The position numbers and the translations under genes are program-made. A DNA stretch of 64,000 bases from Chlorokybus atmophyticus (taxonomy: Eukaryota > Plantae > Mesostigma and Chlorokybus algae), in the NCBI GenBank assembly GCA_009103225.1, contig RHPI01002402.1:963412-1027411 (forward strand), in the 5' to 3' direction. How positions within the stretch are numbered: position 1 is the first letter of the stretch; every line of letters begins with the position of its first letter. Below the pieces are notes generated by a model that worked only from the letters and a program-made list of their open reading frames with translations, searched no databases and had not been told where the DNA came from. Shown here piece after piece: positions 1-64,000 of the stretch.

Positions 1-553
1 CAACCTCGCCCGCTTGAAACCTTGCTGAAAAGAACACCTGAGAAGAGACGTAAGCTTGCCTGTCAATTGGCGCTTTGCTTTGTCTGTGAAAATGCAATGC
101 GAGTCTTTGACACCAGCTACAGCAATTGCCGTGTTAACAACCAGAACGTATTTAAAAGCTAAGTGCATGCATGCGCAAGCCGTATCCCTGAATAAGAGCA
201 GGCTGTGAATATTTGCATGCAAAGTTCGCATTGCGAACGCAGTGACCAAGCAGGACCTCCAACTAAGCAGCTAGGTCTGTGATCCTGCTGAGATCTACGC
301 CGTAGGCTGTACTTCTCTTCAACGACAGCATGCGTTGAAATGTAGTTCAGCCAAATTGCTTTGCCCAGCAGCTCAAAGGTCTGACCTGCAAGCAGCGCAG
401 AGCCTGGCACACTTCATCAACGGCAGCGGGCTCTGAGGCGGCGGAAGTGGCAGTAGATCTGAGAAGCTTGATCAACGCCACGCAATTGTTAACCTTACTA
501 CGCTCCGCCAGCAGCTCCTCGCCCAGCACCGCGGCCGACTTCGCCGCCACCAT
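1..553 (-). CDS. NOC4: 5' part of a NOC4-like nucleolar complex protein (CBF/Mak21 family); runs off the window start
   Basis: Exon 553-386 (MVAAKSAAVLGEELLAERSKVNNCVALIKLL...EVCQALRCLQ) splices via GT..AG to exon 37-1 (VFFSARFQAGEV). As recalled, this resembles the plant NOC4 N-terminus (LGHDLL..RSHINN...LQSFF). Only ~68 aa are visible. Confidence 0.55.
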
Positions 554-607
554 GGCGCCGGCGGCGGCAACTCTCCACTGCACTCGGAATCAGCTTGAGA
601 GACAGAC

Positions 608-616
608 TTAGGGTTT
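608..616. promoter_or_regulatory. telo-box (TTAGGGTTT) in the NOC4 / glutaredoxin divergent promoter
   Basis: Exact reverse complement of AAACCCTAA, ~55 bp upstream of the NOC4-like ATG. Telo-boxes are established in plant ribosome-biogenesis promoters. Confidence 0.45.
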
Positions 617-802
617 ACACCACTGTATCCAACGCTGTGTCGTGTCTCGGATATAAGCATGTACGTCTGACTTGCGACTTGGTTGAAACGCATGCAATGT
701 GTACTGGCTGATGCCTACATGAATCATGTGACATGATGCCACAGCTGTCGTACAAGTTGTACCCGAGGCTTCCTCAGTGGTTCTCAGTGGTTCTGAACGT
801 AC

Positions 803-3302
803 ATGGTAGTACGTACAGGCATGCATAGAAGCAGTGTCGTGGTGATGGTAGCGGCGGCGGTGGCGGTGGTGGGCGTGGCTGCCGGTGGGGCCACCTCGGC
901 CTTGTGTCCAGCAGGGGTCTTGTCTAGTAGTGCAGTTGCAAGCACTCTCCGAGGGTCAAAGGAGCCCGCAGCAAGCAGGCCCGCAAGGCTGTCAACCTGC
1001 TGGAAGCAAGGTCAGGAATGAGCTTATGCTAGCCTAGAAGCAAACGCATGCATGCACGCTTGCTTACAACTTGGGTTTGACAACGCTGCTGGTTGATGTG
1101 AAGGCCAGGATTGAGCTCATGCTAGCTCAAGCACACACGCATGCATGCACAGATGCTTAGGTCTTTGGCTTGAGAACCTGCTCGGTTGACCCGAAGGTCA
1201 GCACAGCCGTGATTGCAATAAATGTGGACAGGCTTGGGGTTGCCGTCGTTGAGGATGTTGGCGCAGCCGGAGGTGGTGGGTGCGCCAATGTCGGCACAGG
1301 CACAGGCGCAGCCGACGCCTGCTTCCACCACGTCACCGTCGTCGTCGTCGTCGCCGTCCGTGGTGATCTACACAACTCAGGCGTGCAACTTCTGCAAGAA
1401 GTCCAAGGCGCTGCTGAAGGAAAAGGGCATTGAGTATCAAGAGGTGGACGTGGTGTCTGATCGCACCTTGCTAGAACGCCTGCAGAAGTAAGTGCCACTT
1501 TGGTTGCATTTGGCGTTTCGTGTGTGTGTATGTGCATATGCATGTGCACGCATCTTGTAGGCAGGCTGTGGTTTCATCTTTTGTAACGCTAGCACATGCT
1601 GTTGAATAGGTCAACTGGCATCATGCTTGCCGTATTTAAGCATGCGATTGTTACATGGCGCATCAGGAAATGTTCCATCAGAGGCGTGGCTAGCATGCCA
1701 TGTCATACTGCAGCTTGTCTTGTGCGGACTGTTGTTTAGCGCTTGATGCACGTATTCTCTCAATTAGGGTAACAGGCCGCAAAACAGTCCCACAGATTTA
1801 CATACAAGGCAAGCATCTTGGTGGTTGGGACGATTTGTCAAAGGCTGTTGAGGAGAACAGATTACAGGACTTGTTGCAAGCGCAACCAAGTCACTTACCC
1901 GCCGAGCTTACTGCACCTACTAAACCACCCACTCCAAGTGGAAGCAGCGACAGTCGAGCCAAAGCACAAAACGAGTTTGAGACGTTCCAGTACTTGGAGG
2001 GTTTGGCTCTGAAGCTGGCAGCGTCACTACCGGGTGACCGGTCTGGTGCTGATATTGTTGACTGGCTGCTGAGTAACGCGCAAGGCATTGCTGGCGACCG
2101 TGCGCGTGCCGTTGAGCTAGGGAGAGAGCTCCAGCAGGCGCACCTGCTGCATCACACAGAGTTTTGCGAAGTGTTTGTTGATGAGAAGGGTGTGCTCTTT
2201 CATGCACATGAGAGCGAGCCTGGCCCCAGGAGTAAAAATGCCCTCAACTCGACGATTACCTGGGTCGGACCTTCTCGCCCTGCGTCTGAGGTACAAAACA
2301 TACATGTACTGTCCGCAGAGTGCATTACATGGTTTGCGTGCCCTTGCATGGGTCCGTGCTTGTTCTTTTCTGTTTGCAGCTTGCAGGCATACACAACTGC
2401 AAGCATGTCTTGCCTACTGGTTGGTGTTGATCATGATGTCCAGGTTGCGGAGGACTTGCGGAAACGCGTGCTTGCGCTGTACGATTTGGCACTGTCTAAA
2501 GATGGCAAACGTCTAAACTACAAAAGCCTGCAGAACAGTCCTGAATTCCAGGACTATGTGCGCGCAACAGCCGAGCTGCAGCGGGTGAGTGCCAAGTCAG
2601 AAAGCAGCCCTCTAGTCACAACATGTTGTACAGGAGTCCTCTGTGTTTTGGTGTAACGATTGAGGTGGGTGTTGATATCTGTAGGTGGACTTGTTTGCTC
2701 TCGACCGCAAGCAAAAGATGGCTTTCTTCATCAACCTGTACAACGCGCTTGTGATCCATGCAACGGTGATCAAAGGGACTCCGTCCAACCCGCTGCAGAG
2801 GATTCAGTTTTTCAAGTCGTTTTGTTACAACGTTGGTGGCGACGAGTACACGCTGGATGACATGGAGAACGGTGTCCTGCGCGGCAACCGCTTTCCCGCT
2901 TCCTCTATCATCTTCAAGAAGAGACCCTTCTCCTCAAGCGATCCCCGTCGCTTCCATGCGATAGTGCCCGTCGATCCGCGCATACACTTTGCGCTGGTGT
3001 GCGGTGCCAAGTCCTGCCCACCCATCCGCATCTACACACCCGAGAACCTGGACACCGCCCTTGAGGGCGCTGCTGAGGCTTTCTGCGAGGGGGATGTGAG
3101 TGTTGACAGGGACACCGGAGTGGTGACTCTGTCGAAGATATTTGATTGGTACAAGGTGGACTTTGGCGCGGACATGAAGGAGCGCTTGCAGTGGCTGCTG
3201 GTCCATCTCGACTGGAACAAGCGCAAGGTGTTGGAGTCGTTACTCGTGTCTGGCAACTACAAAGTAGAGTACAGCAAGTACAATTGGGATCTCAATGATT
3301 AA
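803..3302 (+). CDS. glutaredoxin-DEP-DUF547 multidomain protein (spliced)
   Basis: Grx fold: VVIYTTQACNFCKKSKALL, then TVPQIYIQGKHLGGWDDL. DEP-like segment: GADIVDWLL...RAVELGRELQQAHLLHH. DUF547: KMAFFINLYNALVIHA...DPRIHFALVCGAKSCPPI...SKIFDWYKVDFG...YNWDLND*. The phase-1 intron 1011-1231 joins an upstream exon. The start could be 803, 821 or 845. Confidence 0.85.
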
Positions 3303-4281
3303 GGCTACGGTTTGGTTAGGCGTGTCCGTTCTGTATGTAGTGTACAATTGAACAATTGCTAGACTAATAAGCGCCATCTGTGGTGGCTGGACCTGCGGGC
3401 AGTGGTTGTTGTGAAGTGCATGATGCCCATCCACGTTCACCACCATTCATTTGAAGGTTATGCTGCCTGGTAGTGCTTCATAAAGTTATACACACAAAGC
3501 AGGTTGCAGAATTGCAACCGATCAATCATCCATGTGCCTATTGGTGACAGGCGGTAAAAAAGAGCATCTGCCGCGATTACTGGTAGCTGTTTGTTGCATG
3601 ATCGTGAATCTGTTTGCAGCATTGTTGTCTTCCTCTGTGCGCAACCGCACTGCGGCTCCGTATCGCAGCGACGTGCACACGCAACTGAGCCATTGACTAG
3701 AACGCACACTGTCTGAAGTCTTTTTATGCACTGAGTGCGGCACATAACACATAGCAAAAGTTGCACATAGCAACATGTTGCCTTGTTATGCTCTGCTTGC
3801 TGCTGCTGCTTAAAACGCGCTCAGATGTATGCAAGAAGCAAAGTATGTGTGCCGGAGAGGAGAGATGTGATTTGTGAAACAACATGACAAAAGAAAATTC
3901 ATGAAGATCACGATCATTCATCCACCATGAATATGTCAGGAAGCTATACATGGTATGGTGTAGGACCATTCCACGCCGCGTTGCACTTGAACATTGTTAA
4001 GCATTGCAACAACACATCATAACATCAACTCAACAATCTTCTCTCAGTAGTTGGCACGTTGGTGTTTAACATGTAATGCCACATCTGTGTGCTTTGGTCA
4101 GTATCGACTTGACAACCACAACACAGCACTGGCTGTACCACCCTGCTTAGACATGTGCAACCTACTAGAAGAATGGCTGTACCTATACACAAGGGTCCAT
4201 GTTGCTATCATACACTCTCCTGCAGTATACACACCACACAAAGCACACACACCTAAGCTACCATTGTGGAGAAGCGTGGTG

Positions 4282-7200
4282 TTATTGGTCTGAGTTGCGA
4301 TCCTCCTTGGAAGGTGCTGGCTGCGCAGTCTGAGAGGGAGACTCCAGCTTGGGCTGTACAGTGGGCGCTTGCACATGGCTGGGCAATGAGGGCAAGCTCT
4401 TGTTGATTATCTCTTTGGGCAGCGAGGGCGGTTCTTTGGGGAGCGTGCGTGTAATTGGAGGCGGCTCCTTTGGTAGAGCGTGCGTGAGCAACGGCGGCGG
4501 GTTTTGTGGGTTCATGTCATCAGCGTCTACATCGTGTCCCTTCTTTTGTGCAGGCGCCATGAGGTAGTTCATGTTGCTGCTTGGGCCTTGCAACAGACCA
4601 GCAACTCCTGCACTTGAGGCCGCTGCATTGGATGGCAGGAAGAGGTCGTGCTTCTGATCCCGGTATGCAGTCCACACCTGCATTGCCGTAATGTGAGACA
4701 TGCGCTACAGCAATTACACTAATATTGAGTTGATGGCCAGTGGATGCTATTGAGGGCATACGACTGATGGGTAAAGCAGAGGTGGCTCGCCTCTGATTGG
4801 GCGAGAAGATCCTGAACTTTCTTGCTATGCTGTCCATCCATGGCAAGAAGATGCAACACCTAAGGACGACACCAGATGTTGATTGGTAAGTTGCAACATA
4901 ACGTGTACACCATACTTCAGTTGCACACAAAGCTTGCAGCACATACTTCAACCGCCAGGACCCGTCCAACTGTTATGTCAGCTTCTGACCATTTCTCTTT
5001 CCCGTCCACGCCCTGTGTGCGCCAGTCCAGTAGTGCTAACAAGACTGGCACAAGGCCAACCCTGCAAGTCGTGGAACGCATGTTGAGCATCATGCATATG
5101 TGCATATACTGCATTGTCGTTGACAGGTAGTACCTCAGAGCCTGGTCAACAAGAGAGTCTCGTGCTCGGTTGGATGCACTCAGCGATCGCTGCAGTGTCT
5201 CCATGGCCAGGACACGGGCACCAGACCAGCCCATGGCCTTCATCAGCAGCGATATCAGAGGTGGGGTCAGCGATGGGCTGGCCATGGCCTCCACACATGC
5301 ACTGCTGGCTGCCAGTTGATGCACCAGCCGCAGGCAAGCTTCGCGCAACTGCTCTCTCGTCTGGAACATATGCAGATCGTCACAACCCAGAACAGTCACT
5401 TGCCAAGGGAATTGTGCGGCAAATGCATACTACGCACCTGCAACTGAAGAGCCTCATCGCTCCCAGACTCGAATGTTTGTTGCTTGTCAGGTGCCTGCTG
5501 TCCCGCATGTGCCACTGCTGACAACAGCGATGCCATGTATCCTAGCTGTGCAACATGCTCAGCCAATTGTGGCTGAACCCGTACCAGCGCCAACGTGGCC
5601 GCTGCAAGCAGAAGCACCTGCTCCGGTGAACGTCCTGCAATGATAGTACAAGCTTAGCGACCTATCTCGGCTGGTTGTAGCTAAATGCCGCTGATCCAGA
5701 GTACCCGACTTACTTGGCGGTGCAACACCTGATGTTACCACCGGTGTGGTAGCAGCCACAAACTCCGACAACAATGCTTCCAAGAACCGTTTTGGGTTGC
5801 GCAGTGGAAACTTAGGGTCTTTGAGATACATCCGAACGTACACACCTCCGACCTGCAGCTCGTTGCTCAGGTCCACGTATGTGAAATGCCAACCCTCAGG
5901 TAATCGCCAGTCCATCTGCCCGCGCATCTGCTGGGCGTACAGCTCCTTGGCCATGGCAGACACCTCCTTCCCTAAAGCTTCAGCCATGGAAGGGTTCCAA
6001 ACAAGTTCTGGCGTCTCTGTGGTCTGTGTCAATGCTGCAACAGCAGCATCACCGCTGCTGTCTTTCAGTGCAGCGATGATCCCGTCCGGTAGAAACCTGC
6101 TTGCAAGGAGAGGCAATCAACCGAGTGTGACTAACTTGTCTCATGCTGCACGCAATGATTGTTCAGTCAGCTGCAACAACAGCCCTCAACTGACCTGCTG
6201 AGTGCTATGGCGACGCGGGGCCCGTGTAGTGGCTGTGCCATCAGTTTGGCCAGCAGCATAGCACCAGAAGCGCAATCAGCGGGTGGAACCTCAGGCCCAG
6301 ATGATGGCAGCAGCAACTCGAGGACGTACAGCACCCCACCTTGCTGTGATGCAACCCATGCAGCCTCACCTGCAACCAAATGGGTTGAGGCATAAGTCCA
6401 ACTAGGTTGTTGAGACGCCTTGACTCAGCCAAGTATGTGAAGACGGATAACCGCTGGCCTGCATGACCCTACATGTGAAAACTTACCTGTGGAGGCTAAG
6501 GCGTACAAAACTCGTAACGTTCCCTCGTGACACTCATGTGATGTGTGCAACAGCCAGAGTAGCCGCAGAACCCCTTCTCCGCCCTGCCGATGGCAATTTC
6601 AGGAATGCAACAGCAAGTGATGACTACATTGAACCCAACCGTTGCATATGCTTACCGCAACTGTGGCCTCTACACATGGTGCATGTGTAGACAGTACATT
6701 GAGGATGCCCAGGGCAAGCTGCGCAGAGTGTATGCTGCCCACAGAAGCAGCTGCAAGGCAACCAAGGATTGGCGCCAACTGTTGCCTTGAGGTAAAGCGC
6801 GTTGCAAGTGTTGGATCCGCTGCCAACAGCGTCTAAACAAAGGGAGCAGCAAAGCATCAGCTCATGCATGCAGTACAACATCCACAGCTAGTCTGCTTTT
6901 TACTCTTTGGTATGCATATTGTCACCTTGAGTGCCTGCAACACCATCTCCAACCGCTGCAACAACTGGTTCGACTTGTTTTCTGAGTTTCCAGAAGCAAT
7001 GAGAGCAGCACTGGACACCGCTGCTGCGTGTTCAGGGGAAGCTCCTGTAGAGGCCTGCTTTGCAGCAACCTCACGCTTCTGAACCTCAGAGTCCCGAAAC
7101 GCCTTCATGACATACCTATACAGAGACATGCATTGTTCAGTCTTTAAGCTTCTGAATGCCGTTCTCATGCTGTCCTTCACCTGATGTATGCAACAAGGGC

Positions 7201-10200
7201 ATCGCAGAAGGCTGGCATGTCAGCAGGTTTGTAGGCAGGCTGCTGATTGTAGACTCTGATGTAGATGCCGCCGACCTGCAGCTCGTCTGCTAAAGATTCG
7301 TAAACAAAGTAACTGACAGGCCCCATGTCGTACGTTCCATCTGGCATAGGTGACTGGGCCTGCTTTTCAACGTATGCGAGCAGCTCGCGACGCGTCTGGG
7401 AGTTCCAGATGACCGGAGGTGTCTCGAGATTGGAAGTGAGGGAACGCAGCAACTCTCGTGGGGACTTGTTGGACAGCATTGCGGCTAGGCTTGGAGTTAG
7501 CAGAGCACGCAACGCATCTGCTGCGGTTCTGTTCACGGGTGTGGTGAGCTCTCCTTGAAGTGCGCCAGCCAGGCGACCCAGAGCACGAGCGGCCAGCATC
7601 GCATGAAAGTTTTTCGCCTTTTGGACATTGGCACTGCGATCGGCCTTAGTCTCCCCTTGTTCACCTTCTGCAGTTGCATCGTATTGCAGAAGCAGCGGCA
7701 CAGTGAACCACAACACACCCAATTTCAGCAGAGTTTCCTGCAGCGCGGACGATGCAGCGAGCTGCGCTATGCTCTGCAATGCAGCATCAACTGCGACCGG
7801 AACTCGCTCAAGCCTATGAGTGCAAGTCAGAAGCAGGGTTACATCAGACTGAAACAAAACGTACCAGTCAAGTGACCAGCCACAGCTCTGACCTGCAACA
7901 GCGCAGGACATCTGAGATGACGGCAGGAGCACTGGTGAGCTCGGTTCGAGCGCTCTCAAAAGTAGCCAAACCGGCAAAAGTTTGCAGCACGTTTGTAACA
8001 ACTGCTGCAATTGGTTCTGTTGCAGCAGTAGCCGGAGAGACAACCGTCATACACCGTGCCAGCAGCGCTGATAGAAGCATAACACCTCCAGATCGGATAA
8101 GCTCTTCGCCATTTAGTGCAGAAGAAGCGCAAGTCAACCAGCACAACTCGGTTGCATATTGGAGAAGTGGCAGCCGCTCGGATGTAAGCGCTTGCGTGTC
8201 GTTCTCACGAATGGTTACGGCTTCGAGGAGCATGGGGTAACCAGCATACTTGAATGGCTCAAGGACTTGGCCATGATGCCTGTACAAGATGCACTGGCCT
8301 TGGAGCAAGAGTTGAAGCCGCCATGGCTGTGGGCCCAAAAGACCCTTGATTGAGGCCTGTCGCACAGAACATTGGCATGACATCGGGTGTAGTCTTTGAT
8401 ACCAACAATGTTATTTATACGAACCTGTAGTCGCTCGTATGCTGCCTGAACAGCCATAAACTTGTCGCGACCTTCGGGGTTTTTGTCAGGATGGTAGCGC
8501 ATGGCCAGTTTTTTGTACTGCTTCTTAAGCAGTACCTCGTCGAACACAGCGTCGCCGTTCTCGACTTCTGCTGCAGAACCACAGGTAACGACACAAACAG
8601 CTTTACTCTACAGCGCAACCAACACATGCATCGCATGATTTCACCAGCAGTCCCCTACAGCCATCGCTTGTTGGCAGTACCTGTTGCTGCAGGCTTGTTG
8701 GATGGCACAGGCACCTCCAGCAACCGGCACGCTTCATCTTCAGACATGTCCATGGGCTTACGTGCAAGCTCCTCACTGCAACAACGAACAGAGTCATGAG
8801 CTTCCAGAGTAATACGCATCCTATGTCAATCCAGTTCGCGCTCTAAACCAGCACGCAGACTCAGAGTTCAGAATTCGGTTTGCTACCGCCAGGAGCTCAG
8901 CATGGCTTGCAAGAGAGGCACATGGTCGACGATCTGCCAGTTTGCAAAGCGCTGCTCGTCGCACAGGTTCCGCAGATAGTAACGGTGGCACCACATCTCT
9001 TCAGCCAGTTCTGTGTATGTGACAGGGGGCATTGGGGCATAATCGTACAAGGCATGGGTGTGTTGTGGCAGTTTGTGTGGAAAGTCGCTCAAGTGCAGTT
9101 GAACCTGTGTACAACATGACACATGAGCGACCATGGCATGGGAGCAATTTGCCATTGTGCATTATCATTAGAGCACACCACACCTGCTTGATCAGGCGCT
9201 CAAAGCGCATCTTGTGGTTCCATATGAGTTCTGGATTGTCCGAGTCTGCGACCATAGCTGCAGCGAAAGGATCTGGACCTTGTGTCTCAAGAACGTACAG
9301 CATGGACTCTGGCAGAAGCCCGCCCAGGATGCTGCGCTTGGCTAGTGGCAGAGCGGATAATGTGGTAGCATCAATAGCACCTTTAAAAACAGCAAGCTGC
9401 AGGTTTAGGGTTGTACCTCGTGCAAGACATAGTAGCCAACCTCTCCAACTTTGACCAAAAATAAATGACATGAGCTGCAAACGCACCATGAAAATGCTGC
9501 TTTGTGTGTGTGGCAGCCAACAACCGTGCAATGGCTTTGAGGTTGGAGCCAGTGTATGCCAAAGCAAAATGGAAAACGCCGGTTATGTACAGTCGAGACA
9601 TGGCGTGACGATTGTGTGCGCAAACAGCCTCCAGCAATGATGCTGCACCATCTACGAGTGACGGCTCGCCCACAAGTAGAATCTGCAAGACGTGGCTTTG
9701 ATGTCAAGGAGACTCAAACAGAAAAAGCAAAGGCGCAGCAAGAGCCGCTTGAGTTACCTGGGCGAGGTGAGGCAAACACCTCGGGGAGGACAAGATCCGC
9801 TTTGCTTGCGGAATGGGCGTGATCAAATCGCCATCGTCGTCCAAGCTCTGACGCTGGTCAACAACTCTATACAATATCTGCAGGCAGGCCTCCCCAACCT
9901 ATGGCAAGCAACAACGGGAAATTGGGGCTTCCGGAATCTGCAACGCTGACACATGCAGAAGATGTGCACGATCATCAAAACGCAAATGATGACCAGCAAG
10001 CTCAGCACCTGCACAGAGGTAAGCACTGACAGCCCATGCGCGCTTGCCCAGCGAAGCTCCCGCAGATCATTCAGACGCTGCCAGTCCAGCATCCCTGCAG
10101 TAGCGTGTGATTGTGCATGAGGATTAACACAGTCAGTACCGCTGTGTCATGTGGTAGCCCATGATTGCAAACCTGCTGCCCAGAACTTGGTGCTGCCTGT

Positions 10201-13200
10201 CACCTCTCCCTTAGAGATGGCCAGACGCACGCCATCTTTGGTAAGAGGTCCAACTCGCTCATCCTCCTTGTCGCCCCTGTTATAAAACCACTCCTTTGCT
10301 GGCTCTGCATATGCTGTGGCCGCAATGAGGTTGGAGTCCATGGCCGTTGGGGTACGCTCCCCAGCTTCATGAACCGTTGTCAGCATGTCAAGGATGAGCT
10401 CTATGCCACAAGCCGCCACAAACGCATCTGCATTTTCTTGAACTTGAACCAAAGCCTGGACAAGGAGCAGCAAGTGATGCCGCAGCGTCTTGTCTGATGT
10501 CCAATCGAGCAGCCCAGCTATGTGAGCCATCCCTTCAAATGATCCGATTCGCGCATGATGCTTGTCATAAACAAGAGACATCGCATGTGCGCAGAGAACT
10601 CGGATTGTGTGATTGTTGCTCTCAGCAAAATCCAAGTGCTTCACCAACTCTGAGTCAGCGCAGCACATGAAGTGATGGTATAACGCCTGCATGAAGGCGG
10701 GAGGATCCCGCAATGGGATGTCTTCAAGTTGTTTGCCATCCTTGCTACTATCCACAAGTAGTCGCAGATAATAGCCGCCCACAGAAACTTCGCGACCCAG
10801 GCTGCCATATGAGACACGAAACTCGTGGTGGTTCCAGGATAGCAGCCGCCCAGCATCCGCATCCTGTTTACCACTGACACTAGGCTTGGTATCAACGGAA
10901 GCGCCCCGCGCATACTCCCGGTCCAAGATGTGCAGCTCGGCATCCAAAGCTTCACGCAGCTCTTCACGTGACCGCTCATTCCAGATCTGCACCGTTTGCA
11001 TGAGTCAGTCCATGGCTTGGCAAGGGTTAAAACAATTGTCAACAAAAACATCCCACCAAAATATGTGTGTGCAACATGTGAGAAGTCTCACCAAGTCTGC
11101 ACGGAAATGGTCTTGGCTTATAGCTTTCCAGAAGGCGAACCAGTTGTACACTGGCTTAGCAGAGTAGGGAGGAGGGGAAAACCCATCCCCAACCCGTGGA
11201 GGTGACGATGGTGTGGATTCAGGAACCGCTGGTGCTGGATTTTCTGCAGCTGCAACTGCGGCTTGCTCAGCAGCTGGTTGGCTGGAGTCTGCTGTAGGTT
11301 CAGCAGGAGCAGGAGTGGAAGCTTCCGTGGGAGCCGGCACTGAAAGTACATTAGTTCTAAGCATGCTGAAAAGGGCACAATAACCGTCACAACTGCGTTA
11401 CTCACCAGAACTTTGGTCAGCGCTGGGCCCTGCTTCTGCAGGCGGCTGTGAACTGGAGCTGTCAACCGTTGCCTCCAAGGTGGCAGGGGCAGCTTCTGCG
11501 CTAGCTTGTGGGGTAGACGGCCTCTTCATAGGCGATGCTGTCTTATCTTTCTTGGGGCTTGCAGCGACAACGCGTCCTTTCCTCCGCTGCAGAATTCGCT
11601 TACTAGATGCCAAGCGTGCTCGTTCTGTGACTGTCGCAAAGGGACATATTACCACTTGTGGCAAAAGCCAGCATGCGTTGCTTTCAGCACATGTTGGCCT
11701 GCTATAATGGACATGTGACAACGCGATTGTGTCGCACTTACGGGCGTGCAACCCACTGACATGCTTACCATCTTTGGACGAAGGCTTCGAAAACAGGTAT
11801 GCAATGAGCCCAGGGGGCAAGCACCGTTTGAGCAACGCCATGGCCTCATTGTCAGCCACCCACAACTGCAGCAGCTGTCGACTAACTTCACGACGCTCGT
11901 TGTCTGTGGCAAAGTTTGCGGAGTACCTGGTATGGAGCCAATTAAGATGAGTCTGTTAAAGCCCGCGAAACAACCACTCCATGGGTTCTGCAAGCTTACA
12001 GATGGCGGAGAACTGCCCCATCACGAAGAGCTGCATCTCGCATCGGTGCAGCTGCATCTGCGCTTTCCTCAGCAATGGTACGCATGATGACTGCTACCCC
12101 CTGCAACAAGTACTTCTCAGAACAGTGGTCATGCATGTTGAGCACCATCCAAAGCATCACAAGCTTATGAGTGCACACCTCAACAACGCAGTGGGCTGGA
12201 TGAGAAAACAGTGCAAACAGCCTCCTTCCCAATGATGCCACATGCCGCAACATATCGAAGTATATGCGATCGTCGGTGCTTTCGCTCATGGGTTCACACA
12301 TGACCGCCTCCAGCACATCCAGCACAGCCATGGACAGCAATGGGGATATATCCTGAGGCCACAACAGGGACACCAGTGTGGGGCTGTTGTTCGCTGGCGA
12401 GAAAGCGGCAGTCTTGGCACCCATCAACTGCAGCATGGACTCCTGGCGCTCTGAGGCACCATGACCCCGGCCAGCACCACCGCCTGCACCAACCAGCACC
12501 GCCAACACCTTCACAGCCTCTGCTGCAACAGCATCGGTTGTGCTTGCGATTGCCGCGAACAACCTGCATGTGGTTGACCAAGATTTTGCGTGGAGCCAGA
12601 TTTGCATGTGGCAAGGATATTTGCATGCGAATAGAACCCGCATTGCCAGCCGTTGCCACTTACCTGTCCATGGCTGCAGCACTGGAAACCAAAGCGATTC
12701 GTACGGAGGAGGCACCAACCAGTCTGCGCAAGCAGGACAGCACATCCGTAGCTGCTATGGTTTGCGCAGGTGGCAGCGGGGGCACAGCTGCTGGGTTTGC
12801 AGCTCTTGGGGGCAGCAGTGATAGGAGCACAGTTAGCACGGTTTCCACCACCTCAACACCATGGGAAAGCCCACCGTAGGGAATGCACGCATTGAATTCC
12901 CGCACTCTTCGCCGCAACCTTGTTCGCACCTGCTCACTTGCTGCATCGCTTGCCCCAGACCGAGGTCCAATGACAGATGTCTTGACTCCAGCAATGGGTC
13001 CTATCGGATTCACGGGACTGTAGCTTGAGTCCGAGTTGCTGTGCGACTGGCCGTCACCCAGACCAAACAACACAGCAAGCCCAGTGGGATCTGTTGCAGC
13101 TTCTTTTGCAGCAGTGGCAAGATGTTTCACATGTATTTGCTCTACTTCAGTGTCCACAGCGACAGCAGCACCACCCCCGATATGCTCTCCGCCAGGTGAA

Positions 13201-15166
13201 GGCGACGTTAGAATAGGTATGGCATGCAGCACCTGCAATCATTGACCACCTAAGTCACATGCAACTGCTTGCAGAAAAAATCGGATTGACCATAGCAAGT
13301 AGTTGCACCTTTTCCTCGGCACAGTTCAGCACGGCTGCCAAGAGGTGATCCCGCTGAGTGCTCCAGTACACCTGTAGAAGCATACCCACATGATACTCAA
13401 GTCCACTTTTGCACTGCGGCACACACACCTGCCACACAACAAGTACCGTAGCTGGACATCCATCAGCATACTCTATGGTAAACCGCTGCGGGTCTTCAGC
13501 GTGGCGCACAAGTGCTGCTATGGCTGTCAAAGGGCGAACAAACGACACCTGCAGACATATGCATGCAGTCAACACTCCTGTGTGCTCACTGAATGCTGCT
13601 TTCTCCCTGCCTACTATCATACCTCATAGTTGTGAGCACGACGCTCTACAAGTGAACTGGCAGTAAGGACCAGCTTGCGGGAAACTACGCCAGCTCCACC
13701 AACGCCGCCAACTCCAATGCTGGATGCAACGCTCTCCCCAAATCCGCCTGGACTCACAGGATCTCCATAGCAGGTGTACGAGCGCTGCCGCAGCGCCGCC
13801 CACTCATAGATCGGTGTCTCTGCTGACCCAATGGCCAGTGCACCTACGACATGGGTGCAGTAGTATGATACAACTGCACTGTTGAATGGCTTTACAGTGG
13901 CACAGTTGCAATTTTGTGCTGCACCTTGACGAGACCTGAACTCGTCCACAGTCAGTCTTGCCTCAAGCTCCACTTCTAAGATCGCCCCCACCTTTGTGAT
14001 GGCTTCATGGTTCTGTGCACCTCAACAATCAGCTGGCGGCACACCGACCGAAGTATGCAAGGGAAGGGGCAATTTTCAAACGAACCATGCGATTGATTAT
14101 AGACGTGGTTTCAGTCCCGGCAGCCATGGCAACTGCTTTGGCCTTGCCGCCATAAGTTGAGTAGATTGCAAAGGCGCCTCCATTCAGTGGACCATTGTCT
14201 CGTAAGAGGGCCATAGCAGGTGAACCCATTTCTTGGTACTCAAAGGCCCAGCACACTTTGCTTGATGCTGCATCTCGGGCTTCTATTCCCGTTGGTGTGA
14301 TGCGCAGCATCTAACAACCAAACGACTAGCATGAGAAACTGTGTACATGCAGGCTGAAATACATCTACGTGCAGCGAATCACGTGTAACATACCGTAGGG
14401 ACCCATTGGCCGCTGCGCCTTCGCAACCTTGAAGCTGCGAGCTGAGTCGGTAGTGGTGCAGTGGGGTTGCGGGAGATGGTGGCTGCAGCCACAGCGCGCT
14501 GCAGTTGCGTGAGGAGGCTGACTCTATCACTACATGAGAACTTGAGAGGCTTGAACTTGCCCTTCCCTTCGCTCCGTACTGATATCCAGAAGTCATGACC
14601 TTGCGGATCATCCTTGGCTGGTGGGATGCCCAGCCCCTCAAGGTCGGTTGCAAAGTCCCATGCATTGGTGAATGCCAAGCTGCTGGGGTCAAGGGTGATG
14701 ACAGCTGTTGCAAGCAGCAAATCTCAGCACACTGAGTGGAGTCGTGGCGCCTTTCCTACACAAGCACGCATGCGCGTGCTTCTACAGGCATGCATATATG
14801 TGTGTTGTAGGAAGTTCACAGCTAGCTGGACATGTAAATCAATCCAAGTGTGGATTCAACCTAGACGGGCAACTCATGCAGCAATGCAAGGTCGTACGCG
14901 TGGTACTGAGACAGTTGGACAGCAACAGAGTAAGACAGCTCATATGTACTTTTCATCCACTGGTGTGACCGGCATGCAAACATCAAGCAAAAAACACATG
15001 GATCCGGTAATCTCCCTGACCAAACGATTTGCCATCCGCAAGTCCCTTGACACAACTCACCTGAGGTTGTAATGCAGAACAACCGCTTGTAACGCCCTCG
15101 CCACGAGTGCTTCAGCACATAATACCGAGCCACGTAATGCGGCTCGGCAACCTCACCCTCCCGCAT
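4282..15166 (-). CDS. RME8: RME-8 / GRV2 / DNAJC13 endosomal J-domain protein (multi-exon)
   Basis: N-terminus [23 protein letters not shown]; four IWN-type repeats ([37 protein letters not shown]); GYF_2-like EWFY...GPLT...KFWAAG; J-domain [24 protein letters not shown]; plant-type C-terminus [18 protein letters not shown] at 15166, stop at 4282. Confidence 0.95.
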
Positions 15167-15738
15167 GCTTGCATCCGCATACCACCACTAACAGCCTGTT
15201 TTGTCCGTTGCCCAATTGCGGTTGGTGTGCTGCCCACACAGACACAAACACACAACTACTGTCTCTGACCGACTGACGCAAGCAGCACACTTCTCTCGCT
15301 AGCAGCTTGCTGAGCGCTCAGCCACGCAGGCAACCTCAACTACACTCCTGCATAGCACAAAAACCATAAGTAGCGGCCTCAGCATGCCACGGCGCTGACG
15401 ACAACGACACCACCAAGCACACCGCCAAGCACACGGTAAAGCTGGTTGTTGCAGCCAGAGACAAGTGCCACCGACATAGAGCAGGCAAACCCTAACGCGT
15501 CCCGCACAAGCGTTAGGGTTAGCTTGTGCGCAGTACTTCGACTCACGTGAGCATTGCAAAATGTGAGCCAGTCAGTGTCATGAATGCAGTCTGGTGCAAC
15601 AGTGGCACAACCACCATCTGCCGGTGGCGGCGGCGGCGGCGACGGAGGAGGAGGAGGAGGAGGATTACGGGGAGTCGAAAGCGTGTAGTTAACACAAGCT
15701 GATGATTGACTGCGTTTTGGTGAAGGGGAAGCGCCACC
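15167..15738. promoter_or_regulatory. 572-bp bidirectional promoter between RME8 and IFT38, with telomere-like motifs
   Basis: The two ATGs are divergent (15166 on -, 15739 on +). AAACCCTAA lies at 15487 and TTAGGGTTAG at 15513, with a (GGC)n/(GGA)n tract at ~15624-15661. Confidence 0.6.
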
Positions 15739-18306
15739 ATGTCTTACAGAGAGTTGCGGAGTAAGTCCGCTGGCCTTGCTGGTCAAGTGTCCGTTGAGCT
15801 TGCAATTGCCTCCGTCATCTCCTTTCTGTGTTGATGTTCAGCGAGAAGCCCAACACAGCCATCATCCTTGCCCGTCACAACTGACAATTGTGTAATCTCC
15901 GTTTCCCATGCTCTCATGTGCAACGCTGCTCAGCGCATATTTTGGTGTTTGCCATCTGTGACTAATGTAACTGTTCTACGGGAAGCCATGTTGCCAAAGC
16001 ATATGAGAGTGCCCCGCAGAGTTAACGAGTCATTTCAACAAATTCAGCTGAGGATTATGCCAGGTCTGAGCGAGGTGATGCGGGCGGTGGGTTACCCGCG
16101 GGCAGTGTCGGTGGAGGCTTTCCGGCAGCCCAACTTTGCGCTGCTGGCGCACGCGCTGCGCTGGCTCACCTTGAGGTGAACATTGATGAACACACAACAT
16201 CACACTGCACCTGTGAGACTCACTGACATACTGAGGTTGCACCCAAACAGATGTGTACTTTTGTTGTCGCACTCAACAACAGAAAATCACTCAGTTCGCC
16301 TCTTGCTGTCTTGTCAATGACAAAACCATGCAGTTAGCGATAGTGGCCTCTCCAATAGAGTGGGTAAATTTGCAGGTACGATCCCATTGCTGTCAACATC
16401 CCGGAAGACGTGGGCACGGAACAGGCGCGTGTGATGTTTCTGAAGGCAGTTGGGGACTTCATGGTAAGAAACACACACAGATACGTCGTAATGGACATCC
16501 TCCGTAGGTGTAGTGTTGTGCTGAGCTATGCTCTCCATCCCTGATTTTAGGCTAACAAAGCCAAGCTGAAGCTGAACCTGAAGCGTCTGTACGGCGCGGA
16601 CGGCTATGCGGCGAAGGAGCTGCTCAAAGTGGCATCACTTCTCTACTCCCCGGCTGCCGCAGATCAAGAGGTGTGTGTGCACGCATGTGTACATGCTGGT
16701 GTGCCCATGTAAGCACGCACATGCGAGTACTTACGTATACTTGCCATGACAAGTAGATTGTTCACACGCCAGTATGCATGCAGGAGGACCTGGAGTGGGT
16801 TGAGGAGGAGGCCGGGGGTGCCGGTGCAGCGGCGGCGCGCGTGGGGGATGCCGCGGCCGTTGCGCGGGCCCTTGCCGGTGAGGTTGCTCAGCGAGCAGCG
16901 GGGCTGTTCGACGCCCTTGCCCAAGAGCCTGAGCTACGGGTTCGTGCGTGTGCTCGGTGCTCTCACACACGTAATTATATTGTCACAACACAACATACAC
17001 CTCAATTATCAATGTGTGCGTGCAGGAGGCGAGAGCAAGGGCCCTCGCGCGCGACACGGACATGGATTCCATTGAGAGGGCTGTGCGGGAGGCCATCAAT
17101 GCAGTGCAGGTTTGCACGCATGCATTCCAACCATTTAATACGCTCCGGGTCACTGTGTTTTGAAGTGTGACATCAACTTGTGTAATGGAATAGGAAAGCG
17201 CGGCCTCTCTAGAGGCGGTGTTGGAATCTCTGACAGCGGATGAACGCGCTCTTGAAGCCCGCATTGAGAAGCGAAAGCAGGAGCTGGACCGTGCAGAGAA
17301 ACGCCTCGCCACTCTCCAGCACGTCAAGTACGACTTGCACTTGCTGTGTACGCCACCATTGCACAAAAGCAAGTGTGTGCGAACATGCATGCACACACGT
17401 GCACACGCACGCACGCGTCCAACTCGCATGCACGCAGGCCGGCGCACATGGAAGAGGCGGAGAGGTTGGGAGGGGAGCTGTCGGCGCTGTACGCGGGTTA
17501 CGCCGAGCGCGCGCGCAACCTGGCGTGGCTTGAGGGCCGTCTGGCGTGTCGCGAGGACCAGGAGCGTGCCCACGCGGACGAGCACGCCCGCCGCATGAAG
17601 CGCATGCGCCAGAAGCTCAAGGAGGAGGAGATGCGCATCCTGCGAGGGGAGCTCGCCATTGACGAGGCCCGCATCGATGACAGCGAGGGAGGGCGCAGCG
17701 CCGGCAGCGGCAGCACTGAAGGAAATGATGGCAATGGCAACCTGCATTACAATGTGGATGACATCGAGTTGTCCTCCTCGGACAACGACGCACCGGGTCG
17801 CTCTCACCCGCGTGGTGGCGGTCGCCGCCTCAGCAATGACAACAATGTTGCCATGCGGGGACGTCGAGAGAATGGCCCTCAGGTGGGCAACTGAAATGGT
17901 TTTTGTACGGAGTATGCAAGGGCTACATGACTTGTGATGACTTACTGGGCAAATGTTGTGATCGGTCGTTGTGTAGGATGGGGGAGTGCGTACAACAACA
18001 AGAGGCGGGCGTGTAATGGGCAGCCTGGAGGGGCCTGGCGGCGATGATGACAGCAGCGAAATTAGCGGCCTGTCCGATGTCGACGGGGACACCGAGTCGG
18101 GAGAGATACTTATCAATAATTCGAGAGACGACTCGCGGGTGCGTGCTACTGGCAGGTGGTCAGCGTGTCTGTGCGTTGGTGAGCTGACAAACGTGATTGT
18201 GAAACAGGACCTGATGGATGACGACGATGATGAGGACTTGTCGGACATCGACAACACGCAGGTGCATTCCGACGAGGATGACGATTTAAGCGATAATGAC
18301 TTCTAG
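15739..18306 (+). CDS. IFT38: clusterin-associated protein 1 / IFT38 (intraflagellar transport complex B)
   Basis: A 22-nt first exon (15739-15760, missed by the ORF track) splices to 16064, giving [32 protein letters not shown]. Later motifs: [20 protein letters not shown] and [19 protein letters not shown], then an acidic tail ending SDNDF*. Confidence 0.95.
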
Positions 18307-19078
18307 AGTGTAGCGATTGTCAAAATCTATGTAGCACAACTTTATGGGTTGCTGCTACCGACACATAACATGCTCAGCGATACGAGGCTACATAGAATAG
18401 ATAGCGTCTTTGTTGCACGTGTGTTGTACTGCATTGATGAGCAAACAACAATGCAGAGCTAGATTGCATCAAGGCATATTTGTTACAATAAAACCAACGT
18501 TTCTCACTCACTCACTTAGTGACATGGCATACTAATTGTGTACCAACTCACATCAGTGTGGGGACCCAAGGCACACCCACGGGCTCCCTAACTACGGTCT
18601 TATCATAGACTTTACATTGATTACATGGCAGATTACCTTAGCCACCTAACACCCGTTTAGGCATATTATTTTTCAAACGGTATACGCCATATTTACCGTC
18701 ATGTGTGTTGGTGCAGCATTCAAAGCTTGTCATGTTTATTACAGCCTGCCCTCAATCTAAGCACATCGTTGGTTACCGACTTTTGTGCTTACATCGAGGT
18801 GTGACACCTTCAAACTAAGCACAATGAGACTACCGCAAGGTTACTTCCTTTGAAGCACACGTGTGCTCAAATTGAAGGGAACTTGCTACACGACTATACA
18901 CGGGTATGTATTTATGTATACACATATATGCACACGTACATACGTGTTTATGAACATACATATGTATGTGTGTGTTCACATATGTATATAGATTTACATT
19001 AGATATATAAAAATCAAAATTACGCATGTATAGTATATAATACATAAATCTATAAGTACATATACATAATGCATCAAT

Positions 19079-19549
19079 TGTCACGAATTGGGATAAATTG
19101 TGACAGACTTCGCTCATGGTAGTGTCTGTTACTACCATAGCCTAGTGGTCTGGCCCCAATTGTCACAATGGTAACGGAGCTTAACGTCTAAGGTTCAATT
19201 CCCGTAGGGGACTGAGGCAGATCCAAGGCAAAAAACAACAACATTTGGGGCGGCTTGCCCTAGGCTGGGCGCGGGTCCACGACCTGCGCGCCGAGTCAAT
19301 TTAACCTAAGGCCGCGTGAGCGGTCGCGCTGCAATGGCAGGTCGCGGTGAGGATGGCCGTTCGGTCGGCCAGGACCGTTCGTGGTACGATCGCGAACACG
19401 GCGACGTGGGATAGTGCTCGATTGGATTATGAGGAACTCATGAGTTAAATTGGGGAGGAATGTCACGAATTGGGATAAATCGTGACAGACTTCACTTATG
19501 GTAGTGTCTTTTACTACCATAGCCTAGTGGTCGGGCCCCAACTGTTACC
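19079..19549 (+). mobile_element. TRIM (terminal-repeat retrotransposon in miniature), 471 bp, non-autonomous
   Basis: Two 89-bp direct repeats (19079-19167, TG...CA; 19461-19549) with 8 mismatches. PBS-like TGGTAACGGAGC at 19169, polypurine tract GGGGAGGAA at 19452-19460, near-TSD TCAAT/TTAAT, and no coding capacity. Confidence 0.8.
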
Positions 19550-21243
19550 TTAATGTATATATACGTTTCGTACATGTATATAGGGTGTGGCTCAAGTCTT
19601 TGCTATATTTATAAAGCCATTATACACATATGCATGTACGTATATTCTAAGTATATGTGTGTATGTGGATGCGTACATGTTTATATGCATGTACATATAT
19701 TAAAAGTATATATGTGGATGATGCATAATTGTTTGTAGGTACGTAAGTATGTATGTGTTTGCACATGCTTATTCGTGCATATAGCCCATATGTCGCACAT
19801 GTATGTTACAAATGCACGTCATATGAATATGCTCAACAATACATATAAATAACGCATTTTAACTTCGTTGCCCTCTTTGTAACCACGTAAGGCAGTTATG
19901 GAGGATGCTTACATCGGGTGTGATAGTGCTTTACATAGGGGAGTAATGTGCCTGGTGCACGTTGGTTCCCACAAAAAATGTGCTTGGATCAAGGTTGTGC
20001 CTGAAATGAGTGTGATTACGGAGGAGGTTAGACTCAGCGACCAAGATTCTACGGTACAATCTTAGTTGCTGGCTAAAGCTGTTAATGCGTATGTTATATG
20101 TGATAATGCATAGCTGCGCGTTCCATGCTGTAAATTGACATATATCAATATGCATTATATTACGCACACACGCGTGCACGCCGTGGGCACAAATATCACA
20201 AAAACTGCTGATTATCAAGGGTCGTGCATGCTCGGGTTAGCTAACTTGTAAGAGTACGCACATAGCCTGGCAATAGAAGTTGCAATGTATGAATGTGTGT
20301 CTGTGTGCGCATGCTCGTTCGCATGCTTACATGTGTGTGTGCTGATGATGGTGCATGCATGCATGTAGCACGTGCAACAATGGAGTGCGCATGGCAACAT
20401 TACGTCAACACGCATGATGCCCCCCCCCACCCCCNNNNNNNNNNNNNNNNNNNNNNNNNNNNNNNNNNNNNNNNNNNNNNNNNNNNNNNNNNNNNNNNNN
20501 NNNNTTCCCCCCCCCCCCCCCCCCCCCCCTTGCTTACTTCTTATGCTGAAAAAATTCATGCATTTATACAACGCTTTACAGGACCATGATTTTTTTCCAT
20601 GGTAAATACAGCCCCCCCTCAATCAATAGAAGCCCCCCTCAGGTAGGATAACCCACCTCCACCCTCTTTCTATAATTTGTGTGGGGACTGTGTAAAGAAA
20701 AGAGCGTCGCAAATTTTACACGGTGACTGACCGGGGACTGCGGGACCAGCGAGTGTCTGAGCCTGCCTGAGCCTGCCTAATATGTCAATTTCGGACTGTT
20801 GGATTTTTCGTTGGCTTATGTGGACTGACGCAGACGACCGCGGGCCGAAAGTGGTTTTCAGTGGCACTGACCGGCCGAGAATTGTCAACTAAGTACTCTT
20901 TGATTGATGTGCATAGATGGCCGTTAGCCGATAGTTACGGACAGCTGACAGCAAAAGCCGGCAGTTTCCTTGCCGTTACACTGCTGTTGATATATGACCC
21001 TTCCTGTTTGACAAAAGTTGACAATTCTTGCCGTAAGCCAACATCAACATGTCATGCAGCTTGTACAAACCTTGGATTGATTAATTCGTCTTGCAGCTAT
21101 AAGCCCACAATATATACAACATATTAGCAGTGGTGAGAGTATGTCCACTTGCAACTGAGTAGACGACTTGCGCATGAAACTACCTACAGTATTGAGTCAG
21201 GCTGTTGCACTCATGCGCAGCTTGTCAACTCGTGGTGCCTGTC

Positions 21244-22190
21244 TCAGAACTCTTCCTCAACCCCCTCCTCATGTTCCTCCCCCGACAAGTCTTCTGCTTC
21301 AACATCAGAGTCATCTTCATCTGCTGCCTCGCTCGCTGACAATATAGCGGCTACTACGTCCTTCAACTTAATGTCGGCACCTCGCCGTGCACGCGCATGC
21401 GCTTGATGGTCGCTTAAAGAGTGACCACTTGCATCTGGTAATGCTATAAGAGTGGCATGCTGCCAGAGGACTAGCCCATCAGTATATGCATGCTTACCTT
21501 ATCTTCCGCTTTGTCGCATGCCGGCAGGCAGACAGTCAGCCTGCCGCGCTGCTCTTAGTTCTCGCTAACCAACATGGCAAGCATACTGCTTAATTGCCAT
21601 TGGAAACATTAAACTAGGTCATGGATTACCCGTTTGTAGTACTCCGCAGCTTCTCTTTTGCGACTTGTGAGCTCCCGCAAGTAGAAATGGGCTGAGCATC
21701 TGCGAGATTGGTCATGCTGTTCATGTGCATGACATCGGAGGCTGTGCATGTGGGTGTGCATGTGGTATTGTCAGTGTATGTCACGTGCAAGATATTTGAG
21801 GCTGTGCATGTGCAAGATCAAAGAACCCTAGCATGTGGCATTGACAATGCATCGTAACCCACCTTGGTTATGCCAGTCTTCCCCTTGAATCATGTCGCCG
21901 TGGTCGCAGCTGCTGGTGGGTCGGATGCTTTTGGAGGCAACATCATGGTGTGCCTTTTCCCACTCGGAGGGGGAGCCCTATATGATATCGCCCAAGTCAC
22001 TGTTGTCATTGGCTGTGCCCTTGGTAGGCATGGTGGGGTTTAACACCAAGGGCACCGCACCGGCACCTTGCCCGCCCTGTGCGAACATGGGCTGTATCGT
22101 GGACCTCGACCACAACGCCCACTACGCCCCTGACAGCGCCGCTAACGATTCATCAAATGCCACATACCCTCAGCATCACCGCCATGTAAG
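21244..22190 (-). pseudogene. decayed spliced orphan gene A with acidic C-terminus
   Basis: Exon-like pieces with GT donors (AHFYLRELTSRKREAAEYYKR; LTVCLPACDKAEDK; ...ADEDDSDVEAEDLSGEEHEEGVEEEF*). The upstream part has in-frame stops. No family recognised. Confidence 0.35.
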
Positions 22191-22638
22191 GGCATAGCTT
22201 GGCGGGATCCATCTATGGTGTTTTTATGCGCAGGGACTGGCATTGCCATTATACAAAGGTACAATTTCAATGGTACGTTGTGCCGGCAAAGGCATCTTCG
22301 TACCATTAAAACGGTACAATTAGGGTATTTATGCAAACTCACCCCACCTTAGACGTGCAATGGCTCGATCGTACCATATTAATGGTACGACGGAGCCGTC
22401 ACGCCGTAAATGGTGGCTAAGTTTTCCGCGTATGGTATGCAAGGGTAGCGGCGGCAGAGGCGGCGGCGGCTGTGCGTGTTGCTAGATATGATGATGCAGG
22501 TTACACGGCGACACCTGTGTCGACGTCAGTAGTGAGCTATGAGAGTCCGTTTTCCGTTTTGCCACATGCACTTCGCCACACACAACTCGGTTTACGTGCA
22601 CATTGTTAGCAGCAGGGGGTGCAAGCAAATCAAGCTGT

Positions 22639-23350
22639 ATGGCGGCCAGCGTCCATTACAGTACGATGCGGGTCATGTTGAACCGGGGAGTTCGATCCAA
22701 GATGCGCACATGCTTGATGCGGAAGGACCCCTTCAGGAGACATACGCACAGCAGCAACAAGAGGAGGACGAAGTAAACGAGGGCTTGCGATGTGTGCGTG
22801 TGCCTGAGAATTCTGTGACACGCCAACATGGAAGTGGAGGCGTCCCTTTGCACGCGTCGAAATCCTGATGGTATGGCTCGGAGCATGCTCTTGCAGTGGC
22901 ATTCGTGCAGTGCAACAACGGCCAAGGCCTGTCGGCCTCCGACATGGCGCGGATAATTAAGTGCATCCCAAATGCACACTTCCAGACGGAAAAGCTCCAG
23001 TGGGAGACCGGTGTGCATGTGGCCAGCTACCTCCGGACCATAATTGCTTTCACTCAGTCTGAGGTGTGTTTACGGTGTGCGGTGACGGATGATCCGCGCA
23101 AGCCTGGAGACTCTGAGGATCAGGACATCAGCATCACATATATGCCGGCTAAGGTCTGTGAAATGCAATATGCAATCGGAGGCCAACATGGCTGTTAATG
23201 CTGTTGGTCGGAGCGAGTATGGCTCGCGCGGTTGTATGGCAATCCACATGCCGGTAATGGCTGCAATCTCCGGTACAGTGGTGATGAGCACATCTTTGGC
23301 CATCTTTCACGGGCGATTGATGGAAGGATGTTGAGGTGGATCTGAGGAGA
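22639..23350 (+). pseudogene. decayed spliced orphan gene B
   Basis: The frame from ATG 22639 has in-frame TAA (22774) and TGA (22816). It then splices in phase 1 (GT at 22871) to the exon VAFVQCNNGQGLSASDMARIIKCIP...TYMPAK, which ends at a GT at 23154. Confidence 0.35.
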
Positions 23351-23533
23351 GAGGTGGGGGAAGCGTCCAACTTGGCGCCTACCATTCTGTACAGTGCTAG
23401 CAACATGGGGGTTGTTATGATAGCGCTTCTGCCGGTGGTTCACGCAGTGGCCAGGCATCCCACCTGGGCGCAGGGCAAGGAGTCGTCCTTAATTTGAAAA
23501 CGTGAGATTTTTTATGACGCTTTGAATGTAGTG

Positions 23534-26500
23534 TTAGGGGATGTGAAGCGGGCGAGCTGGGACGGTCGGCAGCTCATCGCCTCGAATGGCATCAAGCATC
23601 GTGTGTTTCCCGCACTTGCCAACTACATCAGCGACTTGCAGGTAGTGGGCATGCATGGTTGTAACCGGATGCAGCCTCCCGGCTAACAGTGCATGGTGGA
23701 TGTTGTCAGTGGAGCATCTAAGTTGGTTGTGGTGCAGAAGACTGCCACACTTGCACGCACTGTGTCGGGCAACCAAACACGACATCCTTGCGATGTCTGT
23801 CTTGTCCCTAAATCAGATCTGTTGCGAGTGACATTCTCCCCTCCGGCGCGCAGAACATTGCGTGCCCCGTCAGCTGATGTGTATGCGAATACGTTGTGCC
23901 CTCTGAAGTTTATGGTTTGTGGTCGATCACCGTCATCAAATACTATACGGTGCTGCCCTGCAAAGCCATTTTCCATTGCACCATGCGTATATGATGCGTC
24001 CGTAATCTCGCACGCCAAGAAGTGATGCTGACCTGACGCTTGCTTAAATGATTCCACAACGCCCGCGTACCATTCCCCATCCAGTGGCCAATGCACCACG
24101 ACACACCGATCAGCTGCTCGCATCCCAACAAAAATGCCTTTTGCATCCGATGCAATGCGCTGTCCAACGGTCAATGGTCTGCCTCCTCTACAGCGGCCAG
24201 GGGGTGGAACTGCCCACGCCCACACTGTGGAAGACTGCTCTAAATGCGACAATAGCTTCACCATGCATGAAATAAGCATGCGCCCAACATAACATGCAGT
24301 GATACGTCGCTGTCCACTCTACCGAATTACCTCCACAGCATCCACCACCTGTCCACTAACCACTTGTCCCGGTGTTGTCTATGTGAAGAGGCGCATGGGT
24401 TCCCCTCGCCACTTGAAGCATGAGCGCGAGCACGATTCGCACACGCACTGCACGCAATCAAAAAACTCGGGTTCCTTGCACAGCACTTTGCCGAGGCGGC
24501 AGCCAAACACGTCAACATTGTGTGTGGTGTGATGTCAGCAAGCAGCACTAAAACCGTGGCACACTGTCTGCACTCGCTAGCATTCGGTCAAGTGTGCTCG
24601 CATTTGCTGCCTACGGCCATTGGCACATACGTACGCATTGCATTGTGGGCACACTAAGCATGGTCTCCTAGGTGAGGGGGATTCAACTGCTGCCGCCGAC
24701 ATCATGCAAGATATGAATCGGCACCACTGCCCACAAACTGAGCGAGACTTTAGGGTATGGGCATCTGACTGCACTGACTCATGCGCCGGGCAGTCATCAT
24801 ACACATGTACACCCAGTGCTTCCAACAACAGCAGATCTCGGGTGCACCATGCACCATACTACAACTATACATGTACCTACAAGGTTCACATGTGTTCAAC
24901 AAAACTTCAATATGCACAATTGTTAGGCGGGGGCCAAATCACTATCAACACATTGGCGTCTTGAAGCAGGCGTGGCGACCAAAACGGGTGAGGTTGCTTG
25001 CAGCACGAACATGCTTGTAGCTTCTTTCATTTATTTGCCATGTTCTTTTTATGTGATATGATGCAGACATGGCACACCGCTTGCTTGCAATAAGGCGTCT
25101 CCCCATCTGCTTGGGGGGGGNTACAGTACCAGGATGCTCGCATACTACCACAATCGTAGAGTAATACTGTGTTGTCATTCCATGAAATCCAGAGCGCTGT
25201 CCGAGTTTGTTGCTGTCAACCACGCTCTGAACCAGCGAGGTATGTAAGCCATGCACTGACTCATGCGCCGGGCAGTCATCATACACATGTACAGCCAAAG
25301 CTTCTGACAACAGCAGACCTCGGGTGCACCATGCACCATGCTGCAACTATATATGTACCTACATGGTTCACATGTATTCAACACAAAACTGCAATATATG
25401 CACAATTGTCATCAAAGCGGGGGCCAAATCACCGTTGACACATTGGCGTCTTGCAGTGGGCGTGGCGACCAAAACGGGTGAGGTTGCTTGCACATGGGAC
25501 ACGCTTGTAGCTCCTTTGATTTATTTGCCATATGCTTCTGTTGGTATATAATGCAGACATGGCACATCGCATGCTTGCAACAGGGCGTCTCCTCATCCGC
25601 TGGGGGTGGGTGGGCTCTTCAATGCGACAATTCAGCACGCATGGTGCATGCGGGTGTGCAAGCTGCCTCTGCCACCAAACTCTATTATCGCGCAGGCGCA
25701 GCGACTCCCATTTGAATGGCGCAGCATTACGCTCCACTGCCTGCTCGAGCACCTGACGCCCATCTGCCGCTATACACCACCTGCTGGTCTTGGTGGTCTC
25801 GTCCAGCGTTCATCCAGGCCCTCAACATGGCTGTCGTCACTCGTGTACTCACCCGCATCGTCATCTTCGTCGAGCTTCTACAGAATCAGCTCGACATGCC
25901 GTATGACATACAGCCACTGCCAACCAAAGCACGCCAAGTACAGCTCAAATGGTTTTACTTGCCACCCAGTATATTTGCTCAGGTAGTGGCACACATCTCG
26001 ACCCGCATTGGTCGAAATCAATAGGTGCATCTGTTGCAGCAGGTCGAAGTTCTGCTCCGCGGATAGCTCTTGCACATTGCCGGGTTGCTGCGGCAGCAAC
26101 AACACCATTCTATTAAGGACGGCGAGGGGCAACAATATACTACAGATGGCCATGTCGTGTTGGGGTTCCAACCATGGCCAATCCCTTGAGGTCTGCTCTG
26201 AACGCACTCTCCGCGTTTGCTCCCACTCATTGCATACTTTTGTCACCCACCTCAAGGCATGCCGCATGCGGTGATGCAGCGCGTGCTTAGCATATTAGAG
26301 GGCGATTAACTCCTTTGCACTACGAGTCAGCCCCTCAAAGCGTCTGCGCATCGATGGTTTGAGCTTAGGCAGCTCATGTCGTACGTGGCTGTTTCTCTGG
26401 AAGATGCTGAGCAGCCACATGACGCTGTAAACCCGCCTGTGCCTATTCAGGACACGCAGTCAGCCTTAATGCGGCTTTAAGGCGCTGTGCTTCTTCTGAC

Positions 26501-29460
26501 TACATGTATCCATGCCTCACCTTTGCTTTTTTGCTCCCGTCAGCGTCCCTTCATCCAAAATCCTTCCTTTTTTGTTGTGGTCGGCCTGCACATTTTGGCA
26601 GGCGCTCTCCGTGGCACTGTCACTCGAAGAAGGTAAGGCGTTATCTTCTTGCTCCACAGCCTTGCGCTTGTTGGTTGCCTCCCGTTCCTCCACGATCTCA
26701 TGTTGCGCCATGAGGTCGAGCATGCAGCTTTTGTCCTTGAGCGCCAGTTTTAGGACACCTCGATCAATCTCTTTACCACCAAGACAGGTTGAGATGAATG
26801 TGGCAAGCTTGGAGGGAGAGGGCGAGCTACCGATGCTTCTTAATGGAGATGCCTCCGGATGGTTAGAGTGCCGTGGCAAGTGAGTCTCCGCGGTTGGAAG
26901 GGAGGGTGCTGAATTGTTATTGCGAGCATGTGGCTGTGGTTGAGGGGAGGCAGGAAGTGCAGAACGGACGGCTACTATTTGCCTAGCACACGAAGGTAAG
27001 GCCTGAGGCGTTGGCGCATCACCCTAGGGAGCAGCCGGTGGTAGTGAGGGATTGGCCACGCCATTTTGCCACTCTCCGATCAGATCTGTTACCTCCGGTG
27101 GCACTTCATGCATAGCCCATGACCATTGTTCGGTGCTTTCATGCTTGAGGAGCAAAAAGTGTGCTTCTAGCTCATCAGGAGCAGTGTTGCCCACCACCAG
27201 GACTGAGGCTTGGGGGCTTGTTTAATTTCCAACTCAAACTGCGCTGCCGGGCCGTGGCACCCACTCCCCATGCTCGTGCTGAACGGTCACGCAGTCAATC
27301 AACAAACCCAGCTTGTTGGCAAACATGGTCATCTGTGGATGCTCCACGTACACATCCTTTCTCCGCACGAGCTGTCACACCTTGGCCATGGCTATGTCAA
27401 TGTTGCAATTGACATCAGCCAACATGGTCGCAGGCTGCTTGTCGTAATACTGCGCCATCTCTCCCGCGGCACCAATGGCTCTGCAGAAGTCTAAGATTCC
27501 GCTCACCACGCCTACATCAACAGCCTTTGCGGTGATTTTTGCGGAGAGTGTCCCCCTTGCCGTCATTGTCTATGGTGTCCAGCATGACCCCAAATTTGCT
27601 CAAGCTGGGGCGCTTGTGATCATCCAGGACACTTTGCGCTATGGATGGCCTGGCAAGAAACACACAATGATAGACTCAATTACCATTCGTTGGCGCATTG
27701 AAGTGGTCCCATGAGGCGAGCTGGCCACCTAGCATGACCTATTGTCTGTACGCGGGTTGCGGCCAGCTTCTTTAATGACTCGCTGGCAGGTGGTGACCCC
27801 TGCTACATGCGTATACAGCACTCAAATGGTGTGTCCAACAATCGACGGCAAGAGACACAGTGACAGATAAAGTACCTGAGCTTGGGGCAGACTGCCGGCT
27901 TCAACTTGCAGCGGGTGGGGTAAGGTAGGTGCAAAAGCCATATCAGTTGTTGCATTGTGCTGTGGTCTCGCCGATTGTGGCAAGAAGGGTTGTTGCCCCG
28001 CAATCACCGGTGCTGCTCGTGGAGGAGACGGCAGTGCATGAAGGCCTGGTGCCGTGGAAGGTGGATGGTTTCCGGGCTGCGAGGGGAGCAGGTGCGGCAG
28101 GTGAGACCACCTGTGCATGCAGCAAGAGGGGCTGTATATAGAGCACAGAACAAGATGGCTCACGATGTTGCAAAAGACGAGTATAAGAATATGCATGTGC
28201 TTGACGCATTGTTACCAAGGCACACTCATAAAAGACAGCGACTTACTTTACTGTACCGTTAGCTGCATGGAGCAGGGGAAGCCATGGGGCTGACAGGGTG
28301 GTATTGGGTGCACTCTCCCCGCCACCCTTAATCGCAGTCTCGTCATGGAGCTCATGAGCCATGGGCACAGGATGCGACACTGCCTCAATGAACATGTCGG
28401 GATTCAACAGGCCAACATGCATGTTAAATTGATGCTGCATTGCCGCCGCGCCCAGCAAATGGGATTGAAGGACTAGTGATGATGGGATCGAATCCAGGTT
28501 GGCACAGGAGCTCCAACAGGACCTAGTGCACTGTGGCGCTGTCAACCAATCACATATGGGTTAGCTGCATGCTTGCGACATTGTAATTGCAATAGTCAAT
28601 TGCGTCACAACATCATCAGAGCTGTTTCGAACAGTCACTTGCGGCATTGCTGGTTGATGGCATCAACTTGATGCACAAATGATTGCATAAACTGCGTCAT
28701 TGCTAATTAATGCACTACTGGTTCAATACAGGATGAATCGCCACGCACTCGTGTGCTCAAACTCAGCCTACTTCGTTCGGCACGCGCGCGACACTTTGCA
28801 CGCTCACGCACATCCTGGCATGCAAAGGTAGGCATGCATCGGAGGTGCATGCAATAAATATGCATACTGAGATTGGCAACAACATACCGCCCAGCTCTGT
28901 CTATCTGCTCTGGCTTCCGCAATATCGGCTTGACTGTGGGGTGGGTAAGGTGAATAGTGGAGGCCTGCATTCACGCTACATGTATCACATGCACTGCCCA
29001 AAAATACAGCTTTCTCTTGCAAGGAAATGCATGTGACTATTGAGCGTACCTCTGCATTCCTTTGTGCTTGTTCCCACAGTCGCAATGGGTCTCGCATGGT
29101 TTTGATAAGGGGCTCCAAGGACTGCAGCTCCTGATCCACACCTTGTTGCAGAAAGCGATCCACCAAGCAGCTCTCTGTGTGAAGATGGTCCTTGATGGCT
29201 TGCATGCTAGTTTATCCAATGTTGGTAATGCATGTTGGACAGCCCCATTGCTGACGCCTGCCATGATCCACGACTTGGCGTCCGGTATTTGCTGGCTTTG
29301 CTGCTCGAACTCTTACGACCACAACTTCTCGCAAGATGTGCCACGCTGCCGCCGCCGCTGCCGCATCCTCCAACTCCTCTTGGTCCTCTGCCTCCTTATG
29401 GAACCCAGGACCATGCCTGATATTCGCCCCCTCATCGACATGATGCCCCTGCGTGCCATC
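23534..29460 (-). pseudogene. decayed ~6-kb multi-exon gene C with Tudor/Agenet-like domain and Cys-rich segments
   Basis: Tudor-like VVVHWPLDGEWYAGVVESFKQASGQH..HRIVFDDGD (~24.1-23.9 kb). Cys clusters: CLVCPQCNAYVC and FDCVQCVCESCSRSC. Frames continue past isolated stops at 29212, 27375 and 25878. Gene ends are approximate. Confidence 0.5.
24770..25610. repeat. diverged tandem duplication, ~350 bp x2 (24770-25120 and 25252-25610)
   Basis: The copies align end to end, e.g. TGCACTGACTCATGCGCCGGGCAGTCATCATACACATGTAC and GGCGTGGCGACCAAAACGGGTGAGGTTGCTTGCA occur in both. Confidence 0.9.
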
Positions 29461-29630
29461 ATTTGGCCATAAATAAAGCTGTGTTGGTGAATGCACGCTA
29501 ATTTCCATTACGGATGGTCGAGCAATGCCTCTGTATTGATGGTACGACAGAGCCATTGTATACAAATGGCTAGGGTTGGACGAGAGATTCCTTTGTCGTA
29601 CCATAAATGTTATGTCACACCCATTGTTAC

Positions 29631-29678
29631 CAAAGGTTGTACAAAGCATGGATGGTCCAATGCTTTGTACAACCTTTG
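29631..29678. repeat. perfect 19-bp inverted repeat, 10-nt spacer
   Basis: CAAAGGTTGTACAAAGCAT (29631-29649) pairs with ATGCTTTGTACAACCTTTG (29660-29678). Confidence 0.95.
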
Positions 29679-30198
29679 CATAAGGCGTTCCATGAACCAT
29701 AGGAGATAAGGACGTACTACAAGTGCGACTCTAGTGCGGGGCATTAGACTTTTAAAACCGCCTCATTTTCGTTTTCGCACCTCGTACATTGGGCGGGCCA
29801 ACTGGCGGCGGCAGCGCCACCATTAGCTAAGCAGGCGGCACCCAACTATTAAATATAGAGATGCCTCCTGGTCTATCTGTAGATGCACCTCGTCGTGGAG
29901 GTTGGCGCTACAAGTTCACATTGCCCCCGGTGTTCAACCAGGCAACTGTCGCCAACCAGCAGCAGCCACTCTTGGCCAACCAATCGCAACAAGACCGCGC
30001 GCTAATGCCCAGCCTATCACAACAGCTCCACGTGCAACCGCAATCGCAAGGGCAAGCTAGAATGCATGCGTTCTTGATGCACTGTGCACATTGCTTCTTG
30101 CTCAACTTCAAGCTTTTATGCTTGCTTCTTTCATGACTAGCACAGTGACTCGCTGCATGCATTCTGAATACAATGTGCATGTGACGGTGCTCGTGCCT

Positions 30199-30861
30199 TG
30201 TCACCTGTGAGTTGGTCCGATCCACAACCCTCTCACCAAGACACGGTATTCACACCAGACCCTTGCCCCCTCTGCCAAGCACACACGAGCGCCCCGCCAC
30301 TCGCGTACGCACGCGCATGCGCTCGAAGCTACACACCGACTTGTGTAGCGCCTTGGATCGTCACACAAGCAAGCACACACCAGTGGACACACGCTAGCAA
30401 CCCCTTCTAGCCACCACCAAGCTTGCACACAAGAAACTAGGGAGCTAAGGGTTGTATTCCAAATTGTAGAATGTCACTTTTATACCTACCAGTCTGCACA
30501 TGCTACTGTCTAGACGATTCTAGCGATCGAAGGAACTAGAAGCTAAGATATAATTGCAGAATCTTGTAGTACACTTCTAGACCTTTCCAACGCATCAAAG
30601 ATCTCCTAATTTGCTGCTCACATGGTCAAGTTATACTACTTGGCGCCAGGCCCTTCCAGAAATCTGGTCGAGCCCTTCTCGACTGGCCCTCCGTTTTCTG
30701 GCACCTTCCGGACTGGTCTTGGGGCCCCGGTCGATATCCGCGGCAGACTCATAACTCGCCGATATCCGCCACAAGTCATAACAAACATGTACCTAACAAA
30801 TAAGGCCTAAAACGGCCATGAAAATTATACAAAATTACAAAATTTGGCCTTGACTGTTACA
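30199..30861 (-). repeat. 3' LTR (663 bp, TG...CA)
   Basis: Near-identical to 33570-34218 (about a dozen substitutions plus two small indels) and directly preceded by the PPT on the - strand. Confidence 0.95.
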
Positions 30862-32340
30862 CTCCTCCCCCCCCAGGGTGAGCTTCGTCCTCGAAGCTCG
30901 CGAGGTTGTCGTCGAGCAAGATAGGCACGCACAACGTCTTGAGCATTAGTCAAGTGTGCCTCTGGCTCCCAGGATGCTTCATGCAACGGATAGCCCTTCC
31001 ATTTCACTAAGAACTTGCGTACGCCATGCACAAACTTCTCACCAAGGATGTCTTCTACCTCCCACTCTGGTTCACCGTCCGTGCCAACTTCGGGGGGCGG
31101 CCTTTCTGGCGGTTGTCCTCGATACGCTTTCAGAAGGGAGACGTGAAAAACGGGGTGCACACGCATGGTGTCGGGTAGCTCCAGCTTGTACGCCACGTCT
31201 GAGACAACTTTGCTGACCTTAAATGGTCCCAACCAGCGTTCATTCAGCTTGCGAACTCTCGTACGCACCTGTACGTGCTTCGCGGAGAGTAACAAAATGT
31301 CGCCTTTTTGAAACGTGAGGTGGCGGCGATGCGCGTCCGCGTACTGCTTCTGCCGATTTTGTGCCACCAATAGCGCCTCCCTAGCTGCCTTATTAACGTC
31401 CGCGCACTTTGTAAGGAAATCATTGGTTGCCTCCACGCGCACGGCATGTCGTCGCGGTGTCCATGCCGTCAACGGTGTCAATGGATGTTGCCCGTAGTTC
31501 ATAAGGAAGGGAGTGACACCTGTGCTTGCATTGTGGTGGTTGTTGATCGCAAACTCCACCAACTCAAGCAGCTCCGCCCAATTGTCTTGTCGCGCGTTAA
31601 CGTAGCAACGCAGCATGTCCTCAATCACACGGTTGGCCCGCTCCGTTTGCCCATCAGTTTGCGGATGGAATGCCGTGCCAAACTTCAGTGTGGTACCAAG
31701 TGCACCATGCAGCGCCTCCCAAAACTTACTTGTAAAGCGCGGGTCGCGATCACTCACAATGCTTCGTGGTAATCCATGAGAACGAAACACATGCTCCACG
31801 AACAAGCTTGCTGCCTCCGGTGCCGTGCAAGACTCACTACACGGTGCCAAGCAGACCATTTTGCTGGTTTTGTCGACGAACACAAGTATAGCGTCGTACC
31901 CTTCTTTTGTCTTTGGTAGCCCCGTGATAAAGTCCATGGTAACTTGCTCCCACTTGGATAATGGCACAGGGAGAGGTTGCAGCAACCCACCTGGCTTTTG
32001 GTTGCTTGCCTTCACCCTTTGGCATGCGTCGCACAACGCCACGTAGTCGCGCACATCGCGATGCATCTTTCGCCAATAAAAACGCTGCTTCAAGCTTGCC
32101 AAAGTCCTCTCCAACCCTTGGTGACCAGCAATGGGCACGTCATGAGCTTCCTTCAGCAACTTCACACGGATATGCGCGACGTTGGGGATGTACAAGCGCC
32201 CGTGGTGCCAAAGCAGCCCGTCGCGCATTGACCAATGCCCACTTGTGTCCGTAGCTGCATTTTCCAGCTCTTGCAACACTTTCATACCCTCCGTGTCTTC
32301 ACGAACCACTTGCCGAATCTGGTCGGTCCACTCGGGCTGC
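30825..32340 (-). CDS. Gypsy integrase (H2C2 zinc finger + rve core) with C-terminal chromodomain
   Basis: HDVPIAGHQG...CDACQ; KWEQVTMDFITGLP; IVSDRDPRFTSKFW; TAFHPQTDGQTERAN; EWEVEDILGEKFVHGVRKFLVKWKGYPLHEASWEP. The ORF reads through the PPT and stops inside the LTR. Confidence 0.95.
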
Positions 32341-32374
32341 GCTTGAGCCAGGACCTCAATTGCATTAAGCCGGC

Positions 32375-33072
32375 TCAGCGTGTCAGCAACACCATTTGAC
32401 GTACCGGGCTTGTACTTGATATCGAAGACAAAAGTTGAAAGAACTCAAGCCATCGAGCTTGTCCGCGACTTAGATGAGGTTTTGTTTGTAAGTACCTCAA
32501 TGGAGAGTGATCCGTCTCAAGCACGAACTTTTTGCCTTCCAAAAAACAACGCCATTGTCGTAGCGCCATGACTTGCGTTAAAAGTTCCTTCTCGTGCACG
32601 AAGTAATTCAGCTCCGCACCACTCATCTTTTTGCTGAAGAATGCTACTGGTTGAAGGCCGTTGCCATGGTCTTGCTGCAAACAGCTCCTACGGCTGTGTC
32701 GGACGCGTCGCAAGCCAAAGTAAATGTCTTTTCCATGTCGGGGTGAGCCAAGACTGGTGCCTCCGTCAGCGCCTTCTTCAACGCAGCAAATGCATGTTCC
32801 TCTGTTGCTGACCAGCTCCAAGGCTTTCCCTTCTTAAGTAGGGCAGTCAAGGGAGCAGCTATGCGCGAAAACCCCATGATAAACTTGCGATAATACCCCG
32901 CAAGGCCTAAAAAGGACATCACCTCCTTTACGTTGGTTGGGGAAGCCCACTCGCGCACCACCTGCACTTTGTTGGGGTCCGGCTTGATGCCTTCATGCGA
33001 CACAATGTGGCCTAGGTACTCCACCTCTCGAAGCAAGAATTTGCACTTTTGTAGCTGGGCGTACAGCTTGTG
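32375..33072 (-). pseudogene. RT C-terminal half and RNase H, frameshifted
   Basis: HKLYAQLQKCKFLLREVEYLGHIVS...FLGLAGYYRKFI...LACDASDTAVGAV, then a frameshift to QDHGNGLQPVAFFSKK...EKELL...LETDHSPL. A second frameshift (~32440) precedes the integrase. Confidence 0.9.
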
Positions 33073-33568
33073 GTGCGCGAAAACACTGCAAAGTCAGCAC
33101 CAGAGCTGAGTGACGATGCTAAGACGGCTACGATGGACCTTGAGGTGTGTAAACTTGTTAAAGAATATCAAGATATCATGGTGGACGGACCTCCATCTGG
33201 TCTACCACCTCCACGGAGCGTAGACCACCGTGTGGAGCTGATTGAGGGCGTGCACAAGCCACCGTATCGACCCGTATACAAGTTGTCACCTTTGGAGCTG
33301 GAAGAGGCCGAGAGGCAGGTGGCGGACTTGCTGATAAGCGGCTACATCAGGCCTAGTAAGTCCCCCTATGGTGCACCTATTTTGTTTGTACGAAAGAAGA
33401 ACGGGAGCTTACGCATGTGCGTCGACTACCGAGCTCTCAACAACATGACGAAGAGGAATTGCGTTCCACTCCCACGTATCGACGAGTTGCTGGAGCAATT
33501 GCAAGGTGCGCAGTACTTCACAACACTTGATCTTGCTGGCGGTTATCACCAAATCCGCATCGCGCCCG
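33073..33568 (+). pseudogene. RT N-terminal fragment in inverted orientation relative to the element
   Basis: Read directly on the + strand: LPPPRSVDHRVELI...SKSPYGAPILFVRKKNGSLRMCVDYRALN...LPRIDELL...FTTLDLAGGYHQIRIAP. It is truncated at the LTR, before the YxDD motif. Confidence 0.9.
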
Positions 33569-33569
33569 T

Positions 33570-34218
33570 TATCACCTCTGAGTTGGTCCAATCCACAACC
33601 CTCTCACCAAGACACGGTATTCACATCGGAACCTTGCCCCCTCTGCCAAGCACACACGAGCGCCCCGCCACTCGCGTACGCACGCGCATGCGCTCGAAGC
33701 TACACACCGACTTGTGTAGCGCCTTGGATCGTCACACAAGCAAGCACACACCGGTGGACACACGCTAGCAACCCCTTCTAGCCACCACCAAGCTTGCACA
33801 CAAGAAACTAGGGAGCTAAAGGTTGTATTCCAAATTGTAGAATGTCACTTTTATACCTACCAGTCTGCACATGCTACTGTCTAGACGATTCTAGCGCTTG
33901 AAGGAACTAGAAGCTAAGATATAATTGCAGAATCTTGTAGTACACTTCTAGACCTTTCCAACGCACCAAAGATCTCCTAATTTGCTGCTCACATGGTCAA
34001 GTTATACTACTTGGCGCCAGGCCCTTCCAGAAATCTGGTCGAGCCCTTCTCGACTGGCCCTCCGTTTTCTGGCACCTTCCGGACTGGTCTTGGGGCCCCG
34101 GTCGATATCCGCGGCAGACTCATAACTCGCCGATATCTGCCACAAGTCATAAAAAACATGTACCTAACAAATAAGGCCTAAAACGGCCATGAAAATCACA
34201 AAATTTCGCCTTGTTACA
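33570..34218 (-). repeat. 5' LTR (649 bp)
   Basis: Direct repeat of 30199-30861. It ends TA rather than CA on the - strand. Confidence 0.95.
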
Positions 34219-36136
34219 GTGCACGTTGCTTCTTGCTCAAATGTGAGGGTTGCATTTCATGGCTGGCAGCATGACTGACGTGGTTTTGCTTGCACAGGTT
34301 TGATTAAAACCCTCAACGTATTTGGCCGTGACATAGCAACCTCGGCCGTCAGCAACCCTTCCCTAAGCAAGTGGAAGATTGGCAACGAGCTAAGCACCGT
34401 ATGACATTGTGACACTGTGTGTAACGAATTGTTCTTCTGTGGACAGCATTTGCGGAATGCCGTCGTTGAAATCATAAACGGCCACTAGGTAGAGAGCCAC
34501 GTTTTTCCCAAGGAGGACGCTATTGATAACGTCATGTGTCAGGTGCTGTGAATGCTTCATAACCTCACTGCACCTTGACATTGACCAACGTGCCCGTGTA
34601 GTTGACTTCAACTATGACGACGAGGCCGATGCGGCCAAGTTCTATGAGGTGTATTGGACGCCTAAGGAGTGCCCTTTCCACTGGAGTGTCGCCTTGGAAA
34701 AAGCTATGCAAGTCCGGTCTAAGGACGTCACCAAGATTCAGCAAGTCCTTGAGAAGGAGTACAAGTGGACACTGACAGCGACAAGCGCAAGTGAGTTGGG
34801 ACACTCACCATCATGTCTGCTATACAACACTGCCTTCTTACTCAGCCTCCATACACACATACGCATCTCGCCTATTGTAACCGATTCAATCAGGCACATC
34901 GACGCCCTAATGGACCCCGAGACCCCAAAAGCCCAGATCCGCAACGCGCTCCAAAGTAAGTCATAGGCACTATTCTAGCCTAGTGCAGGCTCAACTTGAA
35001 CTATCTGTATCGTGACTAATGCCTTGTTGGTATAACTCTCGCAGATAAGTCATGGCGAAAATCTGAGGTAATCGACAATGCAGACCCGAAGCGGAGAAGA
35101 TACATTCATGAATGGGGCAATCCAATAGTCCGGCAAATGATCGTGCAATGTTGGTCTTACGCCGTCACTGCACCTGGTCACCGGCAGCTGACAGTCAACC
35201 ACCTCGCATACTTGTTGCTTACGGTGAGCACTCTGAACTAAATCACTAGCAATTTAGGAATGCTGTAGCCCCAAACTACAGGCTTGCAGACGCGCTGCAG
35301 TGAATAGTGGCTTTCAATGCCACTAAAACATGCATGTAAAGTACGCAGGTGGAGCGCATCCTAAAGGGCAAGGATGGAGACCCTCTCCTAGCTGCTAGCA
35401 TCAACACACATGAGGAGTACCTCAGCAAATAAACACCATGATCATGTCAATGAAGCGGGAGATAAGGTAACGGTTCGCAGCCCTCCAGCCATTCACCCTT
35501 GTGAAGCGCCGTACTGCATCTTGTGTCGAATACCTAGAAGATCTCAATTGGCACCGGTCGCAAGAGACAACAGCATGTGACCCGCTGAGGCGGAAGCGGC
35601 ATTTGATTGGCTAGCGCAACCGTTTGAGGAGGAGAAAGAGCAAGCTCCGGCGTCTCCTTTGCGGTCCCCAGCGCGTGGTGCTTTCTTCCATGATGACGTG
35701 CAAGGCGATGATGGAGAGGAGCTGTAGCTCAGTTGGTAGTCCGTTTAGCTGGTAGTGTACACAGCTGCAAGGCTCTTATGACTTAATGTTGTGCATCTCA
35801 AACCAGCTCAGTCAATCTTCATTATGCTCATGCATGAAACAACTTGCATCCTTATATATATACAGCAGAACTGCAAGCAACGCAAGTTATATAATCAAAC
35901 TACAAGCCTTGGCAAGTGACTGAGAGCCACAATACACATCTCAGGTACCTTTACACAGCACATGCACATAATGATGCTGGCAGTCAATGACAGTCGCGTG
36001 TAGTTATGCTATGCAAATACATATAACAATAGTTAGGCATCAGTCACCTTCAGTTGCTTACAGAATGCTTTACCTTGACAACAATTACCTAGTTGGTGCT
36101 TTTTATTAGCATCCGTCGCCTGCTCTATGCCAGTGT

Positions 36137-36403
36137 GTAACATGCAAGTGCCTGTCACATAGGCTGAGTCACTTAAGTAGCCGATGTGTAACTTGCAGGT
36201 GCCTGTTAATCAGGTATAGTCCTGTTAAGGCCTGATGTGCATCTTACAGATGCCCGTTATGTAGGTATAGCCACCCGTTAATGCCTGATAGGTAACTTAC
36301 ACGTGCCCGTTAATTAGGTCTAGTCACCTGTTAAGGCCTGATAAGTAACTTACAGATGCCTTTTTAATTAGGCATAGTCAACTGTTAAAGACTGAATTGT
36401 AAC
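36137..36403. repeat. degenerate tandem array, 5 x ~53 bp
   Basis: Units start at 36137, 36188, 36239, 36292 and 36345. Consensus approximately GTAACTTACAGATGCCCGTTAATTAGGTATAGTCACCTGTTAAGGCCTGATA. Confidence 0.85.
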
Positions 36404-39400
36404 GGGTAGGGTCTGATGGTAACGAAAGTTATACTTAGGTCTCTGTATTAAGATTGCACGGACTAAGCCACGACAATCCAAATGAGTATCTTCAGGTGCA
36501 CGTCCGTTGATAATACTTGATTAGCCGACAGGCGAAACATTTTGCGACGAGGGGGGGTGGGGGGGTGGGATGTAACAGCGGAAATATCGTATCTTACATT
36601 ACTTAAAAAAATCATTGATTCTTATTAAGCAATAAATAATATTTATTATTTCAATTACATGTCAATGCATGCAACAGGAATTGACACCAATGCAAAAGAT
36701 ATACGAGCGTATCACGCTATCTTTATCATAGACAAGATTCATGAGCTAGTGAAGCGTTGCGTGCAAACTATATACGATATTATTGTGTGATTTTTGCATT
36801 CTATGTGCACATTTGTCATTCAAGTTGATGATTATAATATGTCATCATTGAATAATGCTTCTCATATTAAAATGCAAATGGCATTTATGGTATCACTGAT
36901 GCCGAGGCTATTCGCATGCAAGTCTCGTCTGAAGTAAGCTACAATAGCGCACACATTTGATATAAAAGCTGAAAGGCAAACACGCTCACCACGAGACTCG
37001 CGCTGGTTGCGCAACCAATAGTACTGGCACGGCACCGTAATCAAAAGCAATGACATATGCCAATTGGTGCCAGTCATGGTCACAAACTTGCATTGCCCGC
37101 ACTCGCATGACTGCGGTGCCAATCTTAGCAGCATTGTTACTATTGTTTGTGGTGGTGGTAGAGCAGGCTCACAAGTTCAATAAAAAAGGCAAGTGGCAAT
37201 ACGGACCAAAACGCTTTACACTAATATCGACACAACTTTACAAGACCCATGTGCACTTGAACAAGCCTTCCGTGCCGCTGATCATAAATGCACATGGTAT
37301 ATTATGTTTGAATTACTTTTCAAATCAAGTAAAGTTATTAAGTTGTCAATTTATAAGTCAAATTATATTTTTGTCATATCATCAACCCAACTTGTAATCG
37401 AAATGTGACTTGCATTTAAGGTTAATATATAGCTAATGGGAAGAAGCATAAACATCGCTGGTTTTAAAATCAAACCAGCATAGACATCACCGATTGTGAA
37501 TGCTTGCCAAGCATGCACAGTGGTTGAATGGTGGCCACTACGTCAGCAATAATTTAAGTAGAGCTGCCATTTCAATTGCAGCTGTTCTCAAGCCTTGTTT
37601 GGTATGTTTTGAACTTAAGCAAGAGTCTTCACTGGACTCACGTTGACAATGATGACCGATCGCATACTTGAAACGTGCGTGTCAGTAGACTAAGGTGTGC
37701 TGATTAAATGCATGCCGTATTATTCAACATGGAGAGCAGCGCCGTGGCTGCTGAGGCGAGGGAAGAGAAGCTTCTTGCTGCTGCATAACTTTCTTGTGCT
37801 AATCATTGCATGTTTAAGTCGCATGCACGCGTGCATATCACAAGCTACAACGGCTCATGTCTTCAGTGTGATGACTCAAGTAGCCGCCAACCCAGCCACT
37901 GCCTCGTCAAGTCCGCCTCGACTCCATCTCATGAGCTCTACTGCACCTACCCGTGTTGCTCTCTCAATGGCTGCGTGTGGGTAGGGAGACTTGTGTCGGC
38001 TTTACACTATTCGCTTTACTGTTCAAAGGTTGTCTTCAATATCTCTTGCATATGCAATTGTTAACTTAATTTCAACCAACTTTACCGTGTATGGATACCG
38101 ACTCCAGTATTTCATATATAAACATTATATTGCAATACATTATATTATAATACATTATCATTTAATAAAAGCATACGTCACGTATACGTTGGTGGTATGG
38201 CGTACGAACCCGCCGCCCGCTGCATAGTGCAATGTTGGAATTTTTTGGAGGTAAATATTAACCTTTTATGAACCGTTCAAGCAAGACATGTCATATAATA
38301 TACCTGCTTTGCAAATAAGATTGATCATGTAATACAAATCAAATTGCTTGCTCACGACACTCAGCTTTTCAGAGGACTCCTCTAAGAGGCAGTTTGGAAC
38401 TGCCTGTAACGTTGGGCATTTTACACTATACATGCCACATTGCCATATGAGTAATATCAGGTTGTATCGGCGAGGTCGTCTTTAATCCATCATCAAGCCC
38501 TTTGTAAAGGTTCGTTATCAGACAATGTTGAAAAGTTGATTCGTTCGACATCACGTTGTATCGTCTTACATGTCATCACGCACGACATGCATTGCATGTC
38601 GTAGATGCGAGTGTCACATCTTGCAGAGTTGTTGTTACTACCGGCATATAACTTGAAAGTGATCATGATGTCGCCCCAGATGTATATCAGTGTACTTCAC
38701 GTGCTAAAGCGAGCTCAAGGCTCACGATTTTTAATCGAGTTGTTGCCACACAAGTTCAGCGTGCGTGTGTATTGTGCAAATCAACTTTAAACTCATGTCA
38801 CCTGTTGAACCCACATGTTGTGTAAGCGTTTAAATTGTAATCATGCATTTCCGCACTTCATGTTAAACCAAGTCGAACCCACCAATGCCTCAAAATACAT
38901 CGAAGCAATTGAACCAATTACTTACTCAATTATTTTTTGTTGTATGTATTATCGCACGCTGCAGATCATATGTAACATATGATATGTAGCAATATGAGTT
39001 ACATACATCATATAAATACATAAAACCGTTAGCTAACAAGCTAAAAATGATGGAGTTTAGCTTGTATTACATAAGCACAAATTAAACACTTGCTTATGTT
39101 ATGCCTTATGTAACATACAAATCTTAATAAATCATGACATGATTATTAATAATACATGAGGCATACATAATGTCGTGTGTTTTGCATTATATTATTTAAT
39201 AACAACTGTTCGTCTCGCATAACTATTTATTGCGGTCAACACATTTCGTGCATTTTACATGAAATCAAGTGCGTTCACACATATAACTATCACATTCACG
39301 CAATCTATACAATGTACTGAATAATATATACTGTTCGGCACAAACTATAATATGTATCAAATAGTGTATACTATCATGCATCGTGCAAGCCATTGCAATG

Positions 39401-40365
39401 GCTTGCACGATTGCATATATAACTCTAGAAAACTACATGATACATTACTTGTGAGAAACGTCAAATTGTTGTGAACATCTATCGATGGTTCAAGCTGTGG
39501 TAATGTTTCAACGCCATTAGTGCAATCTCAAACATTCCAGTAGCTGAACCACATGCAGTTGCCCGTATTGTTACATCCGTGGCAAGTCACGTGACGCCTT
39601 AACAAGAACTGCCGCCGAAAAGCTGCCGGTTGCATGGCGCCTGAACGTATTAAGCCCTCAACTAGAAACTTAACTGCGGCGGGAATTTTAGTGCTTTTCA
39701 CAGAAGCCCGATTTCCCAGAACCCAGAAACTCCTTAGACGGACGTTTTGCTTGCTTCGGCGCATTGCCGAGAGGATTGGCGTGGTATTCGCTAAAAATCA
39801 CAGAACGCCATCGAGCTTATAAGGGTTTCTATCGAGCTCCGGTTCGCCTCGTCGAAACCGTTATTGGCGATTTGTCCTCATGCGCGACAGTTAGGGTTAG
39901 TTGGAGGGGGGTGGACAACGCGGCCGAATCAGCAGCCAATTGTGCATTGAATGTCACACACAGCGACTGTGAGGGGGAAAAATAAACAAGTACCTATACC
40001 CACTCTTCCCCGCCAGTGCCTTAGACAGTTATCACAGCGGGCTTCGCCGGCCCCAGGCAAGGCGGCGGCGGCGGCGGCGGCGGCGGAGGAGGAGGAGGAG
40101 CAGCTGGGGCTGCGCCCGTACAGGCGCCAGACAGGCCTTCATAGGCCAGGAGGACCGTCAAGGCTGGGATCGGCGCATGCTGGCCTGCTTGTGACAAGCG
40201 CCCGGAATTAGGGGTTGATTCTTCGAGGTGCATTGAGGGGCAGGCAGCAGCGATCCCCCCTGGTGCAGAGCATGTCATCCCCCCTGTAGTTGCCGTAGTC
40301 GCCCCCTTCCTCCAATGGAAGAAGGAAGCCGGAGAAGACGGCCCCCCCGCCCGGGGGGCGGCCAG

Positions 40366-43300
40366 ATGGCGAGCAAGGCGCTGTTGCTGTTGCTCTGTAC
40401 ACTCTCCGTTGCCTCCGGTAAGTGCATGCGTTGGTCGATTGCACTTGCAACTCAATGCCAAGTTATGATGTACGTATCACTTCCACTTAGAGCACTGTTC
40501 ACGTGTAATCGGCTCACTTGATACTACGCAGTTATAGTGGTGTTCCTGTAGAGATTTGTAACTAGCTGCTTGGTTGTTCATACTTACATGTAAAGCCATT
40601 CCCAAAATGTGTGCTCCATCCGTGTTGAGCTGCTTGGTGTTCGAATTTTCTCCAACAGGTAGCTGCTAAGTGGCTTCAGGTGCCCTTCAGTCTTGTCTCG
40701 CTCAGTTGTGCTACAAGAACCACCTTCATTTGCAGTTGTAGAAGTTTCAAAGCACAGACACATTTGTCAGGGAGCTATGCGTGTCGATAAAGGTCTCATT
40801 CTCTTGCACAAGTTGGCAGTGGCAGTGACTGACGGTGAGATCAATACACAGCCACGCATTTCCGCTACGGTACCATCTACTGGGAGCCCAAGCCGGGTGC
40901 GGACGCGTCAACGCAGTACCAGGTGCAGTTCACATTCCAGGCGGCGTTCCGCCGGGACTACACATGGGGCAAGTTCTTCGACGAGCTGTGGTCATCGGAT
41001 GGTGTGCACTGGCACTCGGGTGTGCCCGACACGCCCATCACCACTGTGCCACCCGCGAACATCATCACTGACCCGAACACCTTCCTCCAGGTGGGCCATC
41101 ACACTTATCTGAAGATGGTGCATATGTATGCTTGCTCACTGGCTTGACTCAGCACATATGAGCATCACTAGTTGCAGTGTTTACAGCCCNNNNNNNNNNN
41201 NNNNNNNNNNNNNNNNNNNNNNNNNNNNNNNNNNNNNNNNNNNNNNNNNNNNNNNNNNNNNNNNNNNNNNNNNNNNNNNNNNNNNNNNNNNNNNNNNNNN
41301 NNNNNNNNNNNNNNNNNNNNNNNNNNNNNNNNNNNNNNNNNNNNNNNNNNNNNNNNNNNNNNNNNNNNNNNNNNNNNNNNNNNNNNNNNNNNNNNNNNNN
41401 NNNNNNNNNNNNNNNNNNNNNNNNNNNNNNNNNNNNNNNNNNNNNNNNNNNNNNNNNNNNNNNNNNNNNNNNNNNNNNNNNNNNNNNNNNNNNNNNNNNN
41501 NNNNNNNNNNNNNNNNNNNNNNNNNNNNNNNNNNNNNNNNNNNNNNNNNNNNNNNNNNNNNNNNNNNNNNNNNNNNNNNNNNNNNNNNNNNNNNNNNNNN
41601 NNNNNNNNNNNNNNNNNNNNNNNNNNNNNNNNNNNNNNNNNNNNNNNNNNNNNNNNNNNNNNNNNNNNNNNNNNNNNNNNNNNNNNNNNNNNNNNNNNNN
41701 NNNNNNNNNNNNNNNNNNNNNNNNNNNNNNNNNNNNNNNNNNNNNNNNNNNNNNNNNNNNNNNNNNNNNNNNNNNNNNNNNNNNNNNNNNNNNNNNNNNN
41801 NNNNNNNNNNNNNNNNNNNNNNNNNNNNNNNNNNNNNNNNNNNNNNNNNNNNNNNNNNNNNNNNNNNNNNNNNNNNNNNNNNNNNNNNNNNNNNNNNNNN
41901 NNNNNNNNNNNNNNNNNNNNNNNNNNNNNNNNNNNNNNNNNNNNNNNNNNNNNNNNNNNNNNNNNNNNNNNNNNNNNNNNNNNNNNNNNNNNNNNNNNNN
42001 NNNNNNNNNNNNNNNNNCCCCCATGGGGTGCGCGAGCCCCTATGTGGCTCAACGTGCTTGCCATTGTCAATGACTCATCATGAGTGTGGTAAACTACTAT
42101 GTAACACGCACATCTCTTTGTGAGCAGTTCCCGTCAGGAACGACGTACGACAACCCAAACAACCCATACTACTTGCGGTTTCCAGTGGGAAGGGGTCTGG
42201 GTTCGGCGTTCCCGCTGCTGCCGGCGAGCGGCACAACGCAGGCGTGCCCTCACGGCCCCTGCCAGTGCACGTCGTACAACGATCCCGGTGACAGCCCCGA
42301 CTGCCCTAACGGCATTTCCGTTGGCACTGTGGTTCAGTTCTCTGAGCCGGTGCTGGCTGCGCTGTACCCGAGCGGCCTTCCTTGTGAAGCTGGACCAAAT
42401 GATCAGCCCGACTACTGCACGCCATGGTCGCAGGTTGGATGTTCAGCACTGTATTCAACACTTGCACTTTCGTTGCTTGCATTTGCACAGCGCGTTCACG
42501 GCTCATATGGACGACGAGTTTGGAGTGGGTTCTAAAGCACAGGTGCTGGCAGGTTTTTGGTTTCTTCTATGGTGATGGAGCCACGCAAGAAGTTGCGATG
42601 GCCATCAACCAGGTGGACTTCACCTCAAGCAAAGCCGGCAACTTCATTCGTGGCAAGGCCGTGTTCACGCATAACTATGCCACTGCAAAGAAGTCTGCCA
42701 CCGAGCCGTGGCTAGCCTACTTCACCGGAGGCAACCGTCTCGTCAACCTCAACAACAACCCGAATGGTCGCTTCCGTTTGGAAGTCACTGTCAACGTGCA
42801 GGGATCCAACAACTCACCGCGTCCCACACAGGTGTGCGACAGTTTTTCCAGTTGAATACCATGGCATGTACCAAGCTGCTTGAGAGCTTCTCACGTGCGT
42901 ACACCTTGTGATTGCAGATTCCCGTGTTGCCTCAACCCTATGTGGGCCGCGCTGACGGCATGGCAAAGTTCCAAATTGCTGCATTTGATCCGGACTTGAT
43001 CTCTCAAGGCGAGGGTGAACTTGCCAACCAGCCCATGTACTACCGGCTGGGTACCAGGATCGAGTAAGTGCGATGCCTATGTTTCAGTAAATCACAACAG
43101 CCGCAATAGTTACTTGACAGTCACTCACTGCACGATACACTGCTTTAGGTATGGTGCATTGATGGGTAACCCGGTTTTCAACCCTACAACCATGACGTGG
43201 TGGCCGTGGGTGTACGAGGCGCAGCGCGCTCAGTTCAACCCATCGTTGCCTGCCTGGGTCGACAGCGTGAACTACGCCACCAACCCAGATTACCTTGTCA

Positions 43301-46300
43301 TTGATGAACTGACGGGTATTGTGACTTGGGAGACGGGTATCGGCCCGTTCCAGATTGACGCTGCATCCTATCAGGATGGCAGTCCCGCTCCCAACCCTCC
43401 CCGTCAGCCCATGAAGTCCGGCTTCTACAACTTGGTGGTCATGGTGAGTGCTCTTGTCAAAGTCTCATGTACTTTTCTCAAGGTGAATATGTTGAAACAG
43501 TTGATGCGCAGGTTTCAGGTCCAGCAAATGATGCGTCCGCTGCTTACATGAACGGCCCGATGAAGGGCAACATCTCCACACCGCTGGACTTCCTCATCTA
43601 CCTTTACCCGTCGATGCACTACTGTGCGATCGATTGCCAGAATGTCCTCGGTGGCATTCAAACGTTCCGCGACTCCGACGGGTTCTACGGAGACCCCCAC
43701 ACGGCCCCTTTTGTCTACAACGGGCCGGGCACCGGTCAGTGCACCATCTGTGGAGGAGGTGAGGAGAACACCACTGTGGTCCGAGACTACACGCTCTGCC
43801 AACCGGTAGTGCCTGGACACACCCTGAGCGGCGCCGACAGCTGCCCAACTGGCACCAGCTGCCCCGGTGTTGTTGTCGATGCCAATGATGCCCTTCTGAA
43901 CAAAGACGTCGACTGCAGCAACTTGGCACAGACTCTGCCCAACCCTGTCTTGCCGCTGTCGATTGTTCCCGCCGTTCCTTCCTGCAAGATGAACACGTAA
44001 GTTGCAAAATGCTGTTCAATGTGTACTCCATTTCGGTTATGCAAGTGTAGACTCACGCATCCTACTTGCACAGTCCGCCTTACTGGGTGGAGTCGGTGGT
44101 TGCTGATGACGGTTTGACGCCCAAAAACGTGGAGTGCATCCCACCCACCTCCACTTGCCCCATTCCGCGAGCCTTGTTCCGCAAGCGCGTGGGCAGCACT
44201 GTCACCTTCGACCTGGTTGCGCGCGACGACGATGAGTGCGTGGAGCTGCAGATCATTGATGTGGGCCTCTACACGGGCATGGTTCTTGGCGACCACGTTC
44301 GCGATGATGAGCGACAGGTATACATACCATTGCTCACCTGGATTCACGTGTGCTAGTCATAAGTCATAGGCTCCACATTGGGATGATGTTTACACGTTGA
44401 TGATCTGATGAATGTTGCTGACTAACATGTCAACCTCTAAAGGTGCGTCGGACATTTACATGGGCGCCAATCTTTGAGACCATCAATGGTGTGGACACTG
44501 ATGTGCGCCCGAGGGATGTGGCGGTCTGTTTCCTAACCACGGACAACTACATCGTTTCCGAGTTCCGTTGCGTCCACATCACATTGTACGAGGACAAGCC
44601 GCTGTACTGGATGGATCAGCGCACGTGGCCGACTCCCGCATTGCACAGCGCGTTTGGCACTCTCCCCACGGCAGTGACACCCTTCAACAACACCAAGTTT
44701 TACGTCACCGCCAACAACACGCTGAGCTTCATGCTCGCCGCCAAGCAGGGCTCCGGTTACGGGCCCATCCGCATCAGCCTCAGCCAGGGAGAGCTCCCAG
44801 ATGGCGCCGAGTTCATCGACCATGTCAGCGATCCCTCCACAAAGACCTTTACATGGACGCCAGCCTCGTCGCAGGAGTGCGAATATCAGCTGTGCTTCAC
44901 CGCGCAGAACAGCCGCAGCCCGGCCGAGTGGGGATCCACACTGCAGGGCCCGTGCGACCCGGCTGATGGCACATACTGCGACGAGCGCTGCTACACCATT
45001 GTCGTCACCGACATGGCCGCCAGCTTTGAGTCCGGCGCATACGTGTTGGCGGATGAGGTCCTCCCGTCTCTCACGGCGGAGTGCGGCATGTCCATGGGCG
45101 CGTGGTTCTTGTTTGAGGAGGTGGGCGCCGCCGCGCAACCAATCCTTACAGCCGGTTACACCCCTGACAGCGATCTTGAATTCATTGTCGTGCACCAGCT
45201 CCTGTGGGAGCCCGTGTACCCTCTCATCTTTGATGATGGCATGAACAACAAGACCCTCGGCAGCTACTATCAGCTGGTGTACGTCAACGGCACCGATGTG
45301 AATCAGACAACCCTCAGCACTGAGCCTCTGTACTGCGACGGCGAGTGGCACTTTGCCATGCTCACCATTGATCCCGCCGGCCTGGTGACTATCTACTTGG
45401 ACGGCGTGCAGTACGTTCAGTATGCCATTGATAGCCGTGAGCACTACCCATGGTCAACGGAGTCTACCAACGCCGACATGATTAACGGCAAGGTCGGTGT
45501 GGTTGGTTCGGTGCTTGAAACCATTGGCGGCGCAGAAGGCCACTTCTTCATTGGCTCGGTGTACAACCAGACAACAGCCGGCCTGATTGATGAGGTCCGC
45601 ATCTACAGCAGGTCGCTGAACGCAGACGAGATCTTTGAGCGATTTACCCATCACCTGGATGCTTCAGAAGAGGTTGGCCTTGTTGGGTACTACAAGTTCA
45701 ATGAGGGCGCCCCCGACGGGTTCTACCAGTACCCGCAGACGGACGGTTCTGCACCGGCTAACCCTGGCACTGCGGAGTTCATTGTTGAGGCGACTAACTT
45801 TGTCATCGTGGACTCCTCGGGCTCAGGCAACAATGCTCGCTGGAACGGGACTGGCGTGTACACGTACGAGTGGACCCCAACTCCACTCACACAGACTTGC
45901 CCACTGCGCGTGTCAATTGAAGATGGCCCCCCTGTTGCACACGTTCACGGTGGACAGCAGTTGACGGTGACGGGAGTCAACTTTGCTCGCAGCAACTGGC
46001 TGAAAGTCAGGGTCGGGACGGAAGTCATTCCTGCCAAGTGGATCTCCAACACTAAGATCCAAGCCATCACTCCTGACTCCACACCATGCTCGCCCCCTGT
46101 TGATGCCAGCAACAACGGCTTTGACTTCAGTGACAACCAGGTATGTCAAAGCCCTTGTGCATGGTTGTGTGCGTATACGCAACCACTGTTAACATACTCC
46201 TCAAGCTTCTGTCAGTTGCTCATATAACGAATGTGATACTCAGGTTCCGCTGTACTATCTGGAAGAGGCCATGCGGTTCAATGGTGTTGATCAGTTTGTC

Positions 46301-49300
46301 AACTCTGACACTGTCAGCCATGACCTCAACAGCACGTTCACAGGATACTCTGTGGGTGGCTGGGTGTATCCACAGGTACTCCTTGATAGGTTTGGGTACA
46401 AGCACCTATTGAAACAAGTAGTAGTCATCAATGCTTACACATTGTTGTTGATGTGTTACAGAGCGGCATGGCCAAGGACAGCATCGTCTTCATGTGGACA
46501 AGCAAGCTGACCCCTGAGCCCCCCTCACCACCTCCGCCTCCGTCTCCTCCTCCACCCAGCCCACCGCCGCCCTCACCTCCTCCGCCTTCCCCACCTCCTC
46601 CTACCCCTCCTCCACCAAGCCCGCGCCCTCCACCTCCTCCACCACCTCCCTCACCTCACCCGCCACCTCCACCTTCCCCACCTCCTCCACAACAGGGTGG
46701 TCGTCGCCTTCTGGAGTTTGAGAATGTCATCAGCGCAGAAGGAATCGCAGTGTACTACCAAACCGACAACACCTTTGCATATGTTGATCGCACGCGCGAA
46801 GGCACGGTGCAGTTCCAGGCCGGAAATATCGTGGCTGCCGCTGATGAATGGCACTACGTCATGCTTACTGTCCACAGCGATGGGTCAGCCAGCCTATATG
46901 TTGATGGTCTCCTCGACACCAACATTACGACGCAGCTTTTCCCAGAGGCCATCCCTCTCTGTGAGCTCCACATCGGTTGCACCTATCAATTCCACCACGC
47001 GCCGCCGTCTCCCTCTCCACCTCCTCCCTCTCCACCCCCCCACCCCCCNNNNNNNNNNNNNNNNNNNNNNNNNNNNNNNNNNNNNNNNNNNNNNNNNNNN
47101 CCTCCCCCTCCACCACCCTCCCCGCCCCCACCCTCGCCGCCGCCTTCACCCCCACCACCCTCTCCTCCCCCTCCACCGAACCCGCCTCCGCCGGATCAGG
47201 GAGGCCGCCGCAGGCTGCTGGCTTACTCCGATGGCATTGGCCACTGCTTCAAGGGCATGGTGGAGGAGGTGACTGTTTGGAAGCGCGCGTTGACGGCGTG
47301 CGAGGTGCAGGCTATCATGTGGACCGGCAACGTCACACGCGGAGCCCTCAGCCCCAGCTGCAGCACTGTGCAGCCCGATGCAGTGAAGGATCAGATCGCG
47401 CGCTACGCGTTCAACGACTTTGTGGGCAGCATCGTATCGGACAGCTCGCGCTACAACAACCCAGCCTTGGCTGTTCATGCGTTCGACGGCGCCACCAATG
47501 AGGAGCCGCTCTGGACCATGACCACCGTGCCATTCTTGCCGCCTTGCGTTCTGCAAGCTGCCAAGGCACGTGACCAGACATGGTGCGCCCCCACCAACCT
47601 GTGGAGTTACGTGCCCAACGCCATTGACTCTGGCGCCTGGACTGGACCAACACCTGCACCCACACCGACTGGGTAAGTTGTCACAACTGGGCATGTGCAA
47701 TGCCTGGTTGTTAAACTGTTGAACTTACCACTGCCATATCTGCAGGTGCGGCGAGTACTACGAGAGTCTGTTGCTGCAGACCATCCCTATTGATGGCCAC
47801 GACCAAGTTACTATGCTCGGCTTTGGCTATGCAAAGAGTCAGTGGCTGCACTGCTCTCTTGAGGATGAGCTAATCCCGGCCACGTTTGTGGCTTTCGATC
47901 GCATCGAGTGCAACATACCTGGCCAAGACACGCCTGGAGAATACCGTTTAAGCATCACCAACAACGCCGCAGAGAAGGGCACACAAATCCCCTACCCATG
48001 CGAGAGTCAAAACACCACCGGCGCCGTCGTGCCAGTATACACCACTCCCGAGTGGCTGACAGTGATGGAGATGGCGTTGTACTTTGACGGTGCTGATGAC
48101 TATGTTGATTCGCCTTGGGCAAACAACGCCGCCTCCAACACTCCCTTCTCCGGCATCACGATGGGAGCCTGGTTCTACCCTATTGATGATAGCATCTGCC
48201 AGGAACAGCCGGTGCTTTGCTTCGCAGCTCCCTGTGCAGGCAACCAAGGCTCAGACGTCCCGCTGCAAGTATGCATCATGTACAAGAACCAGCGAGTGTA
48301 CTTGTACTCAGACATGGAGGTCTACTACGGAGCCGAGAACCTCAATTACAAATACAATGAAACAGTCAGCATTGAGGCGGTGATTGATGAGTGGCACTAC
48401 GCTGAGGTGGTCATCAACAACACGCAGATTGATCTGCCCACCGACATGTCTGACTTTGCATACGAAGCAGCACTCATGGTGGATGGCGTGAAGCTCAACT
48501 TTTCCATTCCATTTGCCATGGATGGTGTGCCTGAGGCCGGTGGCAACTTCTACGTTGGTGGTGTCTGGTGTGGCCTGGCACCACCATCACCATCACCTCC
48601 CCCTCCTCCGCCCCCACCATTCCCTCCTCCGCCCTCTCCACCACCACCACCACCTCCACCCACACCCAACCCGCCACCCCCACNNNNNNNNNNNNNNNNN
48701 NNNNNNNNNNNNNNNNNNNNNNNNNNNNNNNNNNNNNNNNNNNNNNNNNNNNNNNNNNNNNNNNNNNNNNNNNNNNNNNNNNNNNNNNNNNGTCGATCAG
48801 GGCTCCTCCCCCACCTCCACCTCCTCCACCTCCACCCCCACCTTCCCCACCCCCACCTGATCAGGGCGGTCGCCGCCGCTTGCTCGCGTCTCCCGGCGGC
48901 GGCAGCGGCGGCATCACCGACCTCGGCCACTGCAATGCAGACTCAAGGAAGTTTTTCAAGGGCTTCATTGATGAAGTGCGTGTGTTCGCCTCTCCAGACA
49001 TGGCTCGCGACACGCAGACCATGTTTGCACGCGTGCCTGAGAGCGAGTACGACACTGCGCCAATAGTGTACTATCGCATGAACCCGAGCACTGGTGACAG
49101 CCAGCAGTTGTACACGTTCACGCCCACTGAAGATGTGCAAGGTGTGCTCGACAGCTTCCGCACGGGCAACCAGGGCGAGCGCGAGCAGGGCACCGCTCAG
49201 TTCGTCATCAACAACGAGCCAGGCTACATGTACATCACCGCTCCATGGGAGGCTTCTTCAACATCGTACCTCAGTGAAGCTGCTACCATGCAGCTTGATG

Positions 49301-52300
49301 GTGGTGACTCTGTACTGGTTGAAGGCTTCAACTTTGCAAAGAGCCAGTGGCTGAAGTGCGCACATTCATTTGTCAACAACTTGCCAAGCAGCAACACGAC
49401 CACAATTGTCACGGCCGTCAAGCTCACAGCTGCAGCTCTGCCTGCAGCGGAGAACGCCGATAATGAGTTCTTCATGTCGAGCATTGTGGGCTACGATGGT
49501 ATGAGCGCGGAGTGCGAGTCTGCTCCTGCAGATGCACCTGGCCAGGTGGTCCTGCAGGTGGTGAACCCAAAGTCCACTGACGACTTTGTGTCGCTCTCAT
49601 ATGCCGAGAAGGTGTTGGAATTCCAGGGCGACCGTACCACAACTTCCGCAGAGTTGATTGGTGGCTACGCCGACGAGGACGACACCCTCACGCTGACCTG
49701 CCCCGAAGGCCTGCGCATGGAGAGCCTGCAATTCGCCAGCTTTGGAAGACCAGCGAACAAGTGCAACAATGACGTGCGTATCAACTGCGACGCCTCGACC
49801 ACTGATGTACCATGCGACTTCACCGCGTTCAACATCAACCCACAATGCGACAGCAACAGCAGCACCGTGCACGAGATTGTGGAGGTGATGTGCATCGGCC
49901 AGAGCACCTGCAGCATCCCTGCGGTGGTGTCTCTGTTTGGCGACGCGTGCCCGCGCGACAAGAAGTGGCTCTCCGTTGCAATGCAGTGCACGGACAGGTG
50001 GGCGGCAATGGACTTTGTGGACTTCAAGAGCGTGCTCCCTGCGCTGAGTTCATCGGCGTACTCTTTCGGCGCGTGGGTTTATCCCTATGAGAACAGCCAG
50101 CTGCAGTCCGTTATTGCGTTCGGCAGCCTGGGCGACAACCACAATCGTGCCGTGCTGCAATGGAAGAGTTCTGGCCTTGATGATCTCATTGGCACCTTCT
50201 ACTACTACGATGACCACATCCACGACGTTGGCCTGAAGTACCCTGATGGAAGCGACAGATATGTTGCAACTGGGCAGTGGCATCATGTCTTTATCACAGG
50301 TAATGTGCATGCAATATTGGGTGTATATACACTGCATGCATGCTGATAACGTTTAAGCTGATACCAATCGTGTCTCACAGTCAATGAGACCAATGAAGGC
50401 ACACTATACATCAATGGAATGGCCACTTCAACGTTTGCAACAGTCTCCCGGCCGGACACGTCCGCCGACGGCACTCTATACATTGGCATGAGCCTTGATG
50501 ACGACCACTATCCGTCTGAGTACTTCTCAGGCCTTATCGATGAGGTAAGGAGCCATTCAACCACCTCATGGTTAACAACATCTACGTCACATGTACCTGA
50601 CAAGGAGGTTGTTGTGCGCAGGTCCGTGTTTACGATTACGCACTCACGGCAGAGGAGGTGATGTCCTTCGTGTGTGGCAGCGATGTCGCCGAGCCCGTAG
50701 GCCACCTGCGTTTCAATGACATTGATGAAACTCTGGGAATTGTATCCGGTGGTGGCGTGCTGGCGCAGTCGGAGTCTTCCAACTGGGACAACACCACCCT
50801 GAGCTTTAAGGGCACGGGGCTTAAGTCCGTCCACGCCGCCGGCACGTGGTTCGGTGTGCCATGGTTCCCCGCTGTGCCAATCAGCATCCAAGACACGTCC
50901 GCTACCTCAGACGTGTACCCGCAGACCTCCGGCGCGGTCAAGAACGGCACTGAGGTCACCATCATGGGCATCAACTTTGCGGGTACCGCATCGGTTCTGC
51001 TTAATGGTGAGGTGCTGGCGTCAACATGGACCTCCAATTCGGAAATGGTGGTCACGTTGCCTGCCGGCACAATGCCCGATGACCTGACTGTCATCAACTC
51101 GGCTATCTGCGGCGACCCCATCAACTCGCTCACGTACGAGCGTGAAGTCATCCTTGAGGATCTCGTGTACGGCCTTTGCGCTTACTACCCCTTCAACGGC
51201 GACGCCAAGGATGCTAGCGGTAACGGCAACCACGGCATGGCTGTTGAGGCAGTCCTTACAGAAGGTATGTAGCATTATGCATTCGTCTGAACACACTATG
51301 ACGGTTTGGGCTTATGTCATGCATCGTTGATGTGTGTTGCGCACAATTGCGCACAATTCTTACCTGCAATGTTGGAATGTGCAGACAAGGATGGACGGAG
51401 CAACAGCGCTTACAGGTTCCTCGACGACGTAGCGGCTGGTGTGTACATCACGCCGTGCGATGGTGCAGCCACAGTCAGCATGTGGGTGTACTTTGACGAC
51501 GTGGCCTTCCCGACCTACAGCGCCTGCGATGGATACGAGCAGGGTGCTTGCCAGGCAGGCAACGCCACCATCAACGGGGCTTGGAAGTTTGTTGCCGTCA
51601 CTGTTGATGCCACAGAGACCCGCTTGTACCTCAACGGCTACCAGATCAGCAACAGCTCTGCATACGCCGCTCCTGCCCTGGAGGCCTTGACCATGGGTGT
51701 CATTGGCCGCACGCTGCATGGCGCTGTCGACGAGGTGCGCATTTACAACCGCATCCTCAGCGAAGCTGAGATTGCAAAGATCCACTTCACTAATGACTAC
51801 GCTCTCGAGTTTGGTGCCGGCCAGTACGTGTCCATCGCACCGAGCGGGCCGACCCCTCAGGGAAGCAGCGGCCTCATCGCAGTCTACACCGGCGGTAATG
51901 CGCAGGTGACTGAGCTCATTACCGACATCAACGCCGAGTGGGGCCTTGCGGCGCCAGCTGGCATCAGCGTCCTCGACGCGTGGTCCGTGGAAATCACCGG
52001 CTGGGTGTTCGCGCCCACCACTGACACGTACAACTTCTCTGTGCGTGCCGATGACGCCGTTGTGCTCTCGGTCAGCGAAGTGCTGCTGGTCAATGACACC
52101 GCTTATCAGGGTGATGCCCGCGTGCTGTCTGGCAGCATTGAGCTGACCGGCCCTCAGTGGTACAACCTTTGGTTTGCTTACACGGACAAGACAGATATTG
52201 CCTCTTACCAGCTGCGCTGGTCGACGACGTCCGGCTCCATCGCCAATGAGACGGTGCCCAAGTACTACCTTCGCTCTGGTGCCGGGCCTTTCACGGTGTC

Positions 52301-55300
52301 TGCGTGGGTTTACCCGTACACTGTTGACGGCCACCAGACCATCCTTGGCCAGACTTTGGATAACAGCTACACTGGCTTTGGCTTCGGCATTGAGAATGGC
52401 GGCGTGTCCGTTGCTGTCTACACTGGCTGCTCTTGCGAGCGCGACACCAACGTCAAGTGCAACGCATACAGGACGCTGTCGAGCTGGAAGGCTGCTGTCG
52501 TGCCCAACATGTGGCAGTACATCACTGCCGTGTACGACGGGTCCTCTTGGGCCGTCTACATCGACGGCATCCTCAAGGACTGGACCAACTATGATTCGGT
52601 TGTCTACTACATGGGCAGCGGCCAAGACTTTATGCTTGGCCGTGAGAACTTCGGCAATTTGGCGGAGGGCGCGTTCTACTACACAGAGCCGTACGAGCGC
52701 GTCTTCCATGGCCTCATCCACTCCGTCAAGATGTACAATGTAGCCATGACCGATGTTGATGGCATCGCCGCTGGAATGAACTGCGCGCCGAAGGCAGCGG
52801 AGAACAACATGACTCTGTGGCTGAAGCTCGATGAAGGCCTGGGCACCGTTGTGCTAGACTCTAGCAATGCTGGTGTCTTTGCTGCTGGCGCCCTTCAAAT
52901 GAGCCCCAAGCCCGCTGCCTTTGAGTTCTGGGTCAACACCACTGTTGGCTGCGGCAACTGGACTGAAAACAACGATATGCATTCTGTCACAGGTAACTTT
53001 GCTCAAGTGTATCTCTTCCTATGTACTTGTAAGTTGTACTTGGTACGTGTGTTTGCATCTGCTAACAATTCATTCTCTCTCAGATGCTTCTATCAGCGAT
53101 GTGGTTGGCACAGCTCTTACCGAAGTGGTGGCTGGCGAGTGTGGCGTGTTTACGATTACGTCGAGGGATGCTTGCGGCAACAGGAGGAAGGTTGGTGGCG
53201 ACATGTATAAGGTGTCCTTGATCGGCCCTCTTCATCTGCACTCCAACTCGTTGGAGCTGGACGTTGAGGACCTCAATGATGGCACTTACTCGGTGACATT
53301 CAGCGCCACCATTAGCGGCTACTACTACATTGAGGTACATAGTCGCGGCTGTTGTCATGTATTTTTGCTCATCACAGGAAGCATGCAGTATTGACATATG
53401 TTGGTTGGCAGGTGGAGCTTGATGGTGACGCAGTCTACGCCGACAAGACTTTCATCCATCCCAATGTGGCTGACCCCTCTCAAACATACTTTTATGTGCC
53501 GAGCAACAACACATTAGGCGTGAACGGCATTGAGACGGCTTGGGCTGGTGTGCCTGTGTCTTTCATGGCCCAGGTGTGTATCTTTCTCAAGCTTTGAGGT
53601 TCTTCTACAGGTATCATGTGTAGTTGAAATTCTCACATGCCATACTGTCTTGCAGACTGTGGACGCATACGGAAACCTTCGCACAACTGGCGGTGACAGC
53701 GATTGGTCCGTGATCATCACTGGACCTTATGACTTCTCCGCGGACGTGGTCGACAACGATGACGGCACTTACACCTTCACGTATCTTTCCAAGATCAAGG
53801 GCCAGTACATGATGAATGCGACATTCTGCGGACAACCCATCTGCCAGGTAACAGTCAGCAGACTGCTCATGTGGCTGATGGTTCTTCCATTCATGATGCT
53901 GTTACATATGTGGTATACGCATGCAAGTGTCTGAGCTGCTGTTGCTTGCAGTACGGCGGCATGGCCTGCTGTGGAGGTACAAAGGCAGCACGCAGCGCGT
54001 GCACGCTGTCCATTCGGCCGGCGGGTGAGAGCTGCTTGTTCCCGCTGGTGGTGTCTGATGGCAGTGCCCTCAGCACCAGCTTCGATACCCCCTACGCGAC
54101 GGTTCCGGACAGCGATCTGCTGGACCTGGAGTCGCCGTTCACGGTGATGGCGTGGGTCTGGAAGCACACGCCTCCGGTGCCCTCACCACCACCTCCGTCT
54201 CCACCTCCGCCGTCTCCTCCCCCGCCTCCCCCACCGAGCCCTCCACCTCCCTCGCCACCGCCCAACCCGCCTCCTCCCAGCCCCTCCCCGCCTCCTCCAA
54301 GGCCGCCTCCCCCATCTCCACCTCCACCCTCACCCCCACCCCNNNNNNNNNNNNNNNNNNNNNNNNNNNNNNNNNNNNNNNNNNNNNNNNNNNNNNNNNN
54401 NNNNNNNNNNNNNNNNNNNNNNNNNNNNNNNNNNNNNNNNNNNNNNNNNNNNNNNNNNNNNNNNNNNNNNNNNNNNNNNNNNNNNNNNNNNNNNNNNNNN
54501 NNNNNNNNNNNNNNNNNNNNNNNNNNNNNNNNNNNNNNNNNNNNNNNNNNNNNNNNNNNNNNNNNNNNNNNNNNNNNNNNNNNNNNNNNNNNNNNNNNNN
54601 NNNNNNNNNNNNNNNNNNNNNNNNNNNNNNNNNNNNNNNNNNNNNNNNNNNNNNNNNNNNNNNNNNNNNNNNNNNNNNNNNNNNNNNNNNNNNNNNNNNN
54701 NNNNNNNNNNNNNNNCCCACCACATCCGTCACCACCCCCACCCTCGCCTCCACCTCCGTCACCTCCACCCCCCGAGGCTGGAGGCCGGAAGCTGCTTTCC
54801 CTGGACACGTTGCTCGACACGCCCTACGAGTACATCCTCTCCAAGCAGTCCGAGCACAGCAACAAGGGCTACTGGTTTGGCATGAAGCAGCTCCCGACCT
54901 GGGGCACGTTCAATGTGACTGTCGGCATCTACGTTGGTGCGGAGACTTTCCGCGTCCTCGACCAGGTCATTGACCTCGAGTACAACAGCTGGCTGCACCT
55001 CGCCGCCACGTACAACGGCACCGAGCTGCGCTTCTACATCAATGGCGTGTTGACGGCCAATGCCACATACGACTACCGTGAGGTCATGCTGCAGAAGCGT
55101 AACAACCAGCCGCTTCGCATTGGCAAGGGCTTCAACGGCTACGTCGATGAAGTGAAGCTCTTCAGCCGAGTGCTGTCCGCATCGCAGATTGACTATGCTG
55201 CCGCATGCACGTGCGACAAGGCCAGCCTCGCGAAGCAGGACAAGTCGTTAATTGCCTTCTACCGCTTTAACGATGCTACTGGTTACGTTGTTCGGGACTC

Positions 55301-58300
55301 GAGCCTGTCAGGCCACCACGGCATGATTGGCATGGAGTTCACAGAAGTCGATCAGGGCCACAACGCCCACATCACCTGCCCCGTGGGCACCACTGTCACC
55401 GACGTCCTGTACGCCAACTACGGCACCAACCAGGGCGTGGGCGGCGCGTACATGGTGGACGACTGCAGCAGCGAGAACTCTATGCTCGTGGTTCGCGCGG
55501 CCTGCCTTGGTGAGAACTCGTGCATGGTCACAGCCAGCAACGATGCCTTTGGCGGAAACCCCTGCACCCACGTCACCAAGAGTCTGGCCATCAGCGTCCT
55601 GTGCAGCTCCCCAAGCAAGAACCTGTGGGCCGTCGACCAAGCACCCTCCCTCATCGGCGTGCCAAAGGTTGGACCCAAGCCCTGGTGCCTTGATGGCCGA
55701 TGCAAGACCTGGAGCATCCGCAAGGCCGTGTCCGGAGAGCCAATCACCTTTGGCATGACCGGCATCGACAGCTGCGGGTTCAAGGAGATCTATGGCGGGC
55801 AGCCATACTCTGTCATGATGACCTACCCTGATGAACTTGTGACGGAGGTTGATGAGCAGCACACCTGCGTGCCCACATGGATAGCGGGCAGCACTTTGGA
55901 CGGCTCCTTCGCATGGACAGGAATGGACAAGTACAACCTTTCCATCACCCCAACCAAGGCCAGCTCCGCTGTGCTCGACATCATGCTCGACGCCAAGCGG
56001 GCCTTCTCGTACAAGCTGACCGTCCTGCCCGGCCCTGCCGCAGCTGAGACCAGCGCTGTGCTCGCCAGCCACGACAGGAGCATCCAGGCAGGTGTCTCCA
56101 CATCTATTGTTGTTCTACTGTTGGACGTCAACTCCAACCTCGTGCCCGTCAACAACGCTCTGTTGGAACGCTTGATGCTCGACGTTACTGGCGGCGACAG
56201 CGTGTACGGCGCGACGGGGGTTGGTGCTGAGACCAGCACTGCCGAGATGTTCCTGATGTTCCCTCAGTCTGGCGTCTACTCGGTGGACGTGAAGCTGTGC
56301 GATGAGGAGGACCACACCAGCTGCGAACTGATCGACCACTTGGTCTTCACCGTGTCTGCGTGGGTGCCGAGGGAGGTCGACAGTGTCACTCTGCCAGCCG
56401 AACGCTTCGAGCACTCCGCTGCTGTGGTTGGCTCTGAGGTGATCGTATTTGGCGGTGCTGGCAAGGATAAGTCCTACCTCGGTGAGACGTGGAAGCTCAA
56501 CTTGGGCGACATTAGCTGGGAAGAGTACTTTGCTTTCCGCGCCCCCGTGACAGTGTCTGGAGACATCGTCGCATCATCGTACAACCTAGAGGTTGCTGTG
56601 GACACGTTTTCGCTCATTGTGGCGGGCAACATGCGCTCCGACTGCGGTGACGTTCGTTTCGTCACCGCTGAAGGCACCTCGCTGCCATACTGGGTGGATC
56701 CTCTGCCCGGTTGCGGAGCAAGCAACACCGTCTTCTGGGTCAAGGTGGCCTCTGATGAGGACTTCTTCATGTACTATGGCTCGCAGACTTCCATGTCAAC
56801 CTCAACCGAGACCATCTTCGAGCTTTTTGAGGGCTTCGAGTACAACGCCAGCATCTTCAACAACCACTGGAGTCTGAAGGACGACTCTGCCTGCTCACCA
56901 GGCAGCATCAATGTTGGAAGTGAAGCTGCATTTGTTACTTCGGATGAGGTGGCGCTCCAGGGTACCCGCGCGCTGCGCGTTGACACACAGCTCTTGTCCG
57001 GAGGCTCCATCCAGCTGGACATCAGCAGCGCTATCGAGGACTTGCCGTCATACCGCTTCAAGGCATACCTGTACGATGGCAACTGTGCCGACGCCACTCA
57101 CTACATCAGTCCTGACGTTGACGGCAACGAGCAGTGCGACGTCGACAACAGCAAGCCTCGATTGCCAATGTACAACGCGCTCGGCCTGTACACGAGTGCC
57201 GCGCGCGACATGTATGCGATGTCTTACCCGTGGAGGTCGGCAGGCGCGCAACGTTCACCCGGCTGGCACAGCCTTGCTTTCTACAGCAACAACACGGCTC
57301 TGACCATGTATGTTGATGGCATGGCCGCAAGGCTCTCCAGCAGCAAGCCCAGCACTCTCAACGAGAACATCTTCATCCGTGGCGGCATGTTTGCCAACTT
57401 CTCGGAAGGCAACGCTTACTGGGATGCCATCATCGTCACGGAGTACCTGCCGGGTGTCAATGCGTCCGTGGATCTCACAGCAGCGGAGGCTGTCCTTTAC
57501 AACCCGTCGGCTACCGAGTGGGTTATGGTTGAGACAGATCACACGCCTCCAGCAAGGCAGGGACATAGCTCAGTCGTTTATGACTCCGCTGTGTACATCT
57601 TTGGTGGCGAGCGCAGCGCGTATGAGTACAATGACCTCTGGAAGTACTCCCATGAGAATGAGGTGAGTGATAGAACAAAGATACACATGCGTTGGTCTGT
57701 GAGACATTATTGATGATGATGAGGATGATGATGATGATGCTTTCCTAACATGCTTTTGTGTTGCAGGACTGGACCTTTGTGACGCTCATCACCAACACCA
57801 CACCTGCTGGAAGGCACGACCACAGCGCCGTTGCCTACAACGGCTCCATGTACGTGTTTGGCGGCCGCTCCCCGCAGCCGCTGGGAGACTTCTGGAAGTT
57901 CACTTTCAACAACGGCTCCTGGGACATGTTGACTTCACCCGAAATGGAGGGCCTGTCTGCGCGCTTTGGGCACTCTGCCGTTGTGGTCGAGGACAGCATG
58001 TACGTGTACGGCGGGTACAGCCAGATGGGTGGCTTGATGGCAGACATCTGGCAGTACAACTTCACCACGTCGATGTGGGCATCAGTTGAGCCCACAGTGA
58101 ACGGGACGAGTACATATGTTGATGACTCTGCAATCCTGTTGCCCGCAATAAACGTCCCCGAGGCCCGCTTTGCCCACACGGCCGGCGCCTACGGCGGCGC
58201 CATGTACATTGTTGGTGGCGCGGGCGGACTTCGCATGCGCACGGCATTTGATGACGTGTGGAAGTTTGACGTTGCATCGAAGCAATGGCAGCCTCTCTAC

Positions 58301-58471
58301 AACGAGACCGGCCTTGGTCGATACGACGCAGATGGTGGCGTGGTCGTGCTCGATGGAGGCGCGCCCTTCTTTGTTGTCTTTGGTGGCCACGGACACGGCA
58401 CATTCCACAAAGACACGCAAGCCTACTTCATTGGAGGCCAGAGTCACACCAGCAGCGCTTCATCGTCATAA
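40366..58471 (+). CDS. giant secreted multidomain glycan-binding protein (~20 exons, roughly 5,000 aa): LamG/pentraxin-like x~7, IPT/TIG, SUEL lectin x2, PA14, filamin-Ig x2, DUF2341, Kelch, extensin-like Pro-rich x4
   Basis: Signal peptide MASKALLLLLCTLSVAS|A (exon 40366-40417). LamG motifs (xWHY/F..., GLIDEVRIY); SUEL (~49680-49990 and ~55360-55605); PA14 (GWVFAPTTDTYNFSVRADD, ~51870-52270); filamin (VEDLNDGTYSVTF, DNDDGTYTFTY); DUF2341 (MRSDCGDVRF...LPYWV...VFWVKV); Kelch (RxxHS..YxFGG). Phases checked at several GT-AG junctions; stop at 58471. No C-terminal TM or GPI signal seen. Confidence 0.85.
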
Positions 58472-59717
58472 AGTCGCAATGCAATAACACAACATGGTGT
58501 TTCTCTCTCTCCCACGCTTAGCGTTTTACCTTGATGGCGGCGGAACACACACGTCTCTAAGGGTGTACGCGCGGTTTCGCATGCACGCCTTTATGCTCCC
58601 CCCGACATGCCAGCCATTCATGTGTAGTAGTATTCTTTTTATCCAATGTGCATAAGCCTGCATTCAGGCTCCGTTTGTGTCCGACCCTGCCCTCGGGAAC
58701 CGCCGTGCAACTGTGGATATCTTCTCAATGGCAAAAGTTTAACTGTGTTGCTTTCACCATTGCTGTTCGCTGATTTCATGCATACCTGTTGCTCCTTTAC
58801 ATCAGTCTCAACCGCAATGTTTGCGAATCAATGATGACAGCGGATGGAACTGCATGCGGAACATCTTGCCTTGGTCGCATACACAGACTTATCACTTTCA
58901 GAGCACTACTGTCCACGAGTTTGGCGCATGTTAGAACAGTAGTAGTAACAACACCCCTATAGGAGAACAGCAGCAGGTCAACAAGCATATCGCACACATG
59001 ATTCAGCGTGGTACCATCATCACGCAATGCTTGGCATTTTACTTAATGTTGGAATGGCGTTTTGTGCAATTGGCACAAGTGTATAGTGAGCATCAGTGAT
59101 ATCCATGCTTGCCTAGGTTGTTACGCGTTGACCCAACACGCGAGCATTAGTTGATAAACCCAATGAATGCAAAGGCATGAACAGGGCATACCGCGCTCAC
59201 CCAGCCTCCGGCATGCACATTTGAACCAAACACACAAACGGTTAATTTGTTCTCGCGTCCAATCAGCTACTTCAACCCTACCTAACATGACCAACGAAAA
59301 TGAATACGCCACGTACACAGCAGTCAGCTGTTTTTCCTGCAGCTGACTGTTTGCACTATACACAACGGTGTTACGCCATGAAAATTGCTACACACTATAA
59401 ACACTCCACCATGAACACAGTCACTGTACTAATACGGTAAACGACACGAATCCAACGCCAATGTATCCTACAGTATCCTACACTATCGCCCACTGCACGC
59501 ATGTGAGACATCTGCTGCGCTGCTGCGATGTCTTCACTGCTGCATGTGAGACCGTATGTACTCCTTCCGCACCCCTCCGCTTGATGAAGTCAGACTGGTG
59601 CGCAGTATTGTGTATGTCCCCACATTGGATGTGTACAACTTGTTGTTGTCTCCCCCAACGAATCCCTCACATCATATGGTACACATGTACTCCCGGGTGC
59701 TTCTTCTGCAAGGCTGC

Positions 59718-63170
<3,453 letters not shown>

Positions 63171-63635
63171 TACTCAAGACGCTTTCACACTGCTCTGGTA
63201 CGGTCTGTCTGCCTCACTGCGTGTGTGGTCTGGCTGTGTGTACTGCTACAACACCTCACTCACTCACGCTCACTCCCTTTCACACATCCATCAACCAAAC
63301 CAACAGGTGTGGACTATCAAGTAAAAAAGGGAGAGCAGAGATGGGTTTTCAAGCAGCGGCAATGGACACAGCTACAACGGCACACCAGCCTGGTGTCCAA
63401 CCAGGTTGGCAGATGCGGCACGAGACACCGCAACACAGGACACAAATGGAGCGCAATAGAGGGGGGAAATCCTACCAACTTCGCAACCGATAATCCAACC
63501 TCAACCCAAACAACACTACTGTATATCTTACTCTCTGTCTCCTCTCCGCCCCCTCAGATGCACAAACAGCTAAGAAGGGAGCGGGAATCAACAGGGGAGA
63601 AAGGTAGAGAGTGTGTAAGAGTGACACGCACAGAG

Positions 63636-63672
63636 AGAGGCCGCTGCAATGGGACGCATTGCAGCGGCCTCT
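63636..63672. other. perfect 16-bp hairpin with 5-nt loop
   Basis: AGAGGCCGCTGCAATG-GGACG-CATTGCAGCGGCCTCT. Confidence 0.9.
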
Positions 63673-64000
63673 TCTCTTGCAGAGCTTCTGATGTTTTTGT
63701 TGTTCTTGGCCTGTGCTGTGGGCCTGCATGCATCCAGAACAACGTTGTACTTCTTACTTGAAGCTAAAGGTTACCTGTATTAATATCTCTCTGACTTCTT
63801 CTTCTTCAGGCCAGCGCTGCCCAACTCAAGGCAGCTTTGACCGCATCGAGCATGGAGACACAGAAACTTTTTCAATTATATTATGGACTTTGCCCGTCCA
63901 TGGTCAGACAGCAACACAGGACAAGGGCATGCATTATCAAGAAGGTAACAGGGTATTGGGTCAGGCGGGCGGTTACGGCGCGGTGTAGTCCGAGGGGCGC

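What the first reader, a model, noticed from the sequence alone, without database searches (positions are those of the whole stretch)
40366..58471. ~5,000-aa secreted lectin-array protein of unfamiliar architecture
Seen: signal peptide, ~7 LamG, IPT/TIG, 2 SUEL, PA14, 2 filamin-Ig, DUF2341, Kelch propeller, many N-glycosylation sequons, and no membrane anchor. Known: LamG, SUEL and PA14 bind carbohydrate. I do not recognise this combination from any characterised protein. Inference: a scaffold for the cell coat or scales, an adhesin, or a microbe-capture protein.
Basis: partly seen in the sequence, partly recalled or inferred. Interest (0 to 1): 0.75.

Follow-up and report, generated by a model that had tools for sequence, protein, structure and literature searches.

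The report
Giant secreted lectin-repeat matrix protein
This is one real 20-exon gene of the early-branching green alga Chlorokybus for a secreted protein of about 5,000 residues made of sugar-binding-type modules. It belongs to an unstudied family kept end to end from prasinophyte algae to Chara, and in Chlorokybus and Mesostigma it also carries extensin-like proline rods that end in protease-type cut sites.

Summary
On the + strand, 40366-58471 holds a signal peptide, 7 LamG, TIG, 2 SUEL, PA14, 2 filamin, DUF2341 and Kelch domains, with no membrane anchor. About 4,850 codons are readable and contain no stop.

It is one gene, not several. The locus is collinear over more than 4,000 residues (37-44% identity) with proteins of 4,400-5,500 aa from Mesostigma, Chara, Cymbomonas, Pyramimonas (read from a transcriptome) and metagenomes. 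The public Chlorokybus annotation cuts the gene at an assembly gap. Gap 1 lies in an intron. Gaps 2-4 lie inside proline-rich coding tracts.

The architecture is therefore not unique. However, every relative is labelled hypothetical, and no paper in the searched library cites any of them.

Four SPPPP tracts sit inside LamG loops. Each ends in GGR(R/K)LL, an RxLL motif like the subtilase processing sites of plant pro-PMEs. Three of the tracts are shared with Mesostigma. The bare RxLL motif is also present at the same loops in Chara and Cymbomonas.

My best reading is a multivalent glycan-binding matrix protein, possibly cut inside its LamG domains. The function and the cleavage are inferred, not shown.

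Earlier scan notes (s1-078981, s1-183771, s1-181032) describe the same kind of protein on another piece of this genome.

The parts
40366..40417 (+). Exon 1: start codon and signal peptide (MASKALLLLLCTLSVAS...), with donor G|GTAAGT
   Evidence: Spliced to exon 2, it reads ..SVASA|THFRYGTIYW, matching Mesostigma ..QLASA|THFRYGTISW.
40852..44317 (+). Exons 2-8: conserved Cys-rich N-terminal region of about 650 aa. It has no firm Pfam family and contains a SIBA-E_N-like stretch at 42565-42798. It is among the best-conserved parts of the protein (52-63% identity to Mesostigma).
   Evidence: SIBA-E_N scores 25.7 bits here (cut-off 28.1) and 29.3 bits in the Cymbomonas ortholog.
41091..42127 (+). 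Intron 2, containing the whole of assembly gap 1 (41190-42017)
   Evidence: Donor CAG|gtgggc and acceptor gtgagcag|TTC, phase 0 on both sides. The ortholog alignment shows no missing residues.
44443..46140 (+). Exon 9: weak He_PIG-type Ig (44674-44916), LamG A (45277-45633) and TIG (45928-46137)
46244..47310 (+). LamG B, interrupted by Pro tracts 1 and 2 (exons 10-11)
46510..46713 (+). Pro tract 1 (SPPPP repeats, fully sequenced) ending in GGRRLL at 46696-46713
   Evidence: Mesostigma has a tract and motif at the same site.
46999..47220 (+). Pro tract 2, holding gap 2 (47049-47100), ending in GGRRRLL at 47200-47220
47746..48577 (+). TIG-like module plus LamG C. No Pfam hit in this piece, but it aligns with the orthologs' domains.
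   Evidence: The Cymbomonas Laminin_G_2 hit at residues 1994-2130 lies inside residues 1803-2096, which tblastn aligns to this stretch.
48578..48885 (+). Pro tract 3, holding gap 3 (48684-48791; the frame shifts 1 to 0 across the gap), ending in GGRRRLL at 48865-48885
49693..49989 (+). SUEL/rhamnose-binding-lectin-type domain 1 (FGR, GDAC and KWL in place of YGR, DPC and KYL)
   Evidence: E 7e-13 to rhamnose-binding lectin 5h4s
50038..50680 (+). LamG D, spread over exons 12-14
50907..51080 (+). TIG domain
51385..52992 (+). Exon 15: LamG E (about 51411-51785), PA14 (51918-52226) and LamG F (52281-52754)
53084..53847 (+). Two filamin-type Ig repeats (exons 16-18)
   Evidence: E 5e-9 and 1e-7
53952..55190 (+). 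LamG G, interrupted by Pro tract 4
54171..54797 (+). Pro tract 4, holding gap 4 (54343-54715), ending in GGRKLL at 54780-54797. This tract is specific to Chlorokybus: aligned orthologs have 11-28 residues here.
55371..55604 (+). SUEL-type domain 2
55719..56357 (+). Two Ig-like beta sandwiches, seen in the predicted structure
   Evidence: strand-only segments at residues 280-492 of P0001
56358..58468 (+). Six-bladed Kelch propeller. Blade 1 lies at about 56358-56519 and blades 2-6 at about 57498-58400 (intron 57663-57766). A DUF2341 plus ConA-like jelly-roll module (56520-57497) is inserted between them.
   Evidence: (LZTR1 Kelch Z 39.5, 298 residues aligned over model range 493-1150)
58469..58471 (+). 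TAA stop. No coding signal follows on the + strand.
   Evidence: Orthologs end at the same point.

Best explanation
The locus is a single 20-exon Chlorokybus atmophyticus gene. About 4,850 codons are readable, and the full protein would be about 5,000 aa if the gap sizes are right. It is the ortholog of an unstudied family of giant secreted proteins in green algae.

Shown:
- The layout runs: signal peptide; a conserved Cys-rich N-terminal region; repeated TIG/LamG units with SUEL, PA14 and filamin modules; and a C-terminal Kelch propeller carrying an inserted DUF2341/ConA-like jelly roll.
- There is no membrane anchor.
- Four translated SPPPP tracts lie inside LamG loops, and each ends in GGR(R/K)LL.

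Inferred (about 0.6): the protein is exported and acts as a multivalent glycan-binding scaffold or cross-linker of the cell covering (sheath, wall or scales). The proline tracts would serve as hydroxyproline-glycosylated rods.

Inferred (about 0.4): a site-1-protease/subtilase-type enzyme cuts after each RxLL in the secretory pathway. Each rod would then become a free C-terminal tail, while the two halves of the cut LamG sandwich stay together non-covalently. This would also remove the problem of fitting a stiff rod into a loop.

The confidence given (0.65) is for the whole statement. The gene and family identity alone is about 0.95.
For: Identity of the locus:
- The annotated model jgi/Chlat1 Chrsp66S07199 is 100% identical to 54882-58468 but starts at an internal Met just after gap 4.

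One gene:
- tblastn collinearity of 40848-58441 with Mesostigma residues 27-4959, Chara 312-5238 and Cymbomonas 28-4919.
- MAFFT identity of 37-44% over 4,000-4,570 aligned residues to eight full-length proteins.
- No stop in any exon, and the ATG is in phase through 11 exons.
- A Pyramimonas ortholog of 5,078 aa comes from a transcriptome.

The Pro tracts are coding:
- Codon positions 1 and 2 are 81% and 92% C, while position 3 is near uniform.
- Ser is encoded by both TCN and AGC.
- The tracts are in frame with the flanking exon at all 7 readable borders.
- The motif codons differ synonymously between sites.
- Three tracts with GGRRLL sit at the same sites within the annotated Mesostigma CDS.

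The motif:
- Chlorokybus has exactly 4 RxLL motifs (0.6 expected by chance), and all four follow the tracts.
- RSLL or RHLL sits at the same aligned loops in Chara, Cymbomonas, P0179 and P0180, which lack Pro tracts.
- RRLL and RKLL are pro-PME processing motifs (bioRxiv 10.1101/2022.07.28.501549).
- RXXL/RXLX are the recognition sequences at which SBT6.1 cleaves GLV1 precursors (PMC4983112).

Lectin character:
- Pfam hits.
- SUEL domain 1 matches solved rhamnose-binding lectins.
- The inserted module folds as a ConA-like jelly roll (pLDDT 88; Z about 15 to GH16 and lectin folds) but lacks the GH16 ExDxxE motif.
Against: - I found no Chlorokybus transcript or peptide. A search for transcript-derived fragments across tract 1 was blank.
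- Three tracts are broken by assembly gaps, and the frame across gap 3 does not match.
- No sugar-binding residue has been tested, and SUEL domain 2 departs from the YGR/DPC/KYL motifs.
- Cleavage, hydroxylation and localisation are all untested.
- The tracts contain no Tyr or Lys, so classical extensin cross-linking is unlikely.
- Relatives also occur in algae not known to bear scales (Chloropicon, Prasinococcus).
Confidence: 0.65

Rival explanations
1. The locus holds several separate genes, as the public annotation implies; that annotation has a 1,161-aa model starting after gap 4.
For: Model Chrsp66S07199 starts at an internal Met at 54882. Four gaps break the sequence.
Against: That model begins in the middle of a LamG domain. 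Twelve proteins of 4,361-5,475 aa from other algae are collinear with the whole locus. LamG domains are split across gaps 2, 3 and 4. There are no stops, and the phases are consistent.
Confidence: 0.03
2. The proline-rich stretches are introns (C-rich tracts ahead of a CAG|GG acceptor) and are not translated.
For: Tracts 1-3 end in ..CAG|GG. A codon-trained parser that had not seen Pro codons skipped them.
Against: The tracts show strong 3-base periodicity, with purines making up 46% of third positions. Ser is encoded by AGC as well as TCN. The tracts are in frame at 7 of 7 borders. Tract 4 has no usable acceptor. The gene's real introns are 68-125 nt and not C-rich, apart from the first two at 434 and about 1,037 nt. 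The Mesostigma CDS keeps three tracts in frame. No good donor site lies upstream of any tract.
Confidence: 0.06
3. It is a scale-specific protein that assembles or tethers the organic scales of zoospores, rather than a general matrix component.
For: Named relatives come mostly from scale-bearing taxa: Mesostigma, Cymbomonas, Pyramimonas, Tetraselmis, Chara and Pycnococcus/Pseudoscourfieldia. Scales are acidic polysaccharide, and Chlorokybus zoospores bear scales (PMC10762512).
Against: Chloropicon and Prasinococcus also have relatives. The four scale-associated proteins identified in Scherffelia are three type-2 membrane proteins of 750-1,070 aa and a cytoplasmic filamin-like protein, not this architecture (PMC4494055). 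Only 30 of the 150 listed hits were given a taxon, so absence from naked lineages is not established.
Confidence: 0.2
4. It is an adhesin or recognition molecule (cell-cell, cell-substrate or gamete agglutinin-like), or a lectin that captures microbes.
For: PA14, SUEL and LamG domains occur in adhesins. The weak SIBA-E_N match points to a Dictyostelium adhesion protein family. Algal agglutinins are giant hydroxyproline-rich proteins (my own knowledge).
Against: There is no anchor to hold it on the cell. One-to-one collinear conservation across very old lineages fits a housekeeping structural role better than fast-evolving recognition.
Confidence: 0.15
5. It is an enzyme acting on wall polysaccharide, through the GH16/lyase-like jelly roll or the propeller.
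For: The best fold matches of the inserted module are GH16 glucanases and PL14/PL20/PL36 lyases.
Against: Z values of 12-15 are shared with non-catalytic lectins (calreticulin, ERGIC-53, legume lectins) in the same list. There is no ExDxxE motif. Identity is 7-14%.
Confidence: 0.05

Closest known systems
Unstudied green-algal giant proteins: Mesostigma viride Mv19218-RA.1, Chara braunii GBG58751.1 (CBR_g151), Cymbomonas tetramitiformis KAK3287761.1 and KAK3252748.1, Pyramimonas obovata A0A7S0WPQ0
   Same: Collinear over the whole length, with the same domain order and the same mature N-terminus (T/S-HFRYGTISW). All end right after the propeller.
   Different: Only Mesostigma shares the Pro tracts, at three sites. 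Tract 4 is unique to Chlorokybus. None of these proteins has been characterised.
Chimeric extensins and hydroxyproline-rich glycoproteins of green algae and plants
   Same: SPPPP repeats in a secreted protein joined to globular modules. Reviews state that green algae have long chimeric extensins (PMC10762512).
   Different: Here the rods sit inside loops of folded LamG domains rather than between domains. They lack Tyr/Lys cross-link motifs, make up under 10% of the protein, and are absent from most orthologs.
Plant pro-pectin-methylesterases and other S1P/SBT6.1 substrates
   Same: RRLL/RKLL-type motif in a secretory-pathway protein.
   Different: In those substrates the site separates a pro-region from a mature domain. 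Here four sites lie within domains, and cleavage is untested.
Gralins / scale-associated proteins of Scherffelia (SAP98, SAP116, SAP126)
   Same: Extracellular proteins of early green algae that are absent from land plants. SAP126 has two ConA-like domains (PMC4494055).
Animal LamG matrix proteins (laminin alpha LG, agrin, perlecan) and attractin/MEGF8
   Same: Tandem LamG modules that bind glycans in the matrix, and an extracellular Kelch propeller with lectin modules (my own knowledge of these families; the Pfam ATRN-LZTR1 propeller hit is).
   Different: There is no EGF, CUB or C-type lectin module, and the domain order is different. This is a resemblance of parts only.
Dictyostelium SibA-E (integrin-beta-like adhesion proteins)
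   Same: Weak match to their N-terminal domain, Pfam PF24907.
   Different: No VWA domain, TM segment or cytosolic tail. The match is below the Pfam cut-off in Chlorokybus.

Membership tests
Green-algal ~5,000-aa LamG/TIG/SUEL/PA14/filamin/Kelch-DUF2341 family (Mv19218 / CBR_g151 / CYMTET_4743) | Full-length collinear similarity | tested here: met
   tblastn, residues 27-4959 of Mesostigma; 37-44% identity over more than 4,000 residues.
Green-algal ~5,000-aa LamG/TIG/SUEL/PA14/filamin/Kelch-DUF2341 family (Mv19218 / CBR_g151 / CYMTET_4743) | Signal peptide followed directly by (T/S)HFRYGTISW, and an end just after the propeller with no anchor | tested here: met
Green-algal ~5,000-aa LamG/TIG/SUEL/PA14/filamin/Kelch-DUF2341 family (Mv19218 / CBR_g151 / CYMTET_4743) | Same Pfam domain set | tested here: met
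Extensins (classical) | Ser-Pro(3-5) repeats | tested here: met
Extensins (classical) | Tyr-containing cross-link motifs (YXY, VYK) within the repeats | tested here: not met
   no Tyr or Lys in any tract.
Extensins (classical) | Proline hydroxylation and O-arabinosylation | not testable with these tools
   Needs biochemistry.
S1P/SBT6.1-type subtilase substrates | R-x-L-L (RXXL/RXLX) site in a protein that enters the secretory pathway | tested here: met
   with the signal peptide. Motif definition.
S1P/SBT6.1-type subtilase substrates | Actual cleavage at the site | not testable with these tools
   Needs N-terminomics or an in vitro assay.
SUEL / rhamnose-binding lectins | Domain match plus the YGR, DPC and KYL sugar-site motifs | tested here: inconclusive
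   The domain matches. Domain 1 has FGR/DAC/KWL and domain 2 has YGT/NPC/KSL.
GH16 glycoside hydrolases | ExDxxE catalytic motif on the jelly roll | tested here: not met
Gralins (scale-associated type-2 membrane proteins) | N-terminal TM anchor with a short Ala/Arg-rich tail, and a size of about 750-1,070 aa | tested here: not met
   against PMC4494055.

The most novel reading that the evidence does not exclude
An ancestral green-lineage matrix protein is built as a chain of fragments. Conserved RxLL protease cuts inside LamG beta sandwiches would leave the halves clipped together non-covalently. In the Mesostigma/Chlorokybus lineage, an 'extensin rod + GG-RxLL' cassette would have been placed repeatedly at such loops, and also in paralogs, so that each cut frees a glycosylated rod. 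This would be a split-domain way of joining lectin blocks to wall rods that has not been described in plants or algae.
Probability: 0.3. Interest if true: 0.8.

Novelty: new variant of a known kind. Interest (0 to 1): 0.6.

Why it matters
A collinear protein of about 5,000 residues is kept from prasinophytes to Chara, and no land-plant or core-chlorophyte relative appeared among the named hits. That makes it a candidate core component of the ancestral green-algal cell covering, whose proteins are almost unknown.

The locus also corrects the public annotation, which cuts the gene at a gap.

It offers a testable idea as well: extensin-type rods inserted into lectin domains next to conserved subtilase-type sites. 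Such sites are known so far from land-plant wall enzymes and peptide precursors, so this idea would extend them to the base of the streptophytes.

Tried and rejected
- My own exon parser first skipped the Pro tracts as introns and chose the acceptor at 42138. Ortholog alignment and phase moved the acceptor to 42128, and codon statistics restored the tracts.
- The first word search with the Mesostigma N-terminal region timed out. The repeat on residues 200-680 worked.
- A search for transcript-derived fragments across tract 1 found nothing, which is inconclusive.
- The PDB profile search of the propeller insert was swamped by Kelch hits, so the insert was folded alone.
- The GH16 and lyase readings of the insert were rejected for lack of a catalytic motif.
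- Gralins were rejected as relatives on architecture.
- No paper cites any family accession.
- Look-up of earlier notes by sequence was blank.
- The joined spliced protein was never sent to a search or fold tool. Exons were searched one by one by reference. The joined model was used only inside local scripts, for counts and for MAFFT/tblastn comparison with fetched orthologs.
- The N-terminal region could not be folded, because it is spread over seven exons and no relative of 1,200 aa or fewer covers it.
Full report
**What is there.** The window has 52.8% G+C and seven runs of N. On the + strand, long stop-free stretches run from about 42 kb to 58.5 kb. A codon-usage scan shows coding signal only on this strand between 40.9 and 58.4 kb, and none after 58.47 kb.

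Pfam scans of stop-free pieces and single exons, always by reference, gave:
- Laminin_G_3 in seven places.
- TIG twice.
- SUEL twice.
- PA14 once.
- Filamin twice.
- DUF2341 once.
- Kelch repeats at the 3' end.
- A weak He_PIG match and a weak SIBA-E_N match.

The ATG is at 40366 and the TAA ends at 58471.

**Organism and annotation.** A word search with 54717-57710 returned jgi/Chlat1 Chrsp66S07199 (Chlorokybus atmophyticus, 1,161 aa) at 100% identity. That public model starts at an internal Met, inside a LamG domain, just after gap 4. The annotation is therefore cut by the gap.

**Gene model.** It was then corrected with orthologs and codon statistics.
- The result is 20 exons and 19 GT-AG introns. 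Introns are mostly 68-125 nt; the first two are 434 and about 1,037 nt.
- From the ATG to gap 2 the frame runs through 11 exons for 1,487 codons without a stop.
- All five inter-gap segments are free of stops, with 4,841 readable residues.
- With the 533 exonic N counted at face value, the protein has about 5,000 residues.
- The joined protein was used only in local scripts and was never sent to a search or fold tool.

**The gaps.**
- Gap 1 lies in intron 2. Exon 2 ends ..TFLQ in phase 0, and exon 3 starts at 42128 (FPSGTTYDNP..) in phase 0. Mesostigma shows no extra residues there.
- Gaps 2, 3 and 4 each lie inside a proline-rich tract that is readable on both sides.
- The frame agrees across gaps 2 and 4 and is off by one across gap 3. 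That is what an estimated gap length can produce.

**One gene, and a family.** A full HMMER scan of 1.84 billion representatives with the 998-aa C-terminal piece found proteins of 3,800-5,500 aa matching at E 1e-147 to 1e-177. Look-ups named several of them:
- Mesostigma viride Mv19218 (4,959 aa).
- Chara braunii GBG58751.1 (5,242 aa).
- Cymbomonas tetramitiformis KAK3287761.1 and KAK3252748.1.
- Pyramimonas obovata A0A7S0WPQ0 (5,078 aa, from a transcriptome).
- Shorter or partial relatives in Tetraselmis, Pycnococcus, Prasinococcus and Chloropicon.

tblastn shows 40848-58441 collinear with Mesostigma residues 27-4959, Chara 312-5238 and Cymbomonas 28-4919. MAFFT gives 37-44% identity over 4,000-4,570 aligned residues. 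The orthologs carry the same Pfam set, the same mature N-terminus and the same C-terminal end. This settles the single-gene question as far as comparison can, and it shows that the architecture is conserved rather than unique. None of the family accessions appears in the searched literature.

**Proline tracts.** Four SPPPP tracts lie inside LamG domains: two in LamG B, one in LamG C and one in LamG G. Each ends in GGRRLL, GGRRRLL, GGRRRLL or GGRKLL.

The tracts are coding, not intronic, for these reasons:
- Codon positions 1 and 2 are 81% and 92% C, while position 3 is near uniform.
- All four Pro codons are used, and Ser is encoded by both TCN and AGC.
- The Pro frame matches the flanking exon at all seven readable borders.
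- The motif codons differ synonymously between sites.
- Tract 4 has no usable acceptor.
- Mesostigma has tracts with GGRRLL at the same three sites within its annotated CDS.

Tract 4 is specific to Chlorokybus. The tracts contain no Tyr or Lys.

**The RxLL motif.**
- Chlorokybus has exactly four RxLL motifs against 0.6 expected, and all four sit at the tract ends.
- At the same aligned loops, Chara has RSLL (sites 1 and 2), while Cymbomonas has RHLL and two other relatives have RSLL (site 3). None of these has a Pro tract there. The motif is therefore older than the rods.
- The same cassette (Pro tract + GG + R(R/K)(S)LL) also occurs in a Chlorokybus paralog (Chrsp115S00763), a Mesostigma paralog (Mv15517) and one further protein.
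- RRLL and RKLL are the processing motifs of plant pro-pectin-methylesterases. RXXL/RXLX are the canonical subtilase recognition sequences at which SBT6.1 (S1P) cleaves GLV1 precursors.
- Cleavage here is an inference. It would explain how a stiff rod can sit in a loop of a folded sandwich.

**C-terminal module.**
- AlphaFold2 on the annotated 1,161-aa model with 39 homologs gave pLDDT 82 and pTM 0.72.
- Solved Kelch domains align with Z up to 39.5, but over model residues 493-1150 with only about 300 residues aligned. The six-bladed propeller is therefore interrupted after its first blade by about 320 residues.
- Folded alone, that insert gave pLDDT 88 and pTM 0.89. It consists of a DUF2341 sandwich plus a ConA-like jelly roll.
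- The best matches of the insert (Z 12-15) mix GH16 glucanases, polysaccharide lyases and non-catalytic lectins. It lacks the GH16 motif.
- This module recurs in many shorter algal proteins.

**Function.**
- Shown: the protein has a secretory signal and no anchor. Most of it is made of modules whose families bind carbohydrate. SUEL domain 1 matches solved rhamnose-binding lectins. Sequons are mildly enriched.
- Inferred: it is a multivalent glycan-binding scaffold of the cell covering.
- Named relatives come mainly from scale-bearing algae, and Chlorokybus zoospores bear scales. However, Chloropicon and Prasinococcus also have relatives, and only 30 of the 150 listed hits were named, so a scale-specific role is only a rival reading.
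- The characterised scale-associated proteins (gralins) have a different architecture.

**Earlier notes.** The scan's earlier notes on another piece of this genome describe a giant lectin/Ig/Kelch/DUF2341 protein with extensin tracts ending in protease-like tags (s1-078981, s1-183771, s1-181032). They agree with what I found independently. Whether they concern a paralog or the same gene in another window could not be told.

**Limits.**
- No Chlorokybus RNA or peptide evidence was found.
- The N-terminal region was not folded.
- The taxon survey is incomplete.
- The gap contents are unknown.

Noticed in passing
window 30825-33768: Pieces of a Ty3/gypsy-type retroelement: a 494-aa integrase with a chromodomain-like tail on the - strand, plus RT/RNase H fragments on both strands.
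   Followed up: no
window 62064-62700: A long (GA)n/(CT)n microsatellite of about 500 bp, with a single N at 62372.
   Followed up: no
window 54882 (start of the public model Chrsp66S07199): The public Chlorokybus annotation starts this model at an internal Met inside a LamG domain, right after assembly gap 4. The gene is therefore split in the released gene set.
   Followed up: yes
P0024 (Chlorokybus Chrsp115S00763), P0074 (Mesostigma Mv15517), P0138: Other giant proteins of these two algae carry the same cassette: an SPPPP tract followed by GG and RRRSLL, RKLL or RRRLL. The cassette is therefore not confined to this gene.
   Followed up: partly
P0007 (Chara braunii GBG58751.1), residues about 1760-1850: At the loop where Chlorokybus has Pro tract 2, Chara has a long Ser/Thr-rich low-complexity insert ending in ERSLL. 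The Chara model also has about 310 extra N-terminal residues ahead of the conserved start, probably a model error.
   Followed up: no
P0074, P0065 (Chloropicon primus), P0056: The conserved N-terminal region (THFRYG.. to about residue 650) also heads other proteins of 3,400-4,000 aa. It is therefore a module shared by several giant algal families.
   Followed up: partly
window 40021-40125, - strand: A short poly-Pro-coding run on the opposite strand, just upstream of the start codon. It is probably only a G-rich 5' region.
   Followed up: no

What the first reader, a model, noticed from the sequence alone, without database searches (positions are those of the whole stretch)
46519..54797. Four extensin-like Pro segments, each ending in GGR(R/K)LL, inserted inside LamG domains
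Seen: (SP3-5)n tracts end in QQGGRRLL (46696), DQGGRRRLL (47200), DQGGRRRLL (48865) and EAGGRKLL (54780). They sit within LamG folds, not between them: two shortly after the xxWV strand, and two between the IG/VGG strand and the FKG..EV strand. One LamG carries two. Known: RRLL/RKLL is the site-1 subtilase (S1P/SBT6.1) motif in plant pectin methylesterases and RALF23, and SPn tracts are hydroxyproline-glycosylated. Inference: cleavage would leave a nicked but folded lectin domain displaying free-ended glycosylated rods, a programmable self-assembling coat. This is the best candidate for an undescribed system here.
Basis: partly seen in the sequence, partly recalled or inferred. Interest (0 to 1): 0.85.

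Follow-up and report, generated by a model that had tools for sequence, protein, structure and literature searches.

The report
Cleavage-tagged proline rods inside lectin domains
A giant secreted protein of the early-branching plant-lineage alga Chlorokybus carries four long proline-rich stretches inside three folded lectin-type domains, each ending in the same short tag that looks like a protease cutting site, and the tag's survival in relatives separated by very deep evolutionary time suggests this style of protein trimming is much older than land plants.

Summary
The window is Chlorokybus DNA (gene Chrsp66S07199 and upstream models). Four in-frame Ser-Pro(3-5) tracts end in GGRRLL, GGRRRLL, GGRRRLL and GGRKLL. 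They lie in three different surface loops of three LamG domains. Spliced RNA contigs remove the neighbouring GT..AG introns but keep tract 1, so the tracts are coding.

New here:
- The Mesostigma ortholog has tracts 1-3 plus GGRRLL at the same loops.
- The Chara ortholog keeps only R-S-L-L at sites 1 and 2, after a short loop or a Ser/Thr-rich spacer.
- So R-x-L-L is the conserved element and the spacer is variable.

An AlphaFold model of the Mesostigma domain shows one complete LamG sandwich (Z 19.4), with both tags in low-confidence segments. The tags fit the published site-1-protease consensus, and a paper's supplement lists a SKI-1-like subtilase in Chlorokybus.

Cleavage itself is unproven, and the "self-assembling coat" idea has no support. 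Gap 2 is out of frame as written, and none of the three gaps was bridged.

The scan noted the same motif on other pieces of this genome (s1-183771, s1-181032, s1-078981). I found no paper describing it. Verdict: new variant of a known kind, moderately high interest.

The parts
40366..57710 (+). Giant multi-exon gene for a secreted LamG/TIG/SUEL-lectin/PA14/filamin/Kelch/DUF2341 array protein. It continues 3' of 57710 into Kelch repeats.
   Evidence: Exons 44422-46140, 46244-46375, 46462-47672, 47746-50299, 50381-50544, 50622-51264, 51385-52992, 53084-53334, 53412-53573, 53656-53847 and 53952-57710 are all bounded by GT..AG. Pfam domains. A signal-peptide-like start MASKALLLLLCTLSVASG lies near 40366. 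P0001 = jgi/Chlat1 Chrsp66S07199 matches the 3' part at 100%.
46265..47322 (+). LamG domain L1, split by one intron (46376-46461) and carrying two proline tracts.
   Evidence: It is 54% identical over 329 aa to Mesostigma P0010:1332-1650.
46516..46689 (+). Proline tract 1, (SPPPP)n of about 58 aa, fully sequenced. It sits in the loop after strand IVFMWTS.
   Evidence: Kept in spliced RNA contigs of X1 and X2. Imperfect at DNA level: period 15/30, 65-80% matches.
46690..46713 (+). Motif 1, QQGGRRLL.
   Evidence: The Mesostigma ortholog has RGGRRLLQ and the Chara ortholog FFGRSLLE at the aligned position.
46999..47193 (+). Proline tract 2 (contains gap 47049-47100). It sits in the loop between strand LHIGC and strand FKGMVEEV.
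   Evidence: RNA contig X2 record 10 covers 47101-47652 with an in-frame 9-nt deletion at 47164.
47194..47220 (+). Motif 2, DQGGRRRLL.
   Evidence: Mesostigma has AGGRRLLQ. Chara has KAERSLLA after a Ser/Thr-rich spacer of about 100 aa.
48065..49029 (+). LamG domain L2, carrying tract 3.
48578..48858 (+). Proline tract 3 (contains gap 48684-48791, across which the frame shifts 1 to 0 as written). It occupies the same loop as tract 2: FYVGGVW ... FFKGFIDEV.
   Evidence: The Mesostigma ortholog P0010:2053-2113 has an uninterrupted tract here.
48859..48885 (+). Motif 3, DQGGRRRLL.
   Evidence: Mesostigma has EFGGRRLLQ and Cymbomonas MRHLLQ at the aligned position. Chara has no motif here.
54066..55205 (+). 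LamG domain L6, carrying tract 4.
   Evidence: Pfam Laminin_G_3 at 72.6 bits covers profile 44-150 after the tract.
54168..54773 (+). Proline tract 4 (contains gap 54343-54715, in frame as written). It follows strand FTVMAWVWKH directly.
   Evidence: Direct orthologs lack an insert here. Paralogs P0028 (Chlorokybus) and P0078 (Mesostigma) carry a tract plus motif in the same loop.
54774..54797 (+). Motif 4, EAGGRKLL.
   Evidence: P0028 has EAGGRKLLQ and P0078 has AGGRRRLLQ.

Best explanation
The gene encodes a giant secreted matrix protein of Chlorokybus built from lectin-type modules. Three of its LamG beta-sandwich domains carry long Ser-Pro(3-5) spacers inserted in surface loops.

The functionally conserved element is the short tag at the C-terminal end of each spacer, (G)G-R-(R/K)-(R)-L-L. 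Its core, R-x-L-L, is a processing site of the site-1-protease (SKI-1 / SBT6.1 / 'SBT7') type.

Inferred mechanism:
- The domain folds in the ER while the loop is still an unmodified, flexible chain.
- In the Golgi a subtilase cuts after the second Leu, at the point where the chain re-enters the fold. The best candidate is the SKI-1-like enzyme Chrsp66S07212.
- The LamG becomes a nicked two-chain domain held together by its beta-sheets.
- The spacer, probably hydroxylated and arabinosylated, stays attached by its N-terminal end only.

Shown: the tracts are translated, lie inside the domains, sit in predicted flexible segments, and carry a peptide-level conserved motif at orthologous positions in deeply diverged streptophyte algae.

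Inferred: cleavage, the identity of the protease, glycosylation, and persistence of the nicked domain.
For: 1. Coding status. Spliced RNA contigs retain tract 1 while removing three flanking GT..AG introns.
2. Intradomain placement. Shown by Pfam coordinates, the custom HMM, the paralog alignment and the AlphaFold2 model of the 54%-identical Mesostigma domain P0010:1325-1655. About 172 residues spread over model residues 1-331 align to one contiguous LamG/pentraxin domain at Z 19.4, rmsd 2.5 A.
3. Accessibility. Both motifs in that model lie in the pLDDT<50 segments 109-123 and 287-296.
4. Peptide-level selection. The four copies share amino acids but differ at synonymous codon positions. The tracts are imperfect at DNA level.
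5. Deep conservation. Mesostigma has GGRRLL at the three orthologous loops. Chara has GRSLL and ERSLL at sites 1 and 2, with a short or Ser/Thr-rich spacer. Cymbomonas has MRHLLQ at site 3.
6. Association. In 353,562 residues of relatives, 8 of 12 proline tracts end in the motif. GGR(R/K)+LL-type motifs occur 9 times, 8 of them after a proline tract.
7. Enrichment. RxLL is over-represented against shuffles. The window protein has 2+2 observed against 0.1+0.3 expected. Mesostigma proteins have 5, 8 and 5 against about 1.
8. Motif without tract. GGRKLL directly follows the WV strand in Mesostigma P0078 at residue 1604.
9. Match to known sites. The motif fits the S1P consensus R-(R/K/H)-L-(A/L/S/T/F) (PMC2685025) and the PME processing motif RRLL/RKLL (PMC13477033).
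10. Timing in plants. SBT6.1 acts in the cis-Golgi, before proline hydroxylation (PMC7162652).
11. Enzyme present. A SKI-1-like subtilase, Chrsp66S07212, is listed for Chlorokybus, and SBT7 is reported throughout Archaeplastida (PMC6713707).
12. Secretion. A signal-peptide-like N-terminus is present.
Against: - There is no protein-level evidence of cleavage in any of these algae.
- R-x-L-L is a short motif. Some instances in relatives are structural strand residues, for example NRALLQW. The single Cymbomonas match could therefore be chance.
- Chara lacks the motif at site 3. Direct orthologs lack any insert at the tract 4 loop.
- The invariant Gly-Gly before the Arg residues in Chlorokybus and Mesostigma is not a known S1P requirement and is unexplained.
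- I did not inspect the Chlorokybus SKI-1-like enzyme's sequence, and the genome also holds many other subtilases.
- Three of the four tracts contain unread gaps. Gap 2 is out of frame as written.
Confidence: 0.6

Rival explanations
1. The tag is not cleaved. It is a structural or recognition element at the base of a closed proline-rich loop. It could be a basic/hydrophobic boundary that stops prolyl hydroxylases and arabinosyltransferases, a hinge (Gly-Gly), or a docking site for acidic wall polysaccharides or another matrix protein.
For: The conserved Gly-Gly and the two to three basic residues would suit a hinge plus an anionic-polymer contact. AlphaFold accommodates both uncut loops in one folded domain. 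No cleavage data exist.
Against: Chara keeps only R-S-L-L, without Gly-Gly, without the dibasic pair and without the proline tract. This points to the R-x-L-L core rather than a boundary for proline-modifying enzymes. The motif also occurs without a tract (P0078 residue 1604) and outside LamG domains (P0028 2181 and P0078 3021). That pattern is typical of a portable protease site.
Confidence: 0.22
2. The tag is a dibasic prohormone-convertase (kexin/furin-like) site with a following amidation signal (Gly-Arg-Arg). The cut falls after Arg-Arg, the basic residues are trimmed, and the proline rod ends in an amidated residue.
For: G-(K/R)(K/R) is the classical amidation signal screened for in Chlamydomonas secreted proteins, and green algae possess PAM and convertase-like enzymes (PMC6313938). 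Three of four copies have GGRR and the fourth has GGRK.
Against: The invariant Leu-Leu is unexplained by this model. Chara sites are GRSLL and ERSLL: a single Arg, and no Gly in the second. Mesostigma P0078 788 reads RRSRSLL. Whether Chlorokybus has PAM was not tested.
Confidence: 0.1
3. The tracts are not part of the mature protein. They are unconventional introns or exitrons with polypyrimidine-CAG ends, or artefacts of assembling (CCN)n repeats around gaps.
For: Three tracts end in pyrimidine-rich DNA followed by CAG|G. Three of four contain assembly gaps, and one gap is out of frame as written. RNA contigs show spurious joints between different tracts (table 5).
Against: Two independent spliced contigs run through the whole of tract 1 with 0 gaps while excising the true introns. 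There is no GT at the 5' side, and the tract-to-tract joints have non-canonical ends and 21-24-nt sides. Gene models of another species (Mesostigma) and a Chlorokybus paralog read through equivalent tracts in frame. Synonymous divergence of the motif shows selection on the peptide.
Confidence: 0.03

Closest known systems
Pro-domain processing motif RRLL/RKLL of land-plant type I pectin methylesterases, and the S1P (SBT6.1) sites of RALF23, CLEL6 and bZIP17/28
   Same: Same tetrapeptide (RRLL, RKLL). Same lineage (Streptophyta), same compartment logic (secretory pathway, Golgi) and the same candidate enzyme class.
   Different: In the known cases the site separates a pro-region from a mature domain or releases a peptide. 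Here it lies inside a folded domain, at the end of a long low-complexity spacer, and several sites occur per protein. Cleavage is not shown here.
Two-chain legume lectins and concanavalin A maturation (own knowledge, not tested here)
   Same: A ConA-like jelly-roll that is cut in an internal surface loop after folding and stays assembled as a nicked domain. In ConA an internal glycosylated spacer is removed.
   Different: A different protease (asparaginyl endopeptidase) and different sites, with a short spacer rather than a 60-200-aa Ser-Pro rod. No homology beyond the superfamily fold is claimed.
Notch S1 (furin) cleavage in the heterodimerisation domain, and SEA/GAIN-domain nicking in animal surface proteins (own knowledge)
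   Same: Cleavage in a disordered loop inside a folded extracellular domain in the Golgi, yielding a non-covalently held two-chain domain.
   Different: Unrelated folds and organisms. Furin or autoproteolysis rather than an S1P-type site. No proline-rich insert.
Long chimeric extensins / HRGPs of green algae (e.g. volvocine pherophorins)
   Same: Ser-Pro(3-5) glycomodule tracts joined to globular lectin-like domains in secreted algal matrix proteins. Pherophorins are also proteolytically processed (PMC10762512; PMC6313938).
   Different: In pherophorins the rod lies between two complete globular domains. Here it interrupts a single domain and ends in a fixed tag. The tracts have no Tyr cross-linking motifs.

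Membership tests
LamG / Laminin_G_3 (concanavalin A-like lectin/glucanase superfamily) | Match to Pfam PF13385 above the gathering score | tested here: met
   L6 C-terminal part scores 72.6 bits against a cut-off of 27.6. The L1 pieces score 26.0 and 17.4 bits separately because the domain is split. The custom HMM joins the pieces at consecutive profile positions.
LamG / Laminin_G_3 (concanavalin A-like lectin/glucanase superfamily) | A single jelly-roll beta-sandwich formed by the segments on both sides of the inserts | tested here: met
   AlphaFold2 model of the 54%-identical Mesostigma ortholog domain: mean pLDDT 72, core blocks 80-92. VIA-align gives Z 19.4, rmsd 2.5 A, with 171-173 residues across model 1-331 aligned to one contiguous PAPP-A LG / PTX3 pentraxin domain. 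The window's own domains were not modelled, because of introns and gaps.
Classical cross-linking extensin | Repeated Ser-Pro(3-5) motifs | tested here: met
   Tract 1 holds about seven SPPPP units.
Classical cross-linking extensin | Tyr-containing cross-linking motifs (YXY, VYK) between the SPn units | tested here: not met
   There is no Tyr in any sequenced part of the four tracts.
Classical cross-linking extensin | Hydroxyproline and Hyp-O-arabinosides on the tract | not testable with these tools
   Needs chemistry. The literature reports only that SPPPP is hydroxylated and arabinosylated in chlorophytes and streptophytes generally (PMC5371791).
Substrate of site-1 protease (SKI-1 / SBT6.1 / 'SBT7') | Motif R-(R/K/H)-L-(A/L/S/T/F) | tested here: met
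   RRLL three times and RKLL once. Consensus taken from PMC2685025.
Substrate of site-1 protease (SKI-1 / SBT6.1 / 'SBT7') | Substrate enters the secretory pathway | tested here: inconclusive
   A signal-peptide-like start MASKALLLLLCTLSVASG lies near 40366, but no predictor was run. An 828-N gap (41190-42017) lies between it and the verified exons. The extracellular-type domains are consistent with secretion.
Substrate of site-1 protease (SKI-1 / SBT6.1 / 'SBT7') | Site lies in an exposed, unstructured segment | tested here: met
   In the ortholog model both motifs fall in the pLDDT<50 stretches 109-123 and 287-296, just before the re-entering strands.
Substrate of site-1 protease (SKI-1 / SBT6.1 / 'SBT7') | The organism has the enzyme | tested here: inconclusive
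   The supplement of PMC6713707 lists Chrsp66S07212 as Peptidases_S8_SKI-1_like. I did not examine its sequence or catalytic residues. It is not in this window.
Substrate of site-1 protease (SKI-1 / SBT6.1 / 'SBT7') | Cleavage after the P1 Leu, dependent on the enzyme | not testable with these tools
   Needs N-terminomics or a cleavage assay.
Dibasic convertase site with amidation signal G-(K/R)(K/R) | Gly followed by a basic pair, conserved in orthologs | tested here: not met
   Present in Chlorokybus and Mesostigma. The Chara orthologous sites are GRSLL and ERSLL.
Spliceosomal intron / exitron | GT..AG ends and removal from RNA | tested here: not met
   There is no 5' GT. Tract 1 is retained in spliced contigs of two samples.

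The most novel reading that the evidence does not exclude
R-x-L-L processing by an S1P-type subtilase may be an ancient streptophyte way of maturing extracellular matrix proteins. It would already have been in place before Chlorokybus, Mesostigma and Chara diverged, and so would be older than its known land-plant uses (PME, RALF, CLEL).

In these algae it would nick LamG lectin domains inside their own loops. A stiff, glycosylated Ser-Hyp rod, or a mucin-like spacer in Chara, could then hang from a folded domain by one end only. The result would be a multi-chain lectin array bearing free-ended glycan rods.
Probability: 0.35. Interest if true: 0.75.

Novelty: new variant of a known kind. Interest (0 to 1): 0.62.

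Why it matters
Why it would matter if the tags are cut:
- S1P-type processing of wall and matrix proteins would date to the base of the plant lineage. So far it is known in plants from pectin methylesterases and peptide-hormone precursors.
- It would give the conserved SKI-1-like subtilase of algae its first candidate substrates.
- It would add a plant-lineage example of a folded extracellular domain deliberately nicked in a loop, a design otherwise known from legume lectins, Notch and SEA/GAIN domains.

Practical use for annotation: the gene models of these giant proteins are broken at the proline tracts, because assembly gaps fall there. The motif marks where the broken models should be joined.

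The idea is directly testable with standard proteomics on culturable algae.

Tried and rejected
Rejected readings:
- Intron or exitron. The polypyrimidine-CAG ends suggested it, but spliced contigs retain tract 1 and there is no 5' GT.
- Recent microsatellite expansion. TRF shows only 65-88% matching units with mixed Pro codons.
- Amidation-signal reading. Weakened by the Chara sites.

Things that led nowhere:
- Bridging the three gaps with RNA contigs failed. Depth is zero at 48636-48749, and only chimeric tract-to-tract joints appear.
- The first homologous-protein search found only the 3' gene model and distant LamG proteins, because of its length window.
- Looking for the SKI-1-like gene inside the window found nothing.
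- Literature searches for any description of proline-tract-plus-RRLL inserts, or of these LamG giants in Chlorokybus or Mesostigma, found nothing relevant.

Steps not possible with these tools:
- Modelling the window's own domains with and without inserts. Spliced or insert-deleted sequences have no reference, and three tracts contain N. The complete Mesostigma ortholog domain was modelled instead.
- A proteome-wide count of the motif in Chlorokybus.

Full report
**Origin and gene.** The window is eukaryotic, with short GT..AG introns and about 53-57% GC in genes. A protein search identified the 3' part of the gene as jgi/Chlat1 Chrsp66S07199 of Chlorokybus at 100% identity. I rebuilt eleven exons between 44422 and 57710, all with GT..AG borders. 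The product holds He_PIG, TIG, several Laminin_G_3, two SUEL lectin, PA14, filamin-like, DUF2341 and Kelch modules. A signal-peptide-like start lies near 40366. The public gene model is cut into pieces by the assembly gaps: P0001 starts only after gap 3.

**The observation.**
- Four Ser-Pro(3-5) tracts end in QQGGRRLL (46690-46713), DQGGRRRLL (47194-47220), DQGGRRRLL (48859-48885) and EAGGRKLL (54774-54797).
- In all six frames of the window, GG[RK]{2,3}LL occurs nowhere else.
- The six shared codons differ between copies at nearly all third positions, and even at first positions (CTG/TTG, CGC/AGG).
- The tracts are imperfect at DNA level, with 65-88% matching units.
- This is conservation of a peptide, not a recently copied piece of DNA.
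- A fifth proline tract in another gene on the minus strand (15616-15663) ends ADGGCATV, without the motif. So the motif is not automatic for every tract.

**Gaps, tested first.**
- Gaps 1 (52 N) and 3 (373 N) keep the frame as written.
- Gap 2 (108 N) shifts the frame from 1 to 0, so its real length would have to be 3n+1.
- No RNA contig bridges a gap.
- Continuity is supported only indirectly. Each gap is flanked by the N- and C-terminal parts of one LamG domain. The Mesostigma ortholog reads through the tracts equivalent to those holding gaps 1 and 2 without interruption.

**Are the tracts translated?** The four public runs that hold this stretch are labelled only 'RNA?'. Their contigs nevertheless skip 46141-46243, 46376-46461 and 47673-47745 exactly at GT..AG, so they are spliced RNA.
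- X1 record 2 (99% or more identical) runs 46241-46371 joined to 46458-737, with one mismatch and no gap. That covers all of tract 1 and its motif.
- X2 record 9, from a relative about 5% diverged, does the same out to 47010 with no gap.
- X2 record 10 covers the right half of tract 2 and its motif, with a 9-nt in-frame deletion at 47164.
- The only joints touching tracts connect one tract to another, with non-canonical ends and 21-24-nt sides. These are assembly chimeras of a repeat.
- The intron reading is rejected for tract 1.

**Placement in the fold.**
- Pfam coordinates are split by the tracts.
- An alignment of this gene's own LamG domains, with inserts replaced by a marker, places the tracts as follows:
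  - tract 4 directly after the FTVMAWVWKH strand;
  - tract 1 one strand later, after IVFMWTS;
  - tracts 2 and 3 between the hIG/VGG strand and the FxGxIDEV strand.
- An HMM built from that alignment gives breaks at positions 34/36, 46/51 and about 153 of 186.
- So three loops are used, not two.
- The window's domains have no single reference, because of introns and N. I therefore modelled the complete 54%-identical Mesostigma domain P0010:1325-1655 with a 74-row LamG alignment.
  - The model has mean pLDDT 72, with the sandwich strands at 80-92.
  - Both motifs sit in the lowest-confidence stretches, 109-123 and 287-296.
  - VIA-align matches 171-173 residues, spread over model residues 1-331, to one contiguous LamG/pentraxin domain (PAPP-A LG, PTX3) at Z 19.4, rmsd 2.5 A. 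Foldseek agrees.
- The inserts are loops of one complete domain.

**Relatives.** An exhaustive profile search with the large 3' exon returned 158 representatives. The source names of the 19 I looked up place them in these taxa:
- Mesostigma viride (P0010, P0078, P0142/P0159)
- a Chlorokybus paralog (P0028)
- Chara braunii (P0011)
- Cymbomonas (P0013)
- Pycnococcus / Pseudoscourfieldia and Prasinococcus
- metagenomic sequences and, at lower scores, two bacteria (Hymenobacter, Pedosphaera)

In 353,562 residues of relatives there are twelve proline-rich tracts, and eight end in the motif. The motif occurs nine times, eight of them after a tract.

Alignment of orthologous domains shows the following.

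| Site | Chlorokybus (window) | Mesostigma | Chara | Cymbomonas |
|---|---|---|---|---|
| 1 | QQGGRRLLE | RGGRRLLQ | FFGRSLLE (short loop) | not compared |
| 2 | DQGGRRRLLA | AGGRRLLQ | KAERSLLA, after a ~100-aa Ser/Thr-rich spacer | not compared |
| 3 | DQGGRRRLLA | EFGGRRLLQ | none | MRHLLQ |
| 4 | EAGGRKLLS | no insert in the direct ortholog | no insert | no insert |

- At the tract 4 loop, paralogs carry a tract plus tag: P0028 has EAGGRKLLQ and P0078 has AGGRRRLLQ.
- In P0078, GGRKLL also follows a WV strand with no tract at all. RRSRSLL ends a short Pro-rich loop at the tract 2/3 position.
- RxLL is enriched over shuffles in the Chlorokybus and Mesostigma proteins. Some hits elsewhere, such as NRALLQW, are ordinary strand residues, so single matches such as the Cymbomonas one must be read with care.
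- The conserved unit is therefore R-x-L-L at the point where the chain re-enters the fold. The spacer in front of it varies in length and composition.

**Mechanism.**
- RRLL and RKLL are the processing motifs of type I pectin methylesterases (PMC13477033). They fit the S1P consensus R-(R/K/H)-L-(A/L/S/T/F) (PMC2685025).
- Plant SBT6.1 cuts such sites in the cis-Golgi, before proline hydroxylation of the same precursors (PMC7162652).
- Xu et al. 2019 report the SKI-1-like clade throughout Archaeplastida. They report the ordinary plant subtilases SBT1-5 only from Coleochaetophyceae onward (PMC6713707).
- Their supplement lists Chrsp66S07212 as the Chlorokybus SKI-1-like enzyme.
- My inference is as follows. 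The LamG folds with a still-flexible loop. The subtilase cuts after Leu-Leu. The spacer then remains attached by its N-terminal end to a nicked, still-assembled domain.
- A rod-like glycosylated Ser-Hyp tract of 60-200 residues would be hard to keep as a closed loop. This gives a rationale for a cut at its base, but that is reasoning, not data.

**Rivals.**
- An uncut hinge or docking element. I cannot exclude this, and it would explain the Gly-Gly.
- A dibasic-plus-amidation site. The Chara sites weaken this.

**Comparison with what is known.**
- Chimeric extensins are known in green algae (PMC10762512), and pherophorins are processed (PMC6313938). In those the rod lies between domains.
- Nicked ConA-fold lectins, Notch S1 and SEA/GAIN domains are functional parallels from my own knowledge.
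- Six literature searches found no description of this arrangement.
- Within this scan the same motif was noted on other pieces of the genome, so it is a genome-wide habit rather than a property of this gene alone.

**Verdict.** The cleavage-site interpretation is plausible and is strengthened by deep positional conservation, but it remains unproven. The 'self-assembling coat' is unsupported. I rate it a new variant of known kinds (S1P-type processing sites; chimeric extensins).

Noticed in passing
outside the window (same scaffold, gene model Chrsp66S07212): The Chlorokybus SKI-1-like (S1P-type) subtilase listed in the supplement of PMC6713707 carries a gene number only 13 models away from this gene (Chrsp66S07199) on the same scaffold. 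Its first residues are not encoded in the window.
   Followed up: partly
window 15616-15663, minus strand: A different gene has a proline tract (PPPPPPPSPPPPPP) that ends ADGGCATVAPDC, with no R-x-L-L tag. Not every tract in this genome carries the motif.
   Followed up: no
P0011 (Chara braunii GBG58751.1) residues about 1735-1855: At the loop where Chlorokybus and Mesostigma have proline tract 2, Chara has a Ser/Thr-rich low-complexity spacer of about 100 aa ending KAERSLLA. It looks like a mucin-like replacement of the extensin-like rod.
   Followed up: partly
P0028 residue 2181 and P0078 residue 3021: A further tag pair, DKRRSLLGLDLPEGLYV (Chlorokybus paralog) and SASRRHLLGDGPPEGMYV (Mesostigma), appears conserved outside any LamG domain.
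   Followed up: no
window 47164 (RNA run X2): A related Chlorokybus sample has a 9-nt in-frame deletion inside tract 2. Tract 1 has the same length in that sample, with 0 gaps.
   Followed up: no
window 36000-42017: A low-GC stretch (34-42%) lies just upstream of and around the gene's first exon. An 828-N gap (41190-42017) lies between the signal-peptide exon and the verified exons.
   Followed up: no
relatives P0010-P0164: The closest full-length relatives all come from early-branching green algae: Mesostigma, Chara, Cymbomonas, Pycnococcus/Pseudoscourfieldia and Prasinococcus. No land-plant or zygnematophyte protein turned up among the 19 proteins whose sources I looked up. Most of the 158 hits were not checked for origin.
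   Followed up: partly
window 48792-48803: Directly after gap 2 the sequence GTCGATCAGGGC reads SIRA before the proline run resumes. The same 12-mer occurs in an ordinary coding stretch at about 55348. It may be an assembly-edge oddity.
   Followed up: no
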